Position numbers and translations under genes: made by a program. Below the pieces are notes generated by a model. The model searched no databases and was not told where the DNA came from. It saw nothing but the letters and a program-made list of their open reading frames with translations. From an uncultured Solirubrobacterales bacterium (GTDB lineage Bacteria > Actinomycetota > Thermoleophilia > Solirubrobacterales > Solirubrobacteraceae), in assembly GCA_963702905.1 (NCBI GenBank), contig OY969769.1, positions 17,533 to 81,532 on the forward strand: a DNA stretch of 64,000 nt, read 5' to 3'. This document shows, one piece after another, positions 1 through 64,000 of the stretch (its first letter is position 1; each line of letters opens with the position of its first letter).

Positions 1-2
1 GC

Positions 3-122
3 TCGGGCTGGCTGCGCGCGAACCTGATCGAGCGCGTCAGCAACGCCACCACTGTTCCCGTGGAGCACGTGGTGGTGGCAGACGAGTCAAACGCGACCAC
101 CGCGGCCGGAGCCGCGGGCTAG
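3..122 (+). CDS. C-terminal fragment of a gene entering from the left edge (small USP-like protein, tentative)
   Basis: Open frame SGWLRANLIERVSNATTVPVEHVVV...AG* ending at TAG 120-122, followed by the AGGAGG RBS of the next gene. Confidence 0.5.
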   Translation, partial: SGWLRANLIERVSNATTVPVEHVVVADESNATTAAGAAG

Positions 123-132
123 GAGGAGGGTC

Positions 133-750
133 ATGGAGGCCGCCAGCGTCGCCCACGTAGCCGCACACGACGACCACCATCACGGTCCGCCGGCGGCGCA
201 CCGCAGCTCGCGCGTCGAGCCGCAGCTGCTGGGGATGCTGCTTTTCATCATCTCCGAGGTGATGGTGTTCGGCGCCTTCTTCACCGCCTACTTCTTCATC
301 CGCATCGCCCAAGGGGATCCGTGGCCCGCACACGGCACGACTCTGCCGGTGGCCGTGGCCGGCGTGAACACGCTGATCCTCGTCTCCTCCTCGTTCACAC
401 TGCACTGGGCCGAGGCGGCGATCAAGAAAGGCAACCACTTCGGGCTGAAGGCCGGGATGCTCACCACCTTCCTGCTCGGCTGCGCGTTCCTGTTCATCCA
501 GATCAACGAGTACGCCAACATCGGCTTCGCCCCCCAGGACCAGGCGCAGGCCACGATCTTCTTCTCGCTCACCGGTCTGCACGGAGCACACGTCTTCATC
601 GGCCTGCTGCTGCTGCTGATCGTCACGATCCGGGCGTTCCGCGGGCACTACTCCCCCGAGGAGCATCGTGGCGTCGAGATCCCCGGCATCTACTGGCACT
701 TCGTCGACATCATGTGGATAGTCGTCTACACGACGGTCTACGTGATCTGA
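133..750 (+). CDS. ctaE: Cytochrome c oxidase subunit III
   Basis: LFIISEVMVFGAFF, TGLHGAHV and YWHFVDIMW motifs; AGGAGG RBS. Confidence 0.93.
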   Translation: MEAASVAHVAAHDDHHHGPPAAHRSSRVEPQLLGMLLFIISEVMVFGAFFTAYFFIRIAQGDPWPAHGTTLPVAVAGVNTLILVSSSFTLHWAEAAIKKGNHFGLKAGMLTTFLLGCAFLFIQINEYANIGFAPQDQAQATIFFSLTGLHGAHVFIGLLLLLIVTIRAFRGHYSPEEHRGVEIPGIYWHFVDIMWIVVYTTVYVI

Positions 751-865
751 GGGCTGTGGACGCGGCGCATTCCTGCGTCCTCGGTCGCTCGCGTGCGGAG
801 CACGCCACGCTCCCTGCGTCCTTGGACTGCTTGGTCCACAGCCCTCAGAAGCTCACCGTGGAGTC

Positions 866-976
866 ATGCTGAATCCCCTGCGCAGTGAGGCCGAGGCATT
901 CCGCTTCCTGCTCTATGCGATCGCCGTGTTCGCGGCGATCATCGCGCTCGTGCTGATCATGCGCGCGATCTTTTAA
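866..976 (+). CDS. 36-aa single-TM small protein (MLNPLRSEAEAFRFLLYAIAVFAAIIALVLIMRAIF)
   Basis: Manual translation ATG866-TAA976; GGAG upstream; one hydrophobic helix; below the ORF-track cut-off. Confidence 0.6.
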   Translation: MLNPLRSEAEAFRFLLYAIAVFAAIIALVLIMRAIF

Positions 977-1020
977 GACAGGGCTACCGTCGCCTCTGAA
1001 ACCCTCGGAGGGGTTTGCTG

Positions 1021-1785
1021 CTACTTGACGGTTAGCGTGCCGTACATCCCCGCGGCCCGGTGGCCGGGGGCCTGGCAGAAGAAGGTATAAGTACCCGGCT
1101 TCAGCTTCACGTTGATCGTCACGGTTCCCTTCGTGGAGAAGGAGCTTGCTGCGATCACGGCCCCGCCCGCCGTGGCGCCGCCGGAGCCGGCTTCCAGGGC
1201 GATGTTGTGGGAGACGCCCGAGGTGTTCGGCATCGAAATCGTTGCGGCACCAGCGGTCGCCGTGGCCTTGTTGGTGACGTATGCAAGCTGGCCGTTCGGG
1301 TCGGCGGGGATGTCCAGCTTGCCACCCTTCTCCACGGCGGGCTTTCCCGCGCCCGGCGCCTGGACTGCGCTCGCGAGCAGTCCACTGTCCTTGCCGGGAC
1401 GGTCGACCGCTTCGGCTACGTACGCGGCGATGTTCTTGAGCGTGGCGCCATCAGCGAGCCCGCTGGGCATCGCGCCGAAGCGGTTGGGGTTTTCGACCTG
1501 ACCCTGCACCGCGGTGCGCACCGCGCTGCGTCGCAAACCTTCGGCGATACTCGCGTGGAAAGCTTCGTCGAGATTGGGGCCGACGGTGCCCTTCGTGTTG
1601 GCGCGCGCGAGCGTGTGACATGCGCCGCACTTGGCCACGAACGCCTGCTTCCCCGCAATCAGGTTGGGGTTGTTGTCGCGCTTGACTTCACCGCAGCCGG
1701 AAACCGCGAGCAGCAGGCAACCGGCGCCGAGGAGCGCGCCCGCGCGGGCGGCAAGCAGGCGGTTGAGGATCGTCGGGACAGACAT
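1021..1785 (-). CDS. Lipoprotein fusing a c-type cytochrome and a cupredoxin (plastocyanin/azurin-like) domain
   Basis: Lipobox AVSG-C; CGACH heme motif; C-terminal SHNI and CQAPGHRAAGM type-1 Cu ligands. Confidence 0.85.
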   Translation of the reverse strand: MSVPTILNRLLAARAGALLGAGCLLLAVSGCGEVKRDNNPNLIAGKQAFVAKCGACHTLARANTKGTVGPNLDEAFHASIAEGLRRSAVRTAVQGQVENPNRFGAMPSGLADGATLKNIAAYVAEAVDRPGKDSGLLASAVQAPGAGKPAVEKGGKLDIPADPNGQLAYVTNKATATAGAATISMPNTSGVSHNIALEAGSGGATAGGAVIAASSFSTKGTVTINVKLKPGTYTFFCQAPGHRAAGMYGTLTVK

Positions 1786-1798
1786 CAGCGCGGGAACT

Positions 1799-3395
1799 CT
1801 ATCCAAAGGGTCGGGCGACGGGCTCGCCGCATGCGGCCGCGATCACCCCGCGTGCGACGCCCTCCCAGGACCAGCGCTCCCGGGCCACCGACACGAGCGC
1901 CGAGCGAGTGAGCCCCCTCAGCTCGTCATCCGCCTCGAGCCATCCGAGAAGGCATCCCGCGATGGCGCGAACGGCGTTGTCATCGACGGGGAACGACAAC
2001 CAGCCGGCCGCCTCCTCGGGGACCTCCGCAGCGAGCGCCTCGCTCACCTCGGCGAGGCCGGAGTGGTTCGCGCTGACGGGCAGCGTTCCACACGCGGCCG
2101 CCTCCGCGGCGACCATCCCGAAAGCCTCGGGGAAGGTGCTCGGGACAACCAGCGCCTCGCACGCCGGCAGCACCTCGACAAGCTCCTCGTGGTCGAGACG
2201 GCCAGTGAAGACAACCCGCTCACCAAGGGCTCGCGCAGCAGCGCGATAGGCATCCTCCTCGGCGCCGTCCAGCGAGTCGAGGAAGGCGAGTAGATGTTTG
2301 AGAGGCACAGCGGCGATCGGTGCCTCCGCGGCGTCCGATGCAGCCTGAATGTGCCTCCATTGCCCGCCCGGCCCGCGCGATCTCACACGCGCCCTCTAGA
2401 TCCCCTACCGCGAGCCGCCCAAGGAGGTTCTCCAACGCCTCGCGATAGGCGCCGAAGCCGATCACGACAAGTCGCGCGTCGGGCGCCGCCCCCAAGACGA
2501 GCGGCCACGCGGCGAGCAGGAGATCTACGCCCTTGCTCACGATCAGCTTGCCCACAAACGCCACGAGAGGGCCACTCCCGTCCAGGATCTTCTCCAGCGC
2601 ATCGGCTGCCTGCGCGTTGTCGCGCGCGAACGCGCTCGCCTGCTCCTCGACAGGCGCGGAAGCACGCAAGTTCTCAAGGAGTCCCTTCATTGCGGACTCC
2701 GCCTCGCTCACATTCCGAGGTGAGAAGCGCTCTATGTCCACCCCGGGTGGTCCAAGGCGGGTACGCCGCTTCAACTCGGCGTCGCCCATCGCCCCCCACA
2801 GGCTCTCGGCTGTGTGCCTTGAGCCCACCAGCACGTTGCTCGCCCGCGAGAGCCCCTCGCGGGCGTAACGGAGGAAGCGCTCGGGCTCGGCCTTGACCGT
2901 GTACTCGAGCGCGCTCCCGTGGACCTTCACGGCATAGGGCGTCTGCGGGGAGAGAGCGCGCGCGAGGATAACCGGCCCCATCACCAGGTGGTTGGCGAGC
3001 GCCACTTCGGGACCAACCCGCTCAGCTACCTCGCGCACCGCCTCCGCGTTGGCCTGAATGTAGGCATCGATCTCGGCGTCCGAGCAGTGAGAGAAGGTCC
3101 TCGCTTCGATGCCCTCGTAGTCGTCCTGAACGTAGACGGGCAGCAATCCGCCGATGTTCGGTCGGTAGACGACACACCGACCCCGCGTGTCGGGGGCCGC
3201 GAGATCGCTGAGCATCAGCTCCCCGTCGTCCCAGTCGCCGGCTGCGCTGACGAATGGTTGGCGCTCGGGATGCCTGTCCTGATTGAACAGGTGCACGTCG
3301 TGGCCGAGCCTCACGAGCGCCTCCGCGAGACGCGCGTTGTAGACGTTCGAGCCGGTTCCGCTCAGCAGATAGCCGTGGAAGATGAGGATGCGCAC
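1799..3395 (-). pseudogene. GT4 (GT-B) glycosyltransferase split by a frameshift near 2340-2390 (real lesion or sequencing error)
   Basis: N-part VRILIFHGYLLSGTGSNVY...FVGKLIVSKGVD in one frame; C-part FTGRLDH...PSTFPEAFGMVAAEAAACG in the adjacent frame. Confidence 0.8.
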
Positions 3396-3506
3396 CGCCC
3401 GGGAGCCTACCCAGCGCCCTGGCGGAGTCTGACGAGACCGGCGCTGCGCCCACAGTCGTCGTTCTGGCGAGCCCAACAGCCGCACGCTCCGCTAGAGTGC
3501 TGCTCC

Positions 3507-3776
3507 GTGAGCACTGGTCAGCTCTATCGCCTGCGCACCCCCTCCAGCGGCCGTGAGGTCCTGCTCGAGGCCACCTTGGATGGGATCTACCTAGATCGCG
3601 ATTCGGGCGAGACGATGGAGGTCGTCGGCAAGCTGCTTCCGCTCGCCCCCACCTCTTCGCGACTGCCGTGGGCGGTCGAGAATCTGCGCTTCTGCCCCTG
3701 GTGTGACCAGCTCGCTCAGAAGGATCTCAACGACTGCCCAACCTGCGCTCGCCGGATGGGCCCGCTCGGCGCGTGA
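3507..3776 (+). CDS. Small protein with C-terminal zinc ribbon (CPWC...CPTC)
   Basis: GTG start; two CxxC pairs; stop overlaps the next start (GTGA). Confidence 0.65.
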   Translation: MSTGQLYRLRTPSSGREVLLEATLDGIYLDRDSGETMEVVGKLLPLAPTSSRLPWAVENLRFCPWCDQLAQKDLNDCPTCARRMGPLGA

Positions 3777-4189
3777 GCCGCGCTCCGCACCGCTCTCGTC
3801 TGATCGCGCTCGCCGCGAGCGTCCTGATACTCCTCGCCTCGCTCGGTGTGAGCGCGTGCGGGGGCACCAGCGTGTCGGATGTGACGCCCAAGAGCACGCC
3901 CGAAGTCACCCCCCCGAGCGACACCTCGGCGGAAAAGGAAGCAACCGAAACGACGTCGACGTCGACGACCGCCACTGCCACGACCTCCACAACGGGCTCC
4001 GGCTCGAGCTCGAGCACCGAAGAAGGCGGCGAATCCAGCGAAAGCTCATCGGGGGAAAGCGAAGCCTCGGGCGGCACATCCGCAGGCGAATCCAGCGAAA
4101 AAGCCTCATCGGAAAAATCGTCGTCTTCGGGCGGCAGCGAAAGCGGCGGATCTTCCGCTACGGGCGGCGCCAGCGCCCCATCGGGCTAG
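3773..4189 (+). CDS. Ser/Thr/Glu-rich lipoprotein
   Basis: Signal peptide with VSA-C lipobox followed by a low-complexity tail. Confidence 0.7.
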   Translation: MSRAPHRSRLIALAASVLILLASLGVSACGGTSVSDVTPKSTPEVTPPSDTSAEKEATETTSTSTTATATTSTTGSGSSSSTEEGGESSESSSGESEASGGTSAGESSEKASSEKSSSSGGSESGGSSATGGASAPSG

Positions 4190-4201
4190 CCGGCTAGACA
4201 C

Positions 4202-4867
4202 TCAAGGCGTCGATATCAGCGTCGCGCTGTAGGTGAGGCGAGCGGTCTGGTAGAGGCAGTAGTACTGGACGTTCGACCCGGTTTGCGTATGAGCCGTCTG
4301 GGTCCCCGTCGTCGTGCACTTGCCCTTGCCCCTGCTCGCCCTCCAGGACGTCGCCTTGGAGAAGCCGAGCGCGAGCGCAGGCGCCCACGAGGGGACCGTC
4401 AGAGCCACGACATCGCCCTTCTTGACCTGCAGCGTCGAGGCCAACGGGAACTGAGCGGTCTTGCCGAAATACTTTTCCAGCGGCACCACGGGGCTCTGGC
4501 TGATCAGCTTGTAGGCCAATTTCGGGCTTTTCTGCGCCCGCAAGATCGCGATCCCGGCCGACGCCGGGCCGCCCTCGTTGGCGTTGAAGAACTTTGTTTG
4601 GGCAGCGTTGGGCTTGCCCAAGGTGATCGTCCAAGCCACAACCGTGCCGTCGCGCGGCACCGCCTCCGGGTTGTGGGCGGTGTCGACCTTGACCTGGAAA
4701 CCTGTCGTCCGGCTGACCGCCAGGCATGACGGCGTGGGGCAACTGGGAACCGTCGGCGGAGTGGTTTCCGGGATCACGCCGACTTCGCTCAGCGTCGCCA
4801 GCGAGCCGGCGGGGAGCACAAGAACCAGGGCAAGCCCGGCGACGATGACTGTGGATAGACGTTTCAT
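4202..4867 (-). CDS. Secreted hypothetical protein
   Basis: N-terminal signal peptide MKRLSTVIVAGLALVLVLPAGSLA; beta-rich body. Confidence 0.7.
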   Translation of the reverse strand: MKRLSTVIVAGLALVLVLPAGSLATLSEVGVIPETTPPTVPSCPTPSCLAVSRTTGFQVKVDTAHNPEAVPRDGTVVAWTITLGKPNAAQTKFFNANEGGPASAGIAILRAQKSPKLAYKLISQSPVVPLEKYFGKTAQFPLASTLQVKKGDVVALTVPSWAPALALGFSKATSWRASRGKGKCTTTGTQTAHTQTGSNVQYYCLYQTARLTYSATLISTP

Positions 4868-4958
4868 ATAGGCCATTCAACAGCAAACACGAGGATGGGG
4901 ACGATGTAGCGGTTCGACGCGGATGCGTCTTTTCCCCCTCTATTTGTCTACATACGGA

Positions 4959-5372
4959 CTATCCCGCACCGAGATCTCTGGCCGCCGCGGCGATCTCGGC
5001 GGGATCTCCAGGCGCGGGAAGCCAAGGTAGGCGCAGCGGATCGTCCTCGTAGCGGGGAATGACGTGCAGGTGGAAGTGGAACACGGTCTGCCACGCGGCG
5101 GCGCCGCAGGAGTTGATTACGTTCACCCCATCGGCTTTGAGGCGCCCCTTCACGCGGATCGCCAGACGTTGAGCGGCATTCGCGGTCGCCGCAAGCTCCG
5201 ATTGCTCGATGCTCAGGAGATCGGAAGCGTGAACGCGGGGGATCACAAGCGCGTGTCCACGTGTAGCCGGGTTGATGTCCATGAAGGCGATCGTGCGCTC
5301 GTCTTCGTCCACGATCGTCGCCGGCAGCTCGCCCGCGACGATCTTGCAGAAGATGCAGTCTGGCTCGCTCAT
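4959..5372 (-). CDS. HIT family nucleotide hydrolase
   Basis: CIFCKI N-terminus and HFHLH histidine triad. Confidence 0.93.
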   Translation of the reverse strand: MSEPDCIFCKIVAGELPATIVDEDERTIAFMDINPATRGHALVIPRVHASDLLSIEQSELAATANAAQRLAIRVKGRLKADGVNVINSCGAAAWQTVFHFHLHVIPRYEDDPLRLPWLPAPGDPAEIAAAARDLGAG

Positions 5373-5436
5373 CGCGGTCATCCTACCCGCGGGCGCGTCG
5401 AGTGCGTCGGCGGTGGACCCTCAAAGCACCGGTGTG

Positions 5437-6849
5437 TCATCCACGCGAGCGCGCGAATGCGATTGCCTGCTCGCGGGTCTGCACCTTGCCTGTGTACTGA
5501 GCACGTACAAGCTCACCCAGGAGCTCTCCCACGCGGGGACCGAGCGGGATATCGAGCTCCGCCGCCAGCTCGTCACCGCGCAGGAGCGAGGCGGGCGGAC
5601 CTTCCGTGCGCCAACGCAAGGCGTCGCCGAGCATTCTGCGGGCGAGCGCCATGTGAGCCTCGATCGCCCGCTCTGCTCTGGCGCCGCGTGTGGCGAGCCG
5701 GTCTGCCACCGAGAGGAGGGTGACGTCGACCTCGACGGGGTCGCAGGTAGTCAGATATGAGAACACAGTATCCGGGGAGAGCGGCTGTGGATCGTGCACG
5801 AGAAACCCCAGGCGCAGGTGATGACGCACGAGCGCCGCCACATGCTCGCGCAGGCGTACGCTAGCGCGCAGTCGGCCGAATACGTCGCGGGCGAGATCGG
5901 CGCCCAGTACGTCATGGCCCATGAATGTCACCCTCCTGTCCAGCACCCGCACAGCGCGGGTGGCGGGCTTGGCGGCGTCATGCAGCAACGCTCCCCAACG
6001 CAGCGCTTCCCCCCGAGTGAGGCCGTCCGCGAGCGGCTCCTCCAACAGCGCACGCACCGCGGAGGCATGCTCATCGCCCAGCAGCTCCGCGGGTTTGGCA
6101 ATGAGCGCCACTACACGGCCGAGCACCTCGAGCGTGTGGCCGTACACGTCGAGGTGGTGGTAGCGGCTTTGCTCCACTCCCTTCATCGCGTCGAGCTCGG
6201 GAAGCACTATCGCGGTCGCGCGCAGGTCGCCCATCAGCTCCAGTCCCTGGAGGACCCGTGGCGCGGCGAGGATGCGCTGAAGCTCGAGGAACACGCGCTC
6301 CGGTGAAACCTGGGCGAGCCGGGTGTGCTGTTCGCGTGCTGCGTGCATCGCGTCAGGGTCGGGCTCCAAATCGAGCTCCACGGCGACGCGCACGAGCCTC
6401 AGCACGCGCAGTGGGTCGTCCTCGAAAGCGCGGGGGCCGGCGAGTCGCAATCGGCGAGCGCGCAGATCTGCAAGACCACCGAGCGGATCGAGCGGCTCTC
6501 CCTCTTCCAGTGGTTCGGCCACGGCGTTCACGGTGAAGTCACGCAAGGCGAGATCCGCTTCGATCGAGCCGCCGCGCAGGGTCTCTACATCCACCTGCCA
6601 GGAGCCCTCGCGCGCAACCACGCGCCACGCGCCGAACTCCTCCGAGAGCGCGAAGCACGCCGCCTTCTCGCCGGCGGCCTTCGCCGCCTGGGCGACAGCC
6701 TTGGCGGCTTCTCCAGGATCGCCGTCCACGACGACGTCGAGGTCGGCGAGCGCTCGCCCGAGCATACGATCACGCACAGCCCCGCCCACCAGCCACGCGC
6801 TCCTGCCTGCCAAGCCGGCACGAACGATGTCGAGCGCTTGGGCGCTCAT
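5437..6849 (-). CDS. tRNA nucleotidyltransferase/poly(A) polymerase family protein with HD domain
   Basis: VGGAVRD, DLD, RDFTVNA, DPLRVLR and LLHDAAK motifs. Confidence 0.88.
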   Translation of the reverse strand: MSAQALDIVRAGLAGRSAWLVGGAVRDRMLGRALADLDVVVDGDPGEAAKAVAQAAKAAGEKAACFALSEEFGAWRVVAREGSWQVDVETLRGGSIEADLALRDFTVNAVAEPLEEGEPLDPLGGLADLRARRLRLAGPRAFEDDPLRVLRLVRVAVELDLEPDPDAMHAAREQHTRLAQVSPERVFLELQRILAAPRVLQGLELMGDLRATAIVLPELDAMKGVEQSRYHHLDVYGHTLEVLGRVVALIAKPAELLGDEHASAVRALLEEPLADGLTRGEALRWGALLHDAAKPATRAVRVLDRRVTFMGHDVLGADLARDVFGRLRASVRLREHVAALVRHHLRLGFLVHDPQPLSPDTVFSYLTTCDPVEVDVTLLSVADRLATRGARAERAIEAHMALARRMLGDALRWRTEGPPASLLRGDELAAELDIPLGPRVGELLGELVRAQYTGKVQTREQAIAFARSRG

Positions 6850-8000
6850 CGTCGTGGGGCGCCCAAGGGCTGTGCGCAAGGCTCCCCGTCACGATGGTAG
6901 ATCCGCGGCACACGGGCGGTGAGCGCACAGGTGACCTCGTAGTTGATCGTGCTCATCCGTCGCGCCAGCTCCTCGGCGGTGATGCGCTCCTCGCCACGCG
7001 CCCCGATCAGAACCGCCTCCTCGCCGCACAATGTGCGTGCCTCGGGCGTGTCGCCGAGATCCAAGGTGAGGTTGTCCATGCTCACGGTCCCCACGATCGC
7101 ACGCCGGCGCCCGGCGACAAGCACGTCAGCGTTGCTGGACAGGGCGCGACGCCAGCCATCGCCATAGCCGATCGGGAGCACACCCAGAAACGTCTCGCTA
7201 TTCGCAACGAAGCGACGTCCGTAACCAGCGCTCTCGCCCGCGCAACAGAGCTTGACCTCAGCCAGGTAAGACACAAGCTCCAAGGCAGGGTCAAGGCCAC
7301 TGGGGGCTGGGTCCTCGCCAAATGGATCCATTCCGTAGACGGCGATGCCGCAGCGCACCATGTCGAAATGGGAGCCCGAGTCGCGCAGCGTCGCCGCGCT
7401 GTTGGCGGCGTGGACGAGCAGGCCCGGATGGGCATCCTTGACGGCGCTTGCCCAGCCACGGAACACCTCGAGCTGATGATCGAAGAAGGGATCGTCGCGG
7501 TCGTCAGCGGTGGCGAAGTGAGTCATCGCGCCCACGAGCTCCACCCCTGGGGTGTTGGCCGCGAGCTCTGCCACCTGAGACGCCTCGTGAGGGTCACGCG
7601 TGCCAAGCCTCCCCATGCCACTGTCGAGCTTGACATGCACTCTGCCGCCACCCGCCTCGGCAACGGCGCGCACCGCCTCCGCTCGCCACACCACCACGTC
7701 TGCGTCGGCGTCAAGCGCTTCGCGCAGCTCAACCTGGCTGAGCGCCCCCATCACGAGCACCCTCACATCCATGAGCCCCGCTGCCCGCAGCTCGACGGCC
7801 TCGCGCGCGCCTGCCACCGCGAGCCAGCTCGCCCCGCCCGCAAGCGCGGCCCGCGCGCTCGGGAGCGCGCCGTGCCCATATCCGTCGGCCTTCACCACCG
7901 CGCACAGCTCACAATCCCCTCCGAGCTCCGAGCGCAGACGTATGCAGTTGCGCTCGATAGCGGCGAGATTCACACGCGCCACGGCACGTCTTGTGCTCAC
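6846..8000 (-). CDS. alr: Alanine racemase
   Basis: AVVKADGYGHG PLP lysine, HVKLDSGMGRLG, PIGYGDG, INYE. Confidence 0.96.
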   Translation of the reverse strand: MSTRRAVARVNLAAIERNCIRLRSELGGDCELCAVVKADGYGHGALPSARAALAGGASWLAVAGAREAVELRAAGLMDVRVLVMGALSQVELREALDADADVVVWRAEAVRAVAEAGGGRVHVKLDSGMGRLGTRDPHEASQVAELAANTPGVELVGAMTHFATADDRDDPFFDHQLEVFRGWASAVKDAHPGLLVHAANSAATLRDSGSHFDMVRCGIAVYGMDPFGEDPAPSGLDPALELVSYLAEVKLCCAGESAGYGRRFVANSETFLGVLPIGYGDGWRRALSSNADVLVAGRRRAIVGTVSMDNLTLDLGDTPEARTLCGEEAVLIGARGEERITAEELARRMSTINYEVTCALTARVPRIYHRDGEPCAQPLGAPRR

Positions 8001-9529
8001 GCTCGCCTCGCTTTCGGTAGTGCTGAGATCACGTCACTTGCGATCACGCCCTCCGGGGCGCCGAGCGCACGTGCCGCCTCACGTCCCGCCTGCGCGTGCA
8101 TCTGCACACCGATCGCGGCAGCGTCAAACCCCGCCAATCCCTGGGCGAGCAGCGCCGCGATCGTACCCGTGAGTACGTCACCCGTACCGGCAGTCGCAAG
8201 TGCCGGGCTGTCGCCTCTACTGATCGCCACTTGACCTCCAGGGTCAACGACGAGCGTGTCGTCGCCCTTGAGCACCACAACCGCCTTCGCGCGCTCTGCC
8301 GCCGTGCGCGCATGGGATAGCCGCTCGCGCTGCACCGATTCGCTGTCGGTGTCCAGCAGTCGCGCCAGCTCGCCCGCATGGGGTGTGAGCACGGTCGGCG
8401 CCTCTCTTGCCGCGAGATCTTCGATATGGCCCGCGTGGGCGTTCAGGCCGTCGGCGTCGAGCACCATCGCCACGTTCGCCTCGCGCGCCAGCCTGCGTGC
8501 GAACTTGACGGTGCGGGCATCTCTGCCGAGTCCAGGCCCGAGCGCGAGCGCTCCCGCACGCTCCAGCGGCTCCATCATCTGCGCGACCCCCTCGGGAGTG
8601 AGAGAGCCATGCTCGTCAGGAAGGCCGCGCGTCATCACCTCCATGAGTTGCACATCCAGGATCGCCTGCTGCGAGGTTGGCACGCACGCAGTCACATAGC
8701 CGGCGCCCGCTCTCATCGCCGCAAGTGAGGTCATGCCGGGCGCGCCCATCAACCCCGGAGAGCCTCCTACGACGACCACGTGTCCGCTCGTGAACTTTGT
8801 CGAGGCGGCTGCCCGGCGCGGAAGCAAGGCAAGCGCCTCGGGGCCGACGAGGCCCACGTCGGCGACCGTCGGCGCGCCACGGGGAATGCCGATGTCGATC
8901 GTGACGACCTCCCCCGCATACGCCTTGCCGGGATGGATCCACAGCCCAGGCTTGCCCAGATGGAAGGTGACCGTGCAATCGGCCTTGATAGCCGCACCGC
9001 CAACAACGCCGGTGGAGGCATCAACCCCGCTCGGCACATCGACGCTCACGACGAGCTTTCCCGCTGCATTCACGACTTCGATCGCCTCGCTCAAGTGCCC
9101 ACGCGGGACTCCCGCAAAGCCAGTACCGAGCAGAGCGTCCACGATCGCCTCGGCGTTGCGGATCGCATCGTGTGCGGCGGGCTCGCTGAGCGGCAGCGGC
9201 GGTGGCCCAGGTAGGCGCTCCAAGTTGGCGCGCGCATCGTGTGAAAGCTCGTCGGGCGCACCAACGCACACGACCGTCACGTCTCTCGTGGCGTGGCGCA
9301 ACAGCCGCGCGACCACCAGGCCGTCGCCGCCGTTGTTGCCCTTGCCGCAAACCACCGCCACCGGGCCATCGGGCACAAGCCGCTCTACCGACTGCGCCAC
9401 TCCTTCGCCTGCGCGCTCCATCAGATCGAGCGAGGGAATCCCCCGCTCCTCGATCGCCCAGCGGTCCACCTCCCGCATCCGCGGCGCCTCCAGCAGCGGC
9501 TCGCACCAGTCGGGAAGGGCGCTCATCAC
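7997..9529 (-). CDS. nnr: Bifunctional NAD(P)H-hydrate epimerase/dehydratase
   Basis: LMERAG, GKGNNGGDG, DALLGTG, LTPHAGEL, ATAGTGDVL. Confidence 0.93.
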   Translation of the reverse strand: MMSALPDWCEPLLEAPRMREVDRWAIEERGIPSLDLMERAGEGVAQSVERLVPDGPVAVVCGKGNNGGDGLVVARLLRHATRDVTVVCVGAPDELSHDARANLERLPGPPPLPLSEPAAHDAIRNAEAIVDALLGTGFAGVPRGHLSEAIEVVNAAGKLVVSVDVPSGVDASTGVVGGAAIKADCTVTFHLGKPGLWIHPGKAYAGEVVTIDIGIPRGAPTVADVGLVGPEALALLPRRAAASTKFTSGHVVVVGGSPGLMGAPGMTSLAAMRAGAGYVTACVPTSQQAILDVQLMEVMTRGLPDEHGSLTPEGVAQMMEPLERAGALALGPGLGRDARTVKFARRLAREANVAMVLDADGLNAHAGHIEDLAAREAPTVLTPHAGELARLLDTDSESVQRERLSHARTAAERAKAVVVLKGDDTLVVDPGGQVAISRGDSPALATAGTGDVLTGTIAALLAQGLAGFDAAAIGVQMHAQAGREAARALGAPEGVIASDVISALPKARRA

Positions 9530-9548
9530 CGAGCGATACTAAGGATTG

Positions 9549-11429
9549 CTACTCGACTGTGACTGTCTTGGCGAGGTTGCGCGGCTGGTCCACGTTCAAG
9601 CCACGGCGTCGTGCCACCTCGTAGGCGAGCAGCTGCAACGGGATCACAGCAAGGATCGGCTGCAACATCCAGTCGATGGCTGGCACGGGGATCGCCACCT
9701 CCACTTGACCCGCGAGCTGGGTGTCGCCGTCGGTTGTGATTGCGATCACATGCGCCCCACGCGCGCGCACCTCTTGCATATTTGACACGATCTTCTCGAG
9801 CACCGGCGAGTCGGTGGCGATGCACACGACCGGCGTCGACTCGTCGAGCAGCGCGATCGGGCCGTGCTTCATCTCACCCGCGGCGTACGCGTCGGTGGCG
9901 ATGTAGGAGATCTCCTTGAGCTTCAACGCCCCCTCGAGCGCCACTGGCAGGCCAACGTGGCGTCCCAAGTAGAGGAAGAACTCGTCGCGCCAGTGATCAT
10001 CGGCCACTTTGGCCACCTGCTCACCCACACCCGAGACAACCTCGTCGATGCAGTGGGGCAACCGCTTCACCTCACTCACGAGCTCCGCGACCCTCTCAGG
10101 CGAGAGCGTTCCGCGCAGCTCCGCCAGGCGCAGACCAAGCAGGTAGATCGCCGCGACCTGGCACACGAACGTCTTGGTGGCGGCGACCCCGATCTCGAGG
10201 CCCGCTCGTGTGAACAGCACACCGTCGGATTCGCGGGTGGCTTGCGATCCCATCACATTCGTGATCGCCAGCACCTTCGCTCCGCGCTCGCGTGCCTTGC
10301 GCATCGCGGCAAGCGTGTCGGCGGTCTCGCCAGATTGCGAGATGCCGATCACCAGATCCCCCTCCCCCACGACAGGGTTGCGGTATCGGTACTCGGAGGC
10401 GATGTCCATTTCGACCGGCACGCGCGCCCACTCCTCGATCGCATAACGCCCGACAAGGCCAGCGTGATATGACGTGCCACAAGCCACGACAACGATCCTC
10501 TTGACATCCGCGAGGATCGACTCGTCGAGCGCTCCTGGCTCGTCAAGATCCACGCCATCCCCGCGCGCCACCCGGTCGGCGATCGTCTCGGCCACCGCGT
10601 CCGCCTGTTCGTGGATCTCCTTGAGCATGAACGTCTCATAGCCGCCCTTCTCGGCGGTGTCCTCGTCCCAATCGACCTCCTCCACCGCACGCTCTACGGC
10701 GTCGCCGGCCTGCGTGAGGATCGTGACCCCCTCGGGGTGCAGTACCACGATCTCGCCGTTCTCGATGTGCTGCACCAAGCGTGTTTGTGCGAGGAAGGCG
10801 GGGACCGCGGAGGCGATGAACTGCTCCCCCTCCCCCCTACCGACGACCAGCGGACACTCCTTGCGCGCACCCACGAGCGTGTCGGGCTCCTGCACACTCA
10901 TGGCGACGAATGCGAAGTGTCCCTCGAGCTCGGCGAAGGCGGCCCTTACCGCCACCGCGAGGTCGCCGTCATAGTGGGCTGAAATCAGATGCGCGATCAC
11001 CTCCGCGTCCGTCTCCGAGGTGAAGTCGCTGCCTTCCGCCTGCAAGCGCTCCTTGAGCGTCATGTAGTTCTCTACGATCCCGTTCACCACCACGTGGAGG
11101 CGATCCTCGGAGTCGTAGTGGGGGTGGGCGTTCTCCTCGCTCACGCGCCCGTGCGTGGCCCAGCGGGTATGGCCGATCCCGGTGGCTGGGAGCGGACGGG
11201 GTTCGGCTAGGGTCGCCACCGCCGTCCCACCCTCGCTCTCCCCTGCGTGGGCGTCGAGCTTGGCCTGTAGCGCGCTGAGGTTTCCCACCGAGCGCACCGC
11301 CTCAATGTGGTCGCCTGAGACCAGCGAGATCCCAGCACTGTCATAGCCCCGGTACTCGAGCTTCTTCAGCCCTGCGAGCAACAGCTCGCGGGCGGGGCGC
11401 TTTCCTACGTAGCCGACGATGCCGCACAC
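9549..11429 (-). CDS. glmS: Glutamine-fructose-6-phosphate aminotransferase
   Basis: MCGIVG N-terminus, GHTRWATHG, SQSGETAD, PRNLAKTVTVE. Confidence 0.98.
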   Translation of the reverse strand: MCGIVGYVGKRPARELLLAGLKKLEYRGYDSAGISLVSGDHIEAVRSVGNLSALQAKLDAHAGESEGGTAVATLAEPRPLPATGIGHTRWATHGRVSEENAHPHYDSEDRLHVVVNGIVENYMTLKERLQAEGSDFTSETDAEVIAHLISAHYDGDLAVAVRAAFAELEGHFAFVAMSVQEPDTLVGARKECPLVVGRGEGEQFIASAVPAFLAQTRLVQHIENGEIVVLHPEGVTILTQAGDAVERAVEEVDWDEDTAEKGGYETFMLKEIHEQADAVAETIADRVARGDGVDLDEPGALDESILADVKRIVVVACGTSYHAGLVGRYAIEEWARVPVEMDIASEYRYRNPVVGEGDLVIGISQSGETADTLAAMRKARERGAKVLAITNVMGSQATRESDGVLFTRAGLEIGVAATKTFVCQVAAIYLLGLRLAELRGTLSPERVAELVSEVKRLPHCIDEVVSGVGEQVAKVADDHWRDEFFLYLGRHVGLPVALEGALKLKEISYIATDAYAAGEMKHGPIALLDESTPVVCIATDSPVLEKIVSNMQEVRARGAHVIAITTDGDTQLAGQVEVAIPVPAIDWMLQPILAVIPLQLLAYEVARRRGLNVDQPRNLAKTVTVE

Positions 11430-11453
11430 CGCGACGACGATATCAGCGGCGTA

Positions 11454-12812
11454 TCACCCCAGCTCGCGCTGCACGACCGCTACCAAGCGCTCGCAAGTAG
11501 CGTCCGCCTCCTCGTCGGTGGGCGCCTCCACCATCACGCGCACGAGCGGCTCGGTGCCGCTCGGGCGCACCAGCACACGACCGCGCCCGGAGAGCGCGCG
11601 ATCCTCGCTCTCTACCGCCTCGCTCACGCTGTCCGCGCCCGCGAGCGCGCCTCGGTCGCGCACAGGCACGTTGACGAGCCTTTGCGGCAACTTCTCCATC
11701 GCGTCACGCTCGGCGAGATCGCGTCCGGCGAGCGCCTCCAGCGTGAGCAGCGCGCTCGCGAGCCCATCTCCGGTGCTGTTGAAGCCCATGTCGATGATGT
11801 GACCCGACTGCTCCCCTCCGAGCGCCCACTCCTTGCGTCGCAGCTCCTCCAGCACGTAGCGGTCGCCCACGTTCGTGCAAGCCACCTCGATACCCGCCTC
11901 GCGCATTGCGGCGTGGAAGCCGTAGTTGGTCATCACGGTCACAACCACCCCGTCTCCCGCGAGACGGCTGCGCTCGCGCAGGTGCAGAGCCGCCAGCGCG
12001 ATCAGCTCATCGCCGTCCACCACCGCTCCCTCACGGTCCACCGCCAGCACACGGTCGCCGTCGCCGTCGAAAGCGAACCCGAGCGCGTGCCCCCCTTCGC
12101 GGACCCGCTCGCCAAGGCTTGCGATGTGGGTGGAGCCGCAACCGGCGTTGATGTTGCGCCCGTCCGGGTTTGCAGCAATGACCGTCACGTTCGCACCCAG
12201 CCGTCTGAACATCTCTGGAGCGACCTTGTAGGTGGCGCCGTTGGCGCAGTCCACCAGCACGTCGAGCCCATCGAGTCGCAGGTCCGCGAAGCGCGCTTCC
12301 AGCTCGCGCAGATAGTCCTCGTGGGTGGCGCGCAGCTCGCGCACGTGCCCGATCGCGGGACTTCCACCCGCGCGACCTCCGGTTGCGGAGGCGCCCGTGA
12401 GCGTTCCGTCGCCTCCGCTTGCCCCCACCTCGGCTTCGATCGCGATCTCCGCATCGTCCCCGAGCTTGAAGCCGTCGGCGCCGAAGAACTTCACCCCGTT
12501 GTCCCGGTAGGGATTATGGGACGCCGACAGCACCACCGCCAGGTCAAAGCCGTAGCGCTTGAGCAGCAAAGGGGCGGCAGGCGTGGGGAGCACCCCACCG
12601 AGCAGCGCTTCTCCTCCGGCGGCGCTCACACCGGCGGCGAGCGCCGCCTGCAGCATCTCCCCCGACTCGCGTGTGTCGCGCACGATCAACACTCGCGGGC
12701 GCTCCGCGCCCACGCGATGAGTGGCGGCCTTGCCAAGTGCGAGAGCCAGCTCAGCGGTCAGCAGCTCACCTGCGACACCACGGACGCCGTCGGTCCCGAA
12801 CAGCCTCGCCAT
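11454..12812 (-). CDS. glmM: Phosphoglucosamine mutase
   Basis: FGTDGVRG, SASHNP, DGDGDR, GGEQSGH, RPSGTEP. Confidence 0.96.
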   Translation of the reverse strand: MARLFGTDGVRGVAGELLTAELALALGKAATHRVGAERPRVLIVRDTRESGEMLQAALAAGVSAAGGEALLGGVLPTPAAPLLLKRYGFDLAVVLSASHNPYRDNGVKFFGADGFKLGDDAEIAIEAEVGASGGDGTLTGASATGGRAGGSPAIGHVRELRATHEDYLRELEARFADLRLDGLDVLVDCANGATYKVAPEMFRRLGANVTVIAANPDGRNINAGCGSTHIASLGERVREGGHALGFAFDGDGDRVLAVDREGAVVDGDELIALAALHLRERSRLAGDGVVVTVMTNYGFHAAMREAGIEVACTNVGDRYVLEELRRKEWALGGEQSGHIIDMGFNSTGDGLASALLTLEALAGRDLAERDAMEKLPQRLVNVPVRDRGALAGADSVSEAVESEDRALSGRGRVLVRPSGTEPLVRVMVEAPTDEEADATCERLVAVVQRELG

Positions 12813-12820
12813 AAAGGGGT

Positions 12821-13696
12821 CTAGCGCTTGGAGAACTGCGGGCGCTTGCGGGCCTTCTTGAGGCCTGCCTTCTTGCGCTCCTTGGCGCGCGAGTCGCGCG
12901 TGAGGAACCCGCGTCGCTTGAGCTCGCCGCGCAGGTTGGGGTCGGCCTCCAGCAGCGCGCGAGAGATGCCGTGACGCAGCGCGCCGGCCTGAGCCGAGAT
13001 CCCGCCGCCATGCAAGCGCGCGACTACGTCCATGCGGTCTTGGTAGCCAACGGTCTCAAGCGGCTGGCGGATGTTGCGCTGAAGCGTCACTCGCGGGAAG
13101 TGCTCGTCGAGCGCCTTCCCGTTGACGAGGTAGGCGCCGGTGCCGGGCCTGAGGATCACTCGCGCGATCGCCGTCTTGCGCTTGCCGGTCGCCTTGTAGC
13201 GAGCCCCGGAAGCCAGGTCGATGGCGGCTGTTGAGATCGGCTCTGGGAGGGGCTCGCTCTCGGTCTCCTCCTCAGCCCGTGGCTCCTCGTCCTCCTCGAT
13301 CGCATACGGATCGCTGGGTTGCTCGGGGGCGAGCGGATCGACGCCCTCTGGGACGATGTCAACTTCGAGGTGTGCTCCTGGGACACTCGGCTTGACGCGC
13401 GGCGCGGGGGCCTCTTCCTCCTCCTCGGAGTCACCCGCCTCCTCGGACGCGGCCTCCTCGGCGACCGGCTCACTCACCGAGGGCGCTTCTGGCTCAGACT
13501 CGGCGACAGGCTGCTCTGCGGGCGCCTCCGCAACGGGCTCCTCGACAGGCGCTGCCTCCTCTACGGACTCCTCGGCGACCGGCTGCGAGGCGCTCTCCTC
13601 GGCCGCGGCCGGGGTCTCCTCGGCAGATGACGCCTCGGGGGTGGGCTCGACCGGCTCAGGCTGCTCGTCGGTGTGCTCTGTCGGCTCGTCGGCCAT
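12821..13696 (-). CDS. rpsI: 30S ribosomal protein S9 with a long acidic N-terminal extension
   Basis: [11 protein letters not shown]...[10 protein letters not shown]...[19 protein letters not shown]. Confidence 0.96.
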
Positions 13697-14130
13697 CAGG
13701 CCTCGATCTCCATCGGTTGCGGTTTCTGGGCTACGTGTGGGTGCTCGGGGCCGGCGTAGACCTTGAGCTTGGTGATCTGCTTGCGAGCAAGGCGGTTGCG
13801 CGGCATCATGCCCTTCACGGCGAGTCTGATGATCTCCTCAGGACGGCGCTCGATCATTTCCTCAAAGGTGCGTGAGCGCAACCCACCGGGGTAGCCGGAG
13901 TGGCGGTAGTAGCGCTTGGCTTTGCGCTTGTCGCCGGTGACGGCGATCTTCTCCGCGTTCACAACCACCACGAAGTCGCCCGTGTCGATATGGGGTGTGT
14001 ACTCGGGCTTGCGCTTCCCGCGCAACACATCGGCGATCTGCGTGGCGAGACGCCCGAGCGTCTTGCCGTTCGCGTCGACGACGAGCCAGTTGCGCTCGCG
14101 ATCTGTTGGCTTGGCTACGTAGGTCTTCAT
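13696..14130 (-). CDS. rplM: 50S ribosomal protein L13
   Basis: [31 protein letters not shown]. Confidence 0.98.
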
Positions 14131-14182
14131 AACGTGAAAAAGGCCGCGCGAGGAAGCCGCGCGGCGCGACGGCGAATGATAG

Positions 14183-15790
14183 CTACTCCCACTCGATGGT
14201 GCCTGGGGGCTTGCTGGTGATGTCCAGCACCACCCGGTTCACCTCGCGCAGCTCGTTGATCATGCGCGAGGCGACCGTCTCAAGCAGGTCGTAGGGAAGG
14301 CGGGCCCAGTCGGCGGTCATAGCGTCGTCGGAGGTCACCGCGCGGATGACCACCACGTAGCCATATGTGCGCTCGTCGCCCTGCACACCGACGGTGCGCA
14401 CGTCGGGGAGCACACAGAAGGACTGCCACAGCTCACGGTAGAGCCCCGCCTTGCGGATCTCCTCCTGCAGGATGTGGTCCGCCTCGCGCAGCACGTCCAA
14501 ACGCTCCCTGGTTGCTTCGCCGCCGACGACCCTGATGGCAAGGCCCGGGCCGGGGAACGGCTGGCGCCACACCAGGCGCTCCGGCAATCCCAGCTCAGCG
14601 CCCACCGCTCTGACCTCGTCCTTGAAGAGCGCGCGCAGCGGCTCGACCAGCTCGAACTGCATGTCCTCAGGCAGGCCGCCCACGTTGTGGTGTGACTTGA
14701 TCGTGGCGGCGCCCGTGCCTCCGCCCGACTCGATCACATCGGAATAGAGGGTCCCTTGGACCAGATAGCGAGCGGGGCTTGAGGCAGAAATCTTCGTGGC
14801 CTCCTCCTCGAATACCCTGATGAACTCGGCGCCAATCGCCTTGCGCTTTGCCTCCGGCTCTGTGACACCTTTGAGCTTCTCCAGGAAGCGCGTCTCAGCG
14901 TCGACCGCCACGAGCGGCACCTTGAAGGTGTCGCGGAACGCGCTGATCACCTGCTCGCCCTCATCCTTGCGCATCAAGCCGTGATCGACGAACACGCAGG
15001 TGAGCTGGTCACCGATCGCGCGGTGCACGAGCAGCGCCGCCACAGAGGAGTCGACGCCTCCCGAGAGACCGCAGATGACGCGTCCGTCGCCCACCTGCTT
15101 GCGGATGCGCGCGATCTGGTCTTCGGCGATGGACGCCGGCGACCATGTGCGCTCGCAGCCGCACACCTCGGTGAGGAAACGCGTGAGGATCTCCTGCCCA
15201 TAGGGGGTGTGGACGACCTCAGGGTGGAACTGGATGCCGTAGATCCCATGTTCGACGTCCTCGACCGCCGCCACCGGCGAGGCCGTCGACGAGGCGAGCG
15301 CCGTGAACCCGGCGGGCGCCTCAAAGACCGTGTCGCGGTGTGACATCCAGCATGTCTGCTCCTTGGGCATCCCTGCGAGCAGCACCCCTGGCTCTGAGAC
15401 GGTGAGGTCGGAGCGGCCGAACTCGCCCACCTCGGCTTGCTCGACGCGACCTCCCAGCTCGTGGACGATGAGCTGCATCCCGTAACAGATGCCCAGCACC
15501 GGAACACCGAGATCGAGCAGTTCGCGCTCCAGGCGGGGCGCGCCGGACGCGTACACCGACGCGGGTCCCCCGGAGAGGATGATGCCGCGCGGTTTGCGCT
15601 TCACCACCTCCTCCAACCCGACGTGGTGGGGCAACAGCTCGGAGAACACCCCGCAGTCGCGGATGCGCCGCGCGATCAGCTGTGAGTACTGGCCCCCGTA
15701 GTCGAGGACCACCACCTCCTCGCGCGCCGCCGCCAGCCCGGTTGGGGCCTGTGGAGACGGCGCGGTGGCCGCGGCAGCGGTCTCAGTCAT
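14183..15790 (-). CDS. guaA: GMP synthase (glutamine-hydrolysing)
   Basis: [45 protein letters not shown]. Confidence 0.98.
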
Positions 15791-16973
15791 TGACTAGCGC
15801 TGCCGCCTTGCCGTTGGAGCCCATCCCCACGGACTGGTCCCGCTGAAGCTGCTTGCCCTCGGTTTGCAGGGCGGGCGCGATCACCACCTCCGCGCGGTTG
15901 AACTCGGCGAGGTCCTTGTGCCCACAGGTCGCCATCGAGGTGCGCAAGCCGCCGAACAGGTTGAAGGTGCCGTCGTTCTCACGCGCGGGCCCCACCAGGA
16001 TCTCCTCGAGCGTCCCGTTCTGGGTTGTCGCCACACGGGCGCCACGGGGAAGCGTGGGATGAAACGTCGCCATCCCCCAGTGAAAGCCCCGTCCCGGCGC
16101 TTCATGGGCGCGCGCAAGCGGCGATCCGATCATCACCGCGTCGGCGCCCAGCGCGATCGCCTTGGAGACATCACCGCCGTTGCGCATGCCGCCATCGGCG
16201 ATCACCTGGCAGTACTCGCCCGTCTCCAGCATGTGCGTGGAGCGCGCGTGGGCGACGTCCGCGATGGCGGTCGCCTGCGGCACGCCGATCCCCAGCACCC
16301 CACGCGTGGTGCAGGCGGCGCCCGGACCGACACCCACGAGCACGCCGGCAGCGCCGGTGCGCATCAGGTGAAGACCCGTCTGGTAGGAGGCGCAACCGCC
16401 CACCACCACCGGCACGTCGAGTGAGGGAATGAACTCCTTCAGGTTCAGCGGCTCTGACACCGTGGAGACGTGTTCGCCGGACACCACCGTGCCTTGGATC
16501 ACGAGCACGTCGAGGCCTGCCTCCAGCGCCAGCTCGTGGTACTCGAGCACCCGCTGGGGCGTCAGAGAGGCGGCCACGACCTGCTTTTGATCCTTGATTT
16601 CACGAATCCGCTGGGCGATCAGCTCAGGGATCACGGGCTGGCTGTAGATCTCCTGCATCTCCCGCGTCGCCACGTCCTTGGGCAGCTTGGAGATGCGCTC
16701 GAGCTGCTCGTCGGCGTCCTCATAGCGAGTGAAGATCCCCTCGAGGTTGAGCACCGCCAATCCGCCCAGTTCCCCCACGATCGCCGCCGTCTTCGGAGAC
16801 ACGACACCGTCCATTGCGGAGGCCATCATCGGCAGCTCGAACTGATAGGGACCGAGCTTCCAGGAGATGTCGATGTCGTCGGGGTCGCGTGTGCGCCTGG
16901 AGGGCACGATCGCGATGTCGTCGAATCCGTATGCGCGGCGGCCTTGCTTGCCGCGTCCAATCTCTACTTCCAT
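15783..16973 (-). CDS. guaB: GuaB3-type IMP dehydrogenase-related protein (no CBS domains)
   Basis: [17 protein letters not shown] start; [22 protein letters not shown]; IADGG. Confidence 0.9.
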
Positions 16974-17042
16974 CGAAGAATCCTTACAGTCGCGGCGGAC
17001 GAGCATAACAACCTGCTCGGAGCGCTTGGGTATGCTCGATCG

Positions 17043-19370
17043 GTGAGCCAGCGCACACTTCCACACTACGACCCACACGCGATCGAGCCCGCTCGGCAGG
17101 CCGCATGGAGCGAGCAAAACGCCTTCCGCACGCCCGCCATCGGAAGCGATCGGCCGCGCAAGTACATCAAGCCCTCGGCACCGTTCACCTCGGGGAACAT
17201 CCACATCGGGCACGTGCGCAGCTACTCGATCGGCGATGCCTACGCACGCTTCTGTCGCGCGCGGGGGGAGGACGTGCTGTTCGCGTTCGGCTTCGACTCC
17301 TTCGGCCTGCCCGCCGAGCTCGGCGCGATCGCCGGCAAAGAGTCGCCGAACGAGTGGGTGGAGCGCTGCGCTGAGCACATGATCGGACAGCTGCGACGCC
17401 TTGGGTTCTCCTTCGATTGGGAGCGCACGTTCATGAGCTCACACCCGATCATGTACCGCTGGTCGCAGTGGTTGTTCCTGACTCTCCTGGAGGCAGGTTT
17501 GGTGTACCGGGGTACCGGAAGCGTCGACTGGTGTGACACCTGCCAGACCACGCTCGCCACCATCCAGGTGGAGAACGGGGAGTGCTGGCGCTGCCACAAC
17601 CCAGTGCGCTTGATCCAGCAACCACAGTGGTACCTACGGATCAGCGCATACGTCGAGGAGAACGACCGGCGCCTGCAGGAGCTGGCGGAGAGCGGCATCT
17701 GGGATGAGAACGCGCTCGCCTCCCAACGCTTCGTGCTCGGGCGAGTGGATGGGGTAGAGCTCGACCTGTACGCGGCCGACGGAACGACGCTCGCGGTATT
17801 CACACCCCACACCGAGGCGCTCGAGGGGGCGCGTTTCGTGGCGATCTCCCCCAAGCACCCCGACGTTGAGCTGTGGGCGGCCGGGGCTGGACTGCACGAG
17901 CGCCTGGAGGAGTTGCGCTCGGGAGGGTTGGAGCGGGGAGCGCGCGAGGCGGAGAGCATGCCGTTGATCAACACGGGTAGAACACTGCCCTCCCCCACCG
18001 GCGGTGAGCCACTGCCGGTGATCGTCTCCCCAACCGTGGACGGTCGCTTCGGCGCGACGGCAGTGTTGGGGATCCCCGAGCACGACCGCACCGACGCGGT
18101 GATCGCCGAGCGACTGCTTGGGGCGCAGGGGGTATTCCCCTCACAGGGGGACTCGCGCGGGGACTCACCACAAAGCCCCGCGCGCGCACGCGAGGGGGTG
18201 GCTGAGGGAATACCCACAACCCTCACCGAGGGCTCCGATGCGGGTCGGCCGGCGGTGCGCTACCGGGCAAACGACTTCACGATCTCAAGGCAGCGCTCCT
18301 GGGGGACGCCGATCCCGATCGTGTACTGCGAGAGCTGCGGCGCCGTGCCGCTCCCCACCGAGCAATTGCCGGTGATCTTGCCGCTCGATCTCAAGCCCAC
18401 CGGCGCCGGTAACCCGCTGGCGGAGCGAGATGACTTCGTCAACACCACCTGCCCGGCCTGCGGGGGAAGCGCGAAGCGCGAGACGGACACGCTCGACTGC
18501 CACTTCGACGCGCTGTGGTTGTGGGTGCCGGTATGCGTGCCGACAAGTGAGCGGGAGCAGACGCTCGAGCACATCCTGGCGCTCGAGGATTTGCGCGCCT
18601 GGTTGCCCTCCGAGCGTGTGGTGGCGGGGTCGGACAGCGGGAACTTCGTGTTCGACCAGCGCACGGTGACCAAGGCGCTACGGGACATCGGCCCGCTCGA
18701 GTTCCTGGCGGATGGGGAGCCGTTCGCGGGGTGCCTCTTCCACGAGATGGTGATCCGGGACGGGCGCAAGATGAGCAAGCACCTCGGCAACGTGGTGGAC
18801 CCCGACGAGCTGGTGGGGCAGCACGGGGCGGACACGATCCGGCTGGCGGTGCTGTACGCCGCGAGGGCCCAGCGCTCGTTGAACTGGAGCGACAGCGACG
18901 TCAAGCGCTGCCATCGCTTTCTCAGGCAGCTATGGGAGTACTCCCAGGCGCGCTTCGCTATCGACCCGGCGGCGACATCGGGGGCCGAGACGAACGGAGC
19001 GTCTCCCGACGGCGAGCCCACGATGGGACCCGACAAGACCGAGCACCTGCGCAAGCGCTTGGAGCAATGGTGCGCGACCGCGGTGGAGAAGATCACCGAG
19101 GACGCGAGAGAGCTCGAGATGCACAGCGCGGTGCGCAACGTGATGCGACTGTTCGACCGCATCCGGGACTATGAGAAGCGGGTGCTCGCAAAGAGGGGAT
19201 CGCTGTGTGAGGAGGACCGCGAGGCGCAGGTGGAGGCGCTGCGGATGCTCGCGCGAGTGCTTATGCCCTTCGCCCCCCACATCGCCGAGGAGCTTCTGAT
19301 CGCATCGCATCCGGATGGCGCCGGGGAGATCGACGCGACGTGGCCCACGAGCGAGCTTGTGCCACGATGA
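17043..19370 (+). CDS. Leucyl-tRNA synthetase-like class I ligase paralogue (altered amino-acid pocket, C-terminal domain absent)
   Basis: HIGH and KMSKH motifs, FGLPAE, SRQRSWGTPIP, Zn knuckles, CP1-like GIPEHDRTD; GTG start 6 nt after TATGCT. Confidence 0.9.
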   Translation: MSQRTLPHYDPHAIEPARQAAWSEQNAFRTPAIGSDRPRKYIKPSAPFTSGNIHIGHVRSYSIGDAYARFCRARGEDVLFAFGFDSFGLPAELGAIAGKESPNEWVERCAEHMIGQLRRLGFSFDWERTFMSSHPIMYRWSQWLFLTLLEAGLVYRGTGSVDWCDTCQTTLATIQVENGECWRCHNPVRLIQQPQWYLRISAYVEENDRRLQELAESGIWDENALASQRFVLGRVDGVELDLYAADGTTLAVFTPHTEALEGARFVAISPKHPDVELWAAGAGLHERLEELRSGGLERGAREAESMPLINTGRTLPSPTGGEPLPVIVSPTVDGRFGATAVLGIPEHDRTDAVIAERLLGAQGVFPSQGDSRGDSPQSPARAREGVAEGIPTTLTEGSDAGRPAVRYRANDFTISRQRSWGTPIPIVYCESCGAVPLPTEQLPVILPLDLKPTGAGNPLAERDDFVNTTCPACGGSAKRETDTLDCHFDALWLWVPVCVPTSEREQTLEHILALEDLRAWLPSERVVAGSDSGNFVFDQRTVTKALRDIGPLEFLADGEPFAGCLFHEMVIRDGRKMSKHLGNVVDPDELVGQHGADTIRLAVLYAARAQRSLNWSDSDVKRCHRFLRQLWEYSQARFAIDPAATSGAETNGASPDGEPTMGPDKTEHLRKRLEQWCATAVEKITEDARELEMHSAVRNVMRLFDRIRDYEKRVLAKRGSLCEEDREAQVEALRMLARVLMPFAPHIAEELLIASHPDGAGEIDATWPTSELVPR

Positions 19371-19419
19371 CGGTGCGATTTCGATGCCAACCAACTCGAC
19401 ACGGAAGGGGTGAGACCGG

Positions 19420-20736
19420 ATGAGCGCCGCTACAGAGCGCGTGGACCTGAATGAGACAACGCGCTCCTGCGCCACCGAACTGGTGTGCCAGAGATGCGAT
19501 GTGAAGCTGCCGATCACCGACACGGAGGCGTTCTGCCCGGAATGCGGGAAGTGCTTGGACGTGGCGTACGACTACGACCTCGCGATCACACGCCTAAGAG
19601 AACGACCGATGTCGCAGCGCCCGTGGAACATCTGGCGCCTCTCCGAGCTGTCGCCAATCCGCGACGCCTACGCGCAGGCGCGGGTTGGCCAGTTCTCCGG
19701 TATGACCCCCCTGATCCCCGCCGACCGGCTCGGCGCGGCGTTGGGATTGAAAAAACTGTACGTGAAGGACGACAGCACGTCGCGTCCGAGCCTGTCCTAC
19801 AAGGACAGGGTTGTGTCCACCGCCGTGGCACGGTTGCTCGAGCTTGGCAAGGGCGAGATCGGGTGCGTGTCGACCGGCAACGTGGGCACCGCCGTCGCGT
19901 CTCTCGCCGCCAAGGCGGGGGTGACACCGTACGTGTTCTACCCCAACCGGCTGGAGCAGACCAAGGCGAAGGCGTGTAGAGCGCTCGGCGCAAAGGTGTG
20001 TCAGGTGGCGGGGAACTACGACGAAGCCAACCGTGAGTGCAAGAAGGTGGCGGCGGCAAGCGGTCTGGAGTTCGCGAACATCACGTTGCGCCCCTTCTAC
20101 GCGGAGGGAGCGAAGACGATGGCGTTCGAGATCGTGGAGCAGCTTGGATGGAAGGCGCCCGACAACATCGTGTCGGCGACCGCCGGGGGGACGCTGTCCT
20201 CGCGTTTGCACAAGGGGCTCGTGGAGCTTGAAACGGTGGGATTGGCGAAGACGAGCGCAACCAAGATGCACATCGCCCAGCCCGCGGGATGCTCGCCGAT
20301 CGCGAGCGCGATCGGGGCGAGAGATGCGGAGATCCACCCGTGCACGCCGGAGACGATCGCGCATTCGCTTGCTATCGGCAGCCCCGGCGACGGGTACCTG
20401 GTAATCGACGCGGTGCTTTCCCGCCACGGCAGCGCGGGGTCGGCCAGCGATGAGGAGATCTTCGCGGGCATCGACCTACTCGCGGCAACCGAGGGGATCC
20501 TCACCGAGCCTGCGGGAGGCACAACCGTCGCGGTGCTGAAGAAGTTGGCGGAAGCGGGCGAACTTGACCCTGATGCGACTGTGGTGGCGATCATCACCGG
20601 CAACGGTTTGAAGACGCTGGAGGATCACCCCGAGAAGCCGTGGCCGCAGACGGAGTGCGAGGTGGAGTCGATGCTGTCGGTGCTGAGCGAGCTCCAGCGG
20701 GAGCAGGCAGCCGAGGGTCAGCCGCTACCGGCCTGA
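19420..20736 (+). CDS. Threonine-synthase-like PLP-dependent enzyme (fold type II)
   Basis: N-terminal CxxC..CxxC, GMTPL, SYKDR (PLP Lys), STGN, FYAEGAKT, TEPAGG, ITGNGLK. Confidence 0.88.
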   Translation: MSAATERVDLNETTRSCATELVCQRCDVKLPITDTEAFCPECGKCLDVAYDYDLAITRLRERPMSQRPWNIWRLSELSPIRDAYAQARVGQFSGMTPLIPADRLGAALGLKKLYVKDDSTSRPSLSYKDRVVSTAVARLLELGKGEIGCVSTGNVGTAVASLAAKAGVTPYVFYPNRLEQTKAKACRALGAKVCQVAGNYDEANRECKKVAAASGLEFANITLRPFYAEGAKTMAFEIVEQLGWKAPDNIVSATAGGTLSSRLHKGLVELETVGLAKTSATKMHIAQPAGCSPIASAIGARDAEIHPCTPETIAHSLAIGSPGDGYLVIDAVLSRHGSAGSASDEEIFAGIDLLAATEGILTEPAGGTTVAVLKKLAEAGELDPDATVVAIITGNGLKTLEDHPEKPWPQTECEVESMLSVLSELQREQAAEGQPLPA

Positions 20737-21399
20737 GGCTGCTGCGTCGGCGACCACAAGCGCGCGGTCGGGTGCGACCCGGCCGGCGGGGATCGAGTGG
20801 TCGTGAGCGCGCAGGCGCCGTAGTGCGTCAACCTTGTCGGCGCCGGTGACGATCCACAGCAAGGCCCGCGCTCGGTCGATGACCGGGTAGGTGAGGGTCA
20901 TACGGGGCCGGCCCTGGTAGGAGCCGACGAGGGAAACGTCGCGATCTGTGACGTCGAGGACGGGATCGTCGGGGACCAGCGAGGCGGTGTGGCCGTCGGG
21001 GCCGAGACCGAGATGGATCAGATCGAAGCGGGCGGGCAGGAGCGCCGCATAGCGTGCGCCGGCGGCGTCGAGATCCGGGTCCTCGACCGGCATGGGATAC
21101 ACGCGAGCGAACGCCTCCGAAGGCAGAACGGCCCGCAGGTGGGTGAGGTTGCGGTCCTCGCTGCCGGCGGGCGCGACGCGCTCGTCCACCTGGTAGATCG
21201 ATGTCCGATCCCAGGGGAAGTCCGCGCGGGCCAACTCTGCAAACACAGCCCACGGGGTGCGACCGCCGCTGAACGCGAACGTGAAGGAGCCGCCCTCGGA
21301 GATCGCGGCGTGCGCGTGCTCGCGGATGACTTCGGCGGCACGAATGGCCACGGCCGCGGGATCGGGCAGAACCTGGACGGGTGGGATCTCCTCGCTCAC
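20725..21399 (-). CDS. pgl: 6-phosphogluconolactonase
   Basis: [32 protein letters not shown]. Confidence 0.88.
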
Positions 21400-23045
21400 A
21401 AGCAGTGGCGCAGCGCGCGGTAGCGGCAGATGAGCGCGTTGGTGGAGCTGTCGTGGTCGAGCGAAGGCTCGGTGTCGCTTTGAAGCTCGGGGATGATGCG
21501 CTTGGCAAGCGCCTTGCCGAGCTCGACGCCCCACTGGTCAAACGAGTCGATGTCCCATATGACGCCTTGTACGAACACGGAGTGCTCGTACAAGGCGATG
21601 AGCGCGCCAAGCGTGTGTGGGGTGAGCTGCTCGGCGAGCACGACATTCGTGGGTCTGTTGCCGGCCATCACCTTGTGAGCGACGACAGCGTCCGGGACGC
21701 CCTCGGCACGAACCTCCTGAGCGGTCTTGCCGAACGCGAGCGCCTCGGCCTGCGCGAAGACGTTTGACATCAGCAAGTCGTGATGGTCGCCGAGAGGGTT
21801 GAGAGGACGGGCGAAGGCGATTAGATCTACGGGGATGAGCCTCGTCCCCTGGTGGATCAACTGGTAGAAGGAATGTTGGCCGTTCGTGCCCGGCTCCCCC
21901 CAGTAGATAGGGCACGTATCAAAATCGACTTCTACGCCATCGAGGGTGACGTGCTTTCCGTTTGACTCCATCGCTAGCTGCTGGAGGTAGGCGGGAAAGC
22001 GCTTGAGATACTGGCTGTAGGGCATGACTCCGTGCGTGTGGGCGCCGAGGAAGTTGTTGTTCCAGACCGCGAGCAGCCCCATCAGCACAGGCAGGTTGCG
22101 CTCGTAGGGGGTGACGCGAAAGTGGTGGTCCATCGCGTGAAAGCCGGCGAGCAGCTCGTGGAAGTGGGTCGGGCCGATCGCGAGCATGGTGGATAGGCCG
22201 ATGGCGGAGTCCATCGAGTAGCGGCCGCCGACCCAATCCCAGAAGCCGAACATGTTGGTGGTGTCGATGCCGAACTCGGCGACCGCGTGGGCGTTGGTGG
22301 AGACGGCGACGAAGTGCTTGGCGACGGCAGCCTCGTCGCCGAGCGCGTCAAGCAGCCAGGCGCGGGCGGAGCGAGCGTTGGTCATCGTCTCGAGCGTGGT
22401 GAAGGTCTTGGAGGAGACGATGAAGAGCGTCTGGGCGGGGTCGAGGTCGCGGGTGGCCTCCACGAAGTCGGTGGAGTCGACGTTTGAGACGAAGCGAAAT
22501 GTGATGTCGCGACGGGTGTAGTGGCGTAGCGCCTCGTAGGCCATCACCGGGCCGAGGTCGGAGCCGCCGATACCGATATTGACCACGTTTGTGATGGGCT
22601 TGCCGGTGTGACCCGTCCACTCACCCGAGCGAACCTGGTCTGCGAAGGCGGCCATGCGATCGAGCACGGTGTGGACCTCCCCCACGACATCCACGCCGTC
22701 GAGCATGAGCGAAGCGCTCTTTGGCATCCGCAGCGCGACGTGCAAGACGGAGCGGTTCTCGGAGACGTTGATGCGCTCGCCCGTGAACATCGCCTCGGTG
22801 CGTTCTGATAGGCCGGCTTGGTTGGCGAGCGCGAGCAGCAGCGTCATCGTCTCGTCGGTAATGCGGTTCTTGGAGAAGTCGAGGTAGAGCCCCGCGCCCT
22901 CGGCGGTGAGCCGCTCGCCACGGACGGGGTCGGCGGCGAACAGCTCGCGCAGTGAGGCGTCGGCTATCGCGGCACGGTGGCGAGCGAGATCTCCCCAGGC
23001 GGGGAGCGCGGTGGGTGAGGGTTTTGACCTTTGCATCGTGCTCAT
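21396..23045 (-). CDS. pgi: Glucose-6-phosphate isomerase
   Basis: [41 protein letters not shown]. Confidence 0.97.
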
Positions 23046-24268
23046 CTCACGGAGACCTCTTCCTGGAGGTGGTCCTGGGAGGCTATAGCGGCGCAGTGGG
23101 GGCTACAGAAATAGAGGGTCTTCCCATCTATCTCCTTGCGAATCGCCTTGGCCTTGTCGACCTTCATACCGCACACAGAGTCGGTTGCGCCCCGACGCAT
23201 CGTGAGGGCGAACAGCGCAGCGAACACGGCGATGCCGAGAATGTTGGCGATGAGCTTGTAGTCGACTTTGACTTCACTGAAGATGTCGGCGCGAGTGGGA
23301 CGTACGGTGGGAATCAGGCCGGCGACGCTGAATATGCCATCGATGGCTAGCGCTGCGAGCACCATCGTGACGAACATGAGCGCGACGATGCGGAGTGTGA
23401 ACTTGCCGCCGTAGTACTTGCGGTAGATGAGCAGGATCGGCACCACCAGGAGGTCGGCGAAGATGAAAGAGATGACCCCCGCGAAGCCGATCCCGCCCGA
23501 CCACAGGACGGCGGCGAGCGGGATGTTGCCGACAGAGCACACGAAGGAGAGGATCGCGATGACCGGCCCGACGAGGGCGTTCTCGATCAACTTGAGCGGG
23601 GCCGGAGCGTCGGTGATGAAGAGCGAGTTCCATACGCTGTTGTCGATCTGGCCGATGAAGCCGGCGAGCAGGAAGCCGAGGGCGATCTCCTTGTAGAGCA
23701 TCGTCCAGTCGTTGCGGAAGTTGTGTGCGACGTCCGACCAGGCGGAGATGGAGGTGAGCCGCTCGCGGAGGCTCATGTTTGTGCCCACGGAGTGGTGCTG
23801 GTGGCCGGTGTCGGCCTCGATCGCGTGGGCGCGGGCTTGCTCTTCAAGGCGCTTGGAGACGAACACGCGCAGGAGGGCTGTCATGACGACGATGAGGATC
23901 AGCCCACCGACGAACTCCGCGAGCGTGAACTGCCAGCCGAGCAAAACCCATACGACGATGCCAAGCTCGATCACGAGGTTGGTGGAGGCGAACTGGAAGG
24001 CGAGCGCGGACGCCGCTGAGGAGCCCTTCTGGAAGAGGCTCTTGGCGATGGCGATCGCCGCGTAGGAGCACGAGGACGAGGCGGCTCCCAGCCCGGTGGC
24101 GACGGCTATGGACCTCGAACCGGTCCCGCCGAGCGCCCGCTCGATGCGGGTACGCGGTATCCATGCCTGGACGACCGCGGAGATGGCGAAGCCAAACACG
24201 AGCGCCCACCACACAGCCCAGGCCATGAGGAAGGCGTCCTTCAGGGCGTCGGCGATGGTTGTCAGCAC
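23042..24268 (-). CDS. DUF318/ArsP-like metal permease with C-terminal YHS-like domain (start may lie further upstream, up to 24367)
   Basis: SSSCSY and FVCSVGNIP motifs, His-rich loop, DSVCGMKVD...YFCSPHC. Confidence 0.8.
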
Positions 24269-24370
24269 TGGTCGGGGCGTATCGCTGGCATGGCGCTCAC
24301 GATACGAGGGGTGTCGCGGACCCGGCTGCCCGTGACTTGCTCGCCTGCCCTCGTGCGAGGGCATCACATA

Positions 24371-24398
24371 GAAAAGCCCCGCCGGAGCGGGGCTTTTC
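24371..24398. terminator. Intrinsic terminator downstream of rnpB (symmetric, possibly bidirectional)
   Basis: GAAAAGCCCCGC-CGGA-GCGGGGCTTTTC perfect inverted repeat. Confidence 0.85.
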
Positions 24399-24402
24399 CT
24401 TA

Positions 24403-24728
24403 GCAGGTCGATAACCCGGGTTCTGTCGTTGAACAGCCATCCATCTGAGCGGCCTACCTGGATCTCGGCGGGCTACCTACAAGCGATCCGCTTTGGCCTT
24501 GCATCGGGTGGGGTTTGCCCAGCCGCCGCGTCACCGCGGCGCTGGTGCGCTCTTACCGCACCATTTCACCCTTACCGGCCCGCCGTTCACGTGGGACGGC
24601 GGGCTTAGGCGGTTTGTTTCTGTGGCACTTTCCCGCGGGTTTCCCCGGGTCGATAGCTCGACCACCTTGCCCTGTGATGTCCGGAGTTTCCTCGAAGGCC
24701 CGAGGGCCTCCGCGGCTGCCTGACCTGC
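24403..24728 (-). ncRNA. rnpB: RNase P RNA (bacterial type A)
   Basis: Minus strand: 5' GCAGGUC pairs with 3' GACCUGC (P1); GAGGAAACUCCGGAC; GGUAAGGGUGAAA...GGUGCGGUAAGAGCGCACC; GCAAGGCCAAA; ACAGAACCCGGGUUA. Confidence 0.95.
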
Positions 24729-24775
24729 ACTGTCACGGTAGCGCGGGACGGGGGTTGTTGGAAGGGGTGGACGAG

Positions 24776-25279
24776 CTAAAGTCGCGAGGGTCGCTCTTCG
24801 TACTCGCGTAGGAACCCCTCGAAAAGACGCCGGTGGCGCTCCTCGTCGCGGAGGATCACGATCACCATGTCGTTAGTGACCGGATCGACTCCCTCGGTCG
24901 CCTGGATGATCTCGTTGTAGAAAGCGATCGCTCCGGCCTCCGCGGCGATCACTCCCTTGATGACATGCACAATGTCGATCTGGTGTTCCGGCGGCTGTAG
25001 ATAAGACTGCTCCGCTTGGAAGCCCATCGAACCGGGCACGACACCGTAGAGCTCCTTGACGCGGGTCGCGAACTGGATGGCATGCCCCAGCTCCTCCTGA
25101 ATGTCCGCTCGCAGCGACCCGATCACCTCCTGCGCTCGCACACCGTCGGGATTGATGGAGTTGGCGATGTAGCTCATCACCGTCTCGATCTCCATCCAAT
25201 AGGCCCTGCGGAGCATCGCGACGATTCGGTTGCGCTCCTCGCGCATCTCCTCGGCAAGGATCCCGCTGCTGTTCCTCAT
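24776..25279 (-). CDS. Ferritin-like domain protein (bacterioferritin/rubrerythrin-like)
   Basis: WMEIE, EELGH, AAEAGAI, DEERH di-iron ligand pattern. Confidence 0.85.
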   Translation of the reverse strand: MRNSSGILAEEMREERNRIVAMLRRAYWMEIETVMSYIANSINPDGVRAQEVIGSLRADIQEELGHAIQFATRVKELYGVVPGSMGFQAEQSYLQPPEHQIDIVHVIKGVIAAEAGAIAFYNEIIQATEGVDPVTNDMVIVILRDEERHRRLFEGFLREYEERPSRL

Positions 25280-25478
25280 CCTCCCATCCAATCCTCCTGG
25301 GGCCACACGATCCGCCCCGACCGCAGGTTTTCAAGGCATTCAGAGGCCATCTACCCTGAGAGCCAGTTGCTCAACCTGTCCGCCACCCCAGGAGCCAACT
25401 GGCGAGACCGCCATTTCAAGGTGAGAGCGGCGACACATGCTCTTCCCGGAAGCTCTCCCCGATCCTCCTCCGAGCGGA

Positions 25479-25757
25479 TCAGGCCAGCCGGGCGCCGCAA
25501 CTGAGGCAGACACCGGCGAGCACATCGTGGTCGTGCTCGCGAGAGCCAGACGCCATCGGCCCGGCGCACACCGGGCATTGGACGGTGGCGCGCACGGCCA
25601 GGCCCTCCCAGACGCCGACGATCAGATCGTCGAGCGTCAGCCTGCCGTGCGCGTCCACTTGCCCCGTATCGGGCGCGCCGCCCAGCCGACGGCGCGTGCC
25701 GTGCTCGAAGCCCTCATCTAGGGCCGGGGGTCGCTCGAGCAGAAGGGTGCTCATCAC
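25479..25757 (-). CDS. Small zinc-finger protein translationally coupled to lexA
   Basis: CPVC and CLSC pairs; start overlaps the lexA stop (ATGA). Confidence 0.6.
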   Translation of the reverse strand: MMSTLLLERPPALDEGFEHGTRRRLGGAPDTGQVDAHGRLTLDDLIVGVWEGLAVRATVQCPVCAGPMASGSREHDHDVLAGVCLSCGARLA

Positions 25758-26377
25758 ATGCTCCTGAGCAATCCCACCACGCGCCCAAGCACCTTGACCT
25801 CCTTGGTGCGGATCGGCTCCATGGTCTCGTTCTCGGGTTGCAGACGGATGTGATCTGGTTCGCGGAAGTAGCGCTTCACTGTGGCCTCCTCGCCGAGCAG
25901 CGCCACCACAATGTCGCCCTGCTGGGCAGTGTCCTGCTGATGGACGACGACGAGGTCATCTTCGACGATGCCGGCGTCCTTCATCGATTCGCCGCGGATA
26001 CGCAGGAGATAGTCGCCGTTGCTCCCGCCCGCGAGGGTCGGAACCGGCACGTACTCCTCCACGTTCTCCTCGGCGAGGATCGGCTGGCCGGCCGCCACCG
26101 AACCAAGCAGCGGGAGGCTTTCGGGGCGGACGATGTTGCGGACGCTGTCCACGGCTGTGCCAACAGCACGGTCGAACAGCTCGATCGCGCGAGGCTTGGA
26201 GGGGTCGCGGCGCAGCAGACCAATCTTCTCGAGGTTGGCGAGATGGGCGTGGACGGTGGAGGACGACGCCAGGCCGACCGCCTTACCGATGTCGCGGACC
26301 GTCGGCGGGTAGCCGTACTTGGCCGAGTACTTGCGGATGAAGTCGAAGATCTCCTGCTGACGCTTGGTCAGATCCAT
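25754..26377 (-). CDS. lexA: SOS repressor LexA
   Basis: MDLTKRQQEIFDFI...YPPTVRDIG; VAAG cleavage site; GESM serine; ATVK lysine. Confidence 0.97.
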   Translation of the reverse strand: MDLTKRQQEIFDFIRKYSAKYGYPPTVRDIGKAVGLASSSTVHAHLANLEKIGLLRRDPSKPRAIELFDRAVGTAVDSVRNIVRPESLPLLGSVAAGQPILAEENVEEYVPVPTLAGGSNGDYLLRIRGESMKDAGIVEDDLVVVHQQDTAQQGDIVVALLGEEATVKRYFREPDHIRLQPENETMEPIRTKEVKVLGRVVGLLRSM

Positions 26378-26417
26378 GTGCAGGTGGCTCCCGTGTCGAT
26401 TTGATTGGGCGATGAAA

Positions 26418-26431
26418 CGAACATGTGTTCG
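26418..26431. promoter_or_regulatory. LexA (SOS) box
   Basis: CGAAC-ATGT-GTTCG, the Gram-positive/actinobacterial consensus, 41 bp upstream of the lexA ATG. Confidence 0.9.
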
Positions 26432-26507
26432 TACAGTAGCGCGGCTCCTGGACGGAATCAAGGGAGCGCCGTCCGGCAAAGGCCCGACGGCTATACTCGC
26501 CCGCTCT

Positions 26508-26593
<86 letters not shown>

Positions 26594-26598
26594 TGGAG

Positions 26599-26623
26599 AA
26601 AGCCCGCAAATGCGGGGGCTTTT
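26599..26623 (+). terminator. Probable terminator after tRNA-Leu
   Basis: AAAGCCCGC-AAAT-GCGGG(GG)CTTTT hairpin with T tail. Confidence 0.65.
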
Positions 26624-26708
26624 GTGTGTCGAGCACAGTTCTGGCGGAAAGTCACCGACACTGCTAAAGCTGGCAGATAGAGCGCTGAGGTAGATCTGGC
26701 TGTCGGCG

Positions 26709-26836
26709 TTAGCCGAGCAGCTTCTCGGTGCGAGCGAGGACCTGCGAGGCGGGTAGTTCAAGGGCGGCGACGATCTTGAGGATGTTGGCAAGCGAGACGT
26801 TGCGCTCGACATCGCCGTAGTAGACGCGATTGCCAC
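26709..26836 (-). pseudogene. Truncated XRE-family HTH gene
   Basis: YYGDVERNVSLANILKIVAAL resembles the XRE 'YY.DVERGERN.SL.NI' pattern, with an internal deletion and no N-terminal helices. Confidence 0.55.
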
Positions 26837-27377
26837 GAGTGGGCATCATGGTGCGACTCCTTGACAAGTTAGTTACGATCGCCCCACGAAGAGGGGAGGA
26901 TGCACATGATCCAGATAGCCGGTTAAACATGAACGAGACACGTCTTTGCTCAGCGCTCAATTTGCGAAGACGATGGTCTTGCTTAAAGGTCTCAGTGGCC
27001 AACGCCAGAAAGCGTGGGATCATATGGCGGCTTCATAGTCTGGTGGCGCAGCAGCCGTAAATGCCTCGAGAATCCAGTCGCTGGTACTGAAAGTGCCCGC
27101 CGTTGCGAGTCCCGCAAAGCCGCACACAAGGCGGGCATCGGCAAAGTGCAAAATGGCAGCCTTGTTTTTTGGCAAAACATTTGGCCCACGGGAGCCAATC
27201 AAGAGCCGATCAGAAACCTGTACGATTGATCGGAATTACCGACAGCTAGCACGAAGGTCATTTAATTGCGTTGTCGCTGCGAAAGACCGGGCTATCCATC
27301 GGCCATTCGGGTTTGATCCTGTCTAGCTTCGCCGGTATCAGCCGAACTCGAACCCGCGATGACTGCACGAGCCGCCG

Positions 27378-27743
27378 TCAAGCAACAGCCGCGAACTCTC
27401 TCTCTACCTCGCCATCGACCGTGCGCTGAAAGCACACAAGCAGATCCTCGTCTAGGACAGCGGCGATACGTTGCAGCGTCGGCAACTGCGGGATGTGCGT
27501 GCCCTTCTCAAGTCGAGAGACGGCGCTGTGGGAAGTGTCCGCCGCCTTAGCGACCTCCTCCTGGGTGAGCCCCAACTCGAAGCGCCGCTCGCGCAGATGC
27601 GCCGCGATCGGGCTGACCTCGCGAAGGGCACGGATGCGCTCGTATTCGGCGCGAGCGTCGCGGTAGGCAGTGCTGCGCTTGGCGCGGCCCTGAGCTGCCT
27701 CGACGGCGCTGCTCCCAACGGGACTCTGTAGATCGGTAGCCAT
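27378..27743 (-). CDS. XRE/HTH antitoxin (HigA-like)
   Basis: LRERRFELGLTQEEVAKAADTSHSAVSRLEKG; lies directly downstream of a RelE-fold toxin. Confidence 0.8.
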   Translation of the reverse strand: MATDLQSPVGSSAVEAAQGRAKRSTAYRDARAEYERIRALREVSPIAAHLRERRFELGLTQEEVAKAADTSHSAVSRLEKGTHIPQLPTLQRIAAVLDEDLLVCFQRTVDGEVEREFAAVA

Positions 27744-27774
27744 ATCAGTAGCTTATCACGGCTGATAAGTACAG

Positions 27775-28215
27775 TCACCCACCTCGCGACCCCGGAGGCG
27801 CATCGCGCCCAGCGGCACGAGGACGCCGACGAGGGCTCGCATTCATCCTCGCCTCGAAGTCGACCATCCGTGCCTGGGCCGTCCTCTTGTCCTTCGCCGT
27901 GACCGCGCCCGTGTTCTTCTCGAAGGCATGGAGCAGGACCATCAGGTTCCGAGAGCGTTGGTAGAGCACGCGATAGCGCGTCTTGGCGAATCGGACGCGC
28001 AGCTCTCGCAGCTCTCCCTCGATCTGCGACGTGACCGGAAACTCCGGCGGCGGGTGGCGCGGATCGCGACCGTTCAGATGCTCTTCGATGGCGTCGTCTA
28101 TCTTCGCAACGGCCAGAGGCTGCACGTCCAGCAGTTCCTCAAGAAAGTCGTTGACCGGCTCCCTCCCACGGCTGTCGCGGTAGAAGACCGACTGCGTGCG
28201 GATGTGGCGCGCCAC
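27775..28215 (-). CDS. RelE/HigB-like (Gp49/DUF891-type) toxin; start uncertain
   Basis: VFYRDSRGREPVNDFL...GELRELRV...RVLY...VLLHAFEKNT. Confidence 0.8.
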   Translation of the reverse strand: MARHIRTQSVFYRDSRGREPVNDFLEELLDVQPLAVAKIDDAIEEHLNGRDPRHPPPEFPVTSQIEGELRELRVRFAKTRYRVLYQRSRNLMVLLHAFEKNTGAVTAKDKRTAQARMVDFEARMNASPRRRPRAAGRDAPPGSRGG

Positions 28216-28271
28216 GGCTGCATCCGCCCGAGAACTTTGTAGGCGCTTCGCTCTCGGCACGACCGAGAAGA

Positions 28272-30167
28272 CTAGAAGTCGCCCCGGAGACCAAACATCC
28301 ACCCCTCCAGACCCGTCCGATGCGTCCAGCAATCCCCGCAAACTGAACGATCTGAACGCTCTCGGACCCATCTACACCCCCGTATCCGGTTGAGGGGCCT
28401 TATGGACCACATGGTCCGTGGTGGTTCGAGTCCACTCGAGCGCACCATCATTGCTGGACTAAAACCTCCACGCCAGGAATGGCGGGAGGCAGATACAGCG
28501 CCCACAGGAACCGACTTCGGCTCCTGTGGGCGTTCGTCGTCAGGCGCAATCCCCCGCTGGCGCAAAGCCTCGTCAACAGCTTTGGATAGCTCCTCGCCAG
28601 TTCTGGCGATGACAGCGCGCCGCAACTCCTCGCTAAGGATCGTGTCGAAGGGCTCCGCCAGTTCGCCCGTGATCGTGTCGTCGTCGCCAACCAACAACCG
28701 CCTAAAGAACGCGAGATTGAACTGTCGCCGCATGGTGGGCGTTGCTTCGCGGTAGGCCGCCTCGCAATCCCCAGCCCGCGTCAGGGCACGCTCTAGGTTG
28801 GCCTCGGCTACCTTGAAGTCGGCTTCAATCTCGGCTAGTTGGCCTTCGGCGTTGGCGATTCCGGTCGTGAGACGATCCTGCTCGCTCTTGAGCAGATCGA
28901 GCGGCACGGCGTCGGCGTAGTGCGCCTCCAATAGCTTCTTGCGCTCGGCTTCGAGCTTGCGTAGCCGCCGTTCCTGCGTCTTGCGTTCGCGCTCGGCGTC
29001 AACTCGGAGCTTGGACAGCTCCTCGCCCAGGAAGCTCCGCAAGGCTGCGACCTCCTCTGGGGGAAGCTGCACACTGGCGTAGTACGCCGCCACTCGCTCC
29101 TCCACAATCTCGATACGCATCGCCCGCAACTTGCAGTCGGTTCGTTTCTGTTGGCGGCCGATGCAGATGAAGTAGGGATAGGTGCCGCCCCGACCTTTGG
29201 CGTGGCAGACAATCAAGCGAGCCTCACACTGGCCGCAGTAGATGCTCCCCTTGAGGTAGTGGGGATGCTCGCGTTCCTTCTCACCGGCCAAGTGCTTGGC
29301 AGTCAAGAGCTTCTGAACTTCCTCCCATGTCTCGCGCGAGACAAGCGGCTCATGCTTGCCGGGATAGATGGCTCCCCGGTAGCGCACCAGGCCGACGTAG
29401 TAGGGATGACGCAGCAGCTTGTGCAGGTGCGAAACTGCCAGCGGCTTGCCCGGCCCTCGGGTTCCCGGCGCGGTCGTCAGGCCGCGCGCCGTCAGCTCCG
29501 CCAACACCCGGCGAATCGTCCACTCGCCGGTCGCATACGCCTCGAATGCCCAGGCAATGAGTGGCCCACGCTCGGGATCGACCTCGACGGTACGAACTTC
29601 GCGGCCGTTGACCATGCCGCGCACGTTCAGGTAGCCGGTGGGCGCGCGTCCCGGTGTGCCACCGTTCTTGGCCTTCTGAACCGTGCCCTTGATGACCTCG
29701 TTGGCCAAGTTGCGGCTGTAGAACTCGGCAATCGAACTCATAATGCCGTGCAACAGCAGACCCGAGGGCGTCTGGTCGATGTTCTCAGAGACGGACACCA
29801 ACTCGGCCCCGGCACGGTGGATCGCCAGATTGATCGCCACATCATCGGCGCGGTTGCGTGCCAGCCGGTCAACCTTGTGGACGATGACGTACTTGACGGG
29901 ATGCTCGACCAGGAAGGCAAGCAGGCGTTGCAGCTCGGGACGGTCGGCGGTCTTGGCCGACTCGCCGCGCTCCACGAACTCCTCAATCACTACGGCGCTC
30001 AAACTGGTCGCCTTACGCTTACAGCCCTCCCGCTGCGCCGGAATCGAGTAACCCTCGGCCTCGCCACCCTTTTCGGCTTGCTCCTTACTCGACACCCGCA
30101 GGTACATGACGGCAGCGGTCCCCTCCGAGCTGTCAGTTCTTGCCGTCATAAATAGTAATGGCTCCAT
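28272..30167 (-). CDS. Large serine recombinase (integrase); ORF reads through the att site
   Basis: YLRVSS catalytic Ser, SAKTADRPEL, HKVDRLARN, recombinase domain, Zn ribbon CGQC...C...C, coiled coil. Confidence 0.95.
   Translation of the reverse strand: MEPLLFMTARTDSSEGTAAVMYLRVSSKEQAEKGGEAEGYSIPAQREGCKRKATSLSAVVIEEFVERGESAKTADRPELQRLLAFLVEHPVKYVIVHKVDRLARNRADDVAINLAIHRAGAELVSVSENIDQTPSGLLLHGIMSSIAEFYSRNLANEVIKGTVQKAKNGGTPGRAPTGYLNVRGMVNGREVRTVEVDPERGPLIAWAFEAYATGEWTIRRVLAELTARGLTTAPGTRGPGKPLAVSHLHKLLRHPYYVGLVRYRGAIYPGKHEPLVSRETWEEVQKLLTAKHLAGEKEREHPHYLKGSIYCGQCEARLIVCHAKGRGGTYPYFICIGRQQKRTDCKLRAMRIEIVEERVAAYYASVQLPPEEVAALRSFLGEELSKLRVDAERERKTQERRLRKLEAERKKLLEAHYADAVPLDLLKSEQDRLTTGIANAEGQLAEIEADFKVAEANLERALTRAGDCEAAYREATPTMRRQFNLAFFRRLLVGDDDTITGELAEPFDTILSEELRRAVIARTGEELSKAVDEALRQRGIAPDDERPQEPKSVPVGAVSASRHSWRGGFSPAMMVRSSGLEPPRTMWSIRPLNRIRGCRWVRERSDRSVCGDCWTHRTGLEGWMFGLRGDF
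28388..28447 (+). repeat. Duplicate of the tRNA-Leu 3' half (anticodon loop to ACCA); att site
   Basis: ATGGTCCGTGGTGGTTCGAGTCCACTCGAGCGCA is identical to the tRNA 3' end; upstream part has a few differences; followed by CCA. Confidence 0.93.
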
Positions 30168-30231
30168 GCCGTAGACCTCACACTAATCGTTGTTAAGTCT
30201 ACCACAGACAGTATTAAAATGAACCATAAAC

Positions 30232-31053
30232 TCATGGTGAAACTCCGCTTAGAACATTGAGCGCGGAGTGCGAAGCGGCCACCATAAACAACCCCTCGGG
30301 CAGTGTCTTGTCCCGAGCGATGGCGCGCTGTATGCGTTTGGCCCTGGCCTCATCCGGTGCAATCCAGCAGACACGTGGGAACACCCCACCATGCGTAGCT
30401 TGCTCCTGACCAGACTGGTAATACTCAGCGTAGAAACGGCACTTACGCACCACCACTGGCAGACTCTCACTGTCACGGTCAACCTCTATAAACCACCGTA
30501 GCTCATACTCGCCTACCCCAAGCGCCACAAACGCATCGGGGCGCAGCACCCGCCGCCCGCTCATACTGCTGAACTCCCGCCAACAACGTGGCTCGGCTTG
30601 GCAGTCCAGCAGATCCAACAATGCTCTGCGCGAGGCCATTGTCACGTCTACGACGAGTTGAGCTATAGCCAGCGTGTGATCGACAAAGCGTAGTCCCGGT
30701 TCGTATGAGCGTCGCCGTGGGCCGTCTATCGCCAACACCCGCTGACCCACCGGCCCCAGCGCTAGCACCAAGCCCGCCGAACCAGCTCGCACCCCACCGA
30801 TCCGCCGCTCCAATCGGCTCAACAGTCGTTCGCGGGTCAACCGCTCAAGAACCCGCTGGCGAGCGCGCGTGGCGGCCCGCTCGTTGTCGTGCTCAGCAGT
30901 AGGGAAGTGGATAGCTTGAATCTGCCGTGCGCTCATCAGGCGCAGTTCGGCCATCTGCCGAATAATCGCCAGGTCGCGCTCGGCTAGGCGCTCACGAATC
31001 AACGCCACCCCCCTCGCCGAGATATACGGACGTACTGGTACAGCCTCCCTCAT
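30232..31053 (-). CDS. Replication-relaxation (Replic_Relax-like) protein
   Basis: N-terminal wHTH (RDLAII...RLMSARQI), DHTLAIAQL, RPDA...FIEVDR PD-(D/E)xK-like motifs. Confidence 0.82.
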   Translation of the reverse strand: MREAVPVRPYISARGVALIRERLAERDLAIIRQMAELRLMSARQIQAIHFPTAEHDNERAATRARQRVLERLTRERLLSRLERRIGGVRAGSAGLVLALGPVGQRVLAIDGPRRRSYEPGLRFVDHTLAIAQLVVDVTMASRRALLDLLDCQAEPRCWREFSSMSGRRVLRPDAFVALGVGEYELRWFIEVDRDSESLPVVVRKCRFYAEYYQSGQEQATHGGVFPRVCWIAPDEARAKRIQRAIARDKTLPEGLFMVAASHSALNVLSGVSP

Positions 31054-31354
31054 TCGCCGCCGCCATCCTTTTCTTTCGTAACCAAAGAAGCAGTGACGAA
31101 AGAAGTTGGGTTGGGTTGCACCCACCACTCGACGCGATGAGCACCCCCACCCCCCAAGTGCTGCTTCACCTCTGTTGATGCCCGCGCGCCACCGTCAGCT
31201 ACAACAATCCGCCGCTGCCCACCGCGCCGAAGCGAAAAGGGATGACACAAGTAGTGAAAGACTTTCGTTGCCAAAGTTCGGGCAGCAATAGCTTCCATAC
31301 ACGGGTTTTGGGGTTTGGGTGTCCACCCGATACGACAAGCGACACGACAGGCCC

Positions 31355-33520
31355 TCATCCTTCACCCCCGGTGTCTCGGCGTCGTGGTGCGAGGTCATCG
31401 CCGTCCATCTGGCGGTGGCCAAAGATCAACTCGTGCAGATCGGCCTCAATCTCGGCACGATCGACGCCGTAAGCCGCGCGCGAGGCCGCCCTGACCACCG
31501 CCGGATCACTGATTGGCTTGCCGGGCAGCACCGTCGCGGCGCTGCACCACGGCTGCACGGCGGCTTTGGCAACAAGCTGCACGTAGCATTGAAAAGCGCC
31601 GAGGCTCTGAAAGTCCTCTGTCGAGAGGCTGCTATCGGCGGCAAGCAGGCGGGCGTCCTCACTCGGCAACCGAAAAGCCACTCGCGACTGAGCGTTAGCC
31701 AAGACCGCCGAGCGCATCGCTGGCCCGAGCTGATGCAGGTACTGGTGGGCCGCGACGAAGCCGACGCCCAAACCCCGCGCCTGCGCCAACGCATCAGCCA
31801 AGTCGAGCGGCAAATGCAGATAGTCCTGAAACTCATCAACGTAGATAAAGACCGGATGACGCCGCTCAGGTGCGATATCCGTCCGGCCGAGGATGGCCTG
31901 CCAAAGCTGCGAGACAATCAGGCTGCCGAGCAAGGCCGAAGTCTCCGGGCCGAGCAGTCCTTTGTTGAGATTGACCAGCAATACCTTCCGCTCAGTGAAC
32001 ACCCGGCGCAGATCAAAGCTCTGGCGGGTTTGGCCGACAATCGTTCGCAGTTCAGGACGTAGCAGCAACGGGCGCAACTTGTTCATAACCGGCGCAATCG
32101 CTGCCGCCCGCTCCGCCTCACTCCATGCCTCATAAGCCCGCCAAAACGGGGCAAGACCAATCGGGTCAGTGGCGTACGGGATGACCCGCCGCCGAAAGGC
32201 CGCATCAGTGAGCAACAGCGGCAAGGCTGCCAATGTCATGCCCGGCAGGCGAGCCAGAGTCAGCAGCGAGGCACCGAGAATGTCATGTGTTCGCGGCCCC
32301 CAATGCGGGGCATACAACGAGTGCAACAAGCCAAGGAGCTGATCGGCAGCCAGCTCCGGCGACCGACCACCGAGCGCCAACGGGTTGAGGCCCACCGGCC
32401 GCGCGGTATCGGTTGGGTCAAGCAACACCACGTCGTCAACCCGGTCGGCCGGGATGCGTTCCAGTACATTGGCAATCAGATCACCCTTCGGCTCGATGAC
32501 TACCACTGCTCGCCCGGCCACCATATCCTGCGCTATGAGGTTCAGCAGCAGCGTTGACTTACCGGAGCCGGTTGGCCCGAGCAAGTGCAAATGACGTAGT
32601 GCATCGGTCGGCGTTAGCGCCAACGAACGCTCCCGGCCCGGAAAGCTAGCTCGCCCCACCACCCGGCCAACTCTTGGAATAGCGGGCGCGGGAGCCACCA
32701 AGCGGCTACCGATCTTGTGTACCGGCAACTCGCCAGTGGCGCCAACGGGCCAGGCCGACATCGTGGCCAACTCACTGGCATTGAGTCGCAGCGGCAGATG
32801 CCACCAGGGAACACTCGCCCGAGCCACCCGGCTCGCGCTCGTCGGACGAACCCGAAAACTGACGCCAGGTGCTTCAGCGCTCCGCAAGGCGTCCACTACC
32901 TGTCGGATCAACCGCCGTTCGCGGCTAACCGATTTCGCTTTCACCCCCACCCGCCCTGCGGCCTGCCAACCCGGTTCACTTCGCTTGGCACGCAAGGCGT
33001 TACGCACCTCCACGTCGGCCGGAGACGGAGTGCCAAACGGTGCGAGCAGCAGCGCCCCAAGCCATGGCTCCTGTGTCACACCGTCCAGTCGATTCGGCAC
33101 CGCCACCGCCGCAAGAGACCGACCCAGCACCCATTGAATACTCAGCCGCTCACCTCGGCGCAGGTTCGCCAGCGCCGTCAGCGTCGCTCGACTGACACTG
33201 CTCAGGTCGTCAGTGCGCAATGGTCGATGCCCGGTCGAGAGCCGCAGTGTCACGGCCCGCGAAACGGACAATGCTGGTCGTGTGCTTGCGCCTGCAACGC
33301 CAAGACCGGGCAGACTGGCCCGCAATTGCTCAACGATGTTTTCGGCTCGGCTGACTGGCAGTGCCAGGCGATGCTCAACCACGCCGAATGAACCCACCGC
33401 CTCAATGACCACCGGGCCACCGGCTGCCGTCGCCAGCAGCCGAAAGACCTGTAGTAGTTGCTCAGGAGCTACCTCACGCGGCCACCGCAAGCGGTACCAG
33501 TTAAGTGGTACTGACCTCAA
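31355..33520 (-). CDS. VirD4/TraG-like type IV coupling ATPase
   Basis: Walker A GPTGSGKS, IEPKGDL, Walker B YVDEFQ, QARGLG..AHQYLHQL, NAQSRVAF. Confidence 0.88.
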   Translation of the reverse strand: MRSVPLNWYRLRWPREVAPEQLLQVFRLLATAAGGPVVIEAVGSFGVVEHRLALPVSRAENIVEQLRASLPGLGVAGASTRPALSVSRAVTLRLSTGHRPLRTDDLSSVSRATLTALANLRRGERLSIQWVLGRSLAAVAVPNRLDGVTQEPWLGALLLAPFGTPSPADVEVRNALRAKRSEPGWQAAGRVGVKAKSVSRERRLIRQVVDALRSAEAPGVSFRVRPTSASRVARASVPWWHLPLRLNASELATMSAWPVGATGELPVHKIGSRLVAPAPAIPRVGRVVGRASFPGRERSLALTPTDALRHLHLLGPTGSGKSTLLLNLIAQDMVAGRAVVVIEPKGDLIANVLERIPADRVDDVVLLDPTDTARPVGLNPLALGGRSPELAADQLLGLLHSLYAPHWGPRTHDILGASLLTLARLPGMTLAALPLLLTDAAFRRRVIPYATDPIGLAPFWRAYEAWSEAERAAAIAPVMNKLRPLLLRPELRTIVGQTRQSFDLRRVFTERKVLLVNLNKGLLGPETSALLGSLIVSQLWQAILGRTDIAPERRHPVFIYVDEFQDYLHLPLDLADALAQARGLGVGFVAAHQYLHQLGPAMRSAVLANAQSRVAFRLPSEDARLLAADSSLSTEDFQSLGAFQCYVQLVAKAAVQPWCSAATVLPGKPISDPAVVRAASRAAYGVDRAEIEADLHELIFGHRQMDGDDLAPRRRDTGGEG

Positions 33521-33720
33521 GTGCCAGCCTCGCCTTTGTCAGTCGATGCGCTCCGGCGTTTGGCCTTAGTCCGTTTGTCGTGTTCAGCTTCAGCCTCCGC
33601 CTCCGCCTTGGCTGCCTCCAAGTCGATCAAGACTCGGGCCAAGCGTGGCAAGTCAGTTGGCCGGCGAATGCCGCGAACCCGGATACGCCGCTCTTTACCG
33701 TGATGATACGTTCTACTCAT
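33517..33720 (-). CDS. Small element-borne protein (MSRTYHHGKERRIRVRG...)
   Basis: Strong GAAAGGAGGT RBS; stop overlaps the coupling-protein start. Confidence 0.7.
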   Translation of the reverse strand: MSRTYHHGKERRIRVRGIRRPTDLPRLARVLIDLEAAKAEAEAEAEHDKRTKAKRRSASTDKGEAGT

Positions 33721-33969
33721 ATATATGACCTCCTTTCGCTCCACACCGGGCAGAAAAAAAGACACAAAGAGCACCGCACCCTGCAAAGGGCGAATTACTG
33801 CGACTGCTGTGTTCGTCTCTCAACCGAGCCGTGTATCACTTATGGCGATAACGGGAACCCTCTAGTTAACGACATTGCCGGGCCGCCAGTCAATACATCT
33901 TGTGCATTTCACTACAGCGAAACGGCTATTGTTATCTCAAGCAAATTGCAACCAAAATATTAAATGGCC

Positions 33970-34140
33970 TCACCACTTCCGAGTGTGGAAAAGCACCAAG
34001 CGCACCACTACAAACAGCACCGTCAACACCACGAGATAGGGCAACAGCCGAGGCAGCTCAGCACTCAGCACATCGACACTGACGGCACAGACCACCAAGC
34101 CGACAATCACCCGCTCGATGAGCTTGTGGTGCTCGGGCAT
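33970..34140 (-). CDS. 56-aa membrane protein (MPEHHKLIERVIVGLVVCAV...FHTRKW)
   Basis: Manual translation; TGATG coupling to the upstream ORF; two hydrophobic stretches. Confidence 0.6.
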   Translation of the reverse strand: MPEHHKLIERVIVGLVVCAVSVDVLSAELPRLLPYLVVLTVLFVVVRLVLFHTRKW

Positions 34141-34385
34141 CAGGGCTCACCACCCGGATCGACCGTCAAGTGCCGCCTCGCCTCTGCGTAGAGTTGCTGC
34201 CCTAGGTCTTGGGCGACCGTCTGTATCCGCATAGCGGCGTGCAGTCCTTCGCGGTAGGGCGCGGCACGATCGACTTCGGATGGCAACGCTGACGCTCGGG
34301 TCGCCAACGTTGCCAGTGCGAGCACGGCCAGGATGATGAGCGCCGCTACACCAACCAGGGCTAGCCCTGTCTCCAAGAGGCCCAT
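34140..34385 (-). CDS. 81-aa protein with N-terminal TM helix
   Basis: Coupled (TGATG) to neighbours on both sides. Confidence 0.6.
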   Translation of the reverse strand: MGLLETGLALVGVAALIILAVLALATLATRASALPSEVDRAAPYREGLHAAMRIQTVAQDLGQQLYAEARRHLTVDPGGEP

Positions 34386-34684
34386 CAGTCTTGATCCCGA
34401 TTGAAGCCAAGGGCTTCGATTTCATGCGTGGCGAAGCTGCCGAATGCTCTGAGGATGCTCCGGTAGGTGTCCTCCCCAAGAGGGGAGATCCGGAAAGCAC
34501 CATCGGCTGCTTGCGAGAGCATCGTGGCGTGGTGCATGGCGGTTGAAGCAGCAAAGGCCCCAGAGTGGATGCGAGCGGAAGCCACCATGCCCGCTCGCTC
34601 GGCTTGAGCAACTTGGGTGTTCAGAAGCGGGTCTGCCGGAGCGACGACCTGGGCTGCGGGGCGACGGATGAGGTTGTTAGCCAT
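34385..34684 (-). CDS. 99-aa hypothetical protein, first gene of the transfer-side operon
   Basis: GAAAGGA RBS; divergent from the HTH-TPR gene. Confidence 0.65.
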   Translation of the reverse strand: MANNLIRRPAAQVVAPADPLLNTQVAQAERAGMVASARIHSGAFAASTAMHHATMLSQAADGAFRISPLGEDTYRSILRAFGSFATHEIEALGFNRDQD

Positions 34685-34853
34685 GAGTCTGTCCTTTCGG
34701 GAGTGTGGAGGAGCCCGGTAAAGTCTTTCGACTTATGGACTCCCGATTGATTGCCATATACATAACTAGCGCCTGCGAACTGGGTGCGCGTCACGCTTTC
34801 TCAAGTTGTGACATTGGCCCTGTCACGCCGGGACAGAAGGGATACGGTCACCA

Positions 34854-35951
34854 ATGGATGACATCTCACTGAGTCCATATGCCCAGTTGGTGCGTAGGCT
34901 TCAAGCTGACCAGACAGACGTTGCATTTGCCGCCGAGATTAACGTGACGCGACCTCTTGTTACGGATGTTAAAAAAGACAAGCGCATCAAGAGCAAAGCT
35001 GTGCTTAACGGTCTGTTACGGGAGTTCGATGAATACGCAGACGAAATCCAAGATGCCTACAACCGTTCTGTGCCGCCGCCCAAGCCTCGCCTGCCGCGTC
35101 AGGGCAACACGCTCACGCAGCGGCAAATGCGACGGCTCATAACTGACGGGCGCTTGTCGGAGGCAAAGCAAACAGTCGTACTGGCGCTGGAAAGTGCGAT
35201 GGATGACAGCGAGCGCCGGTGGTTGTATGAACAGCTTGCTCTGGCTTGCTTCGGGCTGAACCAAGACGATGAGGGACTTGTAGCGCTGGCCGGAGCAATT
35301 GAGGCCGGGATGCGCATTTACCCTGGTGATCGGAAGCTCATTGAGCTGCGCAACGACTTGGCCGGTCGTCATCAACGACGTGACGAATTCGAGGCCGCCC
35401 ACATAGTTCTCGATGATGGCTTGCAACATAACCCAACCGCTTCGCTGCTGTGGCGACGCAAGGGAGTGGTGCATTACTACGAACACGCCTATAGCGATGC
35501 CTATGCTGCACTCATGGTGGCACTAAAACACAAACAGCAGCCTGGGCGCATAATCCATGTACGGGGCGCGGTACTCGCGGAATGGGGAAACTACGACGCT
35601 GCCATCAAAGACCTGGACAATGTACTTGCCCTAGGCAACCGATATAGCCTCGACCCGGTGACGCTAGCCCACGCTCGCAGTAACCGTGCCTACGCCCTCG
35701 CCAAGCGTGGACGCGGCAAGCAAGCAATGAAAGAGTTTGCGACGGCCGAGCGTGCCACTCCAGGCAATGCTTGGCTGCACTATCTGCGCTCCCTGTGTTA
35801 CCTAGATAGCGACGAGACTGAGTCAGCCGTAGCAGGCTTGACGCAGGCTCTGACTGTCTACGACCGGCCGCTCAACCTTCCCAAGCGACAGAACGCCGAA
35901 CGTTTGCTTGGGGAGCTTGGCGCCCCAATGCCAGAGAAGTCAAATGAGTAA
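34854..35951 (+). CDS. XRE-like HTH plus TPR-repeat protein
   Basis: FAAEINVTRPLVTDVKKDKR HTH-like N-terminus; repeats such as LWRRKGVVHYY..YSDA, RGAVLAEWGNYDAAIKDL, RAYALAKRG. Confidence 0.75.
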   Translation: MDDISLSPYAQLVRRLQADQTDVAFAAEINVTRPLVTDVKKDKRIKSKAVLNGLLREFDEYADEIQDAYNRSVPPPKPRLPRQGNTLTQRQMRRLITDGRLSEAKQTVVLALESAMDDSERRWLYEQLALACFGLNQDDEGLVALAGAIEAGMRIYPGDRKLIELRNDLAGRHQRRDEFEAAHIVLDDGLQHNPTASLLWRRKGVVHYYEHAYSDAYAALMVALKHKQQPGRIIHVRGAVLAEWGNYDAAIKDLDNVLALGNRYSLDPVTLAHARSNRAYALAKRGRGKQAMKEFATAERATPGNAWLHYLRSLCYLDSDETESAVAGLTQALTVYDRPLNLPKRQNAERLLGELGAPMPEKSNE

Positions 35952-36003
35952 CTATTTACAAAAAAGGGCGAGAATGAGATAATAGGGAGAATTAATGGAG
36001 TAA

Positions 36004-36588
36004 ATGATGGCGCAAGCAGGCAAAGTGTACGGCCCAAAGGCACCCGAGGTGTGGCCTGGCGAAGGGCCACAGTACGTGAGTGATCTGGCTTATGACCTAT
36101 TGAGCGGCCTATCTGAGCAACCGCCAGTAGGCACGAGTCAACAGCGGCGGTGGATCAGTAGCGACTATTCCACCTTCAACGAGTTGCAGTTTTTTGAGCG
36201 AGCAGCGCCTTATGCGCAAGCCGATCTTGATGGGGACTTCCGAGCGGCCCTCAATGTACAGTTGCACACTCTGCGTTCAGCCCTGCCATACAGTGAAGCT
36301 GAACGAGTTTGGCTCTATCGGGGTCTGCTGGACTCCGAGGGCTACCCTAGTCATGACCGCCTGCATATCGTTCGCCGCCAAGAGGCAGCCATTGTGTCAT
36401 CAGGTGTACGGCAGGTGATTTATGGTCGTGAACTCTTACGCCGCTGGTGGTCGTGGCGTAGGGAAGCGGATGAGTTCAGCGGTCAAGGAACACTCGATAT
36501 GGCCCGTCATGCGTTAGAGGAGTTGGTAGAGGCCCACGGAAAACTTGGCCTCCCGGAGGAATATAAGAAGCTGCGCGGCATTGACTGA
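36004..36588 (+). CDS. Hypothetical protein
   Basis: 194-aa ORF with GGAG RBS; no motif recognised. Confidence 0.6.
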   Translation: MMAQAGKVYGPKAPEVWPGEGPQYVSDLAYDLLSGLSEQPPVGTSQQRRWISSDYSTFNELQFFERAAPYAQADLDGDFRAALNVQLHTLRSALPYSEAERVWLYRGLLDSEGYPSHDRLHIVRRQEAAIVSSGVRQVIYGRELLRRWWSWRREADEFSGQGTLDMARHALEELVEAHGKLGLPEEYKKLRGID

Positions 36589-36597
36589 TTGTTTCCG

Positions 36598-37341
36598 TCA
36601 CCTCGTCACTTCCAGTGTCCCACCGCCCGTGCTGGCTAGTGCGCCGTTGACAGATACAGCCGGATAGCCGAAGTACCATTCCTGGTTGGCTAGTTCTTTA
36701 GCTGTAGGTTCTGGATTGTTCGGGGTAATGGCGTCAGGTAGCACGATCCAGGTGGAGACACGCCTGGTTACGCCCGGTGGCACGCTGCCGAGATCCACCA
36801 CACCACCGCCTTCGCCTTCGGCCAAGTCGCGGTAACAGCCCGTGCTACCTGGACTGTTCAGCACAAAGTCCAGAATGAAATGGGCCTGTTCAGACTGCTC
36901 ATCGACGGCGACCGGAAAGAAGCTCAACCGCACTTCGCCGGACAAGCTTGACGTAAGCGTCAGCGAGATATCCAGTCGTCGCACCAGTTCCCGGCCGTCA
37001 CCGGCATCTGGACAGCTTCGGAGCATCGTCTGATCGACATCGGATTCACTTGGCGGCAGGATCGGCCCAAAGTGCCCCTCGATACGCACCGAGTCACCCT
37101 GTTCAGTGTGGCCCGTTCGGACGAAGGCCGGTTTACTGTGGGGATTGGGTGCGGCGCGGCTGACAGTAGCCGTCGTTGCCGATTGCGTGTGGCTGGCGGC
37201 CTGTGTCGGAGCGGACGACGTAGCCCCGCAGCCACCAACGAGCACAAGGCCCCCGCCTGCTAGCACCATTGCGCCCGCCCGATAGGCAGCGCCCACGATT
37301 CGGTGCCTGGTCGTGCGGGGGTGATTTGTCACGAGACTCAT
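36598..37341 (-). CDS. Putative lipoprotein
   Basis: Hydrophobic stretch ending LVGG-C; Ser/Thr linker; upstream TTGACG-N17-TAGCCT on the minus strand. Confidence 0.6.
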   Translation of the reverse strand: MSLVTNHPRTTRHRIVGAAYRAGAMVLAGGGLVLVGGCGATSSAPTQAASHTQSATTATVSRAAPNPHSKPAFVRTGHTEQGDSVRIEGHFGPILPPSESDVDQTMLRSCPDAGDGRELVRRLDISLTLTSSLSGEVRLSFFPVAVDEQSEQAHFILDFVLNSPGSTGCYRDLAEGEGGGVVDLGSVPPGVTRRVSTWIVLPDAITPNNPEPTAKELANQEWYFGYPAVSVNGALASTGGGTLEVTR

Positions 37342-37449
37342 CCATCCCTCCTAGTGGTGTTCCATGACGGGTCACGGCTGCTCGCGGACAAGCCAGTCGC
37401 CGGGCAGCGCTGGCACCGCCGCCGTTGCCTTGCGGCCTTTTGTACGCGA

Positions 37450-37482
37450 AGGCTACTTATAAGTCTGTAGACCGTCAAGTAG
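37450..37482. promoter_or_regulatory. Divergent promoter with palindromic operator-like sequence
   Basis: Minus-strand TTGACG(37478-73)-N17-TAGCCT(37455-50); palindrome ACTTATAAGT inside the spacer. Confidence 0.55.
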
Positions 37483-37504
37483 CACTCGGGCAGCGTTGCC
37501 CGGC

Positions 37505-37723
37505 ATGGAAGGCGATCTACAGCGCACCGTCGGTGACAACCTGCGGGTCTACCGGCAGACCAAGGGCCTGAGCCAAGAGGCATTCGCTGACGTGCTCGGC
37601 GTGCATCGCACCTACATGGGTGGCGTAGAGCGAGGCGAGCGCAACCTGACGCTCAAGAGTGTGGAGCGCATCGCCGAGCGACTTGGGGTTGAGCCGCTGA
37701 CACTGCTCGAATCAAGGAATTGA
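37505..37723 (+). CDS. XRE-family regulator (controller/C-protein-like)
   Basis: GLSQEAFADVLGVHRTYMGGVERGERNLTL. Confidence 0.88.
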   Translation: MEGDLQRTVGDNLRVYRQTKGLSQEAFADVLGVHRTYMGGVERGERNLTLKSVERIAERLGVEPLTLLESRN

Positions 37724-37751
37724 GCGGCCCGAGGGCGAATCCCAATAGGCC

Positions 37752-46011: not shown

Positions 46012-47358
46012 ATGAGTCCTGCCGTATCGGTCCGGCTGCTGCTCACCCAGAGCGACGCCCGTCTGGTGGCGTTTGCGCGCTCCGGCCACGAGCGCGCGTT
46101 CGAGGCGCTTTTGCAGCGCTATCGCCGCCCGCTTCACAACTACTGCCGCCGCCTCCTGCTCTCCGACGAGCGCGCCGAGGATGCGCTACAACAGGCGCTC
46201 CTGCAAGCCTGGCTGGCTCTCCGCGCCGGCACGGAGGTGGGGGATGTGAAGCCGTGGCTCTACCGCATCGTCCACAACGCGGCGGTGAACGCGCTGAGGG
46301 TGTCGGGTTACGACTACTGCAAGCTCAACGAGAGCCTCACCGGCGCCGGCGCACCCCAGGAGGACCTGGACCGAAGGATCGCCGTGCGCGAGGCGCTCGC
46401 GGGACTGGCGGCGCTCCCGGAGATGCAGCGCGAGGCGCTGTTGCGCACGGCCGTCGAGGGACGCACTCATCAACAGGTGGCGCGCGACCTTGGCCTGAGC
46501 GAGAACGCCCTGCGGGGGCTAGTGTACCGCGCACGCTCCACGCTGCGCGCGGCGGCCGGCGCGATCACCCCCTCACCACTGGTGAGCTGGGCGCTCGGCG
46601 CCACCCGTGGCACACCGGTGGTGGAGCGCCTTGCCGAGCTTGGTGCGGGCGGCGGCTCGGCGGGCCTTGCCGGCCTACTGATGAAGGGAGGCGCGGTGGC
46701 GGTCACCGCGAGTGTGCTCGCCGGGGGCATCGTCACCGGCCATCGCCACCACCCCAAAGCCACCGCGAAGCGGACCGCCGCGCACGCGTCACGCTCGACC
46801 GTCGCTCCGGTCGCAGTCGCCTCGGCTCACCCGGCGCGCTGGACGGCCCCCGCCGGCACGTCCGAACATGGCGGCTCCTCCTACGCACGACACACCGCCT
46901 CTCACGCCTCCCACTTCACGCGCCGTCCACACCATCGGGAGCGATGGCACGTGACGCCCTCTCCGACCCCGCCGAACAACATCTGGTCGGACCATCCACA
47001 TCGCGACGGTGGCGATACGCACCGGGCGGGCTCGAAAGACGGCACTGAAACCGGTGGAGACGTTACACACCACCGCGACACCTCCGGCGGCGGCGGAGAC
47101 AGCCACGGCAGCAAAGACGGCGGCTTGTCGGCGGCGAGCGGCGAATCGCGCGAGGGCACGAGCAGTTCCTCGACCGGCGAACACGACGGCGAACGCTCAG
47201 GTGACCGCACCGGAAGCGGCGATCAAGGCTCGACGGGCAGCCACGACGGGTCGAAGGCTGCTCAGACCAACACAGACAGCAGTGGGTCGCAAGCCACGAG
47301 TGAATCGTCCAAAGAGGGACAAACCACCACCACCGAAGAAACCGTCAAACACGACTGA
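46012..47358 (+). CDS. ECF sigma factor with TM helix and low-complexity C-terminal extension
   Basis: AEDALQQALLQAW, WLYRIVHN (region 2); LPEMQREALL..HQQVARDLG..LVYRARSTL (region 4). Confidence 0.88.
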   Translation: MSPAVSVRLLLTQSDARLVAFARSGHERAFEALLQRYRRPLHNYCRRLLLSDERAEDALQQALLQAWLALRAGTEVGDVKPWLYRIVHNAAVNALRVSGYDYCKLNESLTGAGAPQEDLDRRIAVREALAGLAALPEMQREALLRTAVEGRTHQQVARDLGLSENALRGLVYRARSTLRAAAGAITPSPLVSWALGATRGTPVVERLAELGAGGGSAGLAGLLMKGGAVAVTASVLAGGIVTGHRHHPKATAKRTAAHASRSTVAPVAVASAHPARWTAPAGTSEHGGSSYARHTASHASHFTRRPHHRERWHVTPSPTPPNNIWSDHPHRDGGDTHRAGSKDGTETGGDVTHHRDTSGGGGDSHGSKDGGLSAASGESREGTSSSSTGEHDGERSGDRTGSGDQGSTGSHDGSKAAQTNTDSSGSQATSESSKEGQTTTTEETVKHD

Positions 47359-47386
47359 GCAAAAGGCGCTCGAGCCGCCGGGTGAC

Positions 47387-48268
<882 letters not shown>

Positions 48269-48343
48269 CGCCAACCATCGTAAACCCTCCACGTCCGCCG
48301 CGGGTGTCACCTTGTAGGACGACCACCTCGACTTGGAGGACAG

Positions 48344-49699
48344 TTGCCCGTACTGCTGCTCATATCCGGCCTCGCCGTCGGCGCCCTGACGGGCGCCGTG
48401 GTCGCCGGCGCGCTCGCCCGCTCCTCACGCGAGCGGATGCGCGAGGAGCTCGATTCCATCTCCGCGGAGGGCCGCGAGCGGATGCGCGACGAGATGAAGG
48501 CCATCTCCGCCGACGTGCTCAAGCAGACCGGCGACTCCCTCGCCCAGCGGCTCGCCGACCAGCGCCGCGCCGAGGAGGAGCGCGCGGCCGGTGAGATGGC
48601 GAAGCGAGCGGAGGAGATCAAGGGGCTCGTGGGTCCCGTCAACGAGAAGCTCGGCCGCGTCGAGAACGAGATCGGTCGTCTCGAGCGTGAGCGCAAGCAG
48701 GCCCAGGGCGAACTCGCGAACATGGTGCGCCAGCTCCACGAGGGCGTGGGCGGGTTGCGCCAGGAGACCGGCAACCTCGTCTCCGCGCTCAAGCGCCCCT
48801 CCACGCGCGGCTCGTGGGGGGAGATCCAGTTGCGCAACGTCATCGAGATGGCCGGCATGATCGAGCACTGCGACTTCCTCGAGCAGAGCACGATCCGCTC
48901 CGAGGACGGCACGCTACGCCCGGATGTGCTCGTGAAGCTGCCGGGCGAGAAGGTGATCGTGGTCGACTCCAAGGTCCCCCTTGATGCCTACCTTGCCCAC
49001 CTGGAGGCCCAAACCGACGCCGAGCGCGACGCCGAGATCGCACGTCATGCCAGGCAAACCCGCGACCACATCACCAAGCTCGCCTCCAAGGGCTACCAGA
49101 ACCAGTTCGACACCACCCCCGACCTCGTCGTGATGTTCGTCCCCTCCGAGGGCATCTACCACGCTGCTCTGGCAGAGGACCCCGGCTTGATCGAGTACGG
49201 GGTCCACCAACAGGTCCTGATGGCCACCCCCACAACGCTCATCGGGTTGCTACGCGCGGTCCACTACGGCTGGCGCCAGGAGCTGATCGCCGAATCGGCG
49301 CGCGAGATCGCGGAGTCCGCGCGCGAGCTGCACCGGCGCCTCGCCCGCTTTGTGGACCCGCTCGCCAAGGTCGGCCGGCAACTCGGCTCCGCCGTCTCCG
49401 CCTACAACGAAGCCATCGGCTCGTTCGACAGCCGCGTGATGCCTCAGTTGCGCCGCGTCGAGGACGCGGGCGCCAAGTCCGAGCGCGAGCTGACATCCCC
49501 CGCCGCGGTCGAGGCCAATCCGCGCTCGCTCGCCTCACAAGCCTCGGCGCTCGAGGAGATGCCCGACATGGAGCCCATCCTCAAGAGGATCAGCAGCGCC
49601 GCCGCCACCGGCACGGTCGCCGGCAACTCTTCGACAGAGAAGAACAGCGCGTCGAACGACACCGCCAGCAGCGCAACCAGCAACGCTCCCCTGAACTGA
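48344..49699 (+). CDS. rmuC: DNA recombination protein RmuC
   Basis: RGSWGEIQL, RPD..VKLPG..IVVDSKVP, MFVPSEG, ATPTTL. Confidence 0.9.
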   Translation: MPVLLLISGLAVGALTGAVVAGALARSSRERMREELDSISAEGRERMRDEMKAISADVLKQTGDSLAQRLADQRRAEEERAAGEMAKRAEEIKGLVGPVNEKLGRVENEIGRLERERKQAQGELANMVRQLHEGVGGLRQETGNLVSALKRPSTRGSWGEIQLRNVIEMAGMIEHCDFLEQSTIRSEDGTLRPDVLVKLPGEKVIVVDSKVPLDAYLAHLEAQTDAERDAEIARHARQTRDHITKLASKGYQNQFDTTPDLVVMFVPSEGIYHAALAEDPGLIEYGVHQQVLMATPTTLIGLLRAVHYGWRQELIAESAREIAESARELHRRLARFVDPLAKVGRQLGSAVSAYNEAIGSFDSRVMPQLRRVEDAGAKSERELTSPAAVEANPRSLASQASALEEMPDMEPILKRISSAAATGTVAGNSSTEKNSASNDTASSATSNAPLN

Positions 49700-50340
49700 C
49701 GCGCCCGGTCGCCTGTCATAGCGAGCAGTCCCCCGAGCACTCCCGCAACGAACAGGTCGCCGTAGCCCATCGCGGCACTACCCCACACCTCAGCCTGGAG
49801 ACGTGGAAGCCCTGCAACGGGATGCGCGGCGTTGAGGGCGTTGTTCGGCTGTTGCAGCAGGTCGGAGACCACGAGCGCGGCGTCGACGATCGCCATCGCC
49901 ACGATTCCCAGCGCCAGCCACCGCGCGGGCGTGACACCCGCGATCAGCGCCCCGAGCGCCACACAGCTGAGCGCCGACAGCGCCACCGCCGCGCCCTCCC
50001 CCGCGAGCCCGCCGCGGTCGGCCCACGCCAGCGCGAACATGGGCGCTACGAGCAGCGCAAGGGCGGGTCGTGCTCGTCCGGCCGGCCACACGATCCCGCC
50101 GAGCGCGAGCGCCGCGAGCAGGGGCACGCCCACGAGCGCGATATATGTGAGCGCCTGCGCATTCCCCTCCTCAGCGATTCCACCAACCACCACGAACCCG
50201 ATCACCGAGACCGCCGGGACCAGCGCCCAAAGGGGGCTGCGCAGACGGGCCAGCCTGCCCGGAGACCATGCGCGGGGGAGCCACACCACCACACCCTGGC
50301 AGAGCGAGAGCGACCCGATTGACACCCAAAATGGCAGCAT
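49444..50340 (-). CDS. Polytopic membrane protein with presenilin/SPP-like GxGD motifs
   Basis: About 8-9 hydrophobic segments; AIVD, MGYGDLF, LPATVP. Confidence 0.65.
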   Translation of the reverse strand: MLPFWVSIGSLSLCQGVVVWLPRAWSPGRLARLRSPLWALVPAVSVIGFVVVGGIAEEGNAQALTYIALVGVPLLAALALGGIVWPAGRARPALALLVAPMFALAWADRGGLAGEGAAVALSALSCVALGALIAGVTPARWLALGIVAMAIVDAALVVSDLLQQPNNALNAAHPVAGLPRLQAEVWGSAAMGYGDLFVAGVLGGLLAMTGDRARQFRGALLVALLAVSFDALFFSVEELPATVPVAAALLILLRMGSMSGISSSAEACEASERGLASTAAGDVSSRSDLAPASSTRRN

Positions 50341-50359
50341 CCAGTCAAAATAGAGCCAC

Positions 50360-51370
50360 ATGACGCGTTGGGACTGGACATGGGAGGAGCGCTCCCACAA
50401 GAGCGACACCCCCACGGTCGAGCCGGATCCCCCCATTGACGAGCACGAGACACTGACCTTGGAGGGCGGGAATGGCGGCAACGGAGTAGGTGAGCCGAAC
50501 GCCCACGATCAAGTATTCCGCCGCCGCCGCATAGGCGCGGGAGTCGGGTTGCTTGCAGTCGTGGCGCTCATAGCTCTTGCAGTCGGATCCAAAGGCGACT
50601 CCAAGCACGCGCCTGCTGTCGCCGCCAAGAGCCATGTCGCAAAGCTCTCGCCAAGCGCTGCCCAACTTGCCGCCACGGTGGCCAAGGAAGAACAGAAAGC
50701 CGTCGAATCCGTGCTCGCCTATACCCCATTCGTGCGAAGCGGCGGACCAACCGGCAACGAGGTGGCGCTCACCTTCGACGATGGCCCCGGTCCTTACACG
50801 CAGCAGCTCGTGGCGACGCTCAACCGGCTCCACGTCCACGCGACCTTCTTCGCCATCGGCTCACAGGAGCAGTACTTCTCCGCGGGCACTGTCGACGAGG
50901 TGAACTCGGGCGATGCGATCGGAGACCACACCGAGACCCACCCGATGATGGCCAAGCTCTCCCCCCATGACCAGTACGAACAGCTCTTCGACCAGATGGC
51001 CCAGATCGAGGTGCTCGGGGGCAAGCGACCACGCCTCTTCCGCCCCCCCTACGGGTCGTTCAACGCCACAACCTTCCGCGAGCTCCACCACCTGCACCTG
51101 TTGATGGTGTTGTGGTCGGTCGACACCGGCGACTACACGCTTCCCGGCTCGGCGACAATCGCGCAGCGCGCCCTGGAAGGAGCCAAACCCGGCGCGATCA
51201 TCCTCATGCACGACGGGGGTGGCAACCGCTCGGAGACGATCGCCGCGCTCCCGGCGATCGTGAAAGGCTTGCGCAAGCAAGGCCTGCACCCCGTCACGGT
51301 TCCACGCCTCCTGCGCGACGACCCCCCACCACACGGGCTGCCGCTGCCCACTAGCCTCGCAGGTGACTGA
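50360..51370 (+). CDS. Membrane-anchored polysaccharide deacetylase (NodB)
   Basis: TFDDGP, HTETH, FRPPYG, LWSVD, ILMHD. Confidence 0.92.
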   Translation: MTRWDWTWEERSHKSDTPTVEPDPPIDEHETLTLEGGNGGNGVGEPNAHDQVFRRRRIGAGVGLLAVVALIALAVGSKGDSKHAPAVAAKSHVAKLSPSAAQLAATVAKEEQKAVESVLAYTPFVRSGGPTGNEVALTFDDGPGPYTQQLVATLNRLHVHATFFAIGSQEQYFSAGTVDEVNSGDAIGDHTETHPMMAKLSPHDQYEQLFDQMAQIEVLGGKRPRLFRPPYGSFNATTFRELHHLHLLMVLWSVDTGDYTLPGSATIAQRALEGAKPGAIILMHDGGGNRSETIAALPAIVKGLRKQGLHPVTVPRLLRDDPPPHGLPLPTSLAGD

Positions 51371-52647
51371 TGAGCGCACAAGCACTAAAGGCCCCGCCGA
51401 TCCTGCACCTCTCAACACTGGTGGGGCGCCCGCTGCGTGACTCCGACGGCGAGCGTCTCGGCAGGGTCGAGGACGCGATCGTCCGACTCGGCGGCGTCGG
51501 CTACCCCCCGATAACGGGCTTCCTGGTGAAGGTCGCCGGGCGCACGTCGTATCTCGGCATCGACCGCGTCTCGCGCATCGGCGATGACGGCGTGGTGTTG
51601 CGCAAGGCGAAGCTCGACCTGCGCCGCTTCGAGCGCCGCGAGGAGGAGGTGCTGCTCAAGCGCGATGTGCTCGACCGCCAGCTCATCAACGTCGAGGGCG
51701 CCCGCCTCGTGCGCGCGAACGAGATCGAGCTCGCCGACATCGCAGGCTCCTGGCGGGTCGTGGGCGTAGACACCGGCCCCCGCGGAGGCCTGCGACGGCT
51801 GCTCCCCAAGCCGCTCGGCCACCGCATCGCCACCGGCGACTTCCTTGACTGGGCAAGCGTCGAGCCGTTCGTCGGGCACGTCCCCACCGTGCGCCTCAGC
51901 GTCCCCCACCCCAAGCTCGCAAAGCTCCACCCCGCGCAGATAGCCGACCTCGTGGAGGCCGCGTCTCGACGCGAGGGCGAGGAGATCATCCAGGCGGTGG
52001 GCGAGGACGACCGCGAGCTGGAGGCTGACGTGTTCGAGGAGCTCGACGACCACCACCAGCGCGAGTTCCTCGAGGACCGCCCCGACGTCCAGGTGGCAGA
52101 GATACTGACCCGCATGGCCCCCGACGACGCCGCCGACGCCGCCGGCGAGCTCGACGAGGACCGCCGCGAAGCTGTGCTCGCGCTGCTCCCGGTCAGCCAC
52201 CGCGTGAAGGTGCGCGGGCTGCTCGGCTACGACCCTGCCGAGGCGGGGGGACTGATGAGCCCGGAGTTCATCTCCCTGAGGCGCACCACCACCGCCGGAG
52301 AGGCCCTCGATGCGGTGCGCCTCTCGAAGATCTCCCCCGAGCTGCTCACCGCCGTGTTCGTCACTGCCCCCGAGGGATCACTCGACGGCAGCGTCCCACT
52401 GGCGGCGCTGCTGCACACCGAGCCCGACCGCCGCCTCAGCACACTCGTCAAGCACGAGCTGCCCTCGCTGCGCACCGACGCCTCCTTTGAAGAGGTCGCC
52501 CGCGTGATGGCCGACTACAACCTCACATGCGTGCCGGTCGTGGACGAGCACAAGCGCATGCTGGGTGTGGTGACCGTGGACGACGTTCTCGAGGCAATGC
52601 TCCCACGTGGCTGGCGACGGCGCTTCGGTCTGCTTGGCGAGGACTGA
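51370..52647 (+). CDS. PRC-barrel + MgtE N-domain + CBS protein (soluble MgtE intracellular module)
   Basis: LHPAQIADL, MAPDDAAD, AGGLM, VPVVD, GVVTVDD; no MgtE TM domain. Confidence 0.88.
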   Translation: MSAQALKAPPILHLSTLVGRPLRDSDGERLGRVEDAIVRLGGVGYPPITGFLVKVAGRTSYLGIDRVSRIGDDGVVLRKAKLDLRRFERREEEVLLKRDVLDRQLINVEGARLVRANEIELADIAGSWRVVGVDTGPRGGLRRLLPKPLGHRIATGDFLDWASVEPFVGHVPTVRLSVPHPKLAKLHPAQIADLVEAASRREGEEIIQAVGEDDRELEADVFEELDDHHQREFLEDRPDVQVAEILTRMAPDDAADAAGELDEDRREAVLALLPVSHRVKVRGLLGYDPAEAGGLMSPEFISLRRTTTAGEALDAVRLSKISPELLTAVFVTAPEGSLDGSVPLAALLHTEPDRRLSTLVKHELPSLRTDASFEEVARVMADYNLTCVPVVDEHKRMLGVVTVDDVLEAMLPRGWRRRFGLLGED

Positions 52648-52736
52648 AATCACGCTCGCAGCACCACGAGGCACACCGCCGCACATAGCTCAGACAACTA
52701 GACTCCTCCCCGTGAACGGCCCGAGCAACCAGTTCG

Positions 52737-54059
52737 ATGGCGGTCCGAGTACCGGCCGTCATTCGCCGCGTCCGATCGGCCACGTTTGGCCGACCGCGGC
52801 TGCCCGCGCGGCTTAACCCGCGTCGCGCCCGCCTGCTCGCACCCGCGTTCGCGCTGCTAGCCCTGCTCGGGCCGGGTTTGATCGCCGCCAACGCCGGCAA
52901 CGACGCGGGCGGCATCGCCACCTACGCCTCCGTCGGCGCCAAGTACGGTTACCAGCTGTTGTGGGTGATGGTGCTCATCACCGTCTCGCTCGCCATCGTG
53001 CAGAAGCTGGCAGCACGCATGGGGGTCGTCACCGGCAAGGGCCTGGCGGAGCTGATCCGCGAGGAGTACGGCATCCGCTGGTCGGTGCTTGCCACCACCG
53101 CAGTACTGGTCGCGAACTTGGGCATCTGTATCTCAGACTTCGTCGGCGTCGGCGCGGCACTCGGCCTGGCGGGCATCCCCGTGCAGATCTCTGTGCCGAT
53201 CGCCGCCTTGGGCATCTGGACGATCATCGTGCGGGGCTCCTACCGCTCCGCCGAGCGCACATTCATCTGGCTCACCATCCCCTTCTTCGCCTACCCGATA
53301 GCGGCTATCTTGGCGCACCCCGACTGGGGCGAAGTGGGCAAGGCGATCATCTCCCCGGAAATCCAAACCGGCTCCACCTACCTACTTCTCGTGATCGCCA
53401 CCGCCGGGACCACAATCACCCCCTACATGCAGCTCTACCTGCAGTCGGCGGTGGTGGAGCGTGGCGCACGTGAGGAGGACCTCCCCCATGAGGAACGCGA
53501 GGCGGTTGCGGGCGCGATCTTCGCCAACCTCATCGCCGGGTTCATCATCATCGCCACAGGCGCCACCCTGTTCAAGCACGGCATCCACGAAGTGGGCTCC
53601 GCCGCCGGCGCCGCCCGCGCGTTGAGCCCGTTCGCGGGCTCCTACGCGGAGGTCCTGTTCGGGGTGGGCCTGCTCGGCGCGAGCCTGCTCGCCTGCGCAA
53701 TCCTGCCGATCGCCACCTCCTATGTCGTCTCAGAGTCGCTCGGCTATGAGAAGGGCATCGGCCGCCGTCGCGAGGAGGCGCCGGTGTTCGTGTCGATCAT
53801 CACCGCGATGATCGCGATTGGGGCCCTCGTGGCGATGATCCCCGGCGTCCCCGTCATCTCGCTGCTTGTGGGAGTACAGGTGGTGAACGGGCTGCTGCTC
53901 CCCATCAACCTGTTTTTCATCTGGCGCCTCTCGCGCTCTCGTCGTGTCATGGGCGAGCGACGCAACCGCGGCGTGCTCGACGGCGTCGCGGGCATCACCG
54001 TCGCAGTCACCTCCACGCTCTCACTCGTGCTCGTGGCGGTCACCGTATTCGGGTTGTAA
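52737..54059 (+). CDS. NRAMP-family transporter, NRMT (Mg2+)-type
   Basis: GPGLIAANAGNDAGGIATY instead of DPGN; GTTITPY. Confidence 0.88.
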   Translation: MAVRVPAVIRRVRSATFGRPRLPARLNPRRARLLAPAFALLALLGPGLIAANAGNDAGGIATYASVGAKYGYQLLWVMVLITVSLAIVQKLAARMGVVTGKGLAELIREEYGIRWSVLATTAVLVANLGICISDFVGVGAALGLAGIPVQISVPIAALGIWTIIVRGSYRSAERTFIWLTIPFFAYPIAAILAHPDWGEVGKAIISPEIQTGSTYLLLVIATAGTTITPYMQLYLQSAVVERGAREEDLPHEEREAVAGAIFANLIAGFIIIATGATLFKHGIHEVGSAAGAARALSPFAGSYAEVLFGVGLLGASLLACAILPIATSYVVSESLGYEKGIGRRREEAPVFVSIITAMIAIGALVAMIPGVPVISLLVGVQVVNGLLLPINLFFIWRLSRSRRVMGERRNRGVLDGVAGITVAVTSTLSLVLVAVTVFGL

Positions 54060-54148
54060 CAAGCGCGTACGGCAAGCTCAACGCCATCGCCGTCTGCGCC
54101 GTCCTTTGGCGACGCGCGCATGGGCTCCACGCAGCCGGCCTTGCTCTA

Positions 54149-55114
54149 CTAACCCGCCTCGCTGCACAACAGCGACGCGCCCAGCGCACCGCCGAGATCG
54201 CCGAGCGCGGCAAGACGCAGCGCCGGCGGATTGTCATCTTTGAAGAGATGCGGCTTCATCGCCACCGCTATCCGCTCGAGCATCGACTCGCCGAAACGTG
54301 TTCCCAGTCCACCGCCTATCAGCACGAGCTCCACGTCGAGCAGGTTCACGGCCGAGGCTATTCCCGTACCCAACGCCTGCACCGCTCGCTCGATGAGCCG
54401 GTGCGCAAGTTTGTCTTTGTGCGCCAACGCGTGTGCCCACACCCCGCTCGAGAGCGTGTCGCGTTTGCGCTCTCGCATGATCTCGAACAGGTCTGTGTGG
54501 TGGCCCTTCTCCACCAGCCGCCTCGCCTTGGCTTCCATCGCGCGGCGTCCCGCATACGCCTCCATGCACCCGCGCCGGCCGCACAGGCAACGCGCTCCTC
54601 CCTGCTTGACCACCATGTGACCTATCTCCCCCGCTCCGCCGCGACCGTGCCACAGCTTGCCGTCGAGCGCAACGCCGCCGCCCACGCCGGTTCCCCAGAA
54701 AACGCCCAGCAGAGAGCCCGCACCCCTCCCTGCGCCTAGCAGCAGCTCGGCGTTCGCCGCCACCGACACGTCGTTGCCGAGCCTAGCCCCCACCCCAAGG
54801 CGCTCGGAGAGCAACGCCGCCAGCGGCACCGGACGCTCCCATTCGGAGAGGTTCGTGGCGCGCGCGAGCGTGCCCGCTTCGACATCAACGTCACCGGGAA
54901 CACCCACCCCGATCCCGTCGAGATGGCCCACCTCTATGCCTGCGGCGACTGCGGCCTCGGTGAGGCAGGCGACGAGCGCATCCACCACCGCGGGCGGCCC
55001 GCCCTCGCGCGGGGTCAGCCTGCGGGCCTCGCCCTGCACGCTGTGGTCCTCACCCCGCGTCACGATCGCCTGGATCTTGGTGCCCCCGAGGTCGATGCCG
55101 CCATAGATCGCCAT
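54149..55114 (-). CDS. ROK family sugar kinase
   Basis: GIDLGGTK, GNDV, GTGVGGG, GEIGH, CLCGRRGCME. Confidence 0.92.
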   Translation of the reverse strand: MAIYGGIDLGGTKIQAIVTRGEDHSVQGEARRLTPREGGPPAVVDALVACLTEAAVAAGIEVGHLDGIGVGVPGDVDVEAGTLARATNLSEWERPVPLAALLSERLGVGARLGNDVSVAANAELLLGAGRGAGSLLGVFWGTGVGGGVALDGKLWHGRGGAGEIGHMVVKQGGARCLCGRRGCMEAYAGRRAMEAKARRLVEKGHHTDLFEIMRERKRDTLSSGVWAHALAHKDKLAHRLIERAVQALGTGIASAVNLLDVELVLIGGGLGTRFGESMLERIAVAMKPHLFKDDNPPALRLAALGDLGGALGASLLCSEAG

Positions 55115-55260
55115 TTGCGCGCTGATGATCGCAGACCGTGCCCCGCCATCCAGACGAGCGTCCGCAGACCTGACCGAGCCTGTCGTGCGCAGACCGGGGA
55201 CGGTTGGTATGTGAACGTGACAGAGTTCGCTTGCAATCAGATCACCGGAAGAGGAGTTCG

Positions 55261-55749
55261 ATGCCCAACAAGACACACACGCTCCGTACACCCACGGCCG
55301 CGGTACTCGCCACGCTCGCGCTCGCGAGCTTTGGGCTCGCCGCCTGCGGAGAATCGTCCGGAGGGAGCTCGTCGCAGACCAGTGCCGCGGCGAAGAACGC
55401 GCTTGAGCAGATCGCCAAAGCGAAGAGTGCTCCATCGACGACAACGACGACCCCCCAGCCCAGCACGGCGAGCACTCCGTCGGCGAGCACCAAGACGCCT
55501 CAGTCGGGCAAGAGCAACAGTGCCCCTTCAGGTAGCGCCCAATCACGGCAAGCGGCCGGCATGTCACGCTTCAAGCAGGCGCTTGAAAAGTTCACCGCCT
55601 GCCTGCATCAGAATGGCGTCCCGGTCACCAAGGGCTCTAACAAGGGCCTTCTCGGTCTGCAAGGTCTCGACAGATCGAGTCCCAACTTCAAGAGCGCCGC
55701 GCTGAAGTGCCGCGGCTTGCTCACCACCGCGCTTCGCGGGGCAGGCTGA
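55261..55749 (+). CDS. Lipoprotein
   Basis: LAA-C lipobox; Ser/Thr linker; C-terminal CLHQNG...C pair; AGGAG RBS. Confidence 0.75.
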   Translation: MPNKTHTLRTPTAAVLATLALASFGLAACGESSGGSSSQTSAAAKNALEQIAKAKSAPSTTTTTPQPSTASTPSASTKTPQSGKSNSAPSGSAQSRQAAGMSRFKQALEKFTACLHQNGVPVTKGSNKGLLGLQGLDRSSPNFKSAALKCRGLLTTALRGAG

Positions 55750-55758
55750 GCCGGCGGC

Positions 55759-58272
55759 TTACGGTCCGGTAGTGCCGGTCCCGCCCACGGACGGGGCCGG
55801 CTGCGCGTCGCGGATTGCGGACGCGCTCGGCTTGCGCGAGACCTTCGGCTGCTGGAGCGTGCCGAGTTGGCTCACCAGCCGCCGCCACTCGACCGTGTTG
55901 AGCGCGATGTTGGTCGCAAGCGGGGCGGTCGAGCTGCGCTTGGCCGCGGTTTGAGCAACGGTGGCGCCCGCGGTCTTGGTCGCGCCCGCGGAGCGTTGAC
56001 CTCTGCTCGGCAGCTCGATCTGGATGAAGGTCGAATGGTCGGGCGCCGCCAGTGTGGCGGGAGCGCCCGGGTACTGCATAAGGCTCACGATCCGTCGAGG
56101 TGCGTACTTACGCTTGAGCGTGAGCAACGTGCGGATCGTCACGTCGGTGATCGTGCCGGCTCCCTGGTGTCCTGAGATGGGGACGCCATTGATGGCGGCG
56201 ATATCAAGCGTCCCCGCTGCGGGGAACATCGTGACGAGACCCTTCGAGGTGTAGACCGCGCGCCCGCAGTGCAGTTCCCCGACAGTGGGCTTCAGCCCGC
56301 TGCGGGAGAGGTACACGAGCAACGCGAGCGTCTCGCGGCCCACCTTGCCCGAGGCCACCTGACCGCGGTCGCACGCCCCGAGCTGGATGCCCGGATCGGC
56401 GAGCACCGCGCGCTCGAGTTCACCCTGCGAGAGCAGGAAGGCGCCACTGGCGGTGGCCCCTGCGAGCACCCTCCCGGCTTTGGCGCCCTGTGGGTGGAGA
56501 GCGGCGTCGAGCTGCTCCCAGTTGGCGAGTATCGGCCGTGGGTCGATCGCGGCTTGGGCGCCGGCGGGGCGGATCGCAAAGCGCAGACCGGCGTTGGAGC
56601 CTTCTTCGCTTGAATCGAGGTGACCGAGCACGGTGCCTTGCGCCACCACCGAGCCGGGACCGAGCGTGAGCCAACCGTTCAGCTTCAGTCGCGCCGCCCG
56701 TTCGCTTGCGCGCTTGGCGGCAATTGCGTCGGGATTCCCGGGGTGCGCGAACACCCTTATCTTGCCCGCGCCGGCCTGTGCGTCGCCAGAATTGCCGAGC
56801 GATGAGGCGCTCGCGTGCGTCAGGTCGGTCGGCGCCTTCTTGTTGGCGACATGGATCGTCACCGGCGACTGGCTGCCAGCGGTCGCCGCCTGGGTGGGCG
56901 TGGGGTCGGCGGATTCGCCACTCGGCAAGGCTCCCTTGGGAACTTGCAGCTGCGTGGGCTTGGGCAGCCGGTAGCTGGGCGCGAGGCTACCCAGTCCAGC
57001 GTAGGTGAAGATGTCGCCGTAGGTGTCGCGCAGCACGATGTACTCGCCGAGCTTGCGCGACATGCCGATTCCCACGACACGCCCGTCCTCGACCGCCACC
57101 ACCGGGGCGTTCTTGCGACCAACCAGCTCGGAGAGCTGCGAGGGCGGAGATGGCGCGTTCCTCGCGCGTTCGGCCTTGACGGCGCTCACGGCGGGCGAGG
57201 GAGCTGGGGTGGAACCCGGAAGCTGGGCGCCCGCTGCCGCACCGGCGGCTTGTGGCGAGGGGGCGGTCGTCGCGCCGGCTGCGCCCGCCGGCGAGGGCGC
57301 GACACCGCTGGGGATGATCGAGTTGGCGCTCAACTTCGCGCCCGCCACCGGCAGGCTGCCCTCTGTGAGCCCGGTAAGCGTCGCGATGACAGAAGCGGGA
57401 TAGCTCGAGAACAGACGCGCCCGCAGGAGCACGGATTCAGCGTACGCGTCGGAGTGGTTGTACGCGAGGATCGCGCCGCGCAAATCGCTGGAGGCGCCGG
57501 CGGCGTGCAGGTACCGCGCAGCGGCGAAGATCGCGTCCACCGGGTTATAGGGGTCGGCATAGCCTGCGCCCACTGCGTCCACGCCGTACTGGAGCCACGT
57601 TTCAGGCATGAACTGCATCCACCCGACGGCTCCAGCGGACGACACCGCCAGGTCAGTGCCGAAGTTCGTCTCAACTTCGTTGATCGCGGCGAGGATCTGC
57701 CAGGGAACCCCGTATTGCACGGACGCGGCCTGGTAGATCGGCAGCAGGAACAGCGGTATGCGGTAGAAGTCGAGCGCCTGCATCGAGGCGGTGGAGCCGG
57801 TCAGCGCCGCAAATGCTCCCGACTGGACGGCGGCGAGCTGCGGCGCGGGCGCGATGCTGCCTGAGCTCTTGGGAGCAGCCGGCGCGTGGGTTACCGTGGC
57901 GCTTGTGGTGGTTGTCGCCGGTTCGGTGGTTACCTGCTGAGCGCTCCGGTTGACGACCTTCGGGGTGTGGGCTCGCGGCGCGGGCGTCGTGCTCGTCGGC
58001 GTGGTTGTCTGGGTCGTCGTTGTCGACGGTCCGCCGACTGGCGTCGCCGATGTGGTGGTGCCGGTCGACGTCATCGTGGTGGACGTCGTAGTTGTCTGGG
58101 TCGGAGCCGCCGATCCGGTTGTCGTCGGTGTTCCCGCCGGGGGTGTCACGGCCGGGGCTTCCGCCGCCAAGGCGCCGCCGGTGAGCGGTCCGCCGATCCC
58201 GGCCGCGGTCAGCCCGCCGCCGGCGAGGGCCGTGAGGATCGCGCGACGTGTACGACCGCGAGCGTCGCTCAT
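55759..58272 (-). CDS. Large secreted lytic transglycosylase (SLT) with degenerate M23-like domain
   Basis: TRRAIL Tat-like signal; WQILAAINEVETNFG, SSAGAVGWMQFMP, YNHS; PVVAVEDG...YAGL. Confidence 0.82.
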   Translation of the reverse strand: MSDARGRTRRAILTALAGGGLTAAGIGGPLTGGALAAEAPAVTPPAGTPTTTGSAAPTQTTTTSTTMTSTGTTTSATPVGGPSTTTTQTTTPTSTTPAPRAHTPKVVNRSAQQVTTEPATTTTSATVTHAPAAPKSSGSIAPAPQLAAVQSGAFAALTGSTASMQALDFYRIPLFLLPIYQAASVQYGVPWQILAAINEVETNFGTDLAVSSAGAVGWMQFMPETWLQYGVDAVGAGYADPYNPVDAIFAAARYLHAAGASSDLRGAILAYNHSDAYAESVLLRARLFSSYPASVIATLTGLTEGSLPVAGAKLSANSIIPSGVAPSPAGAAGATTAPSPQAAGAAAGAQLPGSTPAPSPAVSAVKAERARNAPSPPSQLSELVGRKNAPVVAVEDGRVVGIGMSRKLGEYIVLRDTYGDIFTYAGLGSLAPSYRLPKPTQLQVPKGALPSGESADPTPTQAATAGSQSPVTIHVANKKAPTDLTHASASSLGNSGDAQAGAGKIRVFAHPGNPDAIAAKRASERAARLKLNGWLTLGPGSVVAQGTVLGHLDSSEEGSNAGLRFAIRPAGAQAAIDPRPILANWEQLDAALHPQGAKAGRVLAGATASGAFLLSQGELERAVLADPGIQLGACDRGQVASGKVGRETLALLVYLSRSGLKPTVGELHCGRAVYTSKGLVTMFPAAGTLDIAAINGVPISGHQGAGTITDVTIRTLLTLKRKYAPRRIVSLMQYPGAPATLAAPDHSTFIQIELPSRGQRSAGATKTAGATVAQTAAKRSSTAPLATNIALNTVEWRRLVSQLGTLQQPKVSRKPSASAIRDAQPAPSVGGTGTTGP

Positions 58273-58643
58273 GCGAGCCGCCCATCGCACGCAGGGCTTT
58301 CGCCCGCGCTCACGCTTCGATTCCTGCTCGTCCCGCGGTCCCTACTCGTCTTCATGTGGCCCCATGGTCGTGGTAGAACACGGCACCCGAACTCCATGGG
58401 CGCCCCCTGACCCAATTCATATCGGCAGAAAAGCAGGTCTTGGTAAAGGATTCGTAATCAAAACGTGCCCAAAATTGCAATCGCGGTTGCATTTCGGCGG
58501 TCAAACTGGCACACGCACCCATACGAGCCTCCTCTGCCGGGAAAGCGGCACGACTGTACACCGGCCATAGGCGTAAACACCGAACATGGCCGAATAGGCC
58601 GCTGTCCTGCACGTCCGCTTGCGGGAGTCGCTACGCTTCGCCG

Positions 58644-58952
58644 ATGGAAGTCGTCCTGTCGGTCTTGCAGGTGTTCATCGCCGTCGCCCTAATCTTCCTG
58701 GTGCTGATGCACTCGGGCAAGGACTCGGGCCTCTCTGGCGCTTTCGGCGTCGGCAGCGGTCAGGGACCGCTCGGCGGCGGCTCGATGGTCGAGCGCAACC
58801 TCAACCGCTGGACCGTCTTCTTCGCAGTCGTGTTCGTGCTGAACACGATTCTGCTCCTTAAAGAAACCCTGGTAGGCGACTTCTCCAGCGCCTCTAGATG
58901 GTCGAGGATCTCGACCGCCTCGGCGCGGAGCGCGGCGTTGATGGCTTCGTAG
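58644..58952 (+). CDS. secG: Preprotein translocase SecG (apparent read-through; true end probably about 58875)
   Basis: LVLMHSGKDSGLSGAFG...VERNLNRWT. Confidence 0.88.
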   Translation: MEVVLSVLQVFIAVALIFLVLMHSGKDSGLSGAFGVGSGQGPLGGGSMVERNLNRWTVFFAVVFVLNTILLLKETLVGDFSSASRWSRISTASARSAALMAS

Positions 58953-59146
58953 TCGGCTTGGGAGAGCTTGCCGGTCTTGTAATCGAGCTCGGCGTCGCGG
59001 ATCTCGCGGTACTTGGCCTCGCGCGCAGCACTCAACTCCGCGTGGCGCGGGGTCTCGGGCTCTGTGGCTTTCCGCGTGCGCAGCAGAGGGGCGCTTACGA
59101 TCGCGATCACCGCCGCCAGCAAGACGAGCGTGAGCAACACCTCCAT
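58760..59146 (-). CDS. Small CcmI/CycH-N-like protein of the ccm operon (apparent read-through)
   Basis: N-terminal TM; YREIRDAELDYKTGKLSQADY. Confidence 0.65.
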   Translation of the reverse strand: MEVLLTLVLLAAVIAIVSAPLLRTRKATEPETPRHAELSAAREAKYREIRDAELDYKTGKLSQADYEAINAALRAEAVEILDHLEALEKSPTRVSLRSRIVFSTNTTAKKTVQRLRLRSTIEPPPSGP

Positions 59147-59150
59147 GGGC

Positions 59151-61325
59151 TCAGGCTCGCGCGAGGCCGCGCGAGGCGCGGCTGCGCGAGGCGACCCTGA
59201 CACGCCTGCGCACGGCGCTCGGGGCCGGCCACATCGCGATCAGGCCGCCACCGAAGACGATGGCGCCACCGATCCAGATCCACATCACCAGCGGAGAGAC
59301 GATCAGGTGGAACTGCGCGGGGGGCGGAGACTTCATGTATTCGCGCGCCATCACCGCCACGGCGATCGTGCCCTCGTCGGGACGGACAAATGGGATCGTC
59401 TTGTTTCCGATCGCGATGATCCGCTTCAGACGGGGGGTCTCGATGTCGGGGGCGATCGCGCTCCACACGTCGCGTGTGACGCCCGCGTCCATGCTCACGT
59501 GGCTGACGGCTTGGCCGCCGATCAGGTGGCCCACCGACCCCTGGGTGGGGTCGCCCGAGTCGTAGAAGCCCTCGCTCGGCGCGAGCGTGGCGACATGGCG
59601 CCCGTGCTTACTCACGTCAAGCACGGCGCCGAGGCTGAGCGTGGAGCCCGTGTGGGCGGCGTCTTCCTTGGAGGTGATGGTGGCTGTGGGACGTACGTAG
59701 CGCACCGTGTAGGAGCCCACTTTCGTGGATTGGCCCGGCGAGAGCGACAGCTCGGAGGCATGCTGGAAGGAGGAGGAGGCGGCCACTCCCACGAACAGCA
59801 CCGCCATTCCGATGTGCACGACGTAGCCGCCATAGCGTCGGCGGTTGCGCCTGATGAGCGCCACCAGCGCGACCGGAGCAGACTCGCCAGAGCTCGCGCG
59901 GCGCACCCTCACGCCGCGCCAGTACTCCTGGAAGACGCTCCCCAGCACGAACGCGGCACAACAGAACATAACTATCGCGAGCGGTTTGCCGGCGCTCACG
60001 CCCATGCCGAGCAGCGCCACCAGTGTGAGCGCCGCAAACACGATCGGAGCGACGAAATTGCGGCGGGCGTTTGCGAGCGTGGCTCGGCGCCATGCGATCA
60101 CCGGGCCGATCCCACTCAGCAGGACGAGCGCGAGCGCGAGCGGCACCGTGTAGCGGTCGAACCAGGGCGGTCCCACCGACGACTCTTTGCCGGTGAGCGC
60201 TTCTGAGATCAGCGGGAAGTAGGTGCCCCAGAAGATCACGAAGCACAGGCCCACGAGCACGATGTTGTTGGCGAGGAACACAGACTCGCGCGAGAGCAGC
60301 GAGTCGAGGCGATGCTCGCTGCGGAGCATCGCCCGCCGTGAGCTCACCAAGTAGATGGAGCAGAGAATGAGCACGCCGATGAGCACCACGAACGGCACTC
60401 CCAGGGTCGCCCCGCCGAAAGCGTGGATCGAGCTGAGTATCCCGCTGCGCACGAGGAAGGTGCCCATGATCGCGAGCGTGCCGGTGGCGAGCACGAGCGA
60501 GACGTTCCACACCTTGAGCATCCCCCGCTTCTCCTGGATCATTAGCGAGTGCAGGAAAGCGGTGCCGGTGAGCCACGGCATGAGCGAGGCGTTCTCGACC
60601 GCGTCCCAGCCCCAGTAGCCGCCCCAGCCAAGCTCAGCGTATGACCAGCGCGCGCCGAGCATGATCCCGATGCCGAGGAACAGCCAAGCCGCGAGCGCGA
60701 AGCGGCGGGTGGCGCGAATCCACTCAGCGTCGACTCTGCGAGCAAGCAGCGCTCCCAGGCCGAACGCGAGTGGCACGATGCAGAGCGTGTACCCCGAATA
60801 GAGCATCGGCGGGTGGATCATCATCGAGGGGTGGCGCAGCAGCGGGTCCAACCCCACCCCGTCGGAGGGCGCAGGGTTGGTGGTGGCGAACGGGGTCGCA
60901 TAGAAGATCATCAGCGAGATGAAGAACCCACCGAAGCCGAGCAGGATGGCCGTGGCGTATGAGGCGACGTCGCGCAGGCGCTTGCGCGTGAGGAACAGCA
61001 CGAGGCTCGACCACAGCGACAGCAGCCACGCCCACAACAGCAGCGAGCCTTCCTGGGATGACCACACCGCAGCCGCCTTGTAGAAGGTGGGGGTGGTGGC
61101 GCTCGAGGTGTCCGCCACTGTGTTGAAGCTGAAGTCGTTGTGCAGGAACGCCACCTCGAGCACGGCGAAGGCGACGGTGAGAATGCCGGCCAGCGCATAT
61201 ACCGAGCGCCGTCCCGATTCAGACCACTCGGGGTGGCCCCTCCTCACCCCGTACAGCGACGCGCCGATGCCATACGCGCACACGGCAAGCGCGAGCACCA
61301 GGCATGCCCGACCGAGCTCTGCCAT
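59151..61325 (-). CDS. ccmF: Cytochrome c biogenesis heme lyase CcmF
   Basis: QEGSLLLW, HPP, WGGYWGWDAVENAS (WWD), HS, SIHAF, C-terminal PLVMWIWIG. Confidence 0.93.
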   Translation of the reverse strand: MAELGRACLVLALAVCAYGIGASLYGVRRGHPEWSESGRRSVYALAGILTVAFAVLEVAFLHNDFSFNTVADTSSATTPTFYKAAAVWSSQEGSLLLWAWLLSLWSSLVLFLTRKRLRDVASYATAILLGFGGFFISLMIFYATPFATTNPAPSDGVGLDPLLRHPSMMIHPPMLYSGYTLCIVPLAFGLGALLARRVDAEWIRATRRFALAAWLFLGIGIMLGARWSYAELGWGGYWGWDAVENASLMPWLTGTAFLHSLMIQEKRGMLKVWNVSLVLATGTLAIMGTFLVRSGILSSIHAFGGATLGVPFVVLIGVLILCSIYLVSSRRAMLRSEHRLDSLLSRESVFLANNIVLVGLCFVIFWGTYFPLISEALTGKESSVGPPWFDRYTVPLALALVLLSGIGPVIAWRRATLANARRNFVAPIVFAALTLVALLGMGVSAGKPLAIVMFCCAAFVLGSVFQEYWRGVRVRRASSGESAPVALVALIRRNRRRYGGYVVHIGMAVLFVGVAASSSFQHASELSLSPGQSTKVGSYTVRYVRPTATITSKEDAAHTGSTLSLGAVLDVSKHGRHVATLAPSEGFYDSGDPTQGSVGHLIGGQAVSHVSMDAGVTRDVWSAIAPDIETPRLKRIIAIGNKTIPFVRPDEGTIAVAVMAREYMKSPPPAQFHLIVSPLVMWIWIGGAIVFGGGLIAMWPAPSAVRRRVRVASRSRASRGLARA

Positions 61326-61738
61326 CAAGCCGTTTTCTGGCCGCTGGGCGCGGCCTTGTACTTCGACGGGCACTTCGTGATCAGCGAATCGCGCTGCCCC
61401 ACGTACTGCCCGTCTTGCTCTCGTACTGTGATTATCACCTCGCGGCCTTCGCGGAAGGGGTCGGGCACCTCGCCCGTGTAGCTGAGCGGAATGGCCGCTT
61501 CGCCCGCACGGTCCTGGACGCTGAAGTAGAGGGTCTCGCCTTCGTGGCGCACCGACCCCGCCTTGACCTTGCCGGTGAGCTGGTAGCTGTGCCCGGGATG
61601 GCCTTCGTGGACGAGCTGGCTCGGCGTGACCGTCGGTGAGGCGGAACTGAAGCTGGTGTAGATCAGAGCGCTCGCAAGCACCACAGCGGCGCTCAACGAC
61701 ACCACCAGTCGCACTGTTCGCTTGCGCGCGGGGTTCAT
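61325..61738 (-). CDS. ccmE: Heme chaperone CcmE, CxxxY variant
   Basis: N-terminal TM; YTGEVPDPFREGREV; LITKCPSKY. Confidence 0.9.
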   Translation of the reverse strand: MNPARKRTVRLVVSLSAAVVLASALIYTSFSSASPTVTPSQLVHEGHPGHSYQLTGKVKAGSVRHEGETLYFSVQDRAGEAAIPLSYTGEVPDPFREGREVIITVREQDGQYVGQRDSLITKCPSKYKAAPSGQKTA

Positions 61739-61841
61739 CGCCGTCGATTATCCCAGAAGCGCCCGCGTGAGACGCCCAGGAGAAATTCGGCGCACAGCGA
61801 AACCTTTGTATGTCCCAGGCGTCTTAGGAGGTACGAGACCG

Positions 61842-62051
61842 ATGCTGACGAGCCTGCTCCACCCGATCGCCACATGGCGCCACCACGACACTCCACCGGA
61901 GCCGATGATGGACATCAAGGCGCGGCGCCTACGCGAGGCGGGTGGCCCGGTGGATGAAGCGTGCTACCCGTGTGGATGCGGGTACTTCTTCATCGCACCT
62001 GTATCCACCAGTGTGTCCTGCCCCCACTGCGGCAGGACACAGGCTTGGTAG
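61842..62051 (+). CDS. Small zinc-ribbon protein
   Basis: AGGAGG RBS; CGCG...CPHC. Confidence 0.7.
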   Translation: MLTSLLHPIATWRHHDTPPEPMMDIKARRLREAGGPVDEACYPCGCGYFFIAPVSTSVSCPHCGRTQAW

Positions 62052-62055
62052 ACGT

Positions 62056-63357
62056 CTACTTGATGTGCATCCCGCTGATCGCGCGGGAGATGACAAGCTG
62101 CTGGATCTCCGCTGTGCCCTCGAAGATGTCGTAGATCTTCGCGTCACGGTGGAAGCGCTCGACCGGGAACTCGCGGGTGTAGCCGTTGCCGCCAAGGATC
62201 TGGATGGCGCGCTCAGTGACCCACACGGCGACCTCGCCCGACTTGAGCTTTGACATCGAGCCCTCGGCGTTCTCGAAGGGGACCTGGTTGCGGCCCATCC
62301 ACGAGGCGCGCCACACGAGCAGGCGGGCGGCGTCGATCTCCATCTTCATGCGCGCGAGCGTGAAGGCGATCGACTGGTTCTCGATGATCTTCTTGCCGAA
62401 CTGTTCGCGCTCCTTGGCGTAGTCAAGCGCGTACTCGTAGGCGGCGCGGGCGATGCCGAGCGCCTGCGAGCCCACCGTGGGACGGGAGGCCTCGAAAGTG
62501 GCCATGGAGGCGTTGGACTTGTTCTTCTTGCCCTCCTTCGCACGGGCGAGGCGCTCATCGAGCTTCTCCTTGCCGCCGAGCACGTAGTTCTCAGGGATGC
62601 GGCAGTCATCAAGGTAGACATCGGCGGTGTGAGAGGCGCGCAGGCCGTGCTTTGAGACCTTGGCGCCTTCGGAGATGCCCTTGGCCTCGCTCATCGGCAC
62701 AACGAAGGCGGCGTGACCGCGCGAGTTCAGCTCGCGGTCGACGGTGGCGATGACGACGTGGACGTCGGAGATACCGCCGTTGGTGGCCCACGCCTTCTGG
62801 CCGTTGAGAATCCACTCTTTGGTGGCCTCGTCATACTTGGCAGTGGTGCGTAGGGCACTCACGTCCGAGCCGGCGTTGGGCTCGGAGGAGCAGAAGGCTG
62901 CGACCTTGATGTCGTCCGGAGTTCCGAAGCAACGGGGGATCCACTCGCCGATCTGCTCGCCAGTGCCCTGGCCGAAGATGGCGGCAACCGCAAGCGAGGT
63001 GCCCATGATCGCCATGCCCATACCGGCATCGCCCCAGAAGAGCTCCTCGTTGACGATGGGGAGCGTGAGGCCGGTGGGGTCGGCGAAGAACTGCGCGAGC
63101 CCCTCGAAGCCGTAGAGCCCGATCTTGGCGGCCTCTTCGATGATCGGCCAGGGTGTCTTCTCCTTCTCGTCCCACTCGTGCGCGGCGGGGCGCATGACGT
63201 CGGCGGCGAAGCCGTGTACCCACTCGCGAATGTCCTTCTGGTCCTGCGAGAGGGCCATCGAGAAGGCCACGTCTTTGCCGGCAGCGCTCGTGATCGCCTC
63301 GACGGCGGCCTCGGCGGCTCCGGTCGCCTCTGCGGCGGTTACGTCGGTTGCTGACAT
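62056..63357 (-). CDS. Acyl-CoA dehydrogenase
   Basis: SEPNAGSD, NGQKAW, GGNGYTRE, IFEGTAEIQ. Confidence 0.95.
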   Translation of the reverse strand: MSATDVTAAEATGAAEAAVEAITSAAGKDVAFSMALSQDQKDIREWVHGFAADVMRPAAHEWDEKEKTPWPIIEEAAKIGLYGFEGLAQFFADPTGLTLPIVNEELFWGDAGMGMAIMGTSLAVAAIFGQGTGEQIGEWIPRCFGTPDDIKVAAFCSSEPNAGSDVSALRTTAKYDEATKEWILNGQKAWATNGGISDVHVVIATVDRELNSRGHAAFVVPMSEAKGISEGAKVSKHGLRASHTADVYLDDCRIPENYVLGGKEKLDERLARAKEGKKNKSNASMATFEASRPTVGSQALGIARAAYEYALDYAKEREQFGKKIIENQSIAFTLARMKMEIDAARLLVWRASWMGRNQVPFENAEGSMSKLKSGEVAVWVTERAIQILGGNGYTREFPVERFHRDAKIYDIFEGTAEIQQLVISRAISGMHIK

Positions 63358-63416
63358 CTGACGTTGGCTCCTTTGTGAAATCGGTGACGTACGACGGCCC
63401 GCGAGCCGACGACCAC

Positions 63417-63444
63417 AGCCTAGCAAAGCGTAAACGGTTGTCAA
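63417..63444 (-). promoter_or_regulatory. Sigma70-type promoter for the acyl-CoA dehydrogenase
   Basis: TTGACA(63444-39)-N16-TAGGCT; overlaps GTAAACG, which has an inverted copy CGTTTAC about 24 bp away (possible TetR operator). Confidence 0.5.
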
Positions 63445-63490
63445 ATGCGAGATTGAATGGCGTTTACATTCACGATATAGTCGTGCTGCG

Positions 63491-64000
63491 ATGGCAACAG
63501 CGCCCACCAGCTACAAGGAGTCAGGCCCGATCTCGCGTGCGACGCGTAGGCGAGAGCGCGAGCGCGAGATTATCGCTGCCACGCGCCTCTTGTTCGACGA
63601 GCGGGGGTTGCAGGACGCGCCGATCGAGAGTATCGCGCGCGAGGTGGGGATCAACAAGGCGCTCATCTACCGCTACTTCTCGTCTAAGGAGGAGCTGTAC
63701 GTGCTTACCCTCTCCAGCTACCTCGCCGACCTCGCTGAGCGCTTGGAGGAGGTGCCCGTGGAGCTGGATCCCGTCGCGCGGTTGGAGGAGGGTTGGGTGA
63801 GGTACACCGACTTCTGCCTCGACCACCCCGCCTTCCTGGACTGTGGCCTGTCGCTGATGCGCCGCTCCGCGGAGGAGCTGAGGGAGACGATCTCCGACGC
63901 GATCTGGATCCGCCTGGGCCAGAACATGGCGGCCTGCTTGGGCAAGCTCTCACAGATCCTCGCCGAGGGCGCCGAGCAGGGCCTCTTCGAGGTGGAAGAC
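63491..64000 (+). CDS. TetR family regulator (runs off the window edge)
   Basis: IIAATRLLFDERG...IESIAREVGINKALIYRYFSSKEEL. Confidence 0.9.
   Translation, partial: MATAPTSYKESGPISRATRRREREREIIAATRLLFDERGLQDAPIESIAREVGINKALIYRYFSSKEELYVLTLSSYLADLAERLEEVPVELDPVARLEEGWVRYTDFCLDHPAFLDCGLSLMRRSAEELRETISDAIWIRLGQNMAACLGKLSQILAEGAEQGLFEVED

Follow-up and report, generated by a model that had tools for sequence, protein, structure and literature searches.

Aminoacyl-tRNA synthetase (aaRS) paralogs have repeatedly proved to be enzymes with new chemistry, as in MshC, PoxA, SbzA, and HisZ. Among bacterial leucyl-tRNA synthetases (LeuRS), AgnB2 reportedly charges tRNA-Leu and is said to have been crystallized with tRNA and Leu-AMS. 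Duplicate LeuRSs have been described in archaea. Sulfolobus LeuRS-I makes Leu-AMP and binds tRNA but shows no aminoacylation, its CP1 being disrupted and its C-terminus aberrant; haloarchaeal LeuRS2 has very low activity (PMC9437257). A role outside normal aminoacylation is suspected for both (PMC9437257, PMC4005665). The 2022 and 2026 aaRS reviews include no LeuRS-derived aaRS-like enzyme, and the two archaeal proteins are the only LeuRS duplicates they cover.

Here we analyze a LeuRS-like gene in a 64,000-nt stretch of DNA (the window) from an uncultured Solirubrobacterales bacterium. The gene probably encodes a functional LeuRS-derived class Ia aaRS paralog that is catalytically competent and activates an amino acid with altered specificity.

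The LeuRS-like gene and its active site

The product of window positions 17043-19370 (+) is a 775-aa homolog of bacterial-type LeuRS, and its GTG start is backed by homolog N-termini (n=17). Pfam matches are tRNA-synt_1 (PF00133, 154.7 bits), the LeuRS editing domain PF13603 (45.6 bits, residues 232-356, covering the first 130 of 185 profile positions), and Anticodon_1. The protein scores 461.8 bits against NCBIfam TIGR00396 (leuS_bact), the equivalog for bacterial leucine--tRNA ligase, which is under the curated whole-protein cut-off of 548.4 bits. It falls outside the archaeal/eukaryal type (TIGR00395 leuS_arch, 134.7 bits vs a cut-off of 648.5). The closest solved structures by sequence are the LeuRSs of N. 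gonorrhoeae, T. thermophilus, and E. coli (E 1e-118 to 1e-102). Superposed on bacterial LeuRS, an AF2 model (pLDDT 79.5) gives a TM of 0.75; it matches LeuRS structures at E 1e-56, with 29-32% identity in the structural alignments. The PF00133 match and the LeuRS-fold model place the protein in the class Ia aaRS catalytic superfamily. Homologs carry the name "class I tRNA ligase family protein" at NCBI and "leucyl-tRNA synthetase" at JGI. Consensus scanning of the flanks for promoters and terminators found none above chance, and a look for expression evidence turned up no listed RNA run. The gene, its motifs and domains, and its downstream neighbor are located as follows.

17043..19370, + strand: LeuRS-like gene, 775 aa, GTG start
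17175..17213, + strand: first pocket motif (altered) and, after it, HIGH (intact), SAPFTSGNIHIGH, residues 45-57; 13/13 residues invariant in 18 homologs
17286..17318, + strand: FGFDSFGLPAE, residues 82-92, including Asp85; invariant
17532..17594, + strand: first Cys cluster, C164/C167/C181/C184, a ZN1-type knuckle; all four Cys invariant
17736..18125, + strand: CP1/editing-like insert (Pfam, homolog alignment, comparison with canonical LeuRS)
18126..18239, + strand: disordered linker of variable length, residues 362-399, in place of the C-terminal part of CP1; pLDDT 26-37
18327..18461, + strand: second Cys cluster, C429/C432/C470/C473 (sequence and homolog alignment)
18495..18524, + strand: DCHFDALWLW, residues 485-494, instead of DTFVDSSWYF (alignment)
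18618..18662, + strand: VVAGSDSGNFVFDQR, residues 526-540, instead of YIGGVEHAILHLMYAR; the two pocket His are both gone (alignment)
18768..18782, + strand: KMSKH (KMSKS loop), residues 576-580 (sequence and alignment)
19074..19346, + strand: anticodon-binding-type helical domain (PF08264; Pfam, AF2 model)
19420..20736, + strand: thrC (438-aa threonine synthase), on the same strand and 49 nt beyond the end of the LeuRS-like gene

The initial annotation had described the ATP motifs (HIGH and KMSKH), the FDSFGLPAE Asp region, and the Zn knuckles as intact, and each motif was found as placed. Asp85 corresponds to Asp80 of the T. thermophilus and E. coli enzymes, which binds the alpha-amino group in established LeuRS structures. 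It had also reported every leucine-pocket motif as changed, and comparison with canonical LeuRS bears this out (SAPFTSG, DCHFDALWL, and VVAGSDSGNFVFDQR). For reference, the canonical Solirubrobacteraceae LeuRS P0408 has LEMLPYPSGEPHIGH, VFTTRPDTL, ETDTMDTFVDSSWYF, QYIGGVEHAILHLMYARF, and KMSKSKGN. Not one of the residues lining the leucine side-chain pocket is kept, and the subfamily shows no variation in the residues that have taken their place. The pocket remains hydrophobic for the most part; it gains Ser45, Ser532, Asn534, and His487, the last (in DCHFDALWLW) a hallmark across an entire family of short LeuRS-like proteins. From the pocket changes we infer, with the initial annotation, a substrate that may be an amino acid other than leucine and is possibly non-proteinogenic. 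Being mostly hydrophobic, the rebuilt pocket might conceivably still bind leucine.

In the CP1-like insert, TTRPDT reads TPHTEA as previously noted: FTPHTEAL (residues 253-260) stands for (F/Y)TTRPDT(L/I), with Ala at the E. coli T252 position. T252A structures (5OMW, 5ON2) are among the structural matches of the AF2 model. Both Asp of AVPAHDERD are kept in GIPEHDRTD (residues 343-351; Asp348 and Asp351). The insert had been called intact; we add that its C-terminal third is replaced by the P/S/G/D/E-rich linker (residues 362-399; homolog alignment and AF2 model). The protein terminates (...WPTSELVPR) 8 residues past the anticodon-binding domain, in agreement with the earlier description of a product of about 775 aa without the VQVNGK C-terminal domain; P0408 runs about 67 residues further (VCQVNGKVRDRV...). 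Likewise, 16 of 17 aligned homologs terminate at ELV(P/S/R)R, whereas the C-terminus of the remaining one, P0001, is frameshift-like. The protein thus has a reduced editing domain and no tRNA-elbow-binding C-terminal domain.

A second LeuRS that still activates leucine in a non-canonical role (a sensor or regulator, a poor aminoacylator, or an isozyme insensitive to a natural inhibitor) is an unlikely explanation. It has precedents in Sulfolobus LeuRS-I and haloarchaeal LeuRS2 (PMC9437257), the disrupted CP1 and missing C-terminus are as in LeuRS-I, and an intact ATP site with a hydrophobic pocket would suit it. However, the pocket motifs are replaced wholesale, beyond a few resistance positions, and the self-resistance enzyme AgnB2 (5AH5) aligns full length, to chain residue 743 of 822. 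Pocket residues also differ among subfamilies of the short LeuRS-like family, which suggests differing ligands and not leucine throughout.

Canonical leuS in related genomes

In dozens of Solirubrobacterales/Solirubrobacteraceae MAGs, a motif scan of GTDB genomes found leuS at full length, complete in its motifs and C-terminal domain; among the carriers are the complete 3.2-3.65 Mb chromosomes OY970317.1, OY969106.1, OY969117.1, and OY969799.1. The canonical Solirubrobacteraceae gene encodes about 850 aa with a VCQVNGK C-terminal domain and adjoins holA-rpsT-murJ. One canonical LeuS has more than 120 protein clusters at 83-92% identity, several of them named "leucine--tRNA ligase [Solirubrobacteraceae bacterium]". 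Canonical Solirubrobacteraceae LeuS is 33-36% identical to the LeuRS-like protein (P0408, 35%). The tetranucleotide correlation with the window is r 0.97 for several canonical-leuS loci and r 0.976 for L001, a locus that carries the LeuRS-like gene. The most GC-rich canonical match, P0157, was rejected as the LeuRS of the lineage because it is an Omnitrophota LeuRS. Because an ordinary leuS occurs in related genomes, the LeuRS-like gene is most likely a second enzyme, and its product most likely coexists with canonical LeuS. The leuS genes of these relatives strongly suggest a paralog beside canonical leuS.

At the opposite extreme, the LeuRS-like protein would be the only LeuRS of the cell, a minimal housekeeping enzyme that recognizes leucine in its rebuilt pocket and needs no C-terminal domain to charge tRNA-Leu. 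We consider this alternative quite unlikely. It would fit the finding that no genome or contig among those compared was seen to carry both the LeuRS-like gene and canonical leuS. A tblastn search of the window with four LeuRSs found no canonical leuS (the sole match is the LeuRS-like gene), and counterparts of its flanking genes holA, rpsT, and murJ were not found in the window. The listed contigs with the LeuRS-like gene and those with canonical leuS share none. Among ENA Mb-size contigs, the LeuRS-like gene occurs in ERZ25039518/540/543 and canonical leuS in ERZ25039587/590, with no sample in common. Carriers of the LeuRS-like gene include contig_2058 of ERZ25039543 (3,292,141 bp) and a 3,207,672-bp contig that encodes P0590. 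An exact look-up of the window ThrC gave no record, and for the window L13 the contigs listed were all short. A JGI metagenome scan with canonical LeuS established no co-occurrence with the LeuRS-like gene, and the canonical locus L047 was absent from the soil-metagenome runs that contain the window strain, whose Logan contigs (150-500 nt, 2-3x depth) are too fragmentary to link the two genes.

A published alignment, apparently of the best match per genome to T. album LeuRS, points the same way (PMC6544083, Supplementary Fig. S18). Its sequence for "Solirubrobacterales bacterium 70-9" is of the same type as the window protein and that for Solirubrobacter soli resembles the short-family member P0127; the top LeuRS-like matches of both are short-family proteins. 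The figure hints that certain genomes may be without an annotated canonical leuS. Housekeeping surroundings, a housekeeping-like divergence rate, intact HIGH, KMSK, and Asp85, and a largely hydrophobic pocket would also be expected of a sole LeuRS.

Against a sole LeuRS, many equal-sized genomes of this bacterial family, sequenced in the same project, carry canonical leuS. Each leucine-contacting motif differs, and the C-terminal domain, which E. coli LeuRS requires for aminoacylation, is absent. The T252A mutant of E. coli LeuRS hydrolyzes Leu-tRNA-Leu, and the LeuRS-like protein has Ala at that position. The score is under the leuS_bact cut-off, and relatives of the protein lie in biosynthetic clusters or are catalytically dead. 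The earlier statement that the gene is not the housekeeping leuS has indirect support: canonical leuS is widespread in the family and the window protein belongs to a separate short family, but a leuS in the same genome was not located.

Conservation, the thrC pairing, and the wider family

More than 120 homolog clusters with 75-94% identity occur in Solirubrobacteraceae MAGs. Across 18 homologs (76-92% identity), 434 of 775 alignment columns are invariant, as are 53 of the 54 columns in active-site motifs. Between the window and L001, the LeuRS-like protein is 81% identical, compared to GlmM (81), Pgi (81), ThrC (84), and GlmS (85). Purifying selection acts on the gene about as strongly as on housekeeping enzymes. 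Relaxed selection among homologs, which the initial annotation had named, together with a lack of adenylation activity, as counting against its reading, is not what we see, and a pseudogene was rejected on the basis of the invariant pocket motifs and divergence at the GlmM/Pgi rate. The proposal of an adenylating enzyme is consistent with this selection and with the invariant HIGH, KMSK, and Asp85.

The genes around the LeuRS-like gene in the window are glmS, glmM, rpsI, rplM, guaA, guaB3, thrC, and pgi. These are housekeeping genes, and a biosynthetic-cluster reading of the locus was rejected for this reason. The neighboring PLP enzyme mentioned in the initial annotation is threonine synthase (NCBIfam TIGR00260, 214.9 bits; cut-off 167.1). 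The LeuRS-like gene is directly upstream of the threonine synthase gene in 5/5 loci examined, and the pair is kept down to 65% identity, including on a contig with other upstream genes. The two genes are inherited as a pair.

We predict that the paralog would form an aminoacyl-adenylate from ATP and an alpha-amino acid, with leucine either not the substrate or not the only one. The acceptor of the aminoacyl group would be a tRNA held without C-terminal domain contact, a carrier, or a small molecule. Pairing with thrC points to a possible tie to threonine-pathway metabolism.

The conserved thrC adjacency might also suit an accessory protein without synthetase function, such as an allosteric or scaffold partner of threonine synthase (cf. 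HisZ-HisG) or a trans-acting CP1 deacylase. About 14 short-family representatives are without HIGH/KMSKS and keep the CP1 motifs FTP[HYF]x[DE] and PxxDxxD, and the editing-site Asp348 and Asp351 are kept in the window protein, both of which would favor such a role. But HIGH, KMSK, Asp85, and the synthetic-site lining are invariant in the subfamily, unexpected if catalysis there were dispensable, and in CP1 the C-terminal third is gone, as is most of the Thr-rich motif. We regard an accessory role as highly improbable.

The window protein is nearer to short LeuRS-like proteins of other lineages (P0121, 60%; P0127, 45%; P0130 of Acidobacteriota, 41%) than to the LeuRS of its own bacterial family, and it belongs to a separate, older family. 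The literature searched contains no description of this family. Among distant members, some have genes that overlap one for a B12-binding radical SAM protein and lie close to an HDO or YqcI/YcgG enzyme gene. Another is clustered with genes for an oxidase, an aminotransferase, and an N-monooxygenase and with two further aaRS-like genes. A location of this biosynthetic-cluster type was found only for the distant relatives P0130, P0133, and P0135.

A bolder reading, which we offer tentatively as one that may well be wrong, is that the short proteins are undescribed LeuRS-derived ligases, cluster-borne in other phyla. There they would act beside B12-radical-SAM enzymes, diiron/heme oxygenases, and further aaRS-like subunits. 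The Solirubrobacteraceae branch, fixed with thrC, would have been recruited to core metabolism and would load a non-leucine amino acid, possibly threonine-pathway-derived, onto a dedicated acceptor.

Comparison with described synthetases

The protein is a bacterial LeuRS derivative with its adenylation machinery kept and its pocket rebuilt, highly conserved in abundant, largely uncultured soil actinobacteria. Knowing what it activates and what receives the product could uncover a new ligase reaction, and a function found for it would extend to the thousands of genes that now bear the JGI and NCBI names given above. The family also bears on annotation and on leuS-based marker-gene sets. If it were the sole LeuRS, this would overturn the view that bacterial LeuRS requires the C-terminal domain.

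With canonical bacterial LeuRS (TIGR00396; 6Q89 of N. gonorrhoeae, 1H3N of T. thermophilus, 4AQ7 of E. coli, and P0408), the LeuRS-like protein has a common fold (TM 0.75) and shares the Rossmann core, HIGH, KMSKS, the alpha-amino Asp, the ZN1 knuckle, the CP1 position, and the helical anticodon domain. It differs in having SAPFTSG for MxPYPSG, DCHFDALWL for DTFxDSSWY, and AGSDSGNFVF for GGxEHAxxHL. TTRPDT, a full CP1, the C-terminal domain, and the holA-rpsT adjacency are all found with canonical LeuRS and absent here.

LeuRS-I of Sulfolobaceae and LeuRS2 of Halobacteria are duplicate LeuRSs that resemble the window protein, a probable second LeuRS-type enzyme, in that CP1 is disrupted and the C-terminal domain aberrant or missing (PMC9437257, PMC4005665). 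LeuRS-I is an archaeal enzyme and LeuRS2 is reported with archaeal tRNA-binding domains, whereas the window protein is bacterial-type. The archaeal proteins are reported to activate leucine or bind tRNA-Leu, whereas the window protein has a rebuilt leucine pocket, known from its sequence.

SbzA (IleRS-like) and MshC (CysRS-like) reuse an aaRS scaffold for non-translational ligation, and distant short-family members are cluster-borne. These two enzymes stem from IleRS and CysRS, whereas the window protein is LeuRS-derived and encoded among housekeeping genes.

AgnB2 (5AH5, Agrobacterium radiobacter K84) is also bacterial-type and ranks with the top matches by both sequence and structure. It is the second LeuRS of its organism, serves in self-resistance, and is a full LeuRS, unlike the window protein, which has neither the C-terminal domain nor the leucine-pocket motifs.

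Gene, domains and rebuilt motifs

A GTG codon starts the LeuRS-like gene (17043-19370, + strand), whose product is 775 residues long. Pfam assigns the protein the class I synthetase core (PF00133) and an anticodon-binding domain, with a weak and partial match to the LeuRS editing domain (PF13603). The NCBIfam equivalog model for bacterial leuS is its top match, yet the score of 461.8 bits is below the curated threshold of 548.4. The nearest solved proteins are LeuRS of N. gonorrhoeae, T. thermophilus and E. coli, on which the AlphaFold2 model (mean pLDDT 79.5) superposes with a TM of ~0.75. Every motif quoted in the initial annotation is as it had been described there, and we aligned the protein with canonical Solirubrobacteraceae LeuRS to set the two side by side.

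Motifs in canonical Solirubrobacteraceae LeuRS and in the LeuRS-like protein
LEMLPYPSGEPHIGH in the canonical enzyme, KPSAPFTSGNIHIGH in the LeuRS-like protein
VFTTRPDTL in the canonical enzyme, VFTPHTEAL in the LeuRS-like protein
ETDTMDTFVDSSWYF in the canonical enzyme, ETDTLDCHFDALWLW in the LeuRS-like protein
QYIGGVEHAILHLMYARF in the canonical enzyme, RVVAGSDSGNFVFDQRT in the LeuRS-like protein
KMSKSKGN in the canonical enzyme, KMSKHLGN in the LeuRS-like protein

The protein has a LeuRS fold with an intact ATP and alpha-amino site, and its side-chain pocket is rebuilt: Met/Phe are replaced by Ser45/Ala46, Phe by His487, and two His by Ser532 and Phe535, while Phe48, Phe488, Leu491, Leu493, Trp494, Phe535 and Phe537 are the pocket residues kept. 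CP1, the editing-domain insert, is truncated, its C-terminal third swapped for a linker that is disordered, biased in composition and of differing length among homologues. The reported absence of the C-terminal domain is borne out by the alignment, in which the LeuRS-like protein has nothing to match the ~67 residues that close the canonical enzyme (…VCQVNGKVRDRV…VVPGKLVNFVV); the anticodon-binding-type domain and zinc modules are kept and the elbow-binding domain is gone. The leucine-specific insertion is also missing but is not distinguishing, because the canonical LeuRS of the lineage lacks it as well. Judged by sequence, the protein descends from bacterial LeuRS and is predicted to work like it. 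It nevertheless falls short of bacterial LeuRS in four defining features: its score is under the cut-off, the pocket motifs are replaced, CP1 is kept only in part, and the C-terminal domain is missing.

Genomic setting and conservation

Features of the window around and beyond the LeuRS-like gene
before the LeuRS-like gene, - strand: glmS, glmM, rpsI, rplM, guaA, guaB3
12821-13696, - strand: rpsI ORF, 291 aa, S9 domain only at residues 171-291
15783-16973, - strand: GuaB3-type IMP-dehydrogenase-related protein, divergent from the LeuRS-like gene
49 nt downstream of the LeuRS-like gene, same strand: threonine synthase (thrC), TIGR00260 above cut-off
beyond thrC: pgi, then an ArsP-type permease gene
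24396-24731, - strand: bacterial RNase P RNA class A, 216 bits, between the ArsP-type permease and Dps-like ferritin genes
26507-26594: tRNA-Leu(GAG)
28272-30167, - strand: large serine recombinase
30232-31128, - strand: Replic_Relax protein
31355-33520, - strand: type IV coupling-protein-like ATPase

The context is core genome, and a biosynthetic-cluster setting for the window gene is rejected on the identity of these neighbours. The surrounding block is kept on three megabase-size contigs. The only recurrent partner of the LeuRS-like gene is thrC, and the pair persists at a 65%-identical homologue despite different upstream genes.

Among 5.8 billion proteins searched, more than 120 clusters match at 75-94% identity; they are ~755-820 aa long, and several are on 3.2-3.5 Mb contigs. 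The homologues go under the name 'class I tRNA ligase family protein [Solirubrobacteraceae bacterium]' at NCBI and 'leucyl-tRNA synthetase' at JGI. In an alignment of 18 sequences, 56% of columns are invariant overall, versus 53 of the 54 in five active-site motifs. The terminus ELV(P/S/R)R is common to 16 of 17 aligned homologues; only P0001 differs, its C-terminus being frameshift-like. The LeuRS-like protein of the window is 81% identical to that of L001, a related locus carrying the gene, and proteins of the same syntenic block are at similar values (GlmM 81, Pgi 81, ThrC 84, GlmS 85). The invariant active-site columns and this housekeeping-like divergence, equal to that of GlmM and Pgi, indicate purifying selection and rule out a relic; relaxed selection, which the initial annotation had named, together with a lack of adenylation activity, as counting against its reading, is not seen.

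The GuaB3-type protein of the window is unusually conserved, at 97% identity to its L001 orthologue when most neighbours are at 81-85%. The N-terminal extension of ~170 residues in rpsI seems real, because the L001 gene call is similar (295 aa). After tRNA-Leu(GAG), GC falls to 0.57-0.63 over ~18 kb (0.67 in the flanks); this stretch contains the recombinase, Replic_Relax and ATPase genes and a Gp49-like protein, and the 3' 50 nt of the tRNA gene are repeated at 28395-28444 (94% identical). At 26507-45000 an integrative element, mobilisable or conjugative, thus seems to have inserted at tRNA-Leu. Pieces of 151-233 nt assembled from a 2024 soil metagenome (X1, study P1) are 100% identical to window 12000-24000 at ~2-3x depth, so the same strain was present in that sample.

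A wider family of short LeuRS-like proteins

By exhaustive HMMER search against 1.84 billion cluster representatives, the protein falls in a family of LeuRS-like proteins that are short (650-780 aa) and lack the C-terminal domain. The family is marked by PF(T/P)SG-x-H-x-GH, LD(C)H-x-D, G-(S/A)-D-x3-(F/Y/W) and GRKMSKHLGN. By BLASTP the window protein is closer to members P0121 (60% identity), P0127 (45%) and one from Acidobacteriota (41%) than to the LeuRS of its own lineage (35%), which indicates an old divergence and not a recent duplicate. The positions of Met40/Phe41 and several further pocket positions vary between subfamilies, the pattern expected if these were to bind different ligands. 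About 14 representatives lack HIGH and KMSKS, yet have the CP1 motifs FTP[HYF]x[DE] and PxxDxxD.

The gene contexts of distant members look biosynthetic. At two loci the LeuRS-like gene overlaps the start of a B12-binding radical SAM gene.

Loci of distant family members
L003, 7577-12783, Acidobacteriota MAG: overlap locus, 84-aa ORF upstream and DUF3865/heme-oxygenase-like diiron enzyme downstream
L004, 7231-11656, JGI metagenome contig: overlap locus, YqcI/YcgG protein upstream
L132, 1-10175, ENA ERZ27251455 k141_1427184: biosynthetic-cluster-like operon

The L132 operon encodes, in order, a Lys/Orn N-monooxygenase, a class III aminotransferase, a degenerate short-family protein of 524 aa (CP1 and anticodon domain, without HIGH/KMSKS), a cupin, a 538-aa MetRS-like protein, an FAD oxidase and, at the end, the 724-aa short LeuRS-like P0135.

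Additional atypical LeuRS-like types occur among the representatives (P0145, P0147, P0150, P0159, P0170, P0174, P0191, P0213, P0219, P0253), for example with PP(Y/F)(P/A)NG-x-LH(L/M)GH in combination with GG-x-(E/D)Q-type motifs. In some, of 700-790 aa, the C-terminal tail is nearly absent, and P0145 carries the NCBI name leucine--tRNA ligase. The canonical picture seems to understate how diverse LeuRS is in uncultured high-GC bacteria.

Canonical leuS and the predicted role of the probable paralogue

A canonical leuS is absent from the 64-kb window by tblastn with four LeuRSs. We scanned one genome per GTDB species with CGMVPVP[DE] back-translated in GC-rich codons; Thermoleophilia MAGs, under Solirubrobacterales, Gaiellales and related labels, make up about half of the 120 matches listed. 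Dozens carry the label Solirubrobacterales or Solirubrobacteraceae, complete 3.2-3.65 Mb chromosomes among them. The LeuRS encoded at these loci is full-length (~850 aa), has all canonical motifs as well as the C-terminal domain, and shares only 33-36% identity with the LeuRS-like protein; leuS lies upstream of holA, rpsT and murJ. The canonical enzyme as query returns more than 120 clusters at 83-92% identity, named 'leucine--tRNA ligase [Solirubrobacteraceae bacterium]' by NCBI. Since such loci are found in genomes of the family and several match the window in tetranucleotide composition (r ~0.97, as good as L001), the family possesses an ordinary leuS.

That the LeuRS-like gene is a distinct, conserved and probably catalytic paralogue is well supported. 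We consider it unlikely that it is instead the only, housekeeping LeuRS of its genome. Such an enzyme would have lost the C-terminal domain, which E. coli LeuRS requires for aminoacylation, and would have every leucine-contacting motif replaced. Its residue equivalent to E. coli T252 would be Ala, and T252A causes the editing site to hydrolyse Leu-tRNA-Leu. The wider short family, with its biosynthetic-looking contexts and members without HIGH and KMSKS, is a further point against it. The two genes were never found in one genome: no contig is common to the LeuRS-like and canonical leuS matches listed, and the sample accessions of five megabase-size contigs differ. An alignment in PMC6544083 (Suppl. 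Fig. S18) includes canonical LeuRS segments from Conexibacter, Patulibacter and some Solirubrobacterales, and also a MAG '70-9' sequence of the short type and one from Solirubrobacter soli that resembles P0127. The sole-LeuRS reading is kept live because these short-type sequences would be odd choices if an annotated canonical enzyme were present. The initial interpretation is supported in part; its claim that the gene is not the housekeeping leuS is likely, on the indirect evidence of the canonical leuS of the family and of the separate short family.

For the paralogue, we predict an enzyme that uses ATP to activate an alpha-amino acid, with a side chain unlike leucine, as the aminoacyl-adenylate; the aminoacyl group would then be handed to a putative acceptor. 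This may be a tRNA, in line with the anticodon-binding-type domain and zinc modules, or another molecule, in line with the loss of the elbow-binding domain. Reviews of aaRS-like enzymes (2022, 2026) name no LeuRS-derived one, and our literature search found no description of the short LeuRS-like family. The archaeal duplicates LeuRS-I and LeuRS2 likewise have a damaged CP1 and C-terminus and an undefined role (PMC9437257), but the protein described here differs from them in being bacterial-type with a rebuilt leucine pocket. It is like SbzA and MshC in principle only. It would belong with the repurposed aaRS paralogues.
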